Assembly (NCBI GenBank): GCA_002104905.1
Contig: MCFE01000057.1
Location: forward strand, 124,001-188,000
Direction: 5' to 3'
Source of the DNA: Basidiobolus meristosporus CBS 931.73
Taxonomy: Eukaryota > Fungi > Basidiobolomycota
Length of the DNA stretch: 64,000 bases
Every line of letters begins with the position of its first letter. The first letter of the stretch is position 1. Made by a program: the position numbers and the translations under genes. Positions 1 through 64,000 of this stretch are shown piece after piece. The notes below the pieces were generated by a model, which saw only the letters and a program-made list of their open reading frames with translations, ran no database searches and was not told where the DNA came from.

Positions 1-1202
1 CTGGTACAAGGGACGCTTTCGTAGGTGTAGTCACGAACCCATTCGTAATCGTAAGACTGTACATGTGTAAGTTTCTTCACTGTAAACGCACAATCAACAG
101 CAGTCTGAAATATACCGTCTCTTCCTCCAATTCATCTGCTTTTCGTTTCTTCAGTTTCTCGGTAGCACTTTCTGTGGGAAGGAAAAATGCCAGGAATGTC
201 TCGCTAGGGTCGTGTGGATTCTGCATTGGCTTGAGGATGGAGTTGGTAGATTTCGTCAAGTCAGCATTGCTTGAAGAGGACTACAGAAAGAATGGTTGTA
301 TAAGTAAAGACATCTAGAGAATATCAAGGCGACAGGCATGCATACTTTATCCTCTACAGTTGGATCGGGAAATCCGTCGTATGAACACTGAGTATAGGAG
401 CTTCCTAAACGCTGGAAATCCGGGAATATAGGTGTGATTTCTACAGGCTTGATATTGGGGTTTTTGGGATGCTTCAGCTTGGACATCAAATCTGGATCGT
501 TTGCACTCTTGAAGGTACGCTCGACTGACGCTATCTGACCCTCCAAAGAATAGTCTATATCTTCTAAGCCCTTTGTAGCGGAAAGACCAAAGCTACGAAG
601 AACGCTGTTATTCAACTGAACCTTCATAGGCAAGAGGGAAATGGAACTTGCCTGCTTTCAACTGCTTTCCCTTTTGGAGAAGAGCGAGTAATTTCTGAAG
701 AGATATACTCGGTACGACGTAACCAAGGTACAAATTGACGTGAACGCGCGCCAAAACCCTCCGCGGGAGGTTTCACTAAGAGTGCTCGGTCCTTTGGATC
801 AAGTTTGGCACTAGGGTTGGGCTTTTCTTTAAAGCACGAAAACGCGAAAATGAGAAGACCTGCCTGAAGTGGCGACTTCAGATACTCGTGCCAACGTACC
901 TTTTCTTTTCGAAAAAGCATCGAGCTGAAAAAGATCGATGGGCATCCCCAGATCAGCATTGGTGTGTAGGGGGTATGGTGTGCTCTCTACTAGGCTGGAA
1001 TGACGGTACTCTACGAATCTCTCGGTGCTTTTGGGAACATCCAGGAGTTTAGGTACAAATGGAGGCGGTGGAAGCGCAGTTTGGTACCGCACATTGCATA
1101 AAAACTCGGCGCCAAATCTGTTTACAGGCATCGATACTTAATTCATCTAGCACTCTTTGCGAAAATAAATGTGTTGCTTAGGTACCTTTTTGAAGTAGAC
1201 AT
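1..1202 (-). CDS. PAF1: RNA polymerase II-associated factor 1 (Paf1 complex subunit), multi-exon, runs off the left edge
   Basis: Spliced N-terminus MSTSKR|FGAEFLCNVRYQTALPPPPFVPKLL, then LGMPIDL, LDPKDRALL, VPWLRRTEYISS and IASVERTF...LKHPKNPNIKPVEITPIFPDF. All are Paf1 family motifs spread over ORFs 829-1131, 624-959 and 256-633. Confidence 0.93.
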
Positions 1203-1513
1203 GATTTGTGCGATTGAAAGAGAAGTATAGAACTATTTGCCTTCGATTGACGCCAAAATATCTACACGAAATTGTGTAAAAGAACCACCTCTAGTCAAGT
1301 GAAATTTCACAAGGACACTTAACTCTCATATATAAGCGAATATTTAATTGATGAAGATAACCATTTGAATTTGATTTAATCACGTTGTTCGTATTTTTGA
1401 CTTTATTTGTTTTTACGAGGTTATTAAATATTGTATAGAAAACCAGAGCCGACGTTCCGGCCCAACTATATACATTGAAATGATAGCAAAGGTGCACGAT
1501 GTATCGCGAAAAT

Positions 1514-1912
1514 TTATAATTCTTGAGATTCACCCTCCTTCTTGGACTTCTTGGGCAACAAGCTTCCGTGAATGTTGGGAAGAACACCACCCTGGGCGAT
1601 GGTCACGTTGCTCAACAACTTGTTCAACTCCTCATCGTTACGAATGGCGAGTTGCAAGTGACGAGGAATGATTCTGGTCTTCTTGTTGTCGCGAGCGGCG
1701 TTACCGGCCAATTCGAGAATTTCGGCTGCGAGGTATTCAAGGACGGCGGCAAGGTACACGGGGGCACCGGCGGCGATACGTTGTGAGTAGTTACCCTTAC
1801 GCAAGTGACGATGGATACGACCGACGGGGAACTGAAGACCAGCCTTGCTAGAGCGAGACTTGGATCCACCAGTAACGGCCTTACCACTTTTACCACCAGC
1901 TTTACCAGACAT
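1514..1912 (-). CDS. HTA1: Histone H2A, intronless, with C-terminal SQEL phosphorylation motif
   Basis: [17 protein letters not shown]...[52 protein letters not shown]...SQEL. Confidence 0.99.
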
Positions 1913-2093
1913 AATGAATTAGAGCTTTGAAGGGATCAGAAATTTGATTAGAGAAACCTCCAGGCATCCATCCGATATTTATATAAAAACGAATGTATCA
2001 CGATCATCCAATCAGCGTCACTGTATGCTAAAATCCAAAATAATGTCACTCCTGATCAATAATCGATTTGACTCGCCAATACCATCGCGTTGG

Positions 2094-2131
2094 ACGCGTT
2101 AAATAACCCTGATAAATCCAGTGATACGCGT
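2094..2131. promoter_or_regulatory. Two ACGCGT (MCB-like) elements upstream of H2A
   Basis: ACGCGT at 2094-2099 and 2126-2131, about 180-220 bp upstream of the H2A ATG. CCAAT and TATATAAA-type boxes lie nearer the start. Confidence 0.45.
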
Positions 2132-2333
2132 ACTTAAGCAAAACGCACAATTAAATTTGGATCAAGTGCTAATTAGAACCGGGATAAAATCCAAATCACA
2201 AAATTGAAATCTTCATATCCATTTAATATTAATCTTAAAATATACAAAGATGAACTGGAAGTGAGTGCAACGAGTATTATGCGTATGTGGTAAGTGATGT
2301 GCGGTGCGTGATGATGGAAATTCTGGATCATGT

Positions 2334-4185
2334 TCATGTTTGCCCAGCACTGCTGGCATGTTTAGGTGGTTGCGTACTTTGACGATTAGCTTCCTCGTTA
2401 GCAAACTCTTGCATTAGTTGTCGCTGCTTGGGCGTCATGTTTCTATATCAAGAATTAGCTCTAGGTTCTCCGGCCTGGTTCAATATAGGTATGGTTTACC
2501 TTGGAATTTCGACTTTAAGTTTAACATACTGATTTCCATAAGCCTCTCGATTTAGGATCTTGACCCCGCGGTCACGCATGACTGATATATCATCAGACTG
2601 CGTACCTGCTGGTATCTTGAGCTCTGCCTCGCCATCAAGTGTAGGGACTCTAATACAGCCACCAAGTGCTGCTTTATGAAGAGGGATAGTAGCATCAATG
2701 TATATATCCGAGCCTTTTCTTTTGAATATTTTCGATGCGGATACTCTTAATTTAACAAAAAGGTCTCCTGAAGGTCCCTTTCCATAAAGGGGCACATCTC
2801 CACTACCTGGAACTCGTATTTTGACCCCCTCATCGACACCTAAGGACGATATTAGACTTGTTGGTACAACAAGGAGTTATAGGCTATACATTTTTACCTG
2901 GTGGGACATTGACGGTAACCGTCTTATGACTTCTGACTCTTCCCATACCATCGCACAGACTGCATTTGCTTCCCGGGGGGATGTATACACCTTCTCCGTG
3001 ACACGAGGGGCAAGGGGTCGGGAATAACCCGAAGTTTATAGCCTGAGATATTTGGCCAGTACCTCCACACTGAGTGCAAGGTTCTTTCTTTTTGCCCGCT
3101 TTTAGGCCCTCTCCCTTGCATGGTTCACAAGTGGATATTGGTGTGATTGTGATGTTACGCTTAGTTCCCTTGACTGCCTCCATAAAATCAATTGTCAAAG
3201 GGACCTGGATAAACAACGTGTTATTCCATCAGCTCCTGACGGAGAATAAAGTGCATACGATAAACCACCTCCGTATTATTCCCTGATTGATAGACACCTC
3301 GGTGTGCTTTCCTTTGAAAACCGCCTCTGGTACCGAATATATTGCCAAATATATCTTCAGCATTGAATCCACCAAATCCTTCAAAGCCCTCGGAGTGAAA
3401 TCCTCCTCCAGCGTGTCGCGCAGACTTGAATCCATGACTACCACCAAAAGGGCTTTCTATGAATTGACAGAACTAGTTGAGTCTACGTAAAGTTGGGTCG
3501 AATCATTAGAAAAGTGAGTATTCACCGCTTGAGCGTCCAAATTGGTCGTAATCGGCACGCTTTTTGTCGTCAGATAGGATCTTGATACAGTAGTTAATAG
3601 TGTTAGATGGGAAATTTTGTGATGGAGAAGGCAAAGTTGCTACCTGATACGCTTCCTGCACTTTGACGAATTTTTCATGCGCACCTTCGTCCTCCTTGTT
3701 GCTATCAGGGTGATATTTTTTTGCCAGCTGAGTAGGACTTAGAGTTCAGTTTGGAAGATAGTGGTGCTAAGAAAATTCACCTGAAAATAGGCTTTCTTGA
3801 TGTCGCTTTTGGTGGCACTTTTGGAAATTCCCAACACTTTGTACGGATCCTCTTTCAGTTCTCTTGTTGGCGCTTCAAAGTATATACGCGGTTATAAATT
3901 GCCTGATTGAAAGTTTAAACCCTGGAATACCTGTTGAGTGGAAGGCTCGCTTTTGTTCGTCGAAGCAAGTGGAAGAGCGTAAACCTATCGACTTACATGA
4001 TGAGACACTAGACAATTCCTGACGAGGCGAATGCCCATACCTATCACTTCTATTCTCGATGTGTATCCGGCTATATCCCAAGAAGCATACCACGAGAGTG
4101 TGAATGGAGGTACGCGACTGCCGATTGGCTGATAATTCAGGAGGATCTTGCGTGAAGTATGGAGTGAAACCCGGCTAGATAACAT
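2334..4185 (-). CDS. MDJ1: Mitochondrial type I DnaJ/Hsp40 (Mdj1/DNAJA3-like), multi-exon
   Basis: Basic presequence [17 protein letters not shown] domain [23 protein letters not shown]|LAKKYHPD. Four CxxCxGxG zinc repeats ([32 protein letters not shown]). C-terminal GDLFVKL...[14 protein letters not shown]. Stop TGA at 2334-2336. Confidence 0.93.
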
Positions 4186-4851
4186 GCTGTTGAACTTAGG
4201 CTTTATTTTCTCTCCCTTCACCTCCTTTTAGAAAACGAAGGTCAGTGAATAGGCTCGCTAGGCTTAATGTGCTACTGATCCATACGCAGATATATTATAG
4301 GAGCTGCACCATAACAGTCTAGCTACAGGATAAGAAAACCTCAAGAATCACGTGGGAGGTGATCTCAATTGATATGGGGTAATATACAATAATTAAGGCA
4401 GCGAAGATCTTATTCAAGACTAGTCATAATCAGTAATAGATTCGGTAAGATTTCGAAAAATCATTTGTCGAGTATTTATACGGCGGCCATATATTTTGGA
4501 TAAATAAGTGAAGTTTACAAATATCATGTTAGAGGTAGGTGGTAACGATTGCTCTTGTGCTCTTGCTTTTGGATCGATTGAAAGGGGTTGACCAATGACA
4601 GTGTCAGGCGTGATTCGTATTTGATATATTTGTTTATTTTCTGGGTTAGTTTTAACCGACTCTAGTGGTCGGGGTATTCAGTATTCGGGGCACGTCAGTT
4701 ATCAGTAGCTTAGCCCATATCTTGGAAAAGGCTACATTCTGAACATACATTTCAAGTAACACCAAGACGGTTCCTCATATATTTCTTGATATTCTCTTTG
4801 AATAGATATTTTTATCTCCCCTCGTTTCACCAATACTAGTCTCCTTCCACA

Positions 4852-6915
4852 ATGCCTGAAGTCGCTAGCCTGAAGTTTTCTTTCATCCATTTCAATGATG
4901 TTTATCACATTGGGGAGAGTAAAGAGGAGCCCGTCGGCGGCGCGGCCAGGTTCGCTAATGTCGTCAAAAATATAAAAGCTGAGGCGGTGGAGAAAGGCGA
5001 GGGGGCCCCGTTGGTTCTGTTTAGCGGGGATTGTTTCAACCCGTCGCTTGATAGTTCCATCACGAAGGGAAAGCACATGGTTCCTGTGTTGAACCAAATA
5101 GGCGTCGATGTTGCCTGTTACGGTAACCATGTATGCTCGAACTCACCTTCACCTGTAGAAAATCCATAACACTAAATGTACACATGCACAGGACTTCGAC
5201 TTTGGCGTTCCCAACTTGATAAAGCTTGCTTCTCAATGCACCTTTCCTTGGCTCATCTCAAACGTCTATGACACCGATACAGGAAGGCCTATAGCTGATG
5301 GAAAGGAGTATCTCATCAAAGAGCACAATGGACTGAAGCTCGGCTTTGTCGGCTTAGTTGAGAAGTAGGTGTTTCCATGTTCTCATGCTATCCATCCCTA
5401 TTTATCCTGATCTCTCTAACAATTGCCGTTTTGTAGAGAATGGCTTGATACAATCCCAAGGTACTTTTACTTAATACCCCTCGACGCCAATAGGACTAGT
5501 CGCTGATCTACTCATTATAGCTTGCCCGATACTGCGGACTACAGGGACTTTATTGCTACCGGAAGGGAACTGAGCCAGCGTCTAAGACATGAGGAAAAGG
5601 TGGATCTGGTGATCGCGCTGACCCATATGAGACTTCCAAACGATGAGATATTGGCTCGTGAGTGTGGGGATGTTATCGATGTGGTATTAGGCGGCCATGA
5701 CCATTTCTATCACATTGGAAACGGAATTGATTTTCAGCACGACAGCAATTCCAAAGGAATGGAGATATGTCAATCAGCCAGTGATGAGAACCTGCGTGTA
5801 ATTAAGAGTGGCACAGATTTCCGAGAACTTACCGTGGCTTGTGTAACTCTCACCAATGGAGAAAAAAAAGAGATCACCTCAATAACTGGTATGTGGGTCA
5901 CCCTTACCCCACGCTATCTTACCTAATCGCCTTTTTTGCAACAGCCAGAAGAGTAGAGGTCACCAGTGCTATTGAGCCTTGTCCTAGCTTAGCAAAGATT
6001 GTTGAGGAGGTGTCATCAAAGGTGTCGACTTCGCTTGATAAGATCGTCGGCACCAGCACCACTGAATGGGACGCGAGATCAGAGACAAATCGCACCCAAG
6101 AGACAGGCATTGGCAATCTCGCGGCTGATATCATGCGAGTTGCCTATCCCGACACACATATCGGCTTTTTGTGCGGAGGCACCATCAGATCTGATAAAGT
6201 GTACCCAGCTGGAGACGTGACCTTACGGACAATCATGGATATATTTCCATTCGAAGATCCTACGGTGGTCATCCGGATCAAGGGATGCGACCTGTGGGAG
6301 GCTTTGGAGAATGGAGTCTCGATGGTGCCCAAGCAAGAGGGTCGATTCCCTCACATCTCCGGCTTAGAAATTCATTACAACCCCAACAACCCAAGTGGCT
6401 CTCGTCTAGTAAAGGCTTTCACCACTAAGCATGTATCGAATGATCTGGTCAAGGAGCCATTGGATATGGAGAAGACCTATCAGGTTGCTACCAGACACTA
6501 CATGGCCGAGGGCTATGACGGATTCCAAGCGCTCAAGCGTGGCACGGTGATTGTGGATGAGGAGAATGGGATGCCCATGAGTGTGATGTTTAGGCGCTAT
6601 TTCCTCGGTCTCAAATACATCAATGCTATCAAGTTCAAAGATAACTATCCCGAGTGTGAGGACCACCAACGTAGCGCTACTTTGCAGAGGGCAGTTGATG
6701 CATTCCGGAGCCAACTTCACAAGCACCACAACCGCCCCGAGAAGGTCAACAGACCTGTTAAAGAAGCCATGAACTGGACTCAGCCTTCCTTATCCACCAA
6801 GAATGTCTTTGTCAACTCAGGGTTCTGTGATCGGAAATCAAAGAATGAGATCATCAAAGACTGGGCTACAGTTGGGCCTCAGATAGAAGGCCGAATTGTA
6901 CAGATTCGTGACTAA
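4852..6915 (+). CDS. 5'-nucleotidase / calcineurin-like metallophosphoesterase with 5'-nucleotidase C-terminal domain, no signal peptide, multi-exon
   Basis: IHFNDVYH, LFSGDCFNPS, YGNH|DFDFG, ALTHMR, LGGHDHFY, ETGIGNLAADIMR, GGTIRSD, FPFED, GRFPHISG. Confidence 0.93.
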
Positions 6916-7060
6916 AAGAGCTGTCAATGCTCTCTCTATTCATACTCAAATCCCGGTTATTTTGGAATCATTTCTCTATTTCTCGAGTTTAGACGTTATT
7001 TATCAGTCAAGATGCGACTCATTCATGTATGTTCTTTATTTATCAAGGTCGAACGAATGT

Positions 7061-7763
7061 TTAGACCCTCATTAAAATAGCCTCCAAGTGATGTTGTAGG
7101 GGTTTTTCTTGAGTGGCCATAGCGAGTTTATAGTGCAGTTGGTTCGTTTTCGAGTCCAACGTAAAGGTTCTAAAAGACCGTAGGGCTTAGATGCTGTAAC
7201 CACCATCGAACATAGAGCGAGCGTTTACCTTGAAAACTCGGTGACGTAGGGTTTAGTGGCTGAAGTGGTACGTGCCATATTTCCGTTCGATTTCAACTCA
7301 AGAACAAGATCTCCCTGTTCATTGAATCGGGCGTAGCCTTCTTCAATGGTTACCGTTCCTAGATAAAGGACTATCTATATATCGCTTTGAAAGGGGTATA
7401 GGAGCTGACAGAAGCTAACCTGAAGTTTGGGCTATGGCAAGCTCATAGCGTTGCTCCTCTCCAGGTTCGGACTTTGGCGCACGCAAATAGCCCATTTCTC
7501 CATGCATTGGCTTAGCGGCATCGGAAATACTACATGTCTTCTGGCTATTCCGTTTAGAATAGAAGATATGTCAGTTCCTAAGGTCAGAAGGCCAAGTCAT
7601 TGCGGCCTACATACATATAGGTTAGGAAAGGTTTTGCTCCAACGGTACTAAAGGTGACTTCTTCTGAGTACTCAAAAGGAGTAATTCCTGGGTATACGCC
7701 TTTTCCTTGGCCTCTCCATTTGCCAACCAAGGGCAAAATATGCTTCAATGTTGGGGCGGACAT
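7061..7763 (-). CDS. Nitrobindin / THAP4-like heme-binding beta-barrel protein, multi-exon (missed by the ORF track)
   Basis: Translated by hand. First exon MSAPTLKHILPLVGKWRGQGKGVYPGITPFEYSEEVTF; a later exon GTVTIEEGYARF; last exon ...LHYKLAMATQEKPLQHHLEAILMRV* with the conserved C-terminal heme His. Confidence 0.85.
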
Positions 7764-8293
7764 GGTCTTTGTGAATGATACAAATTCCGCGGGGCGTGTG
7801 GCTTTTGAGATAACCGGTTTCGGTCACGTGACTGCGTTGGCGATATAATATCGCTACAGGGCATTTGAGTAACCATAAACACGTTCGAGCTGTATATATA
7901 TATATACTCGTGATGAAGTTGATTGAATGTCAATCAATACATGGCTAAGCATCTAGAACATATGTTTACTAATAACACTGTAAGCCTGTCACGGTAGCGT
8001 TCCCAACACAATATTATGTGCACTGCGTAGATACTGACAGCCCTCGACCCTTCCATAAATATGTGGTTACAAATAACACTACGACAAACAATTTCCAAAT
8101 TACCTCTGCAATCCATATATCCTGCTGCCCCTAAAATAACAATATAATCACATTAGCTCTCCCTACTCCTTGCACGCATTTCTGTATCATATAATACTGC
8201 TGTATATACTATTCCTTAGATAATCTGTCTATAGTACTATCTTTCAGCATCAAACTCGCTACTTGACTCTCACCGCCTGGAATATTACAAGCG

Positions 8294-10184
8294 ATGACAA
8301 GACCTGAGACGAGCCGCTTGCCTGAAAACTCTATAACATCCAAAAACCGTGGGCGCTGGTTAGTTTTGGGGCTAAGCGCGTTCTCTTTAACTGGAAACTA
8401 TTTTGTAAGTGAGCAGTCGTATTCTCTACTGAGCATCTTTTAATATGTGTCTAGGCATACGATATTCCAGCTGCTCTTAATGGGCAGCTGAGAGTTTACT
8501 TAGACTCTAACTATTACGACTGGCAGTATTCTCTGGCCCTTATGTATATAGCATATTCCATACCGAATATATTCTTGCCTTTGACGATTGGCCGGCTGGT
8601 CGAAACTTACGGTACATACGACCTATTAAAGGCTAGCCACGACAAGTTATTTACTCTTACACTTAATAGGCCCTCGAAAGATATTTCTCCTCCTTTCTGG
8701 AATCGTCATAACCGGGCAACTTCTTTTCACGCTCGGACTCTTTAAACGGTTTTTCCACTCATGATTCTAGGCCGCGGCTTACTGGGTGTTGGCGGAGAAT
8801 CGTTGGGTGTTGCTCAAGCTCAGATGACATACCATTGGTTCAGTATAAAGGAGCTCGGCTTTGCTTTGGGAGTAAATCTATGCTTTGCGCGATTTGGTTC
8901 AGTAATTAACGACGTTGTGAGTCCTTACATTGCCACGAACCACGGAGGTGTCCTTTCAGCTTCATGCTTTGGATTGGTGATGTGTTTGGTTTCCGGAATT
9001 TGCGCAGTATTCTTTGTTTTGGCAGATTACGTTGGTGAGGCCCAGGTCAGGTTAAAGATCCACCAAAGACTAGCAACCCACAGCGCTACCAACAAACGGT
9101 ACAGTGACCAACTGACCAGCGCTGAGAATGGGAATATACGCTGTAGCTATCTATCAGGGCTTTCGGATGGGTTTTCTCTCTTTGGTGATCGTGTTGATCA
9201 GCCTATGAGGCTTTCAGATATCTATCGCTTTCCGACCGAGTACTGGATTCTGTGCTGCATCATGGTTTGGTAAGTAGGGAATAAGATATCTATCACAGAG
9301 TCATTAATGAATCGATCATAGCTTTTATGGCTCAACCATCCCATTTATCAACATCGGTATGTTTATGTTTGGTCTGATCATTGCTTGATGGAGATTCATT
9401 TCAGTCTAACAAACCAACAAACACAGGTTCGGATCTTTTGCAGCAAAAATGGCTTGGACAAGATCCCATCACTGCTGGTGCCCTTCTCTCGATTCCTGAT
9501 TTGGTCTCCACACTGCTCTTACCATTTTCGGGTCTCTTGATGCATTTTCTTGGTTTCCGAATGGTAATCATGGTGTTCTGTGCCGGAATCATCGGCACTA
9601 TACACTGGTCCTTCGCCTTCACCGAATGGTCTCCGCTCCCTGGGTTGATCGGCTTGGGCTGCATGTCAGCTGTGTATGCCACGGTAAACTCCTTGTATGA
9701 GCCTCTCTAGGGTCACAGCCTAACCTTTCTCTAGTATTTCTGGCCCACAATCTCCCTTTTCATCGATGAAGTCTACCTTCCAACCGCGTACGCCGTAGCG
9801 ACAACGCTTCTCAACGCGTTCCTCAGCATAGCTCCACTCGTTGTAGCTTTGCTAGTGAACAAAGGCCATCAATATGTCTGGGTGGAGGGGTTTTTCTGTG
9901 GCGTTATTTTGGTGGGATTGGTGGGTTTACTCGCACTTTGGTTTTTTGACACTTGGTGGGGAAACGCTGTTCTTGCGGAGTCGAGGTGCCGTCAAAGATC
10001 CTATCAAGAGAACCCAGATTTTTCGGATTCCGAGGATGATTATTTCGAAGAAACTGAAGAGGTCTACGGTGATTCGGAAGCAAACACGCCGGAGAACCGA
10101 ATCGCTACTGATACGGGAAGAGAAAAGACCCCCCTTATTCACCGTGTCGACCCACCGACATTGTACGGCACAGAGCCATCATAG
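8294..10184 (+). CDS. Major facilitator superfamily transporter (MFSD1-like), multi-exon
   Basis: RWLVLGLSAFSLTGNYF, YDIPAALNGQL, LYIAYSIPNIFLPL, MILGRGLLGVGGESLGVAQ, LGFALGVNLCFARFGSVIND; multiple hydrophobic segments; acidic C-terminal tail. Confidence 0.88.
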
Positions 10185-10346
10185 ATTATTTATTCACTGT
10201 TTTGATTCTTCCCTCCTGTAAACATTTTGACGTACCCGCTTTGTTATATATTGAACGAAACAGCGATAAATTTATAATAATCATAAGTGCGCTGATAAAA
10301 AGGGGGATTTTTACAATTAAAATAAGTATACATTTAGGAAGCGAGA

Positions 10347-11091
10347 TCAGGTACACTCGCTAAGCTTCTGAAAGATTGGCAGGCGACAGGGCCTATGGAA
10401 TATGGAGGCATCTTCTTGGCAATCGTAGTCCTCTTGAGACTTGAAAGGTTGGTAGATTGTACCTAAATGAGTTGGCGGCATTTCATCGATGTCGTGATTC
10501 GATTTTGTCCACCACAGACCCACATCATTGGTAGTCGAGGGTGGCGTCAACTCTCCACAAAAATTCTCCAAACTATCGACATCGCTGAAGTTGCCTTCAG
10601 ATGGCTCTGTGTCCGAGCTGGCCGAAGAAATATGAATAAAGCAACACCGCTGACCATAAGGACAGGATCCTTGCTCCCAAAAGGCCTTGCACATCAACGT
10701 CTTGTACTTCGGGTGACGGGTAACTGGCCGCAACTCGCTTTCACTGTGGGCGAACTGGCATTTTGCGCCATAACTATTAACAGGCGATTAATTGCAGGGT
10801 CGAGAACGCTCCTAAAATGTATCGACTCACCGACAAACCCCAGTTTCCTCATAGTTTCGACATAGCTCGGTCTTGTAAAGAACTACCATCTTATTCATAC
10901 GTCGCCCCTCTCGTTTTGATGAAGATACGCCTTTCCGAGTGCTCTTTTGCTGCTTTGGGGGATCTTTGGGAAGCAAGAGTTAGACTAGCACTAACGTGGT
11001 GAGCAGTGAAGATTTAGTTACTGTTGTCGGTGACCCACTGATCTCCACCAATCCATGTGATGTTACAACCGAAGAAACCCTTTGAAGTCAT
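10347..11091 (-). CDS. Tandem CCCH zinc-finger mRNA-decay protein (TIS11/TTP/Cth family), 3 exons
   Basis: [17 protein letters not shown]|[47 protein letters not shown]. Probable start ATG at 11091 with a 58-nt GTAACT...CTAAC...AAAG first intron and a TATA-like box about 40 bp upstream. Confidence 0.92.
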
Positions 11092-11354
11092 AATGCTGCT
11101 TTTGGTGTTCTTCGCAAGTGTGGCCAAAGTATATATACAGGGCCAGTAAGTGATCTACTGTTCTTGCTTCATTGATGGAATTAATTTAACTTTTGTTTGT
11201 GTTGAAGAGAATCAAATCAATGTCGTTTGAAGTGATTTTCATGAATTAAAGTTCCAACAACGAGCCTTTCAGTGACATGGATACTTTGAGTGATTGTATC
11301 TTCACTGATCTTGATCGCAACCAGTTTTTCGCGTAGCACTGATCACTTGGCCCT

Positions 11355-11432
11355 TGTTCCACTCCATCCGATGCTGCTCCATCAACAATAGTGTGTTCCA
11401 CTCCATCCGATGCTGCTCCATCAACAATAGTG
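11355..11432. repeat. Perfect 39-bp tandem duplication
   Basis: tgttccactccatccgatgctgctccatcaacaatagtg at 11355-11393 and again at 11394-11432. Confidence 0.95.
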
Positions 11433-12467
11433 GACAGCGAGGTCAATCAGCCTTTGAACATATAAATCCACGCTTGTTTTGGCGTTCATTTGGCGTAGAC
11501 GCAAACTGGGAATGATTACGGGGATTTACACGAATCACCCACCTGTTATAAGAGGGGACTCGCCCATATTGCCAAAAGAACCACTTCTCCATGTTACCGA
11601 GAAATCGGCTTAAATAGTTCCGTAGGAACTCATGCAATGGAAACGCATCTAGTAACCTGTTACACGTGGATCCATCATATTAGGAATATCCTAGAGTCCC
11701 GGGTGCGAGTTCCGAGGATTTGTCACTCTAGAATTATGTTAAACACGTAGACGATGGAACGCATAACGATGCAGGCTGGAAACATATTAACCTTGTTGCT
11801 CCAATAGCAATCTCGATGTTTTCGTAATCACCTCGCTGCATTTGCTTATTAGCTGATACTAGAATCTCCCAAGTTGCATGGTCCTCGACAAATCTGGAAT
11901 AAATGATTCCATATATGAAGCGTCAGCTGATGGTGGGCCAACTTCGAGTCGATCCTTATGGGGCCAATCCTAATTGCCAGCTCTCCAAGAAAACAAACCT
12001 TCAAATGTCCAGGTCTGGCTCTCGCCAATATATAGAAATTCTTCACTCTTCCAGTAGCGAAGCACTCTTCATTCAGTATGCAAACGCGGGTGCGTCTATT
12101 TCATATTAGGAAATGGAGCCCTTATCCCTACCCTTTGCAGCATTTCCATATATCACCATAATTCATCAACTCCGAGCTGCAAAGGATTCCTTTTACTGGA
12201 GGACTTGGTGAGGCTAGATGCACAAATTACGCTTTCCACATTAGTAGGCGAGGATTGAGCCTGACAACTATATTCTTGATTTCCTTAAACAACCTGGTTC
12301 CATTAAGTTCTTTCGATCCGAACGAATCAAGAGGATTGGATTGGTCTTTGTTGATTGGCTCGCGCGAATCTCGAATCGCTTCTACGCTACTCGCCGAACA
12401 TCATAAATAGTGTGTTTGTAGAGAAATCTCTTCAGCCAGCACCGTCTCCTCTTTTACTACAATCGTC

Positions 12468-13823
12468 ATGTCCAAGTTCCAAGAAATCGAATCTCTGTTC
12501 ACTCTTTCCCCCGAAACCGTCAAGGATATCGTCGTTGATATCAAGGAAGATTTGCAAGAGGGCCTTATCTCCAAGGATCCCAACAATCTTGGCCAAATCC
12601 CTTCCTACGTCACCGCTCTTCCCACCGGAAAAGAAACCGGTACCTACCTCGCCATTGATCTTGGTGGTACCAACCTTCGTACTGCCGCCGTTACTCTTCT
12701 CGGAGACGGTCAAGTTGGTGTCAACATGAAGAAGTACCCCATCTCCATGGATATCCGTACCGGTGCCGGAGAAAAGCTCTTCGATTGGATTGCCGACTGC
12801 ACTGCTGATCTTCTCAACGATGCTACTCTTAACATTGGTACTGCCAACTTGCACATGGGTGTTACTTTCTCCTTCGCCCTCGACCAAACCGCCATCGATC
12901 GTGGTACCGTTGGTAAGATGGGTAAGGGTTTCAACCTTAGCGGTGTTACTGGTCATGACTTGAAGGACCTTCTTGAGGGAGGTTTCCATCGCAAGGGACT
13001 TAACAACATCATCGTTTCTGCTATCATCAACGATACCGTTGGAACCCTCGTCTCCCACGCCTATGCCTCCCCTACCACCAAGGTCGGTCTTATTCTGGCC
13101 ACTGGCACCAACGCTGCCTACCTTGAATCTGGTGAACAAATCGCCAAATACAAGGGTCCCGCTGTTGACAAGATGATCCTCAACACTGAATACAGCATCA
13201 TGGGTAAGAGACTCCCCATCACCAAGTACGACAAAGCTCTTGATGACGCAACCTTCACTCCTGGTTTCCAACGCCTTGAGAAGATGGTCTCCGGCATGTA
13301 CATGGGTGAAATCGCTCGTCGTATTTTGGTAGATCTCTGCGAAAGCGGTGAGCTTTTCAATGGCAAGCTTCCCCAAAACCTCGAGAAGCCCTATGAATTC
13401 AAGACTCTCTTCATGTCCACCATTGAGAGCGACCCCACTCCCGAGCACGCCAACATCCCCAGCCTTTTCGCCAAGCACTTCCCTACTGCTGAGCCCGTCT
13501 CCCTTGAGGACTGCAACAAGATCCACCGCATCTGTAAATTGATTGCTACCCGTTCTGCCAGCATTGTTGGTGCTGCCATTGCTGCCTTGTTGCTTCAAGC
13601 CAACGAAAAGACCGTGTTCTTGGATACCGATGAAGTCACCACTGTTGGTATTGATGGATCCGTCTACGAATTCTATCCTTACTTCACCCAACGTATTCGT
13701 CGTGCCATCGAGCTCGGTTTGGGCAAGGAACGTGCCGACCGTGTCAAGTTGGAACTCGCTCGTGATGGTGGCTGCATTGGCGCCGCTTTGATTGCCATGG
13801 TTGCCGCTACCAAGAAGAACTAA
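12468..13823 (+). CDS. Hexokinase-family sugar kinase, divergent, probably N-acetylglucosamine-kinase type; intronless with strong codon bias
   Basis: LAIDLGGTNLR, TFSF, NDTVGTL, TGTNAAY, LEKMVSGMYMGE and DGSVY identify the hexokinase family. MGKGF replaces WTKGF, NTEYS replaces NxEWG and DGGC replaces DGSG. Confidence 0.9.
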   Translation: MSKFQEIESLFTLSPETVKDIVVDIKEDLQEGLISKDPNNLGQIPSYVTALPTGKETGTYLAIDLGGTNLRTAAVTLLGDGQVGVNMKKYPISMDIRTGAGEKLFDWIADCTADLLNDATLNIGTANLHMGVTFSFALDQTAIDRGTVGKMGKGFNLSGVTGHDLKDLLEGGFHRKGLNNIIVSAIINDTVGTLVSHAYASPTTKVGLILATGTNAAYLESGEQIAKYKGPAVDKMILNTEYSIMGKRLPITKYDKALDDATFTPGFQRLEKMVSGMYMGEIARRILVDLCESGELFNGKLPQNLEKPYEFKTLFMSTIESDPTPEHANIPSLFAKHFPTAEPVSLEDCNKIHRICKLIATRSASIVGAAIAALLLQANEKTVFLDTDEVTTVGIDGSVYEFYPYFTQRIRRAIELGLGKERADRVKLELARDGGCIGAALIAMVAATKKN

Positions 13824-14440
13824 ATTTCCCTTCGACTCGTGCTTTTATCCAAGTTTTAAATATGCAGTACACACTTGGTTTTGTAAATACAACATGCTAG
13901 AATTTCCTAAACCAAATAAATTCATCGTAAGCCAAACTTGCTTTTTGCTATTATGTATCAGTACGAAACTGGTTTAATTAGTGGTGGAACCTGGGTATTT
14001 TTCGCTCATTGACTACCCTGTGGTGAGACTAAAATCTGACCTAAAAAATAACCCCTTTTATGGGAACTACAGAGTTGGTCCAAGATTTATCCAAGACAAT
14101 CAGGGACACTCAAGATGTCAAATGACATCCCATGTATCATTCGGCCCCAGGTGACAAATTCCTTCGGTGCCCGAAAACTCGCCACCTTTCACATGAGCAG
14201 TTTGAAACTATTATCCATTATTGCATGCGAAACCAAATATTCCAATATGGAATTAATGCCGAACCACCTGAGACAACATCAGATCAGCTTGACTCACGAT
14301 GGTTACACGCGACTTCGGTTTGTGCACTCACGAGAGCTCTTCCCGCAACTTTATAAAGTACCAGCCAGTGGGTGTTCTATTGCTATTGCCTTGCTTCTTC
14401 ATCTACTCATTGCATACTCACTATTCCCATTAATCCACCC

Positions 14441-14893
14441 ATGATGCCAACGATCCACGGAAGCCGCTACAGTGTTTGGACACCAGTTCTTGACACACAA
14501 ATAGAATCTGCAGTGAAATATCTTTCCGCTTTGCCTTTGCAGAGCCAGTGCCATACCAGCATCTTTCAATTCGTTAAACGTCTGGTCTATCGAGGAAAGC
14601 TATCCGCTTTCATCTTGAATTCATCGCTTGTTTACCTGGATCGTTTAAAAGTCGCTGGAAGGATGGAGCGTGTTAAAGATACATCCATAGAGCTTGTATT
14701 CCTTGCTTCAATTTTATTGGCTCAAAAGTTCGCTGAAGACAGGGTACTCTCGAAATTCAAGGTTATCGAAATTACACGTGATACCTGGACTTCATCTCAA
14801 ATTGCCCAAGTTGAACGCACCCTTCTTGGTCACCTGAATTACAACATTTGGATAACCACTGAGGAAGTGGACAAGTTCCTTCTACATCATTAG
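14441..14893 (+). CDS. Pho80/Pcl-type cyclin (single cyclin box)
   Basis: FVKRLVYRGKLSAFILNSSLVYLDRL...VFLASILLAQKFAEDR...IAQVERTLLGHLNYNIWIT; TATAAA about 85 bp upstream. Confidence 0.8.
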   Translation: MMPTIHGSRYSVWTPVLDTQIESAVKYLSALPLQSQCHTSIFQFVKRLVYRGKLSAFILNSSLVYLDRLKVAGRMERVKDTSIELVFLASILLAQKFAEDRVLSKFKVIEITRDTWTSSQIAQVERTLLGHLNYNIWITTEEVDKFLLHH

Positions 14894-15394
14894 AAGCTGT
14901 TCATATCTAATCACTTGTACATACACATCACACTGCATTCATAAAAACCGTCACCTCACTTGAACAACTATATACTGTCTATGTATTTGAGTTTACTGAA
15001 ATCAGCACCTTGCCATATCAAAGAACTACTGTGCAATTTTTGCCATAACCTAATACACTTCACCTTGAAATAACTGTAACACGGGCCTTGGAGGTGATTT
15101 GAGGCCTTTATGCATCTGGTGGAATCTTTTAAGCCTAGATAATGTAATTGACTTGGAAAGATCACGGTGAAGGTGAGTAATTATAGGAGGCTTTTGGGTG
15201 TTTCTACAAAGCCTTCAATATTTCTAAAACCCTGCAGAATAAATTCAGATCAAATGTGTAATGCCAATTATCAGCAACAAACGTGACGGAATAGATCTAG
15301 TATACCAATGTGCCTGCGGGTGAAACCAGGCTTCACTCAAATCCCTATGACCATTCACTACATATGCACTATGTGAAAGAGTGTAAAAACTGTT

Positions 15395-16400
15395 GTAAGA
15401 GTCTTGGAGATATTGGAAGTGATTTGGGAGGACAAGTAGATTATGTGGTTTTCACTTGATGATTTATTGAATGCAAAAGTAGTATTTGTACTTTTACATG
15501 GTCTTGGCATAACAAACACGTAGAATAGGTTAAGGAAGGTCCCAAGAACATGTATGCAAAGTTTGGGGCTGTTTGGACAACTTATCTAATTTTCATGTTC
15601 TGGGTAAATATTCTAAGTAAATCCCAACCAGGAATTTGGTCAGTATTCCCTACGATTCGAAGGTAATGATCTAAGTGTCTAAGTTAGGTGAATATTTAGG
15701 TGGAATTACGAATTTTTACAACAAAAACAACCTACCTAAGTCCACTCCCTTTCATAGTTCGAATTAGGTAATACAAGGGTGAGCTCACTATGGTAAGGTT
15801 CATTTCTATGTTTACAGCACTCCACAACTTTCAATAACTGCCAAAATACCTTCACCTTTTAGACATTATAGAGTCTGGGCCACAATATTAAAACAATGAT
15901 AGGCGGCACCCTTCACAGTTTAGCCAGTTGTCTAGGAAACAAACTTGAGAAATTTCAGGAATATGCTTCTATTGAAATTCAAGATGGGACCATGCAATTA
16001 CTCAGGTATATTTAGAAATAGCGTGGTAGTTCTACAATGAATATATTAAATTAAAGAAAAGCACATATGCTGTAAGAGTTTTGAGGATATCAGGAGTGAT
16101 TGGGAGAACAGGTAGATTATGTGGTCTTCACTCAATGATTTATTGAATGCAAAAGTGGTATTTATATCTTTGCTTAATCTCGGCAGAGAAAACACGTAGA
16201 GTACAATTGGGTAGGTCTTCAGAGCTTGTGTGCAAAGTCTTTGGACACCCTAGCAAATTTTCATGTCCTGAGTACCGGATGTTTTGGTGAGACATTCAAG
16301 GGGCATTAACTTCCAAGATTTGTATGATGCAAGTAACCAAGTCAATGGAATATTTAGGTGTAATTGAGGAATTTTCAAGAACTTCAAAAACATAACGATC
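15395..16400. repeat. Diverged direct repeat, two copies of about 330-350 bp offset by about 676 bp, in an ORF-free AT-rich intergenic region
   Basis: Shared cores gtagattatgtggt (15436 and 16112) and tgatttattgaatgcaaaagt (15460 and 16136), plus colinear aaacacgtaga, tgcaaagt, ttttcatgt and gaatatttaggtg. Confidence 0.85.
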
Positions 16401-17254
16401 AAATATCTAGAGCATGGTTTAGAAGCTTGTGAACCAAGTCTGAGATCTTTTGGAGGTACTTGACAATTTGGTTGCTTCCCCCATTTCCAATTATCAGTAT
16501 CATATGAAAATAAGAATTAATCTTACAATATCTAAGACATGAATACTCTTGACCAAAACTGATTTTGAGATCAAGTACTGAGGTTTTGAGTGAATTTTGT
16601 ACAATTATGACAAAAAATTCATGAGAGGTCCCAGGAGGTATGTGTAAGCTTGCAAAGTCTTTTAGATAAGTCTGAAACCATTGATAATTTCTAGGACTTC
16701 TACAATTTGAAGTCGAAGTAGAAGTTAAAGTGCCGAAATTAATCGTCTAATTTAGCACCTAAAACATCCGGGCCATATATCTTTGAGAATCAAGTGGATG
16801 TGTCGAGTTTATTCAGTGTTTTAGGAGCAAGTGAGAGAAAAATTTGGAAGTGCCTATATTATCTAGAAGTGTGATGCTTACCTGCCTACTTACTGTAATA
16901 CATTTGAACTTTTGATAAACATAATCGAGCTAATTATAGGATTATACTATGGAAGACCATGGAAATATGCATACGAAGTTTCGGTATTTGATGGCTTGGG
17001 ATAGAACATTACGCCCACTCGATTGAAAAATTAGGGTCTTTTGGGGCATTGCTTGAATTCTGTGATTGATGAGATTTGGAATGTGGAAACAAAGCAGTCA
17101 ATAGTGCATGACTATATGTATGTTAATAACTGCTAGCCAAACAAAGTCATGTATTTTAGAAAGGTTCAGGTTGATGGTTGTGTTTATTGTGGGAGAAATT
17201 AGAATTACGCTATGGATGGGTTTTATGACATAATATACATGCTATGCAAGCTAT

Positions 17255-18376
17255 CTACAAAGAATTCACATCTAACCTGATGGATTTTACCCAGGAATCA
17301 TTCAAAATATCACTAATCGAGGCCCGAGTAACGGGGTTAGGGTCTAGCATTCTTTGGATGATGGGTACTGCGGACTTTGGGATGCGGTTGAAGTATCGTG
17401 GGTTATCCCTATGCTTCAGAAACATTTTATAGCCATAGTCGAAGGATTTTGCCATGGACCATGGGAATGAGCGTAGGATCATAGCTAGGTATACAACTGC
17501 AATAGACCAGATGTCTGACTTGCGAGGATCATACGGGCTTCTAGAATGGAGTTCGGGTGCGATATAAGCCTCGGATCCACAGGTGGTTGTAGCCAATCTG
17601 ATTCTTTTCTCAATCGACGCCGGGGAGCGGAAAACGAAGGCGCAGCCAAAGTCTATCAGCTTGACCGAATTCTTCTCGGTGATGCAAATATTTTCAAGTT
17701 TGATGTCGCGGTGGGCGATGCCAAGGGAATGCATGTGACTTATGGCATGTACTATCTGTACGAAATATCTCGCCGCCATTTTCTCGTCAACTTGGTTCGA
17801 TTCAACCAGCTGGTACAAGTCGTGTGGGCAGTATTCCATGACTGAATGTATCTTGCCATCCTCCTTTATCACTTCATGTGTCTGAATGATGAAAGGGTTG
17901 CTTAACAAGGTAGCAACGGTGATCTCGTTATTCAGCCACTGCATATATTTGTGCAATGGTTCATCCTTACGAGCCTCGCGGTGTGTTTTGACTGCAAACA
18001 TTCTTCCATCGCTATTACGGCAAGTAACCTTGACCGAACCCCCACTTCCGGATATGCGTTCCTCGACTATTACTCCATAGGCTTTCTGGATGGTTCCGCA
18101 TTTTTGTTTCACAAGCGAGGAGAGGAGATTCGAAGAACTCTGCACTTCACTTTTCGAAATGCACAGGACCTTTTTTACAAACGCTAGTATGCTTCTCGTG
18201 GCTCTTGTTTCCTTTGAGCGTGAGGAGAACATTTCTTTTCCACCTTTAGTGAATGGCACAAGCGCTTGTCTGCTAGGGTCGGTGGTTTGTAAAGAAGTAA
18301 CTAGCTTCTTGGCATCTGTTGTAATTAGCTTGTGGTTGATAACTTCGTCTATAGTTTCGGATGAGAGGGAATACAT
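17255..18376 (-). CDS. Ser/Thr protein kinase, HAL/NPR1/SAT4 family, intronless
   Basis: GSGGSVK, FAVK, HPFI-like NPFIIQT, MEYC, HRDIKLEN, DFG, GSEAYIAPE, DIWS, FPWSMA. Confidence 0.9.
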   Translation of the reverse strand: MYSLSSETIDEVINHKLITTDAKKLVTSLQTTDPSRQALVPFTKGGKEMFSSRSKETRATRSILAFVKKVLCISKSEVQSSSNLLSSLVKQKCGTIQKAYGVIVEERISGSGGSVKVTCRNSDGRMFAVKTHREARKDEPLHKYMQWLNNEITVATLLSNPFIIQTHEVIKEDGKIHSVMEYCPHDLYQLVESNQVDEKMAARYFVQIVHAISHMHSLGIAHRDIKLENICITEKNSVKLIDFGCAFVFRSPASIEKRIRLATTTCGSEAYIAPELHSRSPYDPRKSDIWSIAVVYLAMILRSFPWSMAKSFDYGYKMFLKHRDNPRYFNRIPKSAVPIIQRMLDPNPVTRASISDILNDSWVKSIRLDVNSL

Positions 18377-19713
18377 GGTATAAAGGAAAGGTAGGAAACA
18401 CCAGGTCTGTCAGTCAATTTCATAGATATTTAAATTTCTTGGCTTCATCCCAAGGTCACACTACTCATTATATACTAAACCCTTAATGACATCCCCAAGC
18501 ATCCAGCATTAAAACCATTTATGGCAGGCGATGTCTTATTTTGCTATATTTACGCGGATAAATATAGGAATACAGGAGCTCGAATATTGACGAACATAAA
18601 GTGGCTGAAAAGCGATTTTTTAATTTGAGGATTTCTAATCAATACACCGACCTCATTCTTACGATATGGCTGTAATTGTTTACATGGTATATGTACCCAT
18701 AATAGCTTATATAATGTGGCTGTCAATGTTTCACAGAAACCCAAAAGTCTGACGCTCATTATTTCTTTACTTCGCTTGGGTGACCCCAAAGGTTGGTTGT
18801 TCGGTTAATCTATGATATTCTATCAATATAAATAGATCATCTCTGGATTTAGCAGTATTACTAGTTCGCTACATCAAGCCTCGTGGCAATTTGCTAAATA
18901 ATTCATCGTCAATTTACTGCGACTGAACGGCACCAGAACAAATGAGCTAAAATTATATTCTAAATGCCAGGATTTGCTCAAATTTAACCGAGATTTCTGA
19001 GGATTCGTTTTTTTGACCTCCGAAATGCTGCAATTTTAGTTTGGGAACAGGTTAATCAGTCATCTATCCAATAGAATTGCCTGACCAAAGTGTTTGATGT
19101 TAGCCTTTTATAGAACAATGAGGAACCTTCTATATTGAACTTATTGTTCGGTATCTTTCTGAGCAAAGTAGAGGTTTCGGCGAAGTGTTAATTATCCGTG
19201 CAAATAGGAGCACCAAGCTTTAGGGAATTAGAGGGGAATTTAGCTGGTCGGCATTGACGCTATTCCTTTTTGGTCACCTTATGGAGTTTAACTCTTGGTT
19301 GTTTTGGATATACTTTCTAGAACTGTGAGTTGGGTAGCCGAAGGTCGTGGCAAAATTGCTGATCTCCACAGAGCTATCCCTATAGGATTGTTATCGTACA
19401 TATTCTTTCTTGATGTTCTTTCCCTAATTCTATTCCCAGAAATTGTCTCTAGAATTCTAAATAAGTGATCCGTAGGTAGAAGGGGTTTGTCTCGCTTTCG
19501 GTAGTAATGTATCAAGTGTAGTACATTTCCCAATACCATTGTGGCCACCTACTTCACACTAGATTATGTATCATACCAAGCAATTGGATAGTATCTCGAA
19601 ACGCGTACTCACGTTACTTGCCTATGTGGTATAGAAGCAAATGGAATATCTACTAACTAGTTTATTTATCATACTATTAATATCAAACATGAATAATGAA
19701 TGGATGAGTTTAA

Positions 19714-21344
<1,631 letters not shown>

Positions 21345-21940
21345 TATGTGTAGAAATATATGCTAACGTTCAAGAATAGCTTAAGAAATATTTTCTACTA
21401 TAGTAACTTCGAAGCACCTCAACTCCACCAGTACGACGTAATCACTTGCGATCAGGGGATAGTTGACAATATTACGTGTGCTGAAATTTTTTACCATTCA
21501 ACTAACAGTTGAGTTAATTTTTGGTTTATATAAATGCTTGATAATTGCTTGAAAATTCGATGGTTTTATGGCTGAACATCACCATGGTTTGATGAAGTGG
21601 ATAGTGTGTATTTAATGAAATAAATTAAAGGATTAATGAATTTCCACGGGCTACCTTACCACAACAGTTGTGAGGGTATTTCTAGTTGGTGTTGGAGATC
21701 ATTGATTGGGGTTCATTGTGTTGATATCATAACCATCATATGTACCACTTTATAAATATCCAATCTCATGACGTAATTATATAGAGATCGTTTACTGGGG
21801 CTTTTGGATTTCTTCGAATTTGCTCGAGAAGCAACGTGTACTTCTTAACCTCATCATCTCCAACCAAGTTCATCATCTCAGCTGTTTAATCTTTTTGTAA
21901 AATAAATTAGCGAAGTTTCTCAATAGATACAGTGTGGGAA

Positions 21941-24900
21941 ATGTCCGAAATACTTCCTATTCGTTTTCAAGAGCATGTTCAGGTTAGTGATTTTCTACGA
22001 AAAGTATACTTACATTTGCACGTATGTTTTAACAAGGAATTTCTACATACCCGCTCTTGACAGCTTCAAGCACTTGGTATCAATGCTGCCAACATCGGAT
22101 TTAACACATTGACGCTCGAATCCGATCGCTTCATTTGCGTTCGCGAGAAAGTTGGCGAGCAGAACCAAGTGGTTATTGTGGACTTGACTGATGTTAACAA
22201 CCTCATCAGAAGACCAATCACTGCCGACTCGGCTATCATGAATCCTACTTCAAAAATCATTGCATTGAAAGGTATGTCTAAAGCAACTCCGTTTTCGATA
22301 AAATGTAGAGCTAATATATATCTTTCTGCATGGAAGCTGGGCGTCAACTCCAGATTTTTAACCTCGACACCAAAAGCAAAGTCAAGAGCCATGTCGCGAA
22401 TGAAGATGTTGTTTTCTGGACTTGGATTTCCGATACAGTAATCGGACTTGTCACCGAAAATTCAGTTTATCATTGGTCCATAGAAGGATCCTCCGACCCC
22501 AGCAAAGTCTTTGATCGTCATAGCAGCTTAGGTGGCAGTCAAATTATCAGCTACCGTGTTAACCCAGAGGACAATTGGATGGTCCTTATCGGAATTTCCG
22601 CTCAGGTAGATCGATCTTTGGACTATTTTGTTGCCTCACCCCCATACTAATATTGTAAATGCTTTCTAGCAAGGTCGTGTGGTTGGTGCTATGCAGTTGT
22701 ATTCCAAAGAGAGAGCCGTAAGCCAGCCCATTGAAGGTCATGCTGCTGCTTTTGCCGAAGTTCAACTTCAAGATGCCGCTAGCCCCTCGAAACTCTTTGC
22801 TTTCGCAGTCAAAACTGCCACTGCAGCCAAGGTATTGGATTTCATGCAAAACTTGTCTAGTTGATCGGTGTATACTAACATCCTTTATGTAATAGCTCCA
22901 TATTGTGGAGATTGATCACAAGGATGAGAATCCCGTTTTCCAGAAGAAGGCTGTTGATGTTTTCTTCCCTCCCGAGGCGGTGAATGATTTCCCTGTTGCT
23001 ATGCAGATCAGCCACAAATATAATATCATTTACTTGGTCACCAAGTATGGTTTTATCCATTTGTATGATGTGGAAAGTGGAACCTGTGTATATATGAATC
23101 GCATCAGCGGTGATACCATTTTCGTTACTGCGGAGCACGAAGCTACTAGCGGAATTATTGGTGTTAATCGCAAAGGACAGGTATACTTCACACTAGACAT
23201 GTTGCCAGGAATCGTGGCGCTGACAACATTTGCTTAGGTACTTTCTGTGAGCATTGACGAAGACAACATCATCCCTTATATCTTGAATAACCTGGGAAAT
23301 CCTGATCTTGCTTTGAGACTTGCTTCTCGCAACAATCTTCCTGGTGCTGATGACATGTATGTCACCAGATTCAATCAGTTGTTCTTGTCGGGACAGTATG
23401 GTGATGCCGCAAAGGTTGCTGCCACCTCCCCCAGAGGTATTCTTCGTACTTCTCAAACTATTGAAAAGTTCAAGCAAGTGTATGTAGCACCTGGCCAGCT
23501 CTCGCCCATTCTTCAATACTTCAGCATCCTCTTGGAGAAGGGTGAACTTAACCAGTACGAATCTCTTGAGTTGGCTAGACCCGTGTTACAACAGGGTCGC
23601 AAACAACTACTTGAGAAATGGTTGAAGGAGGATAAATTGGAATGCAGTGAAGAGCTTGGAGATATTGTCAAGCAACACGACCTGACATTAGCCTTGTCTG
23701 TGTATTTGAGAGCTAACGTACCTAACAAGGTTGTTGCTTGTTTTGCCGAAACTGGACAATATAACAAAATCATCTTGTATGCCAAGAAAGTTGGATACCA
23801 ACCTGATTATGCTATGTTGCTGCAACATATCATGCGCCTCGACCCTGATAAGGGCGCTGAGTTTGCCACTTTACTCTACCGTGACGAAAATGGGCCCCTT
23901 CTTGATGTCGAGAGAATTACCGACATTTTCATGCAGCAAAACTTGGTTCAGCAAGTCACTTCGTTCCTGTTGGACGCCCTTAAGGATAATCTTCCCGAGC
24001 AAGGCAACCTGCAGACCAGACTTCTGGAGATGAATTTAATGCAAGCACCACAAGTTGCCGATGCCATCCTTGGTAATGAGATGTTTACTCACTACGATCG
24101 CCCGGCTATTGCCACTCTTTGTGAAAAGGCTGGATTGTATCAACGTGCGCTAGAACATTACACCGAAATTCAAGATATCAAACGTGTAATTGTTCACACT
24201 CATTTGCTCAATGCCGAATGGGTCGTCAACTACTTCGGTACCCTCTCTGTAGAACAATCACTTGAATGCCTTAAGGAAATGTTGAATCAGAACATCAGAC
24301 AAAACTTGCAAATCTGTGTTCAGATTGCATCCAAATACTCGGAGCAATTGGGTCCACACAATCTGATCTCCTTGTTTGAGGATTTCAATAGTTTCGAAGG
24401 ATTGTTCTACTATTTGGGCTCTGTAGTCAACTTCAGTCAAGATTCTGATGTTCATTTCAAGTACATCGAGGCTGCCTGCAGATCCGGTCAACTTAAGGAG
24501 GTTGAGAGAATCTGCCGGGAGAGTAATTATTACGATCCTGAGAAAGTCAAGAACTTCCTCAAGGAGGCCAAGCTCCCTGATCAGTTGCCTCTCATCATTG
24601 TGTGCGATCGATTTGATTTCGTACATGATCTCATCCTCTACTTGTACCACAATAGCATGTATAAGTTCATTGAGGTTTACGTGCAGAACGTCAACTCTAT
24701 GCGTACTCCTGTTGTAATTGGCGCTTTGCTTGATGTCGGATGTGAGGAATCTGTTATCAAGGATCTTCTGATGTCCGTTACCGGGTCAATTTCCATCGAG
24801 GAGCTTACCGAAGAATGCGAAAGCCGTGATAGACTCAAGCTATTGCTTCCATATCTTGAAGGAAAGGTTAACCAAGGAAGCCAAGAGCCCGGCGTATACA

Positions 24901-27305
24901 ATGCATTGGCCAAGATTTACATTGACAGCAACCATAACCCCGAGCAATTTTTGAGAGAAAACCAATTCTACGACCCCTTGCTTATCGGTAAATACTGCGA
25001 GAAGCGTGATCCTTATCTTGCTTATATTTCCTATGAGCACGGTCAATGCGATTTGGAGCTTGTTGGTATCACCAACGAAAACGATATGTTCAAACATCAA
25101 GCACGTTACTTGGTTAAACGCCGTGATCTAGACTTGTGGCAATATGTCTTGAATGCGGAGAATCCTCACAAGAGAGATTTGGTTGACCAAGTTGTGGGTA
25201 CCGCATTGTCCGAATCTCAAGACCCTGAAGAAGTTTCGGTTACTGTCAAGGCTTTCATGGCAGCTGATCTCCCCAACGAGTTGATTGAGCTCCTTGAGAA
25301 GATTATCTTGGAGAATTCTGCTTTCAGTGACAATAAGAATTTGCAAAACTTGCTTATTCTCACTGCGGTCAAGGCAGATAAAACCAAGGTCATGGATTAC
25401 ATTACTCGACTGAATAACTACGATGCTCCAGATATCGCGGAAATTGCCATCAGCAATGAGTTGTACGAAGAAGCATTCACCATCTACAAGAAGTATGATG
25501 TCAACACTAGCGCAATTGGTGTGCTGTTAGACAATATCGGTAGCATTGATCGTGGTTACGAGTTTGCTGAACGTTGTGATCAACCCGAAGTTTGGTCCAA
25601 ATTGGCCAAGGCACAGCTTGATGTCTTCCGAGTCAAGGATGCCATTGATTCCTATATTCGTGCACAAGATCCTACCAATTTCTTGGAGGTCATCAATGTT
25701 TCTTCTGAAGCTGACAAGTACGACGATTTGGTGAAATTCTTGCAAATGGCTCGCAAGCATACCAGAGAGCCTCTCATTGAAAGCGAACTTCTGTTTGCCT
25801 TCGCCAAGACCGAAAGATTGGCCGATTTGGAAGAGCTCCTCTCTTCACCAAATATTGCCAAGGTGCAAGTAATTGGTGATCGTTGCTTTGACAATGGAAT
25901 GTATGAAGCCGCCAAGATTCTTTATACCAATGTTTCTAACTGGGGTCGCCTCGCTACTACTTTGGTTCATCTTGGCGAATACCAAGCATCTGTTGACTGT
26001 GCTCGCAAGGCTAACAGCACCAAGGTCTGGAGAGAAGTTCACTCCGCGTGTATTGAACACAAGGAGTTCCGTCTCGCTCAAATTTGCGGTTTGAACCTGA
26101 TTGTCCACGCCGAAGAGCTTAACCAAATCATCCGTTTGTATGAAAACCAAGGATTTATTGATGAGTTGATGCAACTTCTTGAGGCCGGTCTCGGACTTGA
26201 AAGAGCTCACATGGGAATGTTTACCGAATTGGCTTGTATTTATGCCAAGTACAAGCCTGAGGTTATGATGGAGCACTTGAAGCTTTTCTGGTCCCGAATC
26301 AATATTCCCAAGGTCATCCGTGCTTGTGAGCAAGCACATATGTGGCCTGAGCTTGTCTTCTTGTATGTTCACTACGACGAGTATGACAACGCAGCCAACA
26401 CTATGATGAAGCGCTCCGCAGACGCTTGGGAGCACGCCAGTTTCAAGGATATCATCGTGAAGGTGACAAACCTCGAAATCTATTACAAGGCTCTTCGCTT
26501 TTATTTGGATGAGCATCCACTCCTTTTGAACGATTTGCTTGGTGCTCTCACACCTAGAATTGATCACACCCGTGTTGTTCAAATGTTCCGCAAGTCCGAT
26601 AACCTGCCCTTGATTAGATCCTACTTGGTATCTGTGCAAGAGACCAACAACCAAGCTATTAATGAGGCTTATCATGAGCTTCTTATTGAGGAGGAAGACT
26701 ACGAGGCCCTTAGACACTCCATTGAGCAACATTCAAACTTCGACAACATCGAATTGGCTCAAAAGCTTGAGAAGCACGAGCTTTTGGAATTCCGCAGAAT
26801 TGCGGCCCATTTGTACAAGGCCAACAAGAAATGGAAGCAGTCGATTTCTCTTTCCAAGGTTGATAAGCTCTATAGAGATACCATGGAGACCGCGTACGAA
26901 TCCAAGGATACCGAAACCTCCGAAGATCTTCTACGTTACTTCGTGGATATCGGCAAGCAAGAATGCTTCGCTGCTTGTTTGTATCTGTGCTACGATCTGC
27001 TTCGCCCTGACGTTGTCATGGAGTTGGCTTGGAGAGCTGGCTGGCAGGATTTTGCCATGCCATACTACATCCAGGTGGTTAGAGAGCTCTCTACTAAGGT
27101 CGAGATTCTTGAGAAACACGATCGTGAAAGATTAGAGAAGGATGCTGCTGAGAAGAAGCAGGCCATGGATGCGCCAATGATCAATCCTGGTGGGTTTGGT
27201 AACTCCCTCATGATTACAGCAGGCCCTGGAGGTATGATGGCACCCCAAGGAGGTATGGGGATGGGTACACCACAGATGGGTGGGTACAACATGTCGAATT
27301 ATTAA
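21941..27305 (+). CDS. CHC1: Clathrin heavy chain, several short 5' exons plus a final exon of about 4 kb
   Basis: [61 protein letters not shown]; CHCR repeats such as [20 protein letters not shown] and [12 protein letters not shown]. Confidence 0.99.
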
Positions 27306-28245
27306 ATCCAATGAAGTCACAATAATTTTCAACATATAAATATATTAATAAATACATGACAAGCATATTTATTTCATGAAATATGTCTTTGATTAACAAG
27401 AGAGGCCCATTCGATCTGATCGGAGATGAATCAAGGAAGCCACCGCTCAGTGGGTCTATGTGAACACTCAGTCAGTGTGAGATGCATCTAGATTACCTCT
27501 CCTCTACAGCTGAATGCGGGCAAGTATTCAAATATAATTAACACCCTTTAAGGAAGAACACCTCTGGCGAGGCTTCTACTTGTGTTTTCCTCTGATGTCA
27601 ACAAGCACAGATCAAGTCCGCAATCTAAAGTTGGCTATTGTCGTAAGTCATGGAGATGGACATTTACGAACAGAGGATCCCAAGTGAGCGAGATACGCGC
27701 ACTACCATAGGCCCGTCTTGATGATCATCGGGATCTGCAAGGGAGAAAAAGCACTTCGGAGAGAACGTATTCGGGTGGTGTGCTACTCTACCATAGCAGA
27801 TGGGAATATTCCAGAGGGACCATTTTTGGCTTGGATGGTTTGAAAGATCGTGAAGGCCAACGGTTTTGGGTGATATTGGTAGGTCGTATACGATCTTTCA
27901 GACGATTGCCGCAGGGCTTGCTTTGGAATGCTGTCGATTGAGTACCAGCGAGGCACCTAGAACCCAGTCTAAAGATACAGAAGACATGTTTGGTAAGTGG
28001 GAAATAGGCATCGTAGTATTGGACCTCAATATGACTTGATTCTACCAACTGAATTAGGCTATCCGCCAATCGAAGTGATGTAGTGGGCTTTCCTAAATTG
28101 GGGCTTGGCATGCAGTAATGAGAGTTTCAAGCATCGCCTAAAATTAGTGAGATTAAAAAGCTAAATCTCAATAAAGATACCTGCCTGCTTATAAGTATCC
28201 GTCCGGGCCTACACCCCCGCCAAGACTGTGCCCATCACTAAAACC

Positions 28246-28499
28246 ATGGCACGTCGGAGCAAAAGCGACATCTCGAAGCTTCGCGAAGCTTCGACTCCCT
28301 CAAGTTAGTCCAATCCATCATACAAATCTTCAACCCGGTCCCGGAAGAGGCCCCGGCTCAAGGCGATCCACAACCATTGGACTTTAAATTCAACAGCAAC
28401 GGCAAACTCCGGAATGCCGACGCGCTTCCCAGTTTCGACGAGTTGATGGTCAGTGAGAAGGTCGTTCGTGTCTCACTCACTCCCTCCATTGCTCTGTAG
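28246..28499 (+). CDS. Candidate microprotein A (about 64-69 aa) with the LPxFDEL...SLTP motif; probably one intron, 5' structure uncertain
   Basis: The frame ending at TAG 28497-28499 reads DPQPLDFKFNSNGKLRNADALPSFDELMVSEKVVRVSLTPSIAL*. ATG 28246 (aaaaccATGg, TATAAG at 28190) is in another frame. An intron from GTTAGT 28304 to AG 28347 or 28362 restores the frame. Confidence 0.6.
28273..28294. promoter_or_regulatory. Perfect 22-bp palindrome that also forms a perfect four-unit heat-shock-element-like array
   Basis: tcgaagcttcgcgaagcttcga = cGAAg cTTCg cGAAg cTTCg (28274-28293), also a 10-bp tandem duplication. Confidence 0.5.
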
Positions 28500-28744
28500 T
28501 TGACCCGCCTCGAATACAGCCCTCGAACTGTCGCAGGTCGATGATGTATATATTCCAAATCTTCATGAAAATTTAGTAATTTAATAACGATGTACACGTT
28601 GAGATTTGACACTGGGGAATTTATTTCACTTCCTGGTTGTAGATAAAAATACAATAAACTAAACTATTCACAGAGTGCTTATGTACAGGTGTAGGTGGGG
28701 TAGTGAGAAGCGTAGGGAATCATCTGGGCGCAGCCGTTAGTCAG

Positions 28745-29032
28745 TTAGATTGCAATGCGCGGCGTTAGTTGAACATGGATGGTCTGTTGGGTGTTCAGCA
28801 GATCCTCGAAGTTTGGAAGGGAATGTCTGTCCTCGATGATCCCGTTGGGATTGCATTTGAACAGCACCCAGTCGTCATATTCGGACACAGACGACTTGTC
28901 GCTCACTGTCTCGAAGGAGTTGGAGCTGAAGGATTTGGTATTAAAGCAATAGAGGAATGCGGAGATGGGGGGTTTATGCATTTGTTGGTACTCTCCAGAT
29001 ACCCGGCGTTTTAGATCTTTAAAGGTGAGCAT
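28745..29032 (-). CDS. Candidate microprotein B (95 aa) with the LPxFEDL...LTP motif
   Basis: MLTFKDLKRR...LFKCNPNGIIEDRHSLPNFEDLLNTQQTIHVQLTPRIAI*; TATAAAA at 29078-29084, about 45 nt upstream of ATG 29032. Confidence 0.72.
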   Translation of the reverse strand: MLTFKDLKRRVSGEYQQMHKPPISAFLYCFNTKSFSSNSFETVSDKSSVSEYDDWVLFKCNPNGIIEDRHSLPNFEDLLNTQQTIHVQLTPRIAI

Positions 29033-29852
29033 GATTAGGTGAGGTTCGTTGTGGAAAGTGTAGAAGGATTCTCCTCTTTTTATAACTTCGTCGATCCTGA
29101 TGTCAGTCACACCTATCACGGAATTCGAAAGTGAGACTTGCAACCGATCTGAGTAATCCGTATATGGGACTGCGATGACTAATCTACTGGTGATGCGTCA
29201 TTGGGGTCGAGAAGGAATAGCGCCAGAAAATGTTTGACATTCTTACTCGCTGCTGAGTCGCTCAGGAATTGGGAAGTTACCAAGCTGATTCAACAGGTGT
29301 AACTAGTGGGGGCTATATCATTTGTTGCGAGTGGTGAATCACTGCCCTTCCCCCTTAATTCTCAGCTTAGTGGGAATGTAGTGTTCTTATCAGTGATCAT
29401 GAGACTGCATTTACATCAGCACCAGAATCTAAGCTTTCGGATGCAGAATATCTCTGGAATCACCGGTGCCGAGAAAGTCGAGATTGTTCAATCCCAGCTT
29501 TCTCTAGATCCAATTACTCTGGACGTGCGGGCATGGTATCAGTACGTATTTTTGAAACCACCTTACGCATTCGGTACCTCGAATCGGCCGCCACTTCTTT
29601 CATTTGTGACTTTAGGCTGGGATTCGGTTCAATTGATGGAACCATATATATATAACGATGGCTGGATGAAATATCCGTTACTCCGAATCTCTGCTTGGTT
29701 TTATATAGTAGTATACATAGTGTTGATGGGTGGAAACCGTCATAATAATACAAGTGTGAAATCTACATTATAGGAATAATAACTGTAATAGTCTTTTGGC
29801 CAGAAATGATGTGCGTATGGTGCAAATGGGATAGAGATGCTCAAGAGCTTTG

Positions 29853-30116
29853 CTACTGCGCGACCACCGGGGTCAGTGAAAAGTGATAGGTTTTTCCATT
29901 GCTTAGCATGTCATCGAAGTGTGGCATGGATTGCAGCAACTGACGGCGAACCTTGCCACGGGAAATATCCACCTCCTCGACCCTAGCCGTCGACGGGAAT
30001 GTAGAACTGAAGCCAAATGTATTTGTCAAACTACTCACTTTGCCCTTTGGCTTGACTGCCTCGTCGTGGAAGGAGCATATCTTGCGGATTGATTTGATTG
30101 GGGAGAACTTGAACAT
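29853..30116 (-). CDS. Candidate microprotein C (87 aa) with the MPxFDDM...SLTP motif
   Basis: MFKFSPIKSIRK...LQSMPHFDDMLSNGKTYHFSLTPVVAQ*; TATAAAA at 30163-30169, about 46 nt upstream of the ATG. Confidence 0.72.
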   Translation of the reverse strand: MFKFSPIKSIRKICSFHDEAVKPKGKVSSLTNTFGFSSTFPSTARVEEVDISRGKVRRQLLQSMPHFDDMLSNGKTYHFSLTPVVAQ

Positions 30117-33100
30117 GGGGCGCTGTCAACGAGTGTGAGTAGCTGCGTGGGATAGTTTGTCTTTTTATACCGCAACACTGCCCCCACTACCTCATCTCCC
30201 TCGGGCAGACCCCTAATCAAAACACCACATTCGCTGCCAGTGTTACGGCAAAGCAGGTTTCTGGATTTCACTTCAACGCTTCGTGTCTCGACGCCGCATT
30301 GAATTCCTAATATGAGCTACCAAGGTACGAGGTCCATCATACCAGTATCCAAGAGGGAGCCTCTGGTGTAACAACAATTAGGTATCAATTAGGGATACAA
30401 AAGTCCATTTGGCAGCTGACTATGAACCTTGCACCATTTTGCTGCTGTACCCACTCAACACTTGACAAATCTCGCCTTGTCTAGTGTTTCAGCGGGAGAG
30501 CAATCATGGGTAAATGTGAAGATCACTCTAGGTTCTGCGACTTCCATATTAAGATGATGTGTTTCATAAATGGAGGAACATTCAATTAGGATTCTAGGGC
30601 CTAGTTGTTTAGTCAGGTGCATGGTAAAAGCGAGCAAAAGTAGTGGGATCCTCGATCACGAATGACTCAAGACATACTGCCTATTGGCCCATAATCTATA
30701 TGTGATCTCCAGAGCACATCATCCTCAAGGCAGGCGTGTGGTGTCTGATTGATTTCCGCAATAAAATATACGGATCACATTACTAAAACATATCACATGA
30801 CCAAGGGTCTCACTAGCTCGTTACCTGTTAGTGTTTAGAACCGTTCATCGCGTGATTTAAGCTCACAGCCTTACTAGCCATGAGGGTGGTCAGATGACAG
30901 GTGGTGTGGTATAAGTGACATACATTCTGACGAATATAGCGTAACCATCCGTTCCATGAAGACCACCATCATTCTTGCAATACCGCATATTGCGTGTCTA
31001 CTTGCCTCCCTGAACCTTCGATCATGGTTGAAAAGTATAGACGTTGGAAGGTGTCTGTAAGGGTAAATGAAAAGAGAGGAACAATGTGATCAGACTACGC
31101 TCATGAAAGTCGGCTTATAGAAATATTAACTTGTAATTTGCCAATCATGCTGATTGGGTGCAAACATCGTCTGTTCTGAAATCTGAGATAGCAATAGTTG
31201 ATGGATATCAAGCTGCTAGTTTCATTCATGCTTCTACCAAGGGGGGACATTGCGCATCATGAATCTGCAACTTTGTGAGCGCATTGTTGTAAACCCCACA
31301 CATGATCTAGTAACTGATGGCTGTCTTAGAAACTCATGAGAGTAGTTGGCTAATCTACACAATCTGGTGGAGATATGGCACTGCCCAATGGTCGGATGAA
31401 CATAAACTCCCTTGAAGATGATCACTTAAAAATACGAACAAACCATCATTGGAGATGGAGAATCACAACTTATTTTTGTTTAAACCACCAGATGCCATTG
31501 ATGCAAATCAAACAACTATCCCTTCCCCGTGAAGATACGAAAATCATGTCCACCCAAGGGTCACTTTAAGCAATCTTGAAAATATCTGCCAACTGGGATT
31601 TTCCGATTAATGGCTGCCATACAGAAATACATCAGACAATCCCTCAAATTTGACAACCAGATATCACAGTGGTATGCACGAAATTACATCCTCCAAGAGG
31701 CGCCAAATCAAAAATCTTGGATGTAAACACTATATGGCTCTCCAGACCATAATACCAAATCCTCAGTATAGTATCAACGGGCGAATATGGGATACTGCGC
31801 ATTACTATATCGATGGTCAGGTAGAACGTAAGCAAAGCTGACATCGCCACTGTATCTTGTTAAAGACGCAATTATTTATACCAACACAGTGGAGCATACT
31901 CTAAATGGTAAGAGATCCAAGATCAAAACAAACGTAAATCAACCCAGGTATACCGTCCACCAATGGCCTCAGGTCTATTGTGATTGAAAAGGAACACTAT
32001 CCAAAAGAAGAGAAATGTCCATGCTCCCGGTTACATTATCTTCCTTCGAAGCATCGTTACCAACAATGGACATAGAATCATCCTGGTTACGCTCAATCAT
32101 TGGTATGCTATTTTTGCATAGATCATATCGCTTTGTTTTCGCTAGTTGGTATTGGTTCGATTGAATTGCGGTTGGGGCCTACAAGCAAATCATGAAATTG
32201 ATGGTCCTCTTTTCAATGTGCATGTGGGATTATTAGTGAGTCGGATTACTCGAAATACACTGTTGCCCATCTAAAGGAGTTGGTAGACAAGTGTTGTAAG
32301 TATATGTAAAAAATCTCGTCGATCAAGGAGCCACAGGTTGCTTTTGAACGCTAAGTCTAGACGAGTCAAAAATAGGACATTTCTATCGGTAGGAGTGACT
32401 TTCGATATAGAATCGGCTGCTAAGCTAAAAATAGGAAGCCGCCTATTATGCCATCCACTACTGTTTTCACTCTATCTAATCCGAAAGCAATATCAATTAT
32501 AAGGTAGTGAATGTTTCGATTTGACCATTCACTATTGGTGGCAACGGATAGGTTGGCGGGTAGCCTGTTTCAATAGTTTACCACTAGCTCAACAGGCCTC
32601 TCCACTCTTTGTTGCTTGCTCTGCTTGAAGCATCTGCCAATGGTGACTGGGCGATTTAGTACTTAAGTGCTATTGATTCCATCGGTGTTTCTATATTAAA
32701 TCATGGTTTTCGAATTCATTTTCCAAAAAAGTGAAGCGCTACTATTGTAGATAACAGTATCCTGGCAAGGTATTCGAGAATTCCTAATGTCGAGGCATAT
32801 GGGGGTGTGGATCCGACATAAAAACATTGTTACCTTGGAAAGCATTTATTTGCTGTTCACATTTCATAAATAAACCAACCACTCTCTTTTTCCATTTCTC
32901 TCGTTCTCTCCTTTGTCTGGTTTCATCGGGTGCCTTGTACTAGTTCAACTTCTTTTTTTTGGTACCAATTAGACGCTGAAGAAAAACCCTGTCTCCTGTC
33001 TGTCCTTTTCTACATTGATACCAGCAATCCCTTCATACATCGAGATTTCAGTCTGAACTCGATATCCGTGCGACAGCTTTACCATTGTCCATATAATCAC

Positions 33101-33202
33101 AGGTAAGTCGGTGTTACACCGTACTACATCAAAGAATAGGATTCGGCAGTCTAACATGCGTTACCATCCAGTATCTTCGATATTGACAATAGAGTAGTTG
33201 CC

Positions 33203-36200
33203 ATGGGTTCAAACGGCACAATACCGTATGATCTAGTGACTCTTTCGTCACCCTCGGAGGATGATGTTACTCATGTCCTAGAGGACAACTTTGAACAAAA
33301 CAACACATATTTAAAGATCGGGGCCCACGTACTCCTCTCCCTGAATCACGGCCAAATATCCCCACGAAAGAGTGCTGAGTTGGAAGAATATATCAATGAT
33401 TTTAGAGATGCCCAGCCTACTTATGGCGATAGATTGAGGCCACACATATTCCAAACAGTCAGCCATGCCTACCTCGAGATGCGACGCACCGGTTACAACC
33501 AATCCATCGTATTCAGGTAATTGGGTGACATGATTCCAGAATATTCATGATGTCTGACATTTCTCTTTATCTAGCGGGGAGACCGGCAGTGGTAAATCCA
33601 CCAACAAATTCCTTGCCCTAGAAGCGTTGGGCAAGATAAGAGAGCCGTCTAAAAAGGAATCGCACGTCGTGAAGCTGATCACTAACGCGTGCAAGATCCT
33701 GGAAGCATTCGGGAACGCTGGAACGGTTAGAAATCCCAACGCCTCGCGGTTCGGAAGTTACATCGAGATTCAATTCAACGAGCGCGGTCGTATTCTGGGG
33801 TCCAAATTCTTGGATTACCTTTTGGAGAAGTCCCGGGTGACACAGCCGACCCACGGTGAGCAAAACTTCCATGTCTTCCACTACTTGCACAATGGGGCGT
33901 CCATCGACGAGAGGGTGCATTTCCATTTCGCCGATACCGCCGAGTTCTCCTACCTTCCTCAGAACTCCGCCTACATTAGAGAGGACGATGCAAGGAAGTT
34001 CCACGAGCTTCGTGACTGCATGAAGTCCCTTGGGCTTAACAAGAAATACCAGAACCAGATCTTTCGACTGTTGGCTGCTATCCTGCATCTGGGTAATCTC
34101 ACTTTCGTCGATGCGCACAACAAGAATCTCGAGGCGTCGTCTGTCAAGAATGTCGAAGTCCTGGATACGGTGGCGGAATTCCTCGGCGTTTCGACAGCAT
34201 CCCTCGAGAGTGTCTTGACCTACAAAACACAGCTGGTCAAAAAGGAGATGTGCACAATTTTCCTCGATGCAAAGCATGCCGAGATCCAGAGGGATAGCTT
34301 GGCAAGGGCTTTGTATTCCTTGTTGTTCAGTTGGATCGTGGAGTTTGTCAACACCAAGCTGTGCAGTGAGGAGCAAACGAACTTCATCGGTCTCGTGGAC
34401 ATGATGGGATTCCAAAACCGCTCGGTGGACTCCTTCAACCAGTTCTGCGTCAATTTCGCCAATGAGCGAATCCACAACTTCCTCAATCACCAGATATTCG
34501 AGTTGAACAACATCGATTATGAGGATCAAGGAATCGCAGTCCCCAATATTGCCTACTTCGACAACTCCTCATGTATCGATCTCATCATGAAACCGAAGAC
34601 CGGCCTCATCTCGATCATGGACAATCTCGCCAGCAAGTCGGAGAATGAGGTGTCGGACCAGGAGCTGCTCGAGGCTCTGGAGAACGCACAAAATAGCCAC
34701 GACAGCTTTATCAGTTTCCCGGGCGATTCGCACTCTGGATTTGCTATCCGGCATTATGCTGGCAAGGCCAGCTATTCAATCCAAGGATTCATGGAGAAGA
34801 ATACCGAAAACATCGGAACGGACTTCATCGACCTTTTCCGTGGTGGCTCGGACGTGAAACCTACTAGCAACTCCTTTATTGCCGGCCTGTTCTCCAACAA
34901 AACCGTTTCCTACCAATCGCATCCAAGAAACAATGCTACCATCGTGGGCGCCCAACAATCCGCCGCCCCCACAAGGAAGCCCTCCATGCGACGTACCAGA
35001 AAGAAAGACAGCAACAAAGAGTGCAGGGCCATGCAGTTCCAGCAGGCCGTGAGCGAGCTTATCGAAACTCTGGAGGAAACCACTCCCTGGTTTGTGATTT
35101 GCATCCAGCCCAATATCGAGGGGAACCCCAATCAGTTCGACTTCCATCATGTCAAGTCGCAAGTGCGGCGTCTGGGCCTGAGTCAGATTGCTGAACGCCA
35201 GCGTTTCGAATATACGTCGTCAGTCGACTACGATAGCTTTGTGAGACGCTACGGAAGTCATGTCGATTTGCAGGAGCCAGCGTCGCGGGAGGCAATGGAG
35301 CAGCTCCGAACGAACCTCGGTTGGTCGGAACGTGACATGATGCTTGGAAGCACCAAAGTATTTTTGAACTTTGCTGCTTGGAAATACCTTGAAGATCAGT
35401 TACGCGCTGCGGAAAATGAGGACAGATTGCGCCGTAAATCCACCGGTACAAACGTTGAGACTATGAGCCAAGCTGCCCCCTCCATTTTTACAAACAGCGG
35501 GACGGTAAATGAAAGTCGAGAATATTTCCCGGCCACGGGTCGTGTTTCTTCCCCTGGACCAGTGCCTCGGGAGTATCCGCTTTCATCCAACCCAGTGGAC
35601 AATCGGTCATTTTATAGCGGGGCCGAGTCCTACTACAGCGATGAGGATTACTACGAGCGGGAATCCAGTTCGATAGCCGGGACGGAGCCATATCCCCTCA
35701 AGCCGGTTGGGCTGCAGGAGGTCAAGAGGGAAGCAGAGGTATTTGATCCCAAGGAACACCAGGAGCTCAGCAAGCCTAGAAAAAGATGGTTGTGTTGCAC
35801 CTGGGCGTTGACATTCTGGATCCCCACATTTACCCTAAGTATGTGTGGTAGAATGAAGCGACCAGATGTTCAGATCGCTTGGCGTGAAAAGACCGCGTTA
35901 TGCATGATCATCTTCTTCCTATGTATTTTCGTCCTCTTCTTCCTTATCTTCTTTGGCCGACTTATCTGCCCCAGACAGTATGTTTATTCATCAACCGAAC
36001 TTGCAAGACATACATCAGCCGATAGCCCGTTCGTGTCCATTCGTGGAGAAGTGTTCACCATCAAAAACTTCGTCCACTACACCGTTCCGGCCTCGGCCAT
36101 CATCACGGAATATGCAGGCAAGGAAGTTGGCGATCTACTCTTTCCAATGCAGATCAGCATGGTTTGTGATGGGTATGATGGCCCGATCGATCCAGCGGTA

Positions 36201-38885
36201 GTTATGAACAACTACACCGATGTGAATCACAAGTATCACGATTTCCGTTATCACGTAATGGGGAACCAAATGACCAACTTCTATCAACACAATGTGATGG
36301 CATTCATGCGTGCCAAATATCTAGAGGGACAAATGGCCTATTCTACCCAAACCGTACGTGATTTTGGGCGAAAGGGAGAGTTCTGGGCCATCCTCGACAA
36401 CATGGTGTATGATTTGACTGCTTATGTTAACGGGCATGTGGGAACTCTATTCCCACCTGGAGCGCAGACGCCCAGGGTGAACACTCAGTTTCTGGATCCG
36501 TACCTAGTTGATTTGTTTAGGTACAACCTCGGGAGCGATATTACACATCGGTTCAATAATTTGTACCTCGATAAACCCGAACTTAAGCAGAAGATGAAGG
36601 TTTGTCTTCAGAACTTATTCTACAAAGGAGTTGTCGATACCCGAAACTCGCCACAGTGCAAGTTCTCGAATTACATCCTGCTGGCATGTACGATCTTCTT
36701 GGGCTCGGTGATCTTCTTCAAGTTCTTGGCCGCTCTGCAGCTTGGTTCTCGCCGTGAGCCCGAGGAACACGATAAATTCGTCATTTGCCAGGTGCCCTGT
36801 TATACCGAGGGCGAGGAATCCCTGAAAAACACCATCGACTCGCTAGCCGTATTGAAATATGACGACAAACGAAAGCTACTTTTCATCATTGCCGATGGTA
36901 TGATTATTGGTGGTGGTAACGACAAGCCCACGCCAAGAATTGTGCTGGATATCCTAGGTGTGGACGAAAGCGTGGATCCCAAACCAGTTGCCTACAAGGC
37001 CCTTGGTGAGGGAAACCAACAACTGAACATGGCCAAGGTTTATACCGGTCTGTACGAATGCTCAGGACACGTAGTGCCATTCATGGTGGTCGTCAAGGTC
37101 GGAAAGCCCAGTGAACGCTCCAAACCTGGAAATCGTGGCAAGCGTGACTCGCAGCTTATCATCATGAATTTCTTCAACAAGGTCCACTTCGACCGACCAA
37201 TGTGTCCTTTGGAGTTGGAGATGTACCACACGCTGAAGAATGTCATCGGTGTCGATCCATACTTCTACGAGTATGTCCTCATGGTGGATGCCGATACCAT
37301 TGTCATGCCCGATTCTCTCAACCGAATGGTGTCCTGTATGCTCAACGACAGCAAGATCATGGGTATTTGCGGTGAGACGGAGTTGTTGAACGGAAAGGCC
37401 ACCATCACCACCATGATTCAGGTCTACGAATACTTCATCTCTCATCATCTGGCCAAGGCTTTCGAATCCCTCTTTGGCTCGGTCACCTGCTTACCCGGTT
37501 GCTTCTCCATGTATCGTTTCCGAACTCCGGTTAAGGCGCAGCCCTTGCTGATCGCCGATTGCATTGTCAATGATTATTCCGAGAACAAGGTGGACACTCT
37601 TCACAAAAGGAATCTGTTGTCGTTGGGTGAGGATCGTTACCTGACCACGCTAATGTTGAAGCACTTCAACTACAACAAGATGACCTTCACACCGGATGCC
37701 AAGTGCAAGACCAACGCCCCAGATCAGTGGTCGGTCCTACTCTCCCAGCGTCGTCGTTGGATCAACTCCACGGTTCACAACCTGTTCGAATTGGTGTATC
37801 TACCCAGACTCTGTGGTTTCTGCTGTTTCTCTATGCGCTTTGTGGTCATGATCGATCTTATCTCCACGATGATCATGCCCATTCTATGCATCTACCTGGG
37901 CTACCTGATTTACTCCATTTGCACCGACACTTCCAACCTCCCACTCACCTCAATTATCCTGCTTGCCGCTATTTATGGCCTCCAGGTGATCATTTTCCTT
38001 GTCAAGCGACAATGGCAACACATCGGCTGGATGATCGTCTACTTGATCTCCCTTCCCATTTTCAGTTTCTTCCTTCCGGTTTATTCCTTCTGGCATTTCG
38101 ATGATTTCTCGTGGGGTAATACCCGTGTGGTTGTCGGGGAATCCGGAAAGGTCGCGCACGTCGCGACGGAGGAGAAGTTTGATCCTGCTAGCGTTCCTCT
38201 GAAGAAGTGGAGCGAGTATGAGCTGGAGAATTGGGAGATTGCCTCGCAGATGTCTGACTCCAAAGATTCTAGAGTGATTGGCTCCATGCACTCCGAGAAC
38301 CGTAGCAGAAGCCAAATCTCCCGAGTATCTCGCGCGGACGCACCATCGCCATATCAAAGCATGTCGACCCTGCCTAGGTATGGCTTCCCTGCGGAAGCAT
38401 ATTCTTCAAGGAACAATTCCCGCGAGAGATCCATGTCCCCAGGCTATGCAGGCCTGCCAAGATCCATGAGCCGTGCGACGTCCTATGATCGCGCCCCCAG
38501 CTCGAATCCCTACTCCACCGTCAATTCAAGCTCAGATATGAGGTTGCCAGTCAGAAGCTTCAGCTCATCGTCTTTGAATCCAAATAACCCATTCTCCAAC
38601 TATAACGGGGCCGCTATTCCTCCCGAAGCTGGGGAGTCTTATTTCCCAGAGCCGCAAGTGAATGTGTACCCAGCCTCCAATCCAAGCACCCCGGGCATTC
38701 CAAACCTTCCCAGTGACGAGGAGATCCTGCAAGAGGTCCGCACAATCCTATCTACGGCCGATCTAATGTCTATCACCAAAAAGCAAGTCCGTGATGAATT
38801 GACCCACTTCTTTGGAGTGGACATGACCATCCGAAAGGAGTATATCAACAACTGCATTGATATGATACTTCAAGGGCAACTGTAA
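33203..38885 (+). CDS. Chitin synthase with N-terminal myosin motor-like domain (class V type), cytochrome b5-like region and DEK_C domain; one coding intron near 33517-33572
   Basis: P-loop GETGSGKS, NPNASRFG, QFCVNFANE; catalytic motifs NRGKRDSQ, VDADT, CGET, LGEDRYLTT, QRRRW; C-terminal LPSDEEILQEVRTIL...TKKQVR. A likely 5'-UTR intron lies at 33103-33171 (GTAAGT...CTAAC...CAG). Confidence 0.97.
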
Positions 38886-39295
38886 TGTGTATTTTTCATT
38901 GTTTAATCTAGTCACCTCCTTGTCTTATAGATTCTTATTATAATCAAAATAAACACCCTTCCATCACGATGTAGCATTTGTGTAGCATTTGGCCAGGCTT
39001 TGTCTGAAGGTATTCTTATTCTAGTCTTGGGATTAGGTGGGTGGATCTCAGCTTCGATGATGAACAATTAAATACTCAACGACTCAAAAAAGTAAAGAAA
39101 AAATTTACAGTGAAAATTGAGATTATAGCGTAGCGAATGGGAAGCACTTGAGATGGGATGTATGTGAAAACCGAAATAACGAAAACCGATTAATTTACAA
39201 GCAAAATAGAGGAAAGTGGGGTGCTGTTGGTAGGATAGGGTGAGTGGGATGGGCGATAGTACATGCGTCTGCGCAGAAAGCTGGTCAAGCAGAAT

Positions 39296-42200
39296 CTAAT
39301 TTAAGGTACCGCGACAATGTTTCGAGCCGCAGAGGCAGGGGATCTTGTCGTCTTCAATGGGGAATTTATAGTCGTATGTGATTTCTTCGCCTTCTTCAAT
39401 GTCTCGCTTTGCGTAAATCACAATCTTCTTCTGGCCATCCACAGAGATGACTTTCGCATTGCAGTTGGGCTAATCAAAGGGTTTGCGGTCAATACGGATG
39501 TTATGAGCAACAATGATCAGCAACCATTTACTTACCGTGCAGCAATGGTTGATAAATCGGGCAATGTTCCCCATCTTTGTAGCATCGAATTACTGTATCC
39601 TCATCCACTCGAAACAAGTAGCTGCTTCCGATACCAGAACGCTCGTAGATCTTCTCTCGATGATCGGCGACTTTCTGTCGAATTATCTCCCCAATGTACT
39701 CTATCACCATGTCGTTCGCTTCGATCTTCTCCATGGCAAACAATCCCCAGTCATGAATAGGCGATTTAGCAAATTTGAGTTGCTTCTTGCGGACCTTGAG
39801 CTGGTTGAACTTGAACGTGTCCGAGTCCATGTTGGCTGATTTCTTGTGCAACTCCATGAGTCTTCGATGGTTGACACGGTTCATTCTTGATGTTACTTTC
39901 GATGTCCCGTTGGTACAGAATATCGCTTCTTGTTTTTGTGGTAAATACACTGATTTGGCTTCGGTCGGAATTCTATAAAAGCCCTCAGTTCTTGCGCTCC
40001 CGGTTGTATGAACTGGAAGCAGGCCTAAACAAGAGAGCCCATGCCCACTTAACTCGTTGATCTGTAAACCATACGCTCAACATAGCCTTACCTTTCTTGC
40101 GCTCCATTTCCAACTCATCCATAGCCGCTTTGCTCTTCTGCTCGTCCTCCCTAGCTTTGATGTTCTCCGCTTCAGAATGGTTCGGCTCTTGGTCACTCTC
40201 GTCGCTGTTGGGTCGTGTGCGCTTTCGTCCGACTTGGTTGTTGGGCCTCTTTCGTACACTTCGAGACTCCAACGGGCCGTGATCTGATTGTTCATCACTG
40301 GAATAGGTAAACTTGACAGAGTGGCGCTTTCGGATTGGCTTTCTTCTTTCGTTTTGAATATCACGACTTCTGCTGCCTCTTTCTTGGGCTTCCGATCTGA
40401 TGGACTGCGAACGAGAGCGTGATTTCGATACCTCATGGGTCGAGCTATCCGAGGAATAATGTACGGAAGGCTTGCCTCGAGATTCTTTACGAACACTGCG
40501 TGTCTGACGCTTCTTGCGCGAGCGGCGTTCGTAATCAGAATAGTCGGCGTCCGATAATTGATCTTCCGAATCACCCGTGTCCGAATGACGAGAGCGCTTA
40601 CGAAGCTTATTCTTCGTTTTGGATTCCCTTTCAGAAGCAGAATCCGAATAGTCCAGACTGCGTTTGCGACCGCGTCGTTTAATAGGGCGGCGGTGTGGCT
40701 TGTGCTTGGAAGGATGCTCAGGATCGGAATCATCAGAAACAATGAAATCATTTCGGTCGCTATCCGAGGTATCGGTGTCTTTGTCCCGATTCTCCTGTAA
40801 CTCTCGCAAGAATTTGTCGTGGTCCCCACCATCATCCTCGGTACTACTCAAGTAGTCGCGTAATCTCTTCTGCTGCAGTTTGCCCTCCACCTTCGCACCA
40901 CTGGACTTGGCTACTTTCTTCCGCTCAGCTAACACGGAGCTTGCTGAAAGAGAGGACTCGCTGTCACTGTAATGTCTCGAGTCTTTTTTGATTGATCGGC
41001 TAGGCTTGCTCTCTGAGGGTTTCCTTGCGTCGTCTGAATCATATTTGTGTGAACGTTTTGATTTGTCCGCTCGACTGTGTCGGGTGGGCATCATTCTTTC
41101 CCCTGACGATGAGGTTTTTTTCTTGAACCGAGGAAGACTGGCTATCCACGAGGACATGGCAGCAACCGGCTCGTTTTCTTTGCATGCAATGGTGAGGCCG
41201 CCACCGGTCAGATAAGAGAACGTACAGCGCAACAGAAGCTATTTAATCTTACCTTTAGCATTGAATTTGGCAATATCAGTGAAGTTATTTTCGTTTTTGA
41301 CTCGAGCCGTGGGGTGCTGCTGTTCAGAAGCTCTTGAATTGGTAGGCATGGCCTTTTTGCCAATCAGACCGTTCTCCCGTTCGACGGATGGGGATGGCTC
41401 TCCTTTGGAGTTCAACGAATCAGCACGAGTGCTGGATCGTCGAGAATTACCTTCTGGCTTGATGAAGTCATACATCAATGGGCTGATGACTCGGCTACGC
41501 AGGTCTTTCATGAAGACTTCGCATAGATCCTTGATGAGTAGGTGAATGGTACGCTTGGTGAGCTCCGCCTCATCCGCGACATCTTCGTTATAAATGTCTC
41601 TTTTGACCGGTTCTTGAGCGGGCTGTTCAATCTTTTTTGGTGGGGCGTTGCTTTCGGCCGTCCATTCCTTCTTCTCAGGTGGTTGTGAACTCAAGAAGCT
41701 GTCGTCTTTGATGCCCTGATATGCTAAGTGCAACTTGTATCCCATGATGCTTGTTTGATCCATAGCAGTCTGGCATCTCCGAGCTCGCTCTGCTGAAGAG
41801 AACTGTATGTGCCATCGATTGGTATCGAAATAAATCTGCAGAACGTCAATCTCTATTGTATCTATGTTACAAGAGAATACGCCAAAGCAATACCTTATCC
41901 GGGCCGAATCTATCAAAATTTTTCTTGACCTCTTCTAGAGATATTTCGGGGTACGGTAGATGTGACCGTGATATAGTAAGGCACGGCTTGAGAAGCTCAG
42001 GCAACCCTTCAAAGGGCAGCTCCTAAGGTGAATTCAGTTAGCTTGCTCCACTCTAATCAAAAGCGTGGGATTAACCATTACCATAAACCTAGATACGTGC
42101 CCGACTGGACTCATTGACGGAACAGGCGCTGCTGGCTCTCTATGCCAATGATCACCCCCGTGTCTATCACGCCACTCCGATGGTCGCAAGGGGGCTTTGG

Positions 42201-43755
42201 AATTGGCACCCCCGATGGGGGAATTGGTGTGATGGGTACCCAACAGGCGCGGCTGGATACCTTGAATAGGCTTTAGATTCATCAGATGTTATGCTGCGTT
42301 GGTCGAAAGAATCATTCCGAGATCGATGTCTAACGCCAACATCATGGTCCTCGGGAATTGCACCCTCCTCATCATCCTCGATCTCCCCATCCTCCATTCC
42401 GGATCTATTTGAGTTTGACTTACGCTCGGGGACAGATCCTCCTAAAAGATGTTGCTCCTCCGCCCCAGCAGAGTTAGAAGACATCGCATGGTGACTGCTG
42501 TAGCTTCCAGACCTCGAATGAGCGGTCCCTCTAGATGGGAAAATCTGCGACTCACCAGACCGAGGGCCGCCGGAGTCTGTAGGATACGGCTGCTCTGCGT
42601 GAATGATGGGTGAAGCCCCTTTACTTTCTTGGAATAGATGCTTGGTAGCATTTTCAACCGCTTCCTGCATCTTCGTTCCTATATCAAACTGGTTGAGACC
42701 ACTGACTTGAAAACATGACATAAACAAGGAGATATCAACCATCATCATCCAATTCAACTTTCACAATCGAATCACCTATCCTCCGACCGTTCCCTAGCTG
42801 CACTGCCCTCTTTGCCGCAGCGCTTGCGGCCCCTCCATGGCTTCCGCCGTCTTCAAACATTACTCTGGCAAGACCCAGACTGGCGCCTGTTATAGGACAC
42901 ATTTCTAGATGCACGTCAACAACCCCGCCATACGTCGAGAAATAGGTGCGAATATGAGCAGGGGTGGTTAGCAGAGAGAGCTGGGAAACGAAAACCGAGC
43001 TCGGCGGAGGTGGGCCCACAGAATTTTCATCATACTTGTGTTTCGAAGGGCATTAGAATGAAGGTTGTGGATACTGCATAACCTTGGAAAGCACAGCTAC
43101 CTCGTACTTGATCGCCTTTAAACAGGGCAGATACTTCTTTCTGCCTCTGGAGGTCGCACGACCATAAGCGTTCATAGACTTCCGCGGATCACTCAATTTG
43201 ATCGGCGGCTCCTATGTATTCAAAAGATGGATACGTCCCGCGGATGAGTGTCTGAGCCAGTATATAATACATTTTGACCTGCAGCATACAAACCTTTGGT
43301 GCTACCTCTCCACAAAACCGATAGATCACCTCATTTCCGGTCCGATGCTGAGAGGAGCTTAAAAAAGGATCGTATAGAACTTTCCAGTCACGTCTCTGTG
43401 AATGACCATTCGACGCGTCGGGGCGATTTGCAGCAATATGTTCAGACGTATGAGTAGCGCCGGGTTTCAGAGAACAGTATTCAGACTTTGAATCTGATTG
43501 AAAAAGATAACCATCGGTAACAAAGGCATCAGATAACTGGTGTATGCGAAAGGTATATATTGAAAGTGTTGCATAATTGTGGACAAGTCGGAGCAGCAAG
43601 AACAGACAGAAAAAGAGAACTACAAAAATGGTTCCAACCTGGCACTTCTTGAGGCATGCAGTATCGTAGGATAGACGTATGGGAATGGAAGGAAACTGAT
43701 AGAGCAAATAAACACGATTGAATCCTCTAAGATACGTTATGAAGCCAGCTAACAC
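39296..43755 (-). CDS. SET1: Histone H3K4 methyltransferase Set1 (COMPASS), multi-exon; two apparent +1 frameshifts; true start uncertain
   Basis: [13 protein letters not shown]1 ([14 protein letters not shown]...CPITGASLG), RRM2, n-SET (RMNRVNHRR), [56 protein letters not shown], post-[18 protein letters not shown]. Confidence 0.93.
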
Positions 43756-44320
43756 TCGCGATATGCGTCAGCCCTATGCACTTCAAATGGGTAACACGAG
43801 CAACTTTGTCTGTTTAAGAACACGAGAAATAGTGTAAATAATACCAGAAAAAGTAAACAGTGAAGCCTACAAGAACAACAGGTAGTTTCTATTTTGAAAC
43901 GTATAAGTCCTGTAGTTTAAAGGGAAAGGAGTCTGCTTGTATTATTTGGTAGACTGATTCAAACTCACTAATATTTTAGTTATTGAAATTTTAATATCGG
44001 CTTGTTGATAGGGAAAAATCGGGGTATTATTTGCAGAATCCCAGGTGGAAAGTGCACTAATAAGCCGGGATTAACTGTGGGAAATGGAATTCGATATTTT
44101 CAGGAGATGGATGCCAGCGTCCAATGATGTTGGAGATGTGATCTACAGCCATTAAATAACTACCAGATTTTGACCTGGGGAGAAGGGGAGTAAGCAGGAA
44201 ATTTTTCATGAAAATTTCGATTCAACTTCGAGTGAAGGTAGTTGGAATTTACTCGGACTCCTCTGTTGGTTGAACCAGTCCTTTCTTCTACAGCCTCAGT
44301 TTCTATTACCACCAAACACA

Positions 44321-44782
44321 ATGCCCCGTGTCCATGATGTTTGCTCTGCCATTCAAAACGGCTTCAGAGCTCGTTTGAAGCAAATCTCCCTGCCTGACAC
44401 AAAAATGAACCTTGCCATTTCCCGCATTCTTTACAACCAAGGTTTCGTTTCCAGCGTTATGCGCGGTGACTACAATGGACCCAACGAGACCTATGTTCCC
44501 CTCACCGACGAGAACATCGCCACTCGCAGACTCTGGCTTGACCTAAAGTACAAGGATAACCAACCGGTTCTCCGACAAATTCAATGCGTTAGCAAGCCTT
44601 CCCGTAAGATTAGAGCCCAACTAGACGAGCTCAAGCTTCTTGCTAGTGGAAAGCGCTCGGGTATGCTCAAGCCCCTTCAGCCTGGTGAAATCATGATTGT
44701 CACCACACCATATGGCGTCCTCGAGCTCCACGAGGCTGTCGCCAAGAATGCTGGCGGTGAAATTCTCTGTCGTGCTTTATAA
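44321..44782 (+). CDS. MRPS8: Mitochondrial ribosomal protein uS8m
   Basis: MPRVHDVCSAIQNGFRARLKQISLP...ILYNQGFVSSV...RRLWLDLKY...VSKPSRK...GVLELHEAVAKNAGGEILCRA. Confidence 0.93.
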   Translation: MPRVHDVCSAIQNGFRARLKQISLPDTKMNLAISRILYNQGFVSSVMRGDYNGPNETYVPLTDENIATRRLWLDLKYKDNQPVLRQIQCVSKPSRKIRAQLDELKLLASGKRSGMLKPLQPGEIMIVTTPYGVLELHEAVAKNAGGEILCRAL

Positions 44783-45159
44783 CACTTGACATCTCTTATA
44801 CTCTAGACCTTTATACTCTATCATTTCATTCGCACTGCATCACGTCTATTTTGATGAATAAATTGACTCTTAACAGTATCCAGCATAGAACTGGTTATGC
44901 CGATGCTACTAGCACAATATCAATCCTCAGGAACAATTGATGGTCCATGGGATGTGCTTCTCTCAATACCATGAGGCGACATCCAGAGCCGAAGTGCTCC
45001 CCTAAATGAGCCGAGTTTATGAGCAGTAATATGCCGATTTGCGCAATTTGACTATGAGCCTTATTAAAATAAATATTTTATTGGTCGGAGCCATCCTCTA
45101 AATTTTAGCCTAGTGAATAAGTTTTGTAAGCGATACGACAGACAGGCGCTTAGTTAACC

Positions 45160-47684
45160 ATGGACCCATATCTTCCCTCAGAAGAAGCACAACTTGCGTT
45201 CGAGGAGGAACCGGAGGAAGTAGACTTGAATGAACTTGAGCAAAGCCTTCAGGTTCCTAAGGAAGACTTCTACGGTGTTCTCAACGTGACACGCCGGGTA
45301 TGAGTACACTTGCTTAGCAAGTAGATTTGCTTGAGACTTACCTGAGTTCTTTGCTAGGCTACTGAGGAAGAAATCAAAGATTCATATCGTAAATTATGTC
45401 GAACCTTCCATCCCGACAAGCATACCGATCCTGAATTGCAGCAAATTGCTCAGTCAAGATTCCAAATAATTCAGAAAGCTTATGAGGGTATTTCTCCGCT
45501 GGTTTGTTTGCTTCGACTTAGCCACCACAAAGCTAACCTTTCCTTGTTCTGAAGTCCTCACTGACCCCACTAAACGTGCTTCGTACGACAACTATGGAGA
45601 AGAGGGGCTCCGCTATACCTTTGAGCCTGGAACAAATTTCAACGATAGAAAGGAGGTAAGCAGCTTCTTTAAATCAGCTTCTGTTTTACCTTGCGGCTGG
45701 CTGATTGGGCTTTACCTAGATGGAGGAGGAGCAAGAGAAGTTAAAGCGAAAGAAGCGTGAGGAAGAAATCGAGAGTTTAATTAAAGTGAAGGTACAGTAG
45801 CACTAGATGCGAGGCTAGTCTAGCTTGATTGATATAAACATGAAACCTCTGTCAAATAGAGCGAGATTTCTGTTCAAGCCAACGCTACTCCGCTGTTTGC
45901 CTTCCAGCCTAGCCCATTCAACGATCCTTCGCTGTTGAGTAGATTTAAGCAGTGTGGAGTGTCACAACTATACATGAAGCATACACTTCAGGTACAACGA
46001 CCAAAACGAGGATCAGAGCCATCACATAAGAATTAACATGATGCTACTCACGATTAGACAAACATATTTGAGCAGACACAGGCTGGTGTCACTGCCACTA
46101 TGCTATCCCGCAATTCCTTTGGAGGTGGAAATCTCACTGGTACTTTGAGGCACACATTTTCAGGTGCTTGCTGGGGTGAGGTAGGTGGATCTCTCCACTT
46201 GAAATTGAGATTGTTCATTAAGCAACCCAACCATCGCTATAGATCAGCACCACAGTTCTCAATCCTAGGGTGCTTCAAGGACGACTCTTCTATAACCTAT
46301 CTCCAGACAGGTACTTAGCCATTGTCCTTGCGTTCCACATAGGTGCTAATGGTTCGTCATGTTATTGCTAGCTTCATCGACATTCATACCGTTGCCCAAA
46401 CCACCAAGATACCTCCAAGCTTCTCCTTCACAGCTGGCCAGCGTGTTGGTGCCACTTCCACCGGTTACGTGGCATTCAAGTCGGGCCAGTATAGCCTTGG
46501 ACCCTGGGGCCGCCAGATCGACCAAATGATGCGCCGGGAATACTCATCATTTGCCATCGGGCTCGCAAACCGTGCGGAGAAGAGCGAGTATAACACCGAG
46601 CTTCAGGTAAGGTTTTGTCGATTCAGGCATGCGGACGATTTCTTGAAGCAAATACCAACTCATGACCACCCCACAGATGGGACTTTCCGATTCGCATTTG
46701 ACGTTCGACTACACCTACACACTCAACCCATCCTCAAAACTAAACGCCGCCCTTGTACTGTCCACTGGAGGACTTAACGTTGTTGTTGGTGGAGACAGTG
46801 AAGTGCACCCACAACACAAGGTTGGATTTTCGGTGGAATCGGGCATTCCCAGCGGAGTTACACTCAAGCTTAGGTTAGCATGGCATTCTGATCCATCGAT
46901 GTCGGCGGTGAACTAACTCTTGCACAACCAGATATACTCGCCCGAATCAACAAATCTTCGTGCCAATCATGATGACACCAGTCTTGAACCTCCGGGTGGC
47001 TTTGCTCAGTATCATGGTTCCCCTCTCGGCCGGTTATGCAATTGACAAGCTCTACCTTCAAGCCAAGAGAAAGAAGGAGGTTGAGGAGTAAGTAGACAGC
47101 CTTTGGATGTCCGTTTAATTTCATCCCTCTAAGCTAATTCCACTCTTTGTCCGAAAGGAAAATCAAAAATCTTCGCGAGTACCACGGGGCTTATCTTTCC
47201 GCGCGTAAACGAGATGCCTTAAGAGTGGTTAGCCTGTTGCAAAAAGCAGCGGCAGAGAAAACTCAGGAAGAAGAAGCTAAGAATGGGCTCGTCATTGTGA
47301 AGGCATTGTACGGGATATTCGATAAAGAACACCCAGAATATGTGGCGGATGTTACGGTGCCATTGCAAGCTTTAGTTCACGAGTCACAGCTGATCATTGC
47401 TGGCGGCCATTCCAAGGTAATTGATTTGAGCATTTGACATATTTGACCTGGCCGTCCTTAACAATCTTTTAGTCCAATATTTCTGGCTTTTATGATCCTT
47501 GCTTCGGATCCCGTAAGCAACTGAAGATTCTCTACAAGTTCAACAGAAGAATGCATTCAGTCGTCGTTGCGGACACCAGCCCGCTAGCTTGCCCACTAAG
47601 AGGTAACAACCAACATTTCTTTGCTTGTAATCAAGTCACTTACCCTTGCGCCCATCTCTAGCCCATCTTATCCATGATGCGTGA
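45160..47684 (+). CDS. DNAJC11: DNAJC11 homologue (J domain plus DUF3395-type C-terminus), multi-exon
   Basis: EDFYGVLNV, SYRKLCRTFHPDKH, YEVLTDPTKRASYDNYGEEG; C-terminal GLVIVKALYG...DVTVPLQALVHESQL...SNISGFYDPCFGSRKQLKILYKF. Confidence 0.88.
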
Positions 47685-47898
47685 TCGCTTGATACTTAAT
47701 TGGCTTTCTTAGCCTCCTAGTCTTCCTCTTTGCATTCATCATCACCCAAACCCAATCCCACTCACATACTCATTCTCATCCCCCTATTCCGAATCATGTC
47801 GCTTTTCATTGCAGAGCCCGTGACGTGTGCCACTCAAAATAAAAGGTTGACTGTGATGTACAGAAGCCATCAATTTATTCTGGATTTTTCAAGTGAAG

Positions 47899-48432
47899 TT
47901 AAAGCAAGGCAGCCCCATAACGAATACTCATTATCAAGCTAGCATGGTGATGGGATAGAAATCGAATTGGTAAATACAGCAATGAAATATTCCACCTCGA
48001 TATGAGATACATACCTTAGAACTGTCACTAGACCGGCGGGCATAAATTTCTGGCTCTTCGAGAAACGGAAGCCCATTAACGCTAGCAAGGCACCAGAAGT
48101 AACTAAGAGAGGAGCCGCATCATTAATACGCTTGAGGCATCAAGGAAGTCTAGCTTCGGTGAACTCGGAACAGATACTTTACCAAGCGCCAAATAAACGT
48201 CCTGAGGGTTTTGGCTAACTCGGGTTGCAGCGTACGCCATTACGCCGCCGAAAGTAACCCCGGAAATTAAAGAGGCAACACTCCCTGTTAAATTCGGCAG
48301 GTTAGTCCTATTCATCCTCGCTGCTCTTGTGAGTATTCGAATGAGACAAGAACTTACCCGCCTTAATGAAACCTATTAAGCCACCCACTATTACAACCAT
48401 AGCGTAAGCATAACCAGCAAAATCTTGAGCCA
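47899..48432 (-). CDS. TMEM14: TMEM14 family small membrane protein, 4 exons
   Basis: MAQDFAGYAYAMVVIVGGLIGFIKA|GSVASLISGVTFGG...KFMPAGLV; ends IRYGAALL*. Confidence 0.85.
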
Positions 48433-49559
48433 TTATTAGTCTTTGCAAACAGAGTAAGCAATACACCTTCAAGTGGATTCAAACAAATATACAATCATCC
48501 GTCGCACCATTATCGAATGTTGTATTTCAGAACGAATCTAATTACGATTAGTAATCCGCTCTACTCAAGAATACGCTATTTGTTTGGCATGTTTAGTAGA
48601 TTGAGATGGAAGCTGCATGGATAATCCCGAAATCACTACATGAAGCTCTTCAGATTTGCACTGAACTCTACCTCAATATATGCTATCATCAAGCCAACCT
48701 TAATCTACCAATTATCTCTCGGAAAGCCACCCCAATATGGTAACAGAAATATTTCAAGGAAACTTATACATGCTGTTAAACACCATAGTACTGCTATTTT
48801 TTGTTTTTTAGTGAACTGGTGTGATGTCTAACCTCGTACTGGCACTCCTGGATTGGTCACCAACAAAAGATTGGATTCTTCGCCTCACTGCGCACACGCC
48901 TCTGTTTACAGAATACTAGAGTGCACCTCCTGCCAACAGCGGAGCCATCCCTTGAGATGCTAGTGGTAGAGCATGCAATGTCGTATCGCCTAATCGCCCC
49001 TTTGTGCATCTGCTGATGTCCGGAGATGCCAGATGATGGAAAAGATAAGTGAGGTGCTTTCTTTCGCCGAGAAGCTCCATAGGCCTTGGGACGGGCATCT
49101 GGGAACCAACAATACTCGTCCACACCTTCCCCCTCCCCATCGATTTAGCTACAGTCACGCTATCCTCTACCTGATTTACCCGTGAAATCATTGCCAAGTG
49201 ATCTCGATTCTGATGACAGGAGCCAAAGGACAACAAACGAGAGATTTTGCTGGTGGATAAGCCGAAAGTAGGTTATCTTCGCTCTTCGACATTTATTAAT
49301 TTGGTAATAACCCCTTGAAGCCAATATTAATATGAAACCGAGTAGATATGGTGGAATATACATTAAAAAGTAGTGGTCGGGAACAATGAGTATCAAATGA
49401 TCAAAACGATGATGTTGCTGGTTGAAAATATGGGCTTCGCGGGAGTAAGGTACTATGTACATGATAGGTTTATAGAGGTGTGGTGTGGGGCGTGGCGCAG
49501 TGCGGCGAGGTGATGTGTTTTGATACAATGTGTACGTATTAAGAGACACCCAAGGATAA

Positions 49560-50097
49560 TTACAGAATTGAAGTGACCGTACTGTAAGAGCTCATAATGC
49601 ATACTAGCGTGTATATCATACCCCATAGGCAAGGCACCCAAGTGGACATCCGGAAGGACCCAGCGTTGTAGACGATCGCGAGTACTATACCTTACACCCA
49701 AAAGCAAAGAGATTAGCAAACCGGAAGTGCGCTCGATCTACTGAGAAGCCTGGATATACCTATTACTGAGCCACTGCAAAAGGCAGTGATGGAGCCAAGA
49801 AGTAGAAACGAGATGGGAATCAGGGGAGACCATCGAGTACGCTGAATAGCAAAGAATGCCCAGACACCAAGAACCCCATGCACGACGCCTGAAAAAATCA
49901 AGGTCCAAACCATCGTGAAAATCCAAACGTCTAAAGAAATCGGTTACTCCATCGTCGAAGAAAAACAATCAAGTTGAAGATAGTGTACCGTGCAAGTAAT
50001 ACAAGTAGGTTCCGCTAACATCTCCATTAAATGGCCAGTAGAGTGATGGCCAAGGCGGTCCAACATAACCCGGAGGTATGGAGGGAAGGTAGGACAT
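49560..50097 (-). CDS. TMEM170-like membrane protein, 3 exons
   Basis: MSYLPSIPPGYVGPPWPSLYWP...YLYYLH|DVWIFTMVWTLIFSG...GSVIG|IVLAIVYNAGSFRMSTWVPCLWG...TSIL*. Confidence 0.82.
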
Positions 50098-50665
50098 GGA
50101 TTTGATAGCAGCAAGTATAAAGGATGGTATTAATACATCGATGGCACATGATATATAGAATAGAAAATCAATTTTAATTCACACCCAAACATAGAATTGT
50201 TTATCCTTTGTATTCCCATTCTGATGATTTCAGTCGATTTTGGATTTTCCAGAAGAATTACCAATGTTATCCAATGAAGATAATGCCGGTCAGCTACTTG
50301 AAAGAACCAAGTGTCAAGTGATGCGAGTCATGGTCAAAGTTTACTATGCTTTAGAATGGCGCAGAGCAAAGTTGGGAATTTTGCAGTTTCATGGAAGAGA
50401 GATGCATCCTTTTAAAATATTTTTATATCTAGGGGGCATTTCGGGAGTATTTTGAGGGGATAGGTTACTGCCTAGATCTTCTACATGAAGGATTCATTTA
50501 TTTAAGATGAAATAAATTAAACTCGAAATCAACCAAAGTTCAGCATTCGAAGGCTAGCAAGTATGGATTATGTAAAATCATCACAGTGATTTAGATTGTG
50601 AAGTAAAAAATGTACTTTGAGATGATGTGTATAGTGTGTTGGTGTAAGTGGTTGTGTTTGCTTCT

Positions 50666-51978
50666 TTACAAGTTTTTGATGACTGCGAGAGTGAAGTCGG
50701 TGGTGGATGAGTTACCGCCCATATCAGGGGTTCCGACCTTGCCTTCCTCGATGGTCTTGTAGACAGCATTGTAAATTTGGTTGGCATATGGGTGAAGACT
50801 CAAGTGACGAAGGAGCATGACGGAAGACAAGATCATGGAGGTAGGATTAGCAGTGTTTTGTCCGGCAATGTCCTTACCAACGTGACGGCATCCTGGTTCG
50901 AACATGGCGTATTCACGACCAATGTTGCAACCGGGAATGATACCGGGTCCACCAACAAGAGCAGCACCGACGTTACTGATGATGTTACCGTAAAGGTTAG
51001 GGGTCACCATGACATCGAATTGTTGAGGCTTGGATACAAGTTGCATGGCGGTGTTGTCGACGATCATGTCATTGAATTGAATGCCAGAGGACTTGTACTC
51101 CTCGGCGACATCACGGCAGGTTCTAAGGAAAAGACCATCACCCAACTTCATGATGTTGGCCTTGTGAATGCAGGTAACCTTCTTTCTGTTGTTTCTGATG
51201 GCATAGTCAAAAGCGAAACGAGCAATGCGCTCGGCCTTCTCGCGAGTGGTAACCTTGAGGGACTCGACAACACCCGGGTAGGATTGATGCTCCAAACCAG
51301 AGTATTCACCTTCAGTGTTTTCACGGATGATGGTGAAGTCAACATTTTGGTGACGGGAAGGATATCCTGGAATGTTCTTGACAGTGACAACACCAGCGTA
51401 CATATCCAAATCTTTACGCATAGCGACATTGAAAGAAGAGTGGCCAAGCTTGGATACGGGGGTGTAAAGAATACCTATGAAATACCCCATTAGATACAGA
51501 CATCCCGAATCCTCCGTACGGCACCAACAACTTACCCTTGAGACCAATCTTGTTTCTTCTGAAGCTATCAACACTTTGCTTCAACAAATTCTCATCAGTG
51601 GTGTAACCACTGACATCGAATTGCTCCCAATCAACGGGAACATTGGCAGCAGTGAAGATAGCCTTGACGGAAGCGGCGGTTTCTTGACCGATACCATCAC
51701 CAGGAATAAGGGTAGCAGTGTATCTACCCCCAAGCTTGTTTCCAGTGAAAGGTCCCTGTGACAAACTACCAGTCAGGTAACTGTGAATTGAAGATAACCA
51801 ACGAAAAATGGGCTTACGCTTTGGGACTCAGGGACTGAACCCATACTACGAACCAAAACGGCCTAGATAGTTAAAATACGATAAATACATATTGAGCCCG
51901 GAACGATTATAAGTCAATACACACTCTTTGAGCAATAGAGGCAACTTTAATGGAGGGTCTGGCGAAGCTCTTGAGCAT
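50666..51978 (-). CDS. IDH1: NAD-dependent isocitrate dehydrogenase regulatory subunit 1, mitochondrial, multi-exon
   Basis: TLIPGDGIG, IIRENTEGEYSGLEH, TCIHKANIMKLGDGLF, MIVDNTAMQ, FEPGCRHVGKDI (subunit-1 type, not the EAVHGSAPDI of subunit 2). Confidence 0.95.
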
Positions 51979-53265
51979 GTTTACGGATAAGTAGAAGATA
52001 CAAGTACGAGAAAAGGAACAAAGTATCGGTTCAACCAGCAGGCAAGAAATTCAGTTATTTTATCAAAAAAAGGGAGAATTTGAGGGAGAAAAAAATGTCA
52101 ACCGGAATCATGCGTAATCTTACATGGTTGGTTCAATGGTAGAGTAATCATACCATTTTCGGAAGGCAGTCTACCGTCAGAGTTGGGGAAACCCGATTGC
52201 TAGTTGAAAAGTGCTTTATACAAGACTGAGAATCGCATATTTGGCACATTTCCATGACGTCAAATGGATATGTCAGTCAACCATGTTGATAGATCCAGGA
52301 TGCTTAATGACAGTTTGGGGAGCTCATGGAGGGTGGGGATGAAGTGTGGGGGTCTTAATAGGACAGCTTCTTCACAATCTGATAATTTGGGGTGGAATTT
52401 CCATAAAGCGAGTTTTCGATATTCCAAATCTTCCTAATCTGGCTGGACTTGCCTTCTTTGGCGGCGAGCGCTGAGGCTTGTACCCTACTTCCACTTCAGA
52501 ACCCGACATTGCACATGTGTACAGCAGATTATCGGAAACACAGGGTTATTTGCCTGGTGTTGGTCTAACATAAAAAGTGGCGAAACTCGCGTTGTGGCCA
52601 AAGAGGTCTGCTGGCAATTGCAAATAACCCTCCCTAAAATAGAACCCGGAGAAAATTTCCTTGTGTTGGTATCAATTGGTCAAGGCTTTATCCGAGAGGG
52701 TGAATGGGCTGTGGGGAAATGTCATTTTGACGGGTGTAACAATGAATCCTAGGATTTCGTTGGTTGACGTTCCTCTTTATCTTATTAGTCCGGCATTACT
52801 GAGGTTGAGAAACTATTCCTCGATGGTGGACCCTTTTGTAACATCAAGTAAAGATCTGCAACTTGGCAACCCGCCACCCGTAAGCACTTCCTGGAATTAA
52901 GGCTAAAGACATATGCGTACTGATTCTGCCCGAACCAACAAGCTGCTGGGTCGCTCTATGTGTATCTTCTTGGTAGTTGAATACGATTCGTGGGAACTAA
53001 TCCCCCACTTGGGATTGCTCTGAAAAGGTAAACTGTGGCTTCGTGTGATCCGTCAATTTTACCGTGATAACGAGGCTCACGGCAATGTATATGAAGCAAA
53101 TCTATTTCTGCTTCAACCAAACTCGCGTTATCTTTAGATAAACATTGATTTGTTTGAGTAATACGTGAATATCATGTATAAATCGTGAAGTCAAGTGCAG
53201 GCTTAACGTTGAGTAAACGGTTATTTATAGGTAAGACAAATAGCAAACTACATATGCCCGATTCT

Positions 53266-54134
53266 TCAAGCACGTGACTTTCTACCACGTTTACGGGTCT
53301 TCCCTTGGGGAGAGTCAGGAGTGACAGGCACATCACGTTGTTTGACTTCAGTCACTTCCTCTCTCACAGGTGTGGATTTGGTGGTGATCTTTCGGAAAAA
53401 GAATCGAGGAACACTGAAGATAAATACGTTCCAAACCGAAGGTTTGGGAACCATCTCCGGATCCAATTCCTCATCCTCAAAAGTGGCTGGGTTCTCCACA
53501 GGCGACTTTTTGGATCTCTTCACTTGGCGCTTTGCCAACATAGCTCTTTCGTCAATGAGGTATTGGATGTCCCTCTTACGTAAATAATACGTCAACCAAC
53601 TAGTTCCATATTGAACCAATGACAAGAAGATCGTCAAAGCAAACACGACGGAGCCAAATCCAGGGCGATGACGGCGGTAGAAGTATCCAGTACCCCGCCA
53701 AGATGGCACTCCGTTTTTGTAATAAAAGTTGTATCGCTCACGTGCGGTATCGTTACGAAGGATTGATGCCACGTTACCAAGCAAACTGTACCGTTCTTGA
53801 GAAGAGGGATCAGGGTTTTTATCAGGACTATCGTGTAAAAAGATAAGTCTATACAAGATGCTAAAAAAAATTGTCATAAGATAACTTACTGAACCGTTCT
53901 AGACATCTTTCTGAATCCTTTCGCGATCTGGTTTGTCGTAGCAGTAGATTCCACTCCTAATAGAGAGTAGAAGCTGGCGTCTTCTTTACCCTCACTCTTT
54001 TTTACTGCATCCACTAGATCGAAGAGCTCGTAATCTAATTCATCCCAAGCCTGAGTTTGAGGGATCAGAGCTCCCAAGAGAAGGAATAAACCCAAGAAGA
54101 GCAACACCAGATGAGTGCTTTGCTTATACTTCAT
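53266..54134 (-). CDS. ERJ5: ER membrane J-domain protein (Erj5/DNAJC1-like), 2 exons
   Basis: Signal peptide MKYKQSTHLVLLFLG...TQA, then WDELDYELFDL, SFYSLLGV, H|PDKNP, RERYNFYYKNGVPSWRGTGYFYRRHRPG and a transmembrane segment. Confidence 0.88.
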
Positions 54135-54868
54135 TGAAATGTTCGTTTGCAGCAAACGAGTGTTGGTACACACTGATGGGTTTTTGAGAGTTGTTTGGAT
54201 CCCTAAAACTTACAACCAGATCACACCCCAAAATTTGAACAGTTGATTAGAATGACGCTTAGACTGTGAGCAAAGTTGATTAATGATCCTGCATGAGTAG
54301 TGTAGTAGGCTTGATGTTGATGAATCATATGCTGTACTGATGTGATGCAGGTAGAGGATGCTATTTGTAGTGGCATGTGGGAAACAAGTAAGGGTAGAAG
54401 TAGGTATTGCATGCTGGGTTTGCTGAAAAGAATTCCTGCAGAACCCCATCTCATCTCATCCCTATTCCAGTGCATTACGTTTCCTTGCTGATTAGTGTCA
54501 CTTCACAGATTTTGTTTATTTGGGTTTCTCTTCCTCAGTCCCGTTCAAACGCCCGTTGCACAGTTTAATTAAATTGGTGTTTTCTTTGGGTAGTGTTATT
54601 GCTGCTTTACCATCTTACCAATCAAAATCCATTGAATCCGAATTTCCAGGTCACAAAGTTGACCATATCTTAATTGAAATTCATTCGAAAGTTGAGGCAA
54701 CAAATTACAGTCTTTCTAACCGATCCTCCTCTCAAAAGGTCACACCGCTCCACAGATATATGCCACCACCGATAGTTTCTATTTTTAACAAGCCCAGATA
54801 TCTTAAACACCATAAAAGTCGCGCCTATCCCACTCATAATTATTTGACCGTCTCTGATTCTATATCCC

Positions 54869-57800
54869 ATGGGTTCAACTGAACCCTACATATGTTCTGG
54901 TGCTGTGAACGCTCCCTCACAAAGAGGTACAATTTTGTTTTGGTACAGTTAAGCTAACACGAGCACTAAGAGTATTCTGTCAGTGAAATTCACTCAAACA
55001 ACCATCAGAACGTTGACAGAAGGTCCCTTTCTCACCTTGCATAATTCCGAGAACCATTTATACGCGCAAAATCAAACTTCAGATTTGCTGGAGTTCATAC
55101 AGGACCCGATCGCTCGCGATAAAGCCTTGCTCAAAGTGCCGCGTCAACAAGAGCATATCCTGTTTGATTTCCACTTGGAGGTTACACTACCCAATTTCAA
55201 AGTGTTGGCGTTGGTTCAATGTCCTACTGCGTTAGATGCAGCAAAATTGCTGGCAAAGATCGAGCCAAGTAGTGATAAGGTAGCAGCCGCTCCTGTCTAA
55301 ACCAACTGCCGCGTTAGAGCTGACCCTCTCTTCATTCATTAGATATACGAGCAGCAGGATATCTTTATCATTGATACACTGCCGATCAACGTTGTATCAA
55401 AATTCAGGTGGACTTGGCAATGGAGCTGCTCGCATGATCACCATAAAAATAGCAAAGGGTGTAGAGCAAATTTTATGGTAAGTAATCGTCCCATATCGGC
55501 CAACCCAATTGTACGAGTATCTAATAGACGCCAATGACATCTAGTTTGTAATATTTGACGTTCAGGCCAACACTTGTGAAGAGCAATTTCATTTCGATTT
55601 GTGGATGGAAAACAGCGGGACTCTCCCGGAGAGCAAGGCTTATCAGCTTAAGCGCACAGATTCCTCCGAATCCAACTACTCTTCAAGCTCCACTGGTGAG
55701 AATAATTTTGATCAGCGTAGGTCTGACAGATTGTCTCCATTGGCGGCGAAATTGGACAGCTATCAGTGGGATGTATTAAATTCCCCAGAAGAGAATGATG
55801 AATTCCCCCTGGAGAAGGAGCTTGCTCAGCCATTATCGTTGGACAGCCTGAGTATGGAGGAAGATGCATTGAAGCGAACGCAGAACCAGCTCCGTGGTCA
55901 GACCGAGCCATTCAATATCGATATCGTGGACTCTCCACTACTTCGGTACAAGATCCAGCATTCGGAAAAGAAAGTCACCGCCCTCAAAAACGAAATCAAG
56001 AAACTATTAAAAGCCATTGCTGTTTATGATGAAGTCTACCAGCAGCAGCAAAGGGCCAACAACGATCTACTGGACGCCATCAAGTCAGTGAAGCTGTTAG
56101 AGCCTATCGTCAAATTTATAGCCCCAGTTTTCCAACAAATCACTGAAGGTCGACAGATGTTACAGAAGCAACTCCGCACTATGATCTTTTATCCCTTACA
56201 GCGTGTGTACGAGAAAGATATCAAGTCGGTCGAGTATAAAACCAAGGAGTTCATGCGAGAGGCAGAGGAATTCTACCACACCGAGGCTAAACATCTCTCC
56301 ATCAAGAATGATCGCGACAGGTCGCGAAAGCATGTAAGCTCTGATCAGAAATACGACAAGAAACGCAATCTTTTCGAGCAGAAAATGCTCGAGTTCTACT
56401 CATTCACTCACGAGCTCACCGAGGGCCCTAGAGAGGAGGAGCTCCTCTTGTGCTTTGTTGGGTTTGCACAGAGATGCTTTGAACATATTCGAACAGCCAA
56501 CGAGGTAGTTCACCAGCGCGGGTTGGAACTCAATGAGATTATGGGCTACTTGAAGAATCAAGCGGACGTTGTTGTTGAGCAAAGAAAGCTGATTGAGGAG
56601 AAGCAGAGACATTTAGGAGAGTTGATCTCCGCATCCGAGAGCGCGATTTCTTCCAGCAAGTCAGAAAATAGCCGTAATTTTGTTTCGCTGATGCGTTCCA
56701 AATCATCGGCCATTCGCGACAAACTCACTAATCGCATGGTGGGGGTTCGTGATTTGGGGTCGTTCAATGCGGAGCAAGCATCGTCTGCCGGACGGCATAA
56801 AGAGGGCATATTGTACTCACCAAACCGACATAGAACACCAAATCTGGAGAGTTCATGGCAGAGCAACTGGTGCGTCATATCCAAGGGCCAATTCTCAGAA
56901 ATCGTCAACTGGAAGAAAAAGCCGGACGCCCATAAGGCGTCGATAAGTTTAAAGCTTGCCTCAGTGAGGCAGCTTCCCGATTCTGAACGGAGGTTTTGCT
57001 TTGAGTTGGTGACGCTACAAGGAAGCAGAGTCTATCAAGCACTTTCCAACGAGGACATGATTGATTGGATGAACGTTCTCAAGAACGCCATCGAATCGCA
57101 GCTGAATGGGACTGGTTCTTCTCCTGATCTGCGATCCTTGGCCATCCCCGGGGACGATACTGTAGCAGCAAGGAGATCCGAGGATTTTTCCGACGACTAC
57201 GTAGAGTCTAGTTTAATAACTGCATTCAGGACTGACCCCAGTAACCGCTATTGCGCTGACTGCGGCTCCAAAGGACCTGAGTGGTGCTCAATCAATCTTG
57301 GAATCTTGCTTTGTATTGGTAAAGTCAGACTTGCTCACTATCGTTGAATACATGGCTAACTTGGTTTGTGCAGAATGCTCTGGGGTTCATCGCAGCCTAG
57401 GAACACATATCTCTAAGATCCGGTCACTCACACTAGACAACTCGTTCACCCCCGACCTAATCGATATGGTAAGGAGTGTAGGGAATCGGATGGCAAACTC
57501 GATCTGGGAGGCGGTGTTGACGGTGAAAAAGCCGGTGAATAGTGACAGCAGAGATGTCAAAGCTGCTTTTATTAGAGCGAAATACGTGGAGCGCCGGTTC
57601 CTGGATTATTCAGTCACGCAATCGCACAAGGCTGCCTCTACGTCCTGTTTGTTGCAGCCAGATGAAAATCCAGTCAAAGCCCTGGCAACAGAGCTGCTGT
57701 TCAAGGCTATCGAAAGCAATGATATCCGAAACGTGATCCGAGCCTTTGCCCTTGGCGCAGATATCAATTATCGTAAGTTCGGTGATTGCCCGGAGGAGGC

Positions 57801-58350
57801 GATGCAGATGACATACGCAGCATTCCTGGAGACACCAGTTGATGATGAGGGTGTTACTCCACTTCAGGTTGCACTGTCCATGCCATTAAGCTTGCACGCA
57901 ATCGCAAGTTTGACAAGTCAGAACCATAATGGAACTTCAACTTCAACTCGTAAATCTCTGGATGATTTGAATGTGAGCATAGCGACGTTCCCTACTGCCG
58001 AGTTTCTGATCCAAAATGGCGCTGACATTAATCAATCCGCACCGCAGAGCGGGTTTACACTACTGCATATTGCTACGATCAAGGGGAATCCTGGTGCAGT
58101 TCGATATCTACTATCAAAAGGCATAAATCCAAGAACTCTCGATCATTATGGAAAGACTGCCTACGTTTGGTCTATCCTGACTGGTGATCTATGTGGGCAA
58201 CTGTTACGTGATGCTTTGGCTAGCAATCATCAGACCAGCGGCTTGAGCTCCTCTACGTCTCTGGTGAGGTACCCCGAAAGTCAAGCAATTGCTGAGAATG
58301 CTCGGTCAAGTAAGCTAGAGACTATGGGGGTAGCACAACTATTTAAATAG
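54869..58350 (+). CDS. Arf GTPase-activating protein with BAR, PH, ArfGAP and ankyrin domains (ACAP/Age1-like), multi-exon; start approximate
   Basis: DSPLLRYKI (BAR entry); PH HKEGILY...WCVISKGQF...SERRFCFELVT...RVYQALS; ArfGAP CADCGSKGPEWCSINLGILLCI|ECSGVHRSLGTHISKIRSLTLD; ankyrin TLLHIATIKGN. Confidence 0.92.
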
Positions 58351-58847
58351 CAGCTGGTCATTTTAATCTTGTTAATGTCGCATGTTTCTAATCCCTGTGA
58401 TTAATGTTTCCTTGCATAGTGCTGTGTGGCAATACTGCCGTTTTTAGATATAATCCTTCCTTTAATCGCTCATAACTCACTCTCCTTTTCCAACTTTCTC
58501 TGTTCACTTGTGTATATTCAGGAGAGCTAACAGGAGCTCCCATGTAACAATAAAGAAACTCGAATTGTATTAATTCATGTCGATAAGTGTATGTGACTGA
58601 GAGAGAACGAAGAAGCCCTACGAAGGGATATATACATCATGAGTGTAATGCTGATTTCGCTGCATGCAAAGGCCCTGTTACTCGGTATAAATTAGTTCGA
58701 AGGACAGTTCGATACAATTGTAGTTGATTAACATACTCTCCCCATGCTGGTATCGCAACGATTCTTGAATCTTTGTCAATAAGATATATATGGGATTCAG
58801 AATGAACCTTTATTTAATTGCTTGAGACTATAGTCATAGAGCAACAT

Positions 58848-59099
58848 CTACCAGCAGCGACCAAAACCGCTCTTCTTGTTGCAGCATGCCTGGAAGGTGT
58901 TCACGTTACTGCCTTCCTTGATGCCTTCACAGTTGCCGTTGCCTCCATTGAACTCGCCCTTGCAGCATGAGCTGGTGTCACTCCACTCGTTGCAGACACA
59001 TGCCTTGCATCCCTTGGAGTAGTTGTTGCATTGTCTTGCGGCATCGATTAGGCTGGCGCCGAGGACCATGGACAGAAGGGCGATGTAGGTGAAGCGCAT
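58848..59099 (-). CDS. Secreted cysteine-rich peptide, copy 1 (83 aa; about 20-aa signal peptide, 10 Cys)
   Basis: MRFTYIALLSMVLGASLIDA-ARQCNNYSKGCKACVCNEWSDTSSCCKGEFNGGNGNCEGIKEGSNVNTFQACCNKKSGFGRCW*; TATAAAA at 59157-59163. The true start is the ATG at 59099, not the longer ORF-track start. Confidence 0.93.
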   Translation of the reverse strand: MRFTYIALLSMVLGASLIDAARQCNNYSKGCKACVCNEWSDTSSCCKGEFNGGNGNCEGIKEGSNVNTFQACCNKKSGFGRCW

Positions 59100-60232
59100 T
59101 GTACTTGTATCAGGTGAAGCTGAGGAATATAACGAAAATACACATTCTACAGCGGCTTTTATAATAGATGGTGTGCCGGATATCTCAGCAGTTCCCCGGT
59201 TGTAGTGAGTGGTGGAGTTCCCAGGACAATAGTAAAATATACTATGCACGCCCTCTCGCTACCAAAAGTGATCGCAAGGAATCACAGGCACAATGGGCTT
59301 GTACTAACACATGGATTCGTATACCAGGTACAAGATCCATATTTTGGAGGTCCCGCCTGAGGTATAGCCGATACCGGGCTCACACTTGGTTTCACATATG
59401 GCCAGCATTAATGGTTCCTGGGAAATCAAGATCGGCCTGTTTGCCTCTAAAATGTGCGCAAGAAAAGTCAAGACCAATCGCTGTAAATGAAGGTGCATGT
59501 GTTTGTACAAGGCTCGAAGCTCTCATTTGGGATATGAGGTCATCCATGGCCGTGACTTCTGGGCTGACTGAATCCGTACACTTATGTCCGGTCAATAAGG
59601 AATCCAACATCGTCTAACTAGTACCTGTTGCTAATCTCGAATAATATCCAACAGCTGTAGCTACTAGTTTTCCCTCATGCATGTGCACCTTTTGATATTC
59701 GTAACCTACTACATAAAGTCAGAATCTACTTATGTTATTGTAACACATGAGGTATCTTGTTTCATAAATAGCATGCTGTGTTGCAGTTTGGATTTTATTT
59801 ATGGAAATGATGGGCAATTTGACTCATCACTCACCCAGATTGCGGGCTAAATAGAGATATTAAATCATATTCCATAATCAGCCCATGACTCACAGATTCA
59901 CCGTTGTAGAGTGTGGATTTGGTTTGGAGGCTTTACAAAGATTCACATTTGACTGTTTCCTGAGAATGGTTTCTGATAGATTGACAAGTAATAAAGAGCT
60001 CGGGTGTCTCTTTATATCATCTTTCATACTTCATGGCAAATACTAACCCCTCGCCCTCCATTGGAAAGTTTATGAAAATAGAATTGTATTCCCCCTTTAC
60101 CAAATCGCAATTCACAGGATTTCGATTAGAAATAAATCAGGGACTAGTGTAATTCGAAGGCCATAGCGATTATCCGAGTTCATGGTTGAATATTTATTTT
60201 ATTTACTTGGAGCCTTAGCCGTAAAGTAGCAT

Positions 60233-60484
60233 TTACCAGCAACGGCCAAAGCCGCTCTTCTTGTTGCAGCATGCCTGGAAGGTGTTCACGTTACTGCCTT
60301 CCTTGATGCCTTCACAGTTGCCGTTGCCTCCATTGAACTCGCCTTTGCAACATGAGCTGGTGTCACTCCACTCGTTGCAGACACATGCCTTGCATCCCTT
60401 GGAGTAGTTGTTGCATTGTCTTGCGGCATCGATTAGGCTGGCGCCGAGGACCATGGACAGAAGGGCGATGTAGGTGAAGCGCAT
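60233..60484 (-). CDS. Secreted cysteine-rich peptide, copy 2 (identical protein)
   Basis: Same 83 aa; TAA stop; silent differences only; TATATAAG upstream. Confidence 0.93.
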   Translation of the reverse strand: MRFTYIALLSMVLGASLIDAARQCNNYSKGCKACVCNEWSDTSSCCKGEFNGGNGNCEGIKEGSNVNTFQACCNKKSGFGRCW

Positions 60485-61651
60485 TGTACTTATATCAGGT
60501 GAAGCTGAGGAATATAGTGAATATATTCTCAACTGACAGCGGCTTATATAGAGATACAAGGCTCAGGATCTTGATTTACATCGACCGTTTATGATTGCTA
60601 AGTGGATGGTACTTTGCCCTAATATTTTTTTGTACTACAACTGCTTGTAGCTACATGTATTGCAATATAAAGTGGAGATAATACATTAGTAGCGTAAGCT
60701 TTTCCTGCTTCATATATGAACAAAGTGACTATTTCTCTATATAGAGTAACCTACAGTGTTACCATCTATACGAAAATCATTGGCCCCTCAAGGGCCCGTT
60801 TCAAGAAGTTCTTTATTAATCCATCTTAATCTGTTCGCTTTCATGCAGTAAGCATCAATCGTTTGCTCAAGTAGCACTACCAGCAATCATTTATATGCAG
60901 ATTGTGAAATACAACCGGCAGTAGCGGTTGTTATCATGCGGAATATTTTCACGCGAGGCAATTCCAGATTGTGTAGAGAATGCTGTTAGTAAGGTACAAG
61001 TACCGAGATGTTTGGGTCCAATAAGGTAGATCGTTACGAGTTGAATTCCTTGTACTCACAATAACTGTAGTGTTTCAAAAACAACTCGGAATAAACACGT
61101 TGAGATAATGGTTATGACGTAAAATGGTGCAAAGTCATACAAATCTACTTGCTTGTTGAATTTGTATTGATCAACAGAGAACGTGACGTCAAAAGCAAGC
61201 CTGTGCGGGTTTGCTTAAGTAAATGAATAGAATAGTACAGACAATCCTACTCGAAAGAGGGCTAAAATCTGCAAATCATTGCTAACTTACATATCCAATT
61301 GATTCCTCTCATGAGAACGGCTTCACAAAATCGGGATGCCCAGGTTAGATAACAAGCAGTTTCAGTATTGCGATATACCTTACTTAAATACCATCCTGAC
61401 ATAGATTGTACTTCACGTAATATCCATAAATAACACACCGTGCTCCATATACACCGAATAGAATCTTCATCGACAATCTTAATTCAACCCGAGCTATTCG
61501 AAAAATACTAAAATAATAAGAAATACCCTCTGTTGACGTAGTACTTTAATGCAGTGGTGATAGCAACATATTGGTATCAAATATGAATTGAAAACCACTG
61601 AAGGGGCTTGATTTATTCGTAGGACTTGACTCATAAACCCTAGAGCTATAT

Positions 61652-61903
61652 CTACCAGCAGCGACCGAAACCGCTCTTCTTGTTGCAGCATGCCTGGAAG
61701 GTGTTTACGTTACTGCCTTCCTTGATGCCTTCACAGTTGCCGTTGCCTCCATTGAACTCGCCTTTGCAACATGAGCTGGTGTCACTCCACTCGTTGCAGA
61801 CACATGCCTTGCATCCCTTGGAGTAGTTGTTGCATTGTCTTGCGGCATCGATTAGGCTGGCGCCGAGGACCATGGACAGAAGGGCGATGTAGGTGAAGCG
61901 CAT
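61652..61903 (-). CDS. Secreted cysteine-rich peptide, copy 3 (identical protein)
   Basis: Same 83 aa; upstream region nearly identical to that of copy 1. Confidence 0.93.
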   Translation of the reverse strand: MRFTYIALLSMVLGASLIDAARQCNNYSKGCKACVCNEWSDTSSCCKGEFNGGNGNCEGIKEGSNVNTFQACCNKKSGFGRCW

Positions 61904-63088
61904 TGTACTTGTATCAGGTGAAGCTGAGGAATATAACGAAAGTACACATTCTACAGCGGCTTTTATAATAGATGGTGTGCCGGATATCTCAGTAGTTCCC
62001 CGGTTGTAGTGAGTGGTGGAGTTCCCAGGACAATAGTAAAATATACTATGCACGCCCTCTCGCTACCAAAAGTGATCGCAAGGAATCACAGGCGCAATGG
62101 GCTTGTACTAACACATGGATTCGTATGCCAGGCACAAGGTCCATATTTTGGAGGTCCCGCCTGAGGTATAGCCGATACCGGGCTCACACTTGGTTTCACA
62201 TATGGCCAGCATTAGTGGTTCCTGGGAAATCAAGATCGGCCTGTTTGCCTCTAAAATGTGCGCAAGAAAAGTCAAGACCAATCGCTGTAAATGAAGGTGC
62301 ATGTGTTTGTACAAGGCTCGAAGCTCTCATTTGGGATATGAGGTCATCCATGGCCGTGACTTCTGGATTGACTGAGCCTCTACATCTCTTGCCCATAAAA
62401 ATTGCGCTATATATTATTTGGCCTTCCTGGATATTTTGATCGTAAGTTACTATATACAGGTGTGGTTTAGGAATAACTTGTATTAGTTTTCACAACCATA
62501 CATGTATCATTTGATATTCACAACTTATGTTGCATATATATTTCGATATAACAATATATGTGTAACGCCAAAGTTATTACTTGATAATTCACTAAACACA
62601 TACTATGTTGCAGTTTTAGCTCCAAATATGGAAAAGATATGCGTGCGTGACACACCTAGCATGTGAAATATATCCATATTCTAGGCAAACTGGAGGCCAA
62701 ACATAATGATCTCACGATTCACAGATTGATGATCATAGAACGCTGCGCTGGTTTTGAGGCCTTACAAACAAACAAATTTGATCAATTCCCAGAAATTGTA
62801 CCTGGTTACATACTCTGGCAGTGCTTTCGGATGAACCAATATGTAATCATGGGCTCTTTTACTTCTAAGAATTGCCAACCCAGCAGATATTCTTACTCTA
62901 CTGAACATACTGGACTTCCAATCCTTCGCGCCCATGTTCAATTTATAAATGTTTTCCCATATATTGAGAATCACAGAGGCTTGATCTGAATTAAACCGAA
63001 GTTAAGCATATTTCCCAGTTATAGGGATTATACTAGAGATTTATAAATATTTATTTTGTTTCTTGGAGCCTTGGCGATAGAGCAATAT

Positions 63089-63340
63089 CTACCAGCAGCG
63101 ACCAAAACCGCTCTTCTTGTTGCAGCATGCCTGGAAGGTGTTCACGTTACTGCCTTCCTTGATGCCTTCACAGTTGCCGTTGCCTCCATTGAACTCGCCT
63201 TTGCAACATGAGCTGGTGTCACTCCACTCGTTGCAGACACATGCCTTGCATCCCTTGGAGTAGTTGTTGCATTGTCTTGCGGCATCGATTAGGCTGGCGC
63301 CTAGGACCATGGACAGAAGGGCGATGTAGGTGAAGCGCAT
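63089..63340 (-). CDS. Secreted cysteine-rich peptide, copy 4 (identical protein)
   Basis: Same 83 aa; TATATAAG upstream as in copy 2. Confidence 0.93.
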   Translation of the reverse strand: MRFTYIALLSMVLGASLIDAARQCNNYSKGCKACVCNEWSDTSSCCKGEFNGGNGNCEGIKEGSNVNTFQACCNKKSGFGRCW

Positions 63341-64000
63341 TGTACTTGTATCAGTTGAAGCTGAGAAATGTAGGTAGCATATATCGAAATGAAAGTAGCT
63401 TATATAGGGATACGATATCAGTCGCTGTGGCTCATTTTGGACACGTAGTACGACGTCAGACTACCCGGAGCATATCCAGCCCTTCTCTAGTACTACAGCA
63501 GCATATTCGAGTAGCAGCATGTATCTAAGTTTATTGATCTATGTGGTGGATATAATATACTGGTAGTATCTTGCTCCCGTGTGCGGGAAAAGCTACCACT
63601 TGACAGCATAAACCTACTAATATAGAACTAACCAGCTATGAGTATATCGTTTACTTTTCAGGAATCCGTGCCACCACTATTTGCACAGATTTCGAGGTGC
63701 TTTCCGCAATAGCAAATTTGATCAAGATATTTTACTACGAAAATATGTATATTCACTCGGATTTGATGGCCAGTGTCATGCGGACACCTCAAGTGACTTA
63801 TTAACACGACACCAATTATAAATCAAGTATTTATTGATGCATCCTGTAAACACATTAACAATTACCTATGCTGTGTAAGCCCTAGTTATAATATACGATG
63901 ACAAATGAGTCACCAAACATTATGCTGCTCTGTATTGCATAGAATACATATTTATAGCCAACTTGAGCTATGTCGCTACAAATTAAATAATCAGTGCCCA

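Follow-up and report, generated by a model that had tools for sequence, protein, structure and literature searches.

The window analysed, a 64-kb stretch from Basidiobolus meristosporus CBS 931.73, carries a trio of small genes, designated A, B and C, between the clathrin heavy chain gene and a myosin-chitin synthase gene. As described in the first-pass annotation, three ORFs, at 28377–28499 (plus strand), 28745–29032 (minus strand) and 29853–30116 (minus strand), end in tails that can be aligned without gaps as LPxF[DE][DE][LM], 11 residues and LTPx[IV]Ax-stop. The spacing was identical in A, B and C, with 16 residues from the Pro of LPxF to the Leu of LTP and 4 residues between LTP and the stop.

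Gene B (28745–29032, minus strand) is a 95-aa CDS (P0001), the only member of the trio annotated in GenBank, and consists of a basic head, MLTFKDLKRRVSGEYQQM, a linker rich in Ser, Thr and Asn, and a tail that begins near residue 55 and runs to the stop. The mechanical ORF is longer (28745–29143, minus strand), starting from a TTG to give 132 aa; this was rejected as the true B protein, since the 37 extra codons (29033–29143) hold the TATA box of B and are therefore promoter and not coding, and since the orthologues begin at the annotated Met. The box itself, TATAAAAAGA (29075–29084, minus strand), starts 52 nt before the ATG. Gene C (29853–30116, minus strand), an 87-aa CDS missing from the GenBank annotation, has a basic head, MFKFSPIKSIRKICSFHDE, a linker and the tail MPHFDDML...SLTPVVAQ-stop, and is preceded at 53 nt by a TATA box (30160–30169, minus strand) whose 10-mer is identical to that of B. 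Other than the TATA box, no promoter motif common to the trio was found.

Gene A is also missing from GenBank, and its structure is less regular. The frame that encodes its tail (28242–28499, plus strand) is an 85-codon stop-to-stop open frame that has no in-frame ATG and ends in ...FKFNSNGKLRNADALPSFDELMVSEKVVRVSLTPSIAL-stop, with every invariant tail residue kept. A candidate start (28246–28303, plus strand), with its ATG in the context AAAACCATGG, reads MARRSKSDISKLREASTPS (net charge +3) in a frame shifted by one base relative to that of the tail. A TATAAG box (28190–28195, plus strand) starts 56 nt before this ATG, a spacing like those of B and C, which supports 28246 as the start of A. 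Thus, a TATA box precedes each of the three ATGs as had been noted, at distances somewhat greater than the 45–50 nt given in the first-pass annotation. The intron that had been suggested for A could be drawn as in-frame GT..AG candidates at 28304–28347 (44 nt) or 28304–28362 (59 nt), both on the plus strand; however, each has a G+C-rich 3′ half and no CTRAY branch site, whereas local introns are 57–81 nt long and A+T-rich, most of them with CTAAT, CTAAC or CTGAC, so that the intron model is possible but weak. The missing in-frame start would be accounted for by splicing, by a frameshift or by an assembly error. It is quite conceivable that A is a pseudogene; A could perhaps be an intact gene mis-assembled by one base through a long-read assembly error, and it is rather doubtful that A is spliced.

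Homology and conservation of the trio

No nucleotide similarity among A, B and C was detected by blastn, in agreement with the first-pass annotation, while tblastx aligned A with B over 41 aa (44% identity, E 2e-9) and B with C (E 3e-5). Six-frame translation of the window gave three matches to the motif, versus none in each of 100 shuffled windows. When the tails were anchored at their stops and scored without gaps by BLOSUM62, the pairs A-B (38 aa), A-C (25 aa) and B-C (25 aa) lay 9.5, 7.2 and 8.1 SD, respectively, above shuffled sequences, and the observed scores were reached by none of 20,000 shuffles. Moreover, an HMM built from relatives outside the locus and run against the six-frame translation of the 64 kb recovered exactly the trio: B from its annotated Met to its stop (E 1e-20), C likewise over its full length (E 4e-15), and A over its last ~40 residues alone (HMM positions 50–89, E 1.5e-10). 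The next match had an E value of 0.5.

A profile of the three tails was searched exhaustively against 1.84 billion representative proteins and matched P0002, P0003, P0004, P0006 and P0007 (84–126 aa), all from B. ranarum; a follow-up profile of the family added P0008 from B. ranarum and P0009 from a different contig of B. meristosporus. The tail profile matched proteins of 79–133 aa only, and the single match from outside Basidiobolus was a doubtful repeat protein of an ENA assembly (P0005), which has four KRVHSSLPHGDDLLQRD repeats and was judged to be a repeat-inflated chance match. The larger Dikarya proteins mentioned in the first-pass annotation as having a similar tail were not found among these representatives. 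Scans of metagenome contigs with the B-type alignment and with that of a further subtype, D (see below), gave no match, and a word-index search with B found only B itself. The search for further homologues with a tail HMM, which had been proposed as a test of the family, thus returned them from B. ranarum and from elsewhere in B. meristosporus, and the family withstood it, as it did the proposed comparison of the tail alignment with shuffled controls. An origin of the copies from a repeat or transposon was rejected, as they have no nucleotide similarity to one another and the region 27.3–33.3 kb contains no repeats or Rfam matches.

In B. ranarum, full-length orthologues of B and C lie beside clathrin with the gene order unchanged, as consecutive records on one 7,044-bp contig: KAK9695545 (clathrin), KAK9695546 (B-like) and KAK9695547 (C-like). 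The syntenic orthologue of B, P0002, is 57% identical to B, versus 95% identity for the adjacent clathrin between the two species. Both P0006 and P0007 have the head as well as the tail of gene C, and it is P0006 that adjoins the B orthologue and clathrin. A second adjoining pair of B-like and C-like genes is present in B. ranarum (K7432_007080/007081).

It could be argued that these frames are non-functional DNA and were called by ab initio predictors only, having arisen by chance or being the decaying remains of a single duplicated gene. The lack of an in-frame ATG in A, the absence of A and C from the GenBank annotation, the aberrant C-terminus of P0003 and the fast evolution of B relative to clathrin would all fit such a view. 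However, between species the linker of the B and C orthologues drifts, but their start, stop, head and tail are retained, and the paralogues, although saturated at the nucleotide level, keep six invariant tail residues at an exact distance to the stop, with z values of 7–9.5 against shuffled controls. This explanation is hence very improbable for the trio as a whole, and plausible for gene A alone. Judged from the sequences, the family is very probably real and protein-coding, as the first-pass annotation had held, and A, B and C appear to be tandem paralogues of a protein family so far found only in the genus Basidiobolus. That annotation had called the family old and unannotated. The former holds within the genus, to which depth the age can be demonstrated because the subtypes predate the split of B. 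meristosporus and B. ranarum; the latter holds for A and C, B being annotated already. These comparisons unite eight dispersed "hypothetical proteins" from two species in one family with a defined head-linker-tail architecture, and the annotation of B. meristosporus gains C, a clearly conserved gene, and A, a probable gene or pseudogene.

Head, linker and tail of the family proteins

The family proteins are 79–95 aa long and have three parts: a short N-terminal head, a Ser/Thr/Asn-rich linker and a C-terminal module of ~40 residues. The consensus of the last is phi-x-C-[ND]-x-x-G-x-I-x-[ND]-R-x-x-LPxF[ED][ED][LM]L-x5-phi-x-phi-x-LTPx[IV]A-x-COOH, in which P, F, L, T, P and A are invariant among the paralogues. 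Identity between orthologues was 58–71% in the tail, 50–60% in the head and 35–44% in the linker, which is fast-evolving and predicted to be disordered. Contrary to the first-pass view of "motif-only" proteins with unrelated, low-complexity N-termini, conservation extends to both head and tail: alignments of orthologues run from the Met through to the stop, the positions of Met and stop being conserved, and heads are conserved inside each subtype and alignable between subtypes, those of B and D as M-L-x-phi-x-x-L-K...Y-x-x-phi.

The heads of B and C are basic (net charge +2 to +5), contain basic-x-x-S sites (RRxS/RKxS) and have no Cys at positions 3 and 6. In contrast, those of a third subtype (D), whose genes lie elsewhere in the genome, have the form M[LG]C[IV]PCL (MLCIPCL or MGCVPCL) and a net charge of 0, with Cys3 and Cys6 in 3/3 proteins. 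P0008 (MGCVPC) has Gly2 in addition to the Cys residues and is the only family member with a Gly2 for myristoylation, whereas P0004 and P0009 (MLCIPC) have the Cys without Gly2, and B and C in the window have neither. An amphipathic helix in the heads was not supported, their hydrophobic moment not being significant against shuffled sequences.

Two independent AF2 runs placed a strand, a helix (FEDLL) and a strand in the tail at pLDDT ~80, with the remainder below 60; the module was predicted as strand-strand-helix-strand and the rest of the protein as disordered. For B, the predicted strands were at residues 55–58 and 84–87 and the helix at 75–80, with pLDDT ~81 across residues 60–80. The predicted module is small, confidence in it is moderate (mean pLDDT 61–65, pTM ~0.3), and binding may be required for it to fold.

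Searches for known families gave no assignment. None was reached at the gathering threshold when A, B, C and seven relatives were compared with Pfam-A at E values up to 10; the lone row, TED_complement, scored 13 bits versus a cut-off of 22 and was regarded as a chance match, as was the best hit of the PDB sequence profile (IbpA, E 0.4). With the AF2 model, Foldseek against PDB gave a best E value of 9.8, and VIA-align wide gave no Z of 2 or above. An ESM Atlas feature search gave no match with P0009 and, with B, only weak leads (0.77–0.82, a range that shuffled proteins also reach), all of them beta-grasp families (PB1, CIDE-N, GRHL1_C, TDP-43_N). The predicted strand-turn-strand-helix-strand of the tail, with its acidic helix and final phi-x-phi-x-phi strand, does resemble the C-terminal half of such a fold, whereas the N-terminal half is missing or disordered. 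Membership in PB1, CIDE-N or other beta-grasp families was rejected, since the complete beta-beta-alpha-beta-beta(-alpha-beta) fold was not recognisable by sequence profile or structure comparison and the AF2 models contained just strand-(bridge)-helix-strand, confined to the 40 C-terminal residues.

Possible roles of the proteins

The best explanation overall, which we hold tentatively, is a genus-specific family of head-linker-tail proteins, perhaps small adaptors or regulators tethered to membranes. In this proposal, 1) the head would place the protein at a membrane, through S-acylated cysteines in subtype D and electrostatic binding in B and C, 2) basophilic RRxS/RKxS sites could switch off this binding, and 3) the C-terminal module would bind a partner or pair with another member of the family. 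The products, transcribed from TATA-box promoters, would thus act as membrane-tethered adaptors or regulators; we regard this mechanism of a head at the membrane and a tail on a partner as possible, though somewhat doubtful. In SH4-type heads, a myristoylated Gly2 is followed by a palmitoylated Cys within the first ~6 residues; N-terminal S-acylated and SH4-type heads include MGCxxC of the Src-family kinases Fyn and Fgr, MGSCCSCLKD of yeast Vac8 and MLCC of GAP-43. The D-type heads, beginning with MGCVPCL or MLCIPCLK, may resemble these, and P0008 fits the pattern for myristoylation at Gly2; Leu2 takes the place of Gly2 in the other two D-type heads, which would therefore carry no myristate. 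Exchange of cysteines for basic residues is known from Ras-type anchors, and the basic heads of B and C may stand in for cysteines in the same manner. In contrast, A, B and C of the window have no such cysteines, and homology to the SH4-type heads does not extend past ~8 residues. Against the membrane part of this reading stand the absence of Cys3 and Cys6 from B and C, the restriction of Gly2 to P0008 and the lack of a significant amphipathic moment; against the module part, that the predicted tail module has no structural neighbour in the Foldseek and VIA-align searches.

The lack of a significant amphipathic moment and the predominantly disordered AF2 models would also fit soluble, disordered regulators made of short linear motifs, in which the tail would inhibit a conserved enzyme competitively or dock onto it as a peptide, T-P and the RRxS/RKxS of the head would be phospho-switches, and no membrane anchor would be needed. 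This is in line with the first-pass annotation, which had proposed competitive inhibitors or adaptors with LTP as a possible kinase site. The invariant T-P, the basic-x-x-S of B- and C-type heads and the acidic F[ED][ED][LM]L core, which resembles many docking motifs, are in its favour, and in size, disorder, basophilic Ser sites and an acidic-hydrophobic motif the proteins are like PKI, ENSA/ARPP-19 and the RCAN/calcipressin tail. The T-P-x-[IV]-x-phi stretch is reminiscent of the TTPSVVVH of RCAN. However, no sequence relationship to these or other known inhibitor families was detectable, what is conserved in the tail is not one short motif but a stretch of 40 residues predicted to form strand-helix-strand, and Cys3/Cys6 of the D-type heads are left unexplained.

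By eye, the tail also did not fit LIR, PxIxIT, the clathrin box or the MAPK and CDK sites. Calcineurin docking follows P-x-[IVLF]-x-[IVLF]-[TSHEDQNKR] (PxIxIT), whereas the tail ends in P-x-[IV]-A-[ILMQ]-COOH, so that a sixth residue is lacking, and the fifth is Q in the C-type. The clathrin box is L-[IVLMF]-x-[IVLMF]-[DE] (ELM), whereas L/M-P-x-F-[DE] has Pro at position 2 in 9/9 aligned members; the conserved adjacency to the clathrin gene was treated as coincidental. For the MAPK (P-x-[ST]-P) and CDK ([ST]-P-x-[KR]) sites, position −2 was S, Q, N or T and position +3 was A, and the invariant T-P matches the minimal [ST]-P only. Taken together, a soluble regulator is an unlikely alternative that nevertheless deserves some weight.

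Genes that are small, clustered and present in several copies and that encode invariant prolines, here tandem duplicates with the prolines 18 residues apart, are also typical of precursors of processed peptides, such as MSDIN/cycloamanide-type RiPPs or pheromones, in which the prolines would mark cleavage or cyclisation and the paralogues would encode variants. The secondary metabolism of Basidiobolus is rich, and cyclic peptides are among its products (PMC7466969). However, MSDIN-like precursors have a conserved leader and follower, a hypervariable core between the prolines and a dedicated peptidase, whereas in this family the conserved and variable regions are reversed, the segment between the prolines being the best conserved part, and the conservation pattern of the head differs from that of RiPP leaders. 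Neither a signal peptide, a Kex2 site nor a CAAX box was found, and the adjoining genes encode clathrin heavy chain and chitin synthase, with no prolyl oligopeptidase, methyltransferase or DUF3328-type enzyme nearby. It is highly improbable that the proteins are such precursors.

To extend the membrane-tethered reading further, the tail might be an undescribed autonomous interaction module carried by genus-specific mini-adaptors anchored by lipid or charge, with at least four subtypes (A–D) and with the B-C pair acting in membrane traffic or in cell-wall or septum biology; this we consider a long shot. Lineage-restricted microproteins are usually written off as annotation noise, and the Basidiobolus set provides a testable case, suited to experiments because gene order is conserved, as are both ends of the proteins together with their start and stop. 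Should the tail turn out to be a binding module of a new kind, it would offer an example of the birth and diversification of young small genes in a fungal lineage that branched off early and that also includes opportunistic pathogens.

Locus and common tail

Three small genes, A, B and C, lie between those for clathrin heavy chain (21941-27305; ORY02425.1, Basidiobolus meristosporus CBS 931.73) and a myosin-motor chitin synthase (33203-38885). ORF inspection placed the end of A (plus strand) at 28499 and C (minus strand) at 29853-30116; B (minus strand, 28745-29032) is the annotated protein P0001, placed on contig MCFE01000057.1 (195,528 bp) of GCA_002104905.1. In GenBank, B is the sole gene call in the 5.9-kb clathrin-chitin synthase interval, so that the description of the family as unannotated in the first-pass annotation holds for A and C but not for B. 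It was also noticed that the stretch upstream of the chitin synthase (30170-33200, some 3 kb) contained no annotated gene, Pfam-matching ORF, Rfam match or repeat, thus appearing as an empty promoter region unusually long for this gene-dense window.

The three ORF ends were found exactly as first quoted, with the constant spacing described for them, the Pro of LPxF being 16 residues ahead of the Leu of LTP and 4 residues separating LTP from the stop. Ungapped, stop-anchored BLOSUM62 scores exceeded those of shuffled tails by 9.5, 7.2 and 8.1 SD for A-B, A-C and B-C, respectively, and in the shuffling control that had been proposed the observed score was reached in none of 20,000 shuffles. The motif regex gave 3 matches in the six-frame translation of the window versus 0 in 100 shuffled windows. 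Similarity was detected by tblastx (A-B, E 2e-9; B-C, E 3e-5) but not by blastn, consistent with the lack of nucleotide similarity noted initially, which indicates that A, B and C are, as judged from sequence, old duplicates kept alike at the protein level. An independent HMM, built from only six relatives, all outside this locus, gave matches at three places only when run on the window translated in six frames: B (E 1e-20) and C (E 4e-15), with alignments beginning at the annotated Met and at the Met of C, respectively, and A (E 1.5e-10), limited to profile positions 50-89. We conclude that this is a genuine, Basidiobolus-restricted family of small proteins, of moderate interest, with two unannotated local members (A and C); the first-pass observation was thus confirmed and extended, while its interpretation was right only in part.

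Upstream of the ATG, B and C have a 10-mer in common (TATAAAAAGA) at 52 nt and 53 nt, respectively, and A has TATAAG 56 nt before ATG 28246, which lies in a good context (AAAACCATGG). TATA boxes therefore do precede all three ATGs, at these distances and not at the 45-50 nt reported. A mechanical TTG ORF extends B to 29143; this extension was rejected as coding because the TATA box falls within it, confirming the annotated Met.

Reading frame of gene A

The tail frame of A consists of 85 open codons (28242-28496) with no ATG ahead of the tail, and the TATA-preceded ATG 28246 opens a frame that is shifted by one base from that of the tail and closed by the stop codon at 28306-28308. Splicing could join the two through either of two in-frame GT..AG introns, spanning 44 nt (28304-28347) or 59 nt (28304-28362). 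In each, the 3' half is G+C-rich and no CTRAY branch site is present, whereas most local introns carry motifs of the branch-site type: the chitin synthase intron, for which annotated protein length permits a single solution, spans 58 nt, is A+T-rich and has CTGAC, and the clathrin introns, in a best model derived solely from annotated protein length, are 57-81 nt, with CTAAT, CTAAC or CTGAC in most. In the 5' part of that clathrin model (22272-22336 and others), one intron ended in AAG, not YAG, and the 5' splice sites varied (GTTAGT, GTATGT, GTAGAT, GTATTG and GTATAC).

The alternative to splicing is a one-base frame discrepancy within 28249-28303. Where the ATG and tail frames overlap, there is a 10-nt tandem direct repeat (GAAGCTTCGC / GAAGCTTCGA, 28275-28294) adjoined by an A4 run (28261-28264); both are slippage-prone and could underlie the discrepancy. 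As the assembly was built on PacBio data (PMC7466969), consensus error and real frameshift are equally plausible. Continuous reading would give a product of about 85 aa, the usual size in the family, versus 64-69 aa for the spliced models. All invariant tail residues and the exact stop position are kept in A, which implies that selection has acted on it through most of its past.

Relatives, architecture and possible function

Because a word-index protein search with B returned only B itself and a Pfam scan of A, B and C found no family, a profile of the three tails (A1) was searched against 1.84 billion cluster representatives. It retrieved seven proteins: B, five from Basidiobolus ranarum (P0002, P0003, P0004, P0006 and P0007; 84-126 aa) and an ENA repeat protein, so that the HMM search suggested at first did yield further homologues; no larger or Dikarya carrier was among the representatives, contrary to the suggestion of a similar tail in larger Dikarya proteins. 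Run via the word index, a family profile (A2) brought in two more, P0008 from B. ranarum and P0009 (K493DRAFT_319734, on a different B. meristosporus contig), and two metagenome scans found no members. Judged from public proteomes, the family is restricted to Basidiobolus. The ENA metagenome protein (P0005, 133 aa; E 3e-5), with four full tandem copies and a partial fifth of KRVHSSLPHGDDLLQRD, has a family-like core, SLP-x-[ED][ED]LL, in which Phe is replaced by Gly; it was regarded as spurious, probably a chance match inflated by repeats.

The family is alignable over its entire length (alignment A3). The N-terminal heads, initially described as unrelated, are conserved by subtype, and those of the B and D types align with each other. 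The B-type head reads M-x-x-phi-K-x-L-K-R-[RK]-phi-S-x-[ED]-Y-x-x-phi and the C-type head M-phi-K-phi-x-x-x-K-[SA]-phi-R-[KN]-I-x-S-F-[HR]-D-E, both with a net charge of +2 to +5 and without the Cys3 and Cys6 of the D type (P0004, P0008 and P0009; M-[LG]-C-[IV]-P-C-L-[KQ]...Y-[QH]-P-phi, net charge 0). The tail motif first described is present, but the conserved tail extends further, starting in A, B and D with phi-x-[CF]-[ND]-x-x-G-x-[IL]-x-[ND]-[RKA]. Identity between orthologues is 58-71% in the tail, 50-60% in the head and 35-44% in the Ser/Thr/Asn-rich linker.

AlphaFold2 models of P0009 and B, run with the family alignment, agreed with each other (mean pLDDT 61-65), with head and linker disordered and the tail (pLDDT about 80) predicted to form a strand and a bridge, followed by a short helix spanning F[ED][ED][LM]L and by a last strand over phi-x-V-x-L. 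Neither Foldseek against PDB nor an exhaustive VIA-align search matched the model, and a PDB sequence-profile search with the family gave only chance matches. ESM Atlas gave weak pointers (0.77-0.82) for B to PB1, CIDE-N and other beta-grasp families and no match for P0009. The tail resembles the second half of the beta-grasp fold, the first half being missing in the family; this relationship is a lead only.

Cys-Cys (D) and basic heads interchange at homologous positions, a swap typical of membrane anchors (palmitoyl versus polybasic), and MGCVPCL and MLCIPCLK presumably resemble the acylation heads of SH4, Vac8 and GAP-43; an amphipathic helical head found no support. We tentatively favor a membrane-tethered mini-adaptor or regulator, matching no known system, in which the head would tether the protein to the membrane and the C-terminal module would bind either a partner or a second member of the family. 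The chief alternative, somewhat less probable, is a soluble docking or inhibitor protein under phospho-regulation, as first proposed. By eye, the tail fitted none of the clathrin box, PxIxIT, MAPK and CDK consensuses (the clathrin box was rejected for Pro at position 2). A RiPP precursor is unlikely, given that conservation is highest in the segment between the prolines and no processing enzyme is nearby.

Orthologues in B. ranarum

The orthologue of B is P0002 (57% identity, start and stop both matching), and two further proteins, P0006 and P0007, resemble C over their full length, from Met to stop. In B. ranarum, clathrin heavy chain (KAK9695545, partial), P0002 (KAK9695546) and P0006 (KAK9695547) have consecutive records, each listed with a contig of 7,044 bp, and therefore the order clathrin - B - C is conserved between the two species. 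Clathrin heavy chain is 95% identical between them, so that evolution is far more rapid in the microproteins than in this neighbor.

A second adjoining B-like/C-like pair was found in B. ranarum (K7432_007080/007081), the two pairs being on different contigs, and each subtype has two diverged copies (P0002/P0003, P0006/P0007 and P0004/P0008), which suggests that this strain has a hybrid genome or has undergone large-scale duplication. P0003 (K7432_007080) is family-like through ...LPGFEELLNNEQTIQ, after which 45 unrelated residues replace V-x-LTPxIA-stop, likely reflecting a frameshift, an unrecognised intron or mis-annotation in the record.

Follow-up and report, generated by a model that had tools for sequence, protein, structure and literature searches.

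In a 64,000-nucleotide stretch (the window) of the genome of Basidiobolus meristosporus CBS 931.73, a soil and gut fungus, we describe a chromosomal tandem array of four intronless transcription units, and we lean toward the reading that these encode one secreted single-chain peptide of the KP6 type, most likely antimicrobial. We infer that the signal peptide would be removed after Ala20, releasing by secretion a 63-residue, mildly cationic (+3) domain whose 10 Cys would pair in disulfides. The predicted shape of this domain is a compact, split beta-alpha-beta sandwich like that of KP6, with a four-stranded antiparallel sheet and two helices on one face; where KP6 alpha has a hydrophobic N-terminal helix, it would instead have a 12-residue N-terminal arm bearing two further Cys. 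It would act as a single chain like Zt-KP6-1, rather than as paired alpha and beta chains released from a shared precursor. As a secreted antimicrobial, most plausibly antifungal, it may serve interference competition in soil, litter, dung, and gut, and the four copies would raise the amount of peptide made.

The four ORFs lie head-to-tail on the minus strand, their coordinates here including stop codons. Copy 1 (58848–59099; 83 aa plus stop), which adjoins an ArfGAP gene, copy 2 (60233–60484), and copy 3 (61652–61903) are called in GCA_002104905.1; copy 4 (63089–63340; mature part, 63092–63280) goes uncalled in the public annotation and was recovered by tblastn. All four translations are identical, and with the coordinates they bear out the earlier note's claim of four minus-strand genes for the same 83-aa precursor. 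Application of tblastn to the window and to the 6.5 kb past its end found no fifth copy, and we therefore take the array to be complete at four. Nine nucleotide sites vary among the four CDSs, every one a third position (eight synonymous, one within the stop codon, none nonsynonymous). Because the CDS differences are all silent, and because the inter-copy spacers are mostly diverged beyond alignment whereas the CDSs are conserved, the array is no chance pattern. Basidiobolus ranarum independently has a four-copy array; at the nucleotide level its alignment with B. meristosporus is limited to the CDS, at ∼80%, and when the 15-kb B. ranarum contig was searched with the ArfGAP and retroelement proteins, neither was matched.

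Each copy carries one TATA-like box on the minus strand, at 59157–59163 for copy 1 (starting 64 nt upstream of the ATG) and at 60544–60550, 61961–61967, and 63400–63406 for copies 2–4 (64–66 nt upstream), a position kept in all four B. ranarum copies in the alignment. Each likewise has one minus-strand hexamer resembling a poly(A) signal, A(A/T)TAAA, at 58813–58818 for copy 1 (30 nt past the stop codon) and at 60198–60203, 61612–61617, and 63050–63055 for copies 2–4 (30–35 nt past the stop). Two kinds of repeat unit embrace the genes. The longer, comprising the CDS and ∼470 nt upstream, spans 58837–59571 at copy 1 and 61641–62375 at copy 3 (98% identical, with a repeat period of 2804 nt); the other, comprising the CDS and short flanks, spans 60189–60557 at copy 2 and 63046–63413 at copy 4 (92% identical). 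Since the copies pair 1 with 3 and 2 with 4, the sequence pattern indicates that a two-gene unit of ∼2.8 kb was duplicated.

The array sits on a 195-kb nuclear contig, between the ArfGAP gene and a LINE-like retroelement that lies a few kb past the array, in a housekeeping neighborhood (clathrin, chitin synthase, hexokinase, and ribosomal protein genes). Spacer ORFs gave no Pfam match, the spacers gave no Rfam match, and they hold no second Cys-rich ORF, in agreement with the earlier note, which had seen no partner or immunity gene close by. A viral origin was considered and rejected: a scan of IMG/VR viral contigs found no relative, and the single BFVD fold match, to a 120-aa protein, is uninformative (E 0.49).

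The precursor begins with a basic residue, followed by a hydrophobic stretch of ∼16 residues and a small-residue motif ending at Ala20. Because this motif fits the −3/−1 rule, the signal peptide (approximately aa 1–20) is probably cleaved after Ala20 to leave a mature peptide of 63 aa (aa 21–83), as the earlier note had also proposed; an x-(E/D)-A motif ahead of the mature part is conserved in all homologues. By this reading of the sequence the product would be a small secreted protein, as are KP6-fold proteins. Cys residues occupy precursor positions 24, 31, 34, 36, 45, 46, 57, 72, 73, and 82, giving just the spacing that had been reported, C-X6-C-X2-C-X-C-X8-CC-X10-C-X14-CC-X8-C. In mature numbering, where Ala21 of the precursor is 1, Thr22 stands four residues ahead of Cys26, Gly35-x-Cys37 follows, and Phe49 stands four residues ahead of Cys53; these placements, likewise noted before, are invariant in a 13-member alignment. 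The previously estimated charge of about +3 agrees with the residue count (8 K/R and 5 D/E, net +3). The sole dibasic pair, KK at precursor residues 75–76, is not conserved in homologues.

To examine the fold, we used AlphaFold2 models of the mature window peptide (model 1) and of the Linnemannia elongata homologue, which is 59% identical to it (model 2); both models share one shallow alignment of 13 sequences. Model 1 (pLDDT 82.4, pTM 0.66) has strands at 13–16, 29–31, 36–38, and 59–62 and helices at 19–25 and 44–54. The order beta-alpha-beta-beta-alpha-beta is found in model 1 and in the mature part of model 2, in which beta2 is reduced to a bridge and residues 1–27, with pLDDT below about 50, lie outside the fold. 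The KP6 fold consists of two alpha-helices packed against a single face of a four-stranded antiparallel beta-sheet, in the order beta1-H1-beta2-beta3-H2-beta4 with a beta2-beta3 hairpin, two right-handed split beta-alpha-beta crossovers, and the sheet order beta4-beta1-beta3-beta2 (PMC12382754, PMC12018790). The predicted elements of both models thus follow the KP6 order; strand order and handedness would be implied by the sequential superposition of the models on KP6 chains over 64–75 columns at TM ∼0.5 or more. Two disulfides are characteristic of KP6, beta1-H2 and H1-beta3, and tie the helices to the sheet (PMC12382754). In model 1, Cys14 and Cys16 fall in beta1, Cys25 in H1, Cys37 in beta3, and Cys52 and Cys53 in H2, all of them invariant in the family, and the 10 Cys could form up to five disulfides.

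A Foldseek search among 350,542 PDB chains (the TM values given are Foldseek's, not TM-align's) returned the KP6 beta chain 4gvb_B as the best match of model 1 (TM 0.57/0.50), which matched KP6 through this chain only. The top three matches of model 2 are 1kp6, the KP6 alpha chain 4gvb_A, and 4gvb_B (TM 0.49–0.56, prob 0.57–0.82), after which prob falls to ≤0.08 and TM to ≤0.41; across both models, all non-KP6 folds have TM ≤0.44. The E-values of the KP6 matches (0.35–1.2) place them at the top of the ranking but are not significant, and Zt-KP6-1 (6QPK) is not among the Foldseek matches of either model. A TM-score >0.5 to UmV-KP6 alpha or to Zt-KP6-1 served as a filter in the FHAT inventory (PMC12382754, PMC12018790); model 2 exceeds this value against UmV-KP6 alpha (0.53/0.56 to 1kp6 and 0.51/0.55 to 4gvb_A, at E 0.35–1.2), although TM ∼0.5 is weak evidence at a chain length of ∼63 residues. 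The KP6 fold suggested by the earlier note therefore stands in part: both models have KP6 chains as top PDB matches (TM 0.49–0.57), but not at significant E-values, and we consider the fold supported at prediction level. At the sequence level, neither phmmer nor a profile search, run against every PDB sequence, produced a match at E ≤10, and a Pfam scan of the window protein and 16 family members at E ≤10 gave nothing relevant; because neither KP6 nor Pfam is matched by sequence, the link to KP6 comes solely from predicted structure.

Like KP6 of the Ustilago maydis virus P6 (1KP6, 4GVB), the array peptide is small and, by prediction, disulfide-rich and secreted, with the same predicted element order, and by the model its Cys lie in the elements that bear the helix-to-sheet disulfides of KP6. 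It differs in size (a 63-aa mature peptide as compared to KP6 subunits of 74–79 aa), in having 10 Cys and no detectable sequence similarity to the KP6 chains, and in its modeled Cys-bearing arm, where KP6 alpha has a hydrophobic N-terminal helix. Moreover, KP6 is encoded on a dsRNA virus of the fungus that produces it, whereas the array gene is chromosomal, and KP6 alpha and beta, each of them required, are cut from one preprotoxin, whereas the array precursor has a single domain and no conserved dibasic site. Zt-KP6-1 of Zymoseptoria tritici (6QPK) and the KP6 structural groups 2 and 3 described by de Guillen et al. 2025 (PMC12382754) resemble it in being chromosomal, single-chain, secreted, and partnerless; just the two helix-to-sheet disulfides are described in Zt-KP6-1, as compared to up to five possible in the array peptide. 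Fungal growth is inhibited by UmV-KP6 and also by Zt-KP6-1, a single chain (PMC12382754). Zt-KP6-1 is therefore the best functional analogy, and by analogy with these two proteins the role of the array peptide would most likely be antimicrobial; in the UmV-KP6 killer system, killing of fungi goes together with immunity of the producer. KP6 group 1 (SIX5, AvrLm10A, and AvrLm6) shares the fold class, predicted here, and likewise comprises small secreted Cys-containing proteins; its genes nearly always lie head-to-head with a second effector gene and it has a role in plant cell-to-cell transport (PMC12018790), whereas the array consists of head-to-tail repeats of one gene with no recognizable partner in the spacers.

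Hydrophobins are also small, secreted, Cys-rich, and often multi-copy, with two CC doublets. The 8-Cys hydrophobin pattern, C-CC-C-C-CC-C, places two Cys between the doublets, whereas the array peptide has one; no hydrophobin Pfam model matched any of the 16 members at E ≤10, and the models predict an alpha/beta sandwich. The fold matches of both models included none of the folds that the earlier note had named as counter-examples (knottin, defensin, and hydrophobin), and the Cys pattern, the lack of a Pfam match, and the fold search together led us to reject these three readings.

We located members of the family only in Basidiobolus, in many genera of the Mortierellomycota, and in the springtail Folsomia candida, plus a few contigs of environmental origin. 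Identity across the fungal phyla is 57–69%; all 10 Cys are invariant in the 27 sequences examined, bar entries that are 3′ truncated or mis-modelled, and the beta2-beta3 hairpin, common to the fungal phyla and the springtail, is near-invariant. A dN/dS far below 1, both against B. ranarum (0.04–0.09) and among the B. ranarum paralogues (0.00–0.04, though dS reaches 0.7), shows that purifying selection is very strong. GC3 is 0.71 in the array genes as compared to 0.51–0.63 in neighboring genes, which hints at abundant expression. Conservation this strong is unusual for toxins or effectors caught in arms races, and the identity level and purifying selection would suit a structural role or a conserved physiological ligand as well.

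Topologically, the KP6 fold is a small ferredoxin-like sandwich, and the lower-ranking matches of model 2 are ferredoxin-like domains; it is therefore conceivable that the peptide is a disulfide-stapled ferredoxin-like mini-protein that has converged on the KP6 shape and has a non-toxin role, whether as a conserved extracellular ligand or signal, as an inhibitor of an enzyme, or as part of the cell surface or spore coat, produced in bulk. We regard this as a possible but less probable explanation. The non-significant KP6 E-values, the unmatched 6QPK, and the lack of any sequence link to KP6 speak for it, as do the strength of purifying selection on proteins identical across copies, a hairpin so constant across phyla and springtail as to suggest a conserved binding partner, the housekeeping surroundings, and the expression level hinted at by GC3. 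Yet KP6 chains rank first for both models, all other folds trailing clearly behind, and Cys occur in all four of the elements joined by KP6 disulfides; neither the Cys pattern nor the Pfam model of hydrophobins is matched, and any role in the fungal wall or in development is hard to square with an animal genome having kept the gene.

We consider it unlikely that the peptide is an effector or toxin aimed at hosts, acting for Basidiobolus against the amphibian or reptile gut or insects and for Mortierellomycota against plants. The peptide is small, secreted, and Cys-rich, from an animal-associated genus capable of opportunistic infection (PMC9391592), and some KP6-fold proteins, SIX5 and AvrLm10A among them, do act in hosts (PMC12018790). 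But the family recurs at 57–69% identity in many saprotrophic Mortierellomycota and in a springtail genome, diversifying selection is absent, and the paired effector gene typical of KP6 group 1 is missing; purifying selection and this range thus count against the host-directed part of the earlier proposal. A range in saprotrophic soil fungi and a soil animal fits a generally useful defense molecule better than a host-specific effector. As for the ORFs being non-functional, chance open frames in a repeated non-coding or transposon-derived segment, the uncalled copy 4 and the nearby LINE-like retroelement might suggest as much, but eight synonymous against zero nonsynonymous changes, diverged spacers around conserved CDSs, the low dN/dS, and the existence, in an animal as well as two fungal phyla, of intact homologues whose Cys do not vary leave this reading a negligible probability; selection and conservation data effectively refute it.

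Family members are annotated everywhere as “hypothetical protein”, and our literature search found no paper on the family; with the lack of a Pfam match, this upholds the earlier view that the peptide is not a described gene. KP6-like folds were already known to be widespread in Dikarya, and the published inventory lists KP6 proteins from Ascomycota and Basidiomycota only and reports their absence from animal-pathogenic fungi (PMC12382754). The array family, by contrast with that inventory, occupies Basidiobolus (an early-diverging fungus, as the earlier note supposed of the host), Mortierellomycota, and a springtail. It is a new sequence family and, judging from the models, a probable KP6-like variant, apparently the first outside Dikarya; the link to KP6 is new, with no earlier connection. 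If the prediction is true, the KP6 fold reaches an animal genome and early-diverging fungi, among them a genus responsible for mycoses in humans and animals. The KP6 literature is dominated by plant-pathogen effectors that evolve fast; this family, unusually conserved, is their opposite, and could therefore show more cleanly what the fold did ancestrally, a role that was probably antimicrobial.

We suggest only tentatively that a KP6-fold antimicrobial gene moved horizontally across fungal phyla, between Basidiobolus and Mortierellomycota, and from fungi to springtails, where the animal adopted it for defense; as part of this reading, the springtail gene may persist intact, signal-peptide-bearing, and duplicated. 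If true, this would be a compact case of small-peptide gene exchange among soil organisms. Deep nodes are without support in a neighbor-joining tree of the ∼62-residue domain, made to weigh such transfer against vertical descent. A 3256-aa protein, P0007 (E 1.2e-9, 22 stretches), is a Bacteroidota SprB-repeat protein, rejected as non-homologous because its match rests solely on one 16-residue motif (8/16 residues identical) repeated 22 times. Public annotations omit or mis-model several homologues and one of the four array copies.

The putatively secreted 10-Cys peptide of Basidiobolus meristosporus is encoded by four minus-strand genes at 58848–59099, 60233–60484, 61652–61903, and 63089–63340 (copies 1–4), spaced 1385, 1419, and 1437 nt start to start. 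Their 83-aa products, found by ORF scan and translation of the region 58848–63340, are identical in all four, and none of the genes is broken. Copies 1–3 have longer upstream ORF extensions that begin with GTG or TTG and vary from copy to copy; we therefore took the common ATG as the start. The precursor has Cys at positions 24, 31, 34, 36, 45, 46, 57, 72, 73, and 82; signal-peptide cleavage is predicted after Ala20, and the 63 mature residues include 8 Lys/Arg as compared to 5 Asp/Glu, for a net charge of +3. Three landmarks are invariant in a 13-sequence alignment: Gly-x-Cys, together with Thr and Phe, each placed four residues ahead of the second Cys of a Cys–Cys doublet (Thr for the first doublet, Phe for the second). 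All this agrees with the earlier note, which had read from the DNA four minus-strand genes for one 83-aa precursor, a Cys spacing that the translated copies match exactly, a charge of about +3, and the same Thr, Gly-x-Cys, and Phe landmarks. The peptide CDS has GC3 0.71 (GC 0.54), as compared to ∼41–43% GC in the spacers and GC3 0.51–0.63 in neighboring housekeeping ORFs (12468–13823, 23247–27305, and 33627–38885); high expression, acting through codon bias, may account for this.

The exact protein is recorded in GCA_002104905.1 (B. meristosporus CBS 931.73, contig MCFE01000057.1), whose public record calls three of the four copies as 83-aa genes; copy 4, intact and encoding the same protein, is missing, an annotation gap. 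Exactly four copies lie within the locus spanning window coordinates 50233–70484, so the array stops before the window end.

Nine nucleotide sites vary among the four CDSs, every one of them a third codon position: eight differences are synonymous and the ninth falls within the stop codon, leaving the protein unchanged. Beyond the CDS and ∼40–70 nt of flank the spacers are mostly unalignable, with two exceptions: copies 1 and 3 have 735 nt in common at 98% identity, and copies 2 and 4 ∼369 nt at 92%. Together with a 2804-nt period in the array, duplication of a two-gene unit of ∼2.8 kb would be the simplest history. A TATA-like heptamer lies 64–66 nt upstream of the ATG in every copy (with a TATA-like element at the equivalent position in the Basidiobolus ranarum copies), and every copy has a near-identical leader of ∼45 nt; an A(A/T)TAAA hexamer lies 30–35 nt past each stop. 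With its own TATA-like box, leader, and A(A/T)TAAA signal, and no introns, each copy would form an independent transcription unit. Substitution rates show that the copies are more than recent duplicates and that the genes are under strong purifying selection: dS is 0.06–0.11 among the window copies (dN 0, dN/dS 0), 0.2–0.7 among B. ranarum paralogues (dN 0.02 or less, dN/dS 0.00–0.04), and 1.2–2.3 between the two species (dN about 0.09–0.10, dN/dS 0.04–0.09). Copies are more alike within each species than between them, which points to concerted evolution or independent amplification.

We modeled the mature peptide with AlphaFold2 from the 13-sequence alignment (mean pLDDT 82.4, pTM 0.66), obtaining the elements E13–16, H19–25, E29–31, E36–38, H44–54, and E59–62 (E, strand; H, helix; Ala21 as residue 1). 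A Foldseek search of 350,542 PDB chains at E ≤ 10 returned only two matches for this model. The better was 4gvb_B, from the KP6 heterodimer of Ustilago maydis virus P6 (E 1.2, probability 0.47, TM 0.57/0.50, rmsd 3.7 Å over 65 columns); the other was an AVR-Pik chain (TM 0.44/0.40, probability 0.06). A second model, of the full precursor of a 59% identical Linnemannia elongata homologue (pLDDT ∼80 in the mature part), has the same element order. It matched KP6 alpha as 1kp6 (E 0.35, probability 0.82, TM 0.53/0.56) and 4gvb_A (E 0.78, probability 0.69, TM 0.51/0.55, rmsd 2.9 Å), and KP6 beta as 4gvb_B (E 0.78, probability 0.57, TM 0.49/0.54); everything below these had probability ≤ 0.08 and TM ≤ 0.41, mostly ferredoxin-like domains (PII, ACT, NikR, and HMA). 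In the viral predicted-structure library BFVD, the first model had a sole match, the unnamed 120-aa A0A7G7S0H7 (E 0.49, TM 0.58/0.33).

The KP6 fold has been defined by a four-stranded antiparallel sheet that carries two helices on the same face, two right-handed split beta-alpha-beta crossovers, and two disulfides, beta1–H2 and H1–beta3, and has been inventoried by requiring TM > 0.5 against KP6 alpha or Zt-KP6-1 (De Guillen et al., PMC12382754). By prediction, the window family has the KP6 element order and passes the TM filter, and the peptide has Cys in all four elements that bear the KP6 disulfides. The fold proposed in the earlier note thus stands in part: KP6 chains are the top PDB matches of both models, but the E-values are non-significant, for small proteins and two models that share one shallow alignment, and Foldseek did not return the Zt-KP6-1 structure 6QPK among the PDB matches of either. 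The KP6-type shape could also have arisen by convergence, its topology being ferredoxin-like. Membership in the viral two-subunit KP6 system was rejected, the peptide being chromosomal and single-domain; in contrast to UmV-KP6, it has neither the conserved processing site nor the N-terminal hydrophobic helix. Judging from the models, it is best classed as a new sequence family of KP6-like structure, an extension of a widespread fold rather than a novel type of system.

We searched 5.8 billion proteins by word index and 1.84 billion cluster representatives exhaustively with phmmer, and also ran a profile search; these yielded one small family. It comprises a B. ranarum member (82% identity), members at 57–69% identity from the Mortierellomycota (Mortierella, Podila, Linnemannia, Gamsiella, Entomortierella, Gryganskiella, Lunasporangiospora, and Haplosporangium), two genes of the springtail Folsomia candida (Fcan01_16483 and Fcan01_16486), and a few members from environmental contigs. 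All named members are annotated "hypothetical protein", a Pfam scan found no domain in any, and we found no paper on the family, which bears out the earlier note, where it was not recognized as a described gene. In the protein databases no member turned up in Mucoromycotina, Glomeromycotina, other Zoopagomycota, or Dikarya, an absence that is weak evidence because small ORFs are under-annotated, as with copy 4. The published KP6 inventory reports such proteins from Ascomycota and Basidiomycota only and notes absence from animal-pathogenic fungi (PMC12382754). In the literature searched, we found no paper linking KP6 to Mortierellomycota, Mucoromycota, or Basidiobolus, which makes the predicted KP6-like occurrence in early-diverging fungi and a springtail appear new.

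B. ranarum likewise has four tandem copies, spaced ∼1.05–1.25 kb. Linnemannia zychae has two convergent copies ∼1.4 kb apart, one apparently unannotated (L003:11681–11932, minus strand, JAAAHV010000514.1); this is the Mortierellomycota sequence nearest Basidiobolus in a neighbor-joining tree of the domain. That tree places a Basidiobolus clade (78% bootstrap) amid several Mortierellomycota paralogue lineages, with deep nodes lacking support, and groups the springtail sequences with one environmental sequence (89%). The patchy distribution, with 57–69% identity between phyla, suggests horizontal transfer. The Folsomia gene lies on a 4.9-Mb scaffold with animal-type genes on either side, making it a candidate fungus–animal gene transfer. 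It is a single-exon ORF (L004:7969–8231, LNIX01000011.1) that closes with the four terminal residues of the fungal proteins and then a stop codon; hence the annotated 159-aa model OXA49097.1, which splices beyond that stop, appears over-extended. The scaffold also carries a second paralogue, OXA49102.1. P0030, a 245-aa protein from a 958-nt ENA environmental contig, starts like the family and continues into a signal-peptidase-like region (PF10502) and an Ala/Arg-rich tail; either the contig or the gene call is probably chimeric.

UmV-KP6 acts as an alpha/beta pair to kill sensitive Ustilago cells, possibly by pore formation, and Zt-KP6-1, a single chain, inhibits the growth of fungi (PMC12382754). 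By analogy, the window peptide may act as a secreted antimicrobial of one chain, antifungal activity being the most plausible, and its four identical gene copies would raise the output. Fitting this proposal are the cationic charge, the signal peptide, and occurrence in saprotrophic soil fungi and a soil animal, as is the lack of a partner gene: none was found in the spacers of the array, in keeping with the earlier note, which had seen no beta-subunit partner nearby. The rival is a non-toxin role, for example that of a conserved ligand, an inhibitor, or a component of the surface; it is kept in view chiefly because of the strong conservation. The beta2–beta3 hairpin, which has a tight Gly/Asn turn and is the most conserved surface element in the alignment and first model, may be an interaction site. 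One Cys of each doublet would form a core helix-to-sheet disulfide, and the other would pin the 12-residue N-terminal arm that carries Cys4 and Cys11.

The array is flanked on one side by a BAR-PH-ArfGAP-ankyrin gene (55599–58350, plus strand). A few kb past copy 4, near the contig end and outside the window, is a LINE-like retroelement whose 917-aa ORF encodes reverse-transcriptase and endonuclease domains (L008:1308–4061, approximately window-equivalent 66.4–69.2 kb), in a 7-kb stretch with no called genes. Otherwise the window is an ordinary stretch of fungal chromosome, with genes for clathrin heavy chain, myosin-motor chitin synthase, hexokinase, isocitrate/isopropylmalate dehydrogenase, a kinase, a cyclin, an AAA ATPase, and ribosomal protein S8. 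A 419-aa ORF at 12432–13691 (minus strand) lies antisense to hexokinase (12468–13823, plus strand); rather than a gene, it is most likely a by-product of composition. A run of long ORFs at 39985–42757 (minus strand) encodes a low-complexity protein, very rich in Ser, Arg, Lys, and Asp and lacking any Pfam match, and coincides with the strongest AT skew of the window (−0.20 at 40001–42000). Only one tandem repeat of the window has a score ≥ 80, a perfect two-copy duplication of a 39-nt unit at 11355–11432.
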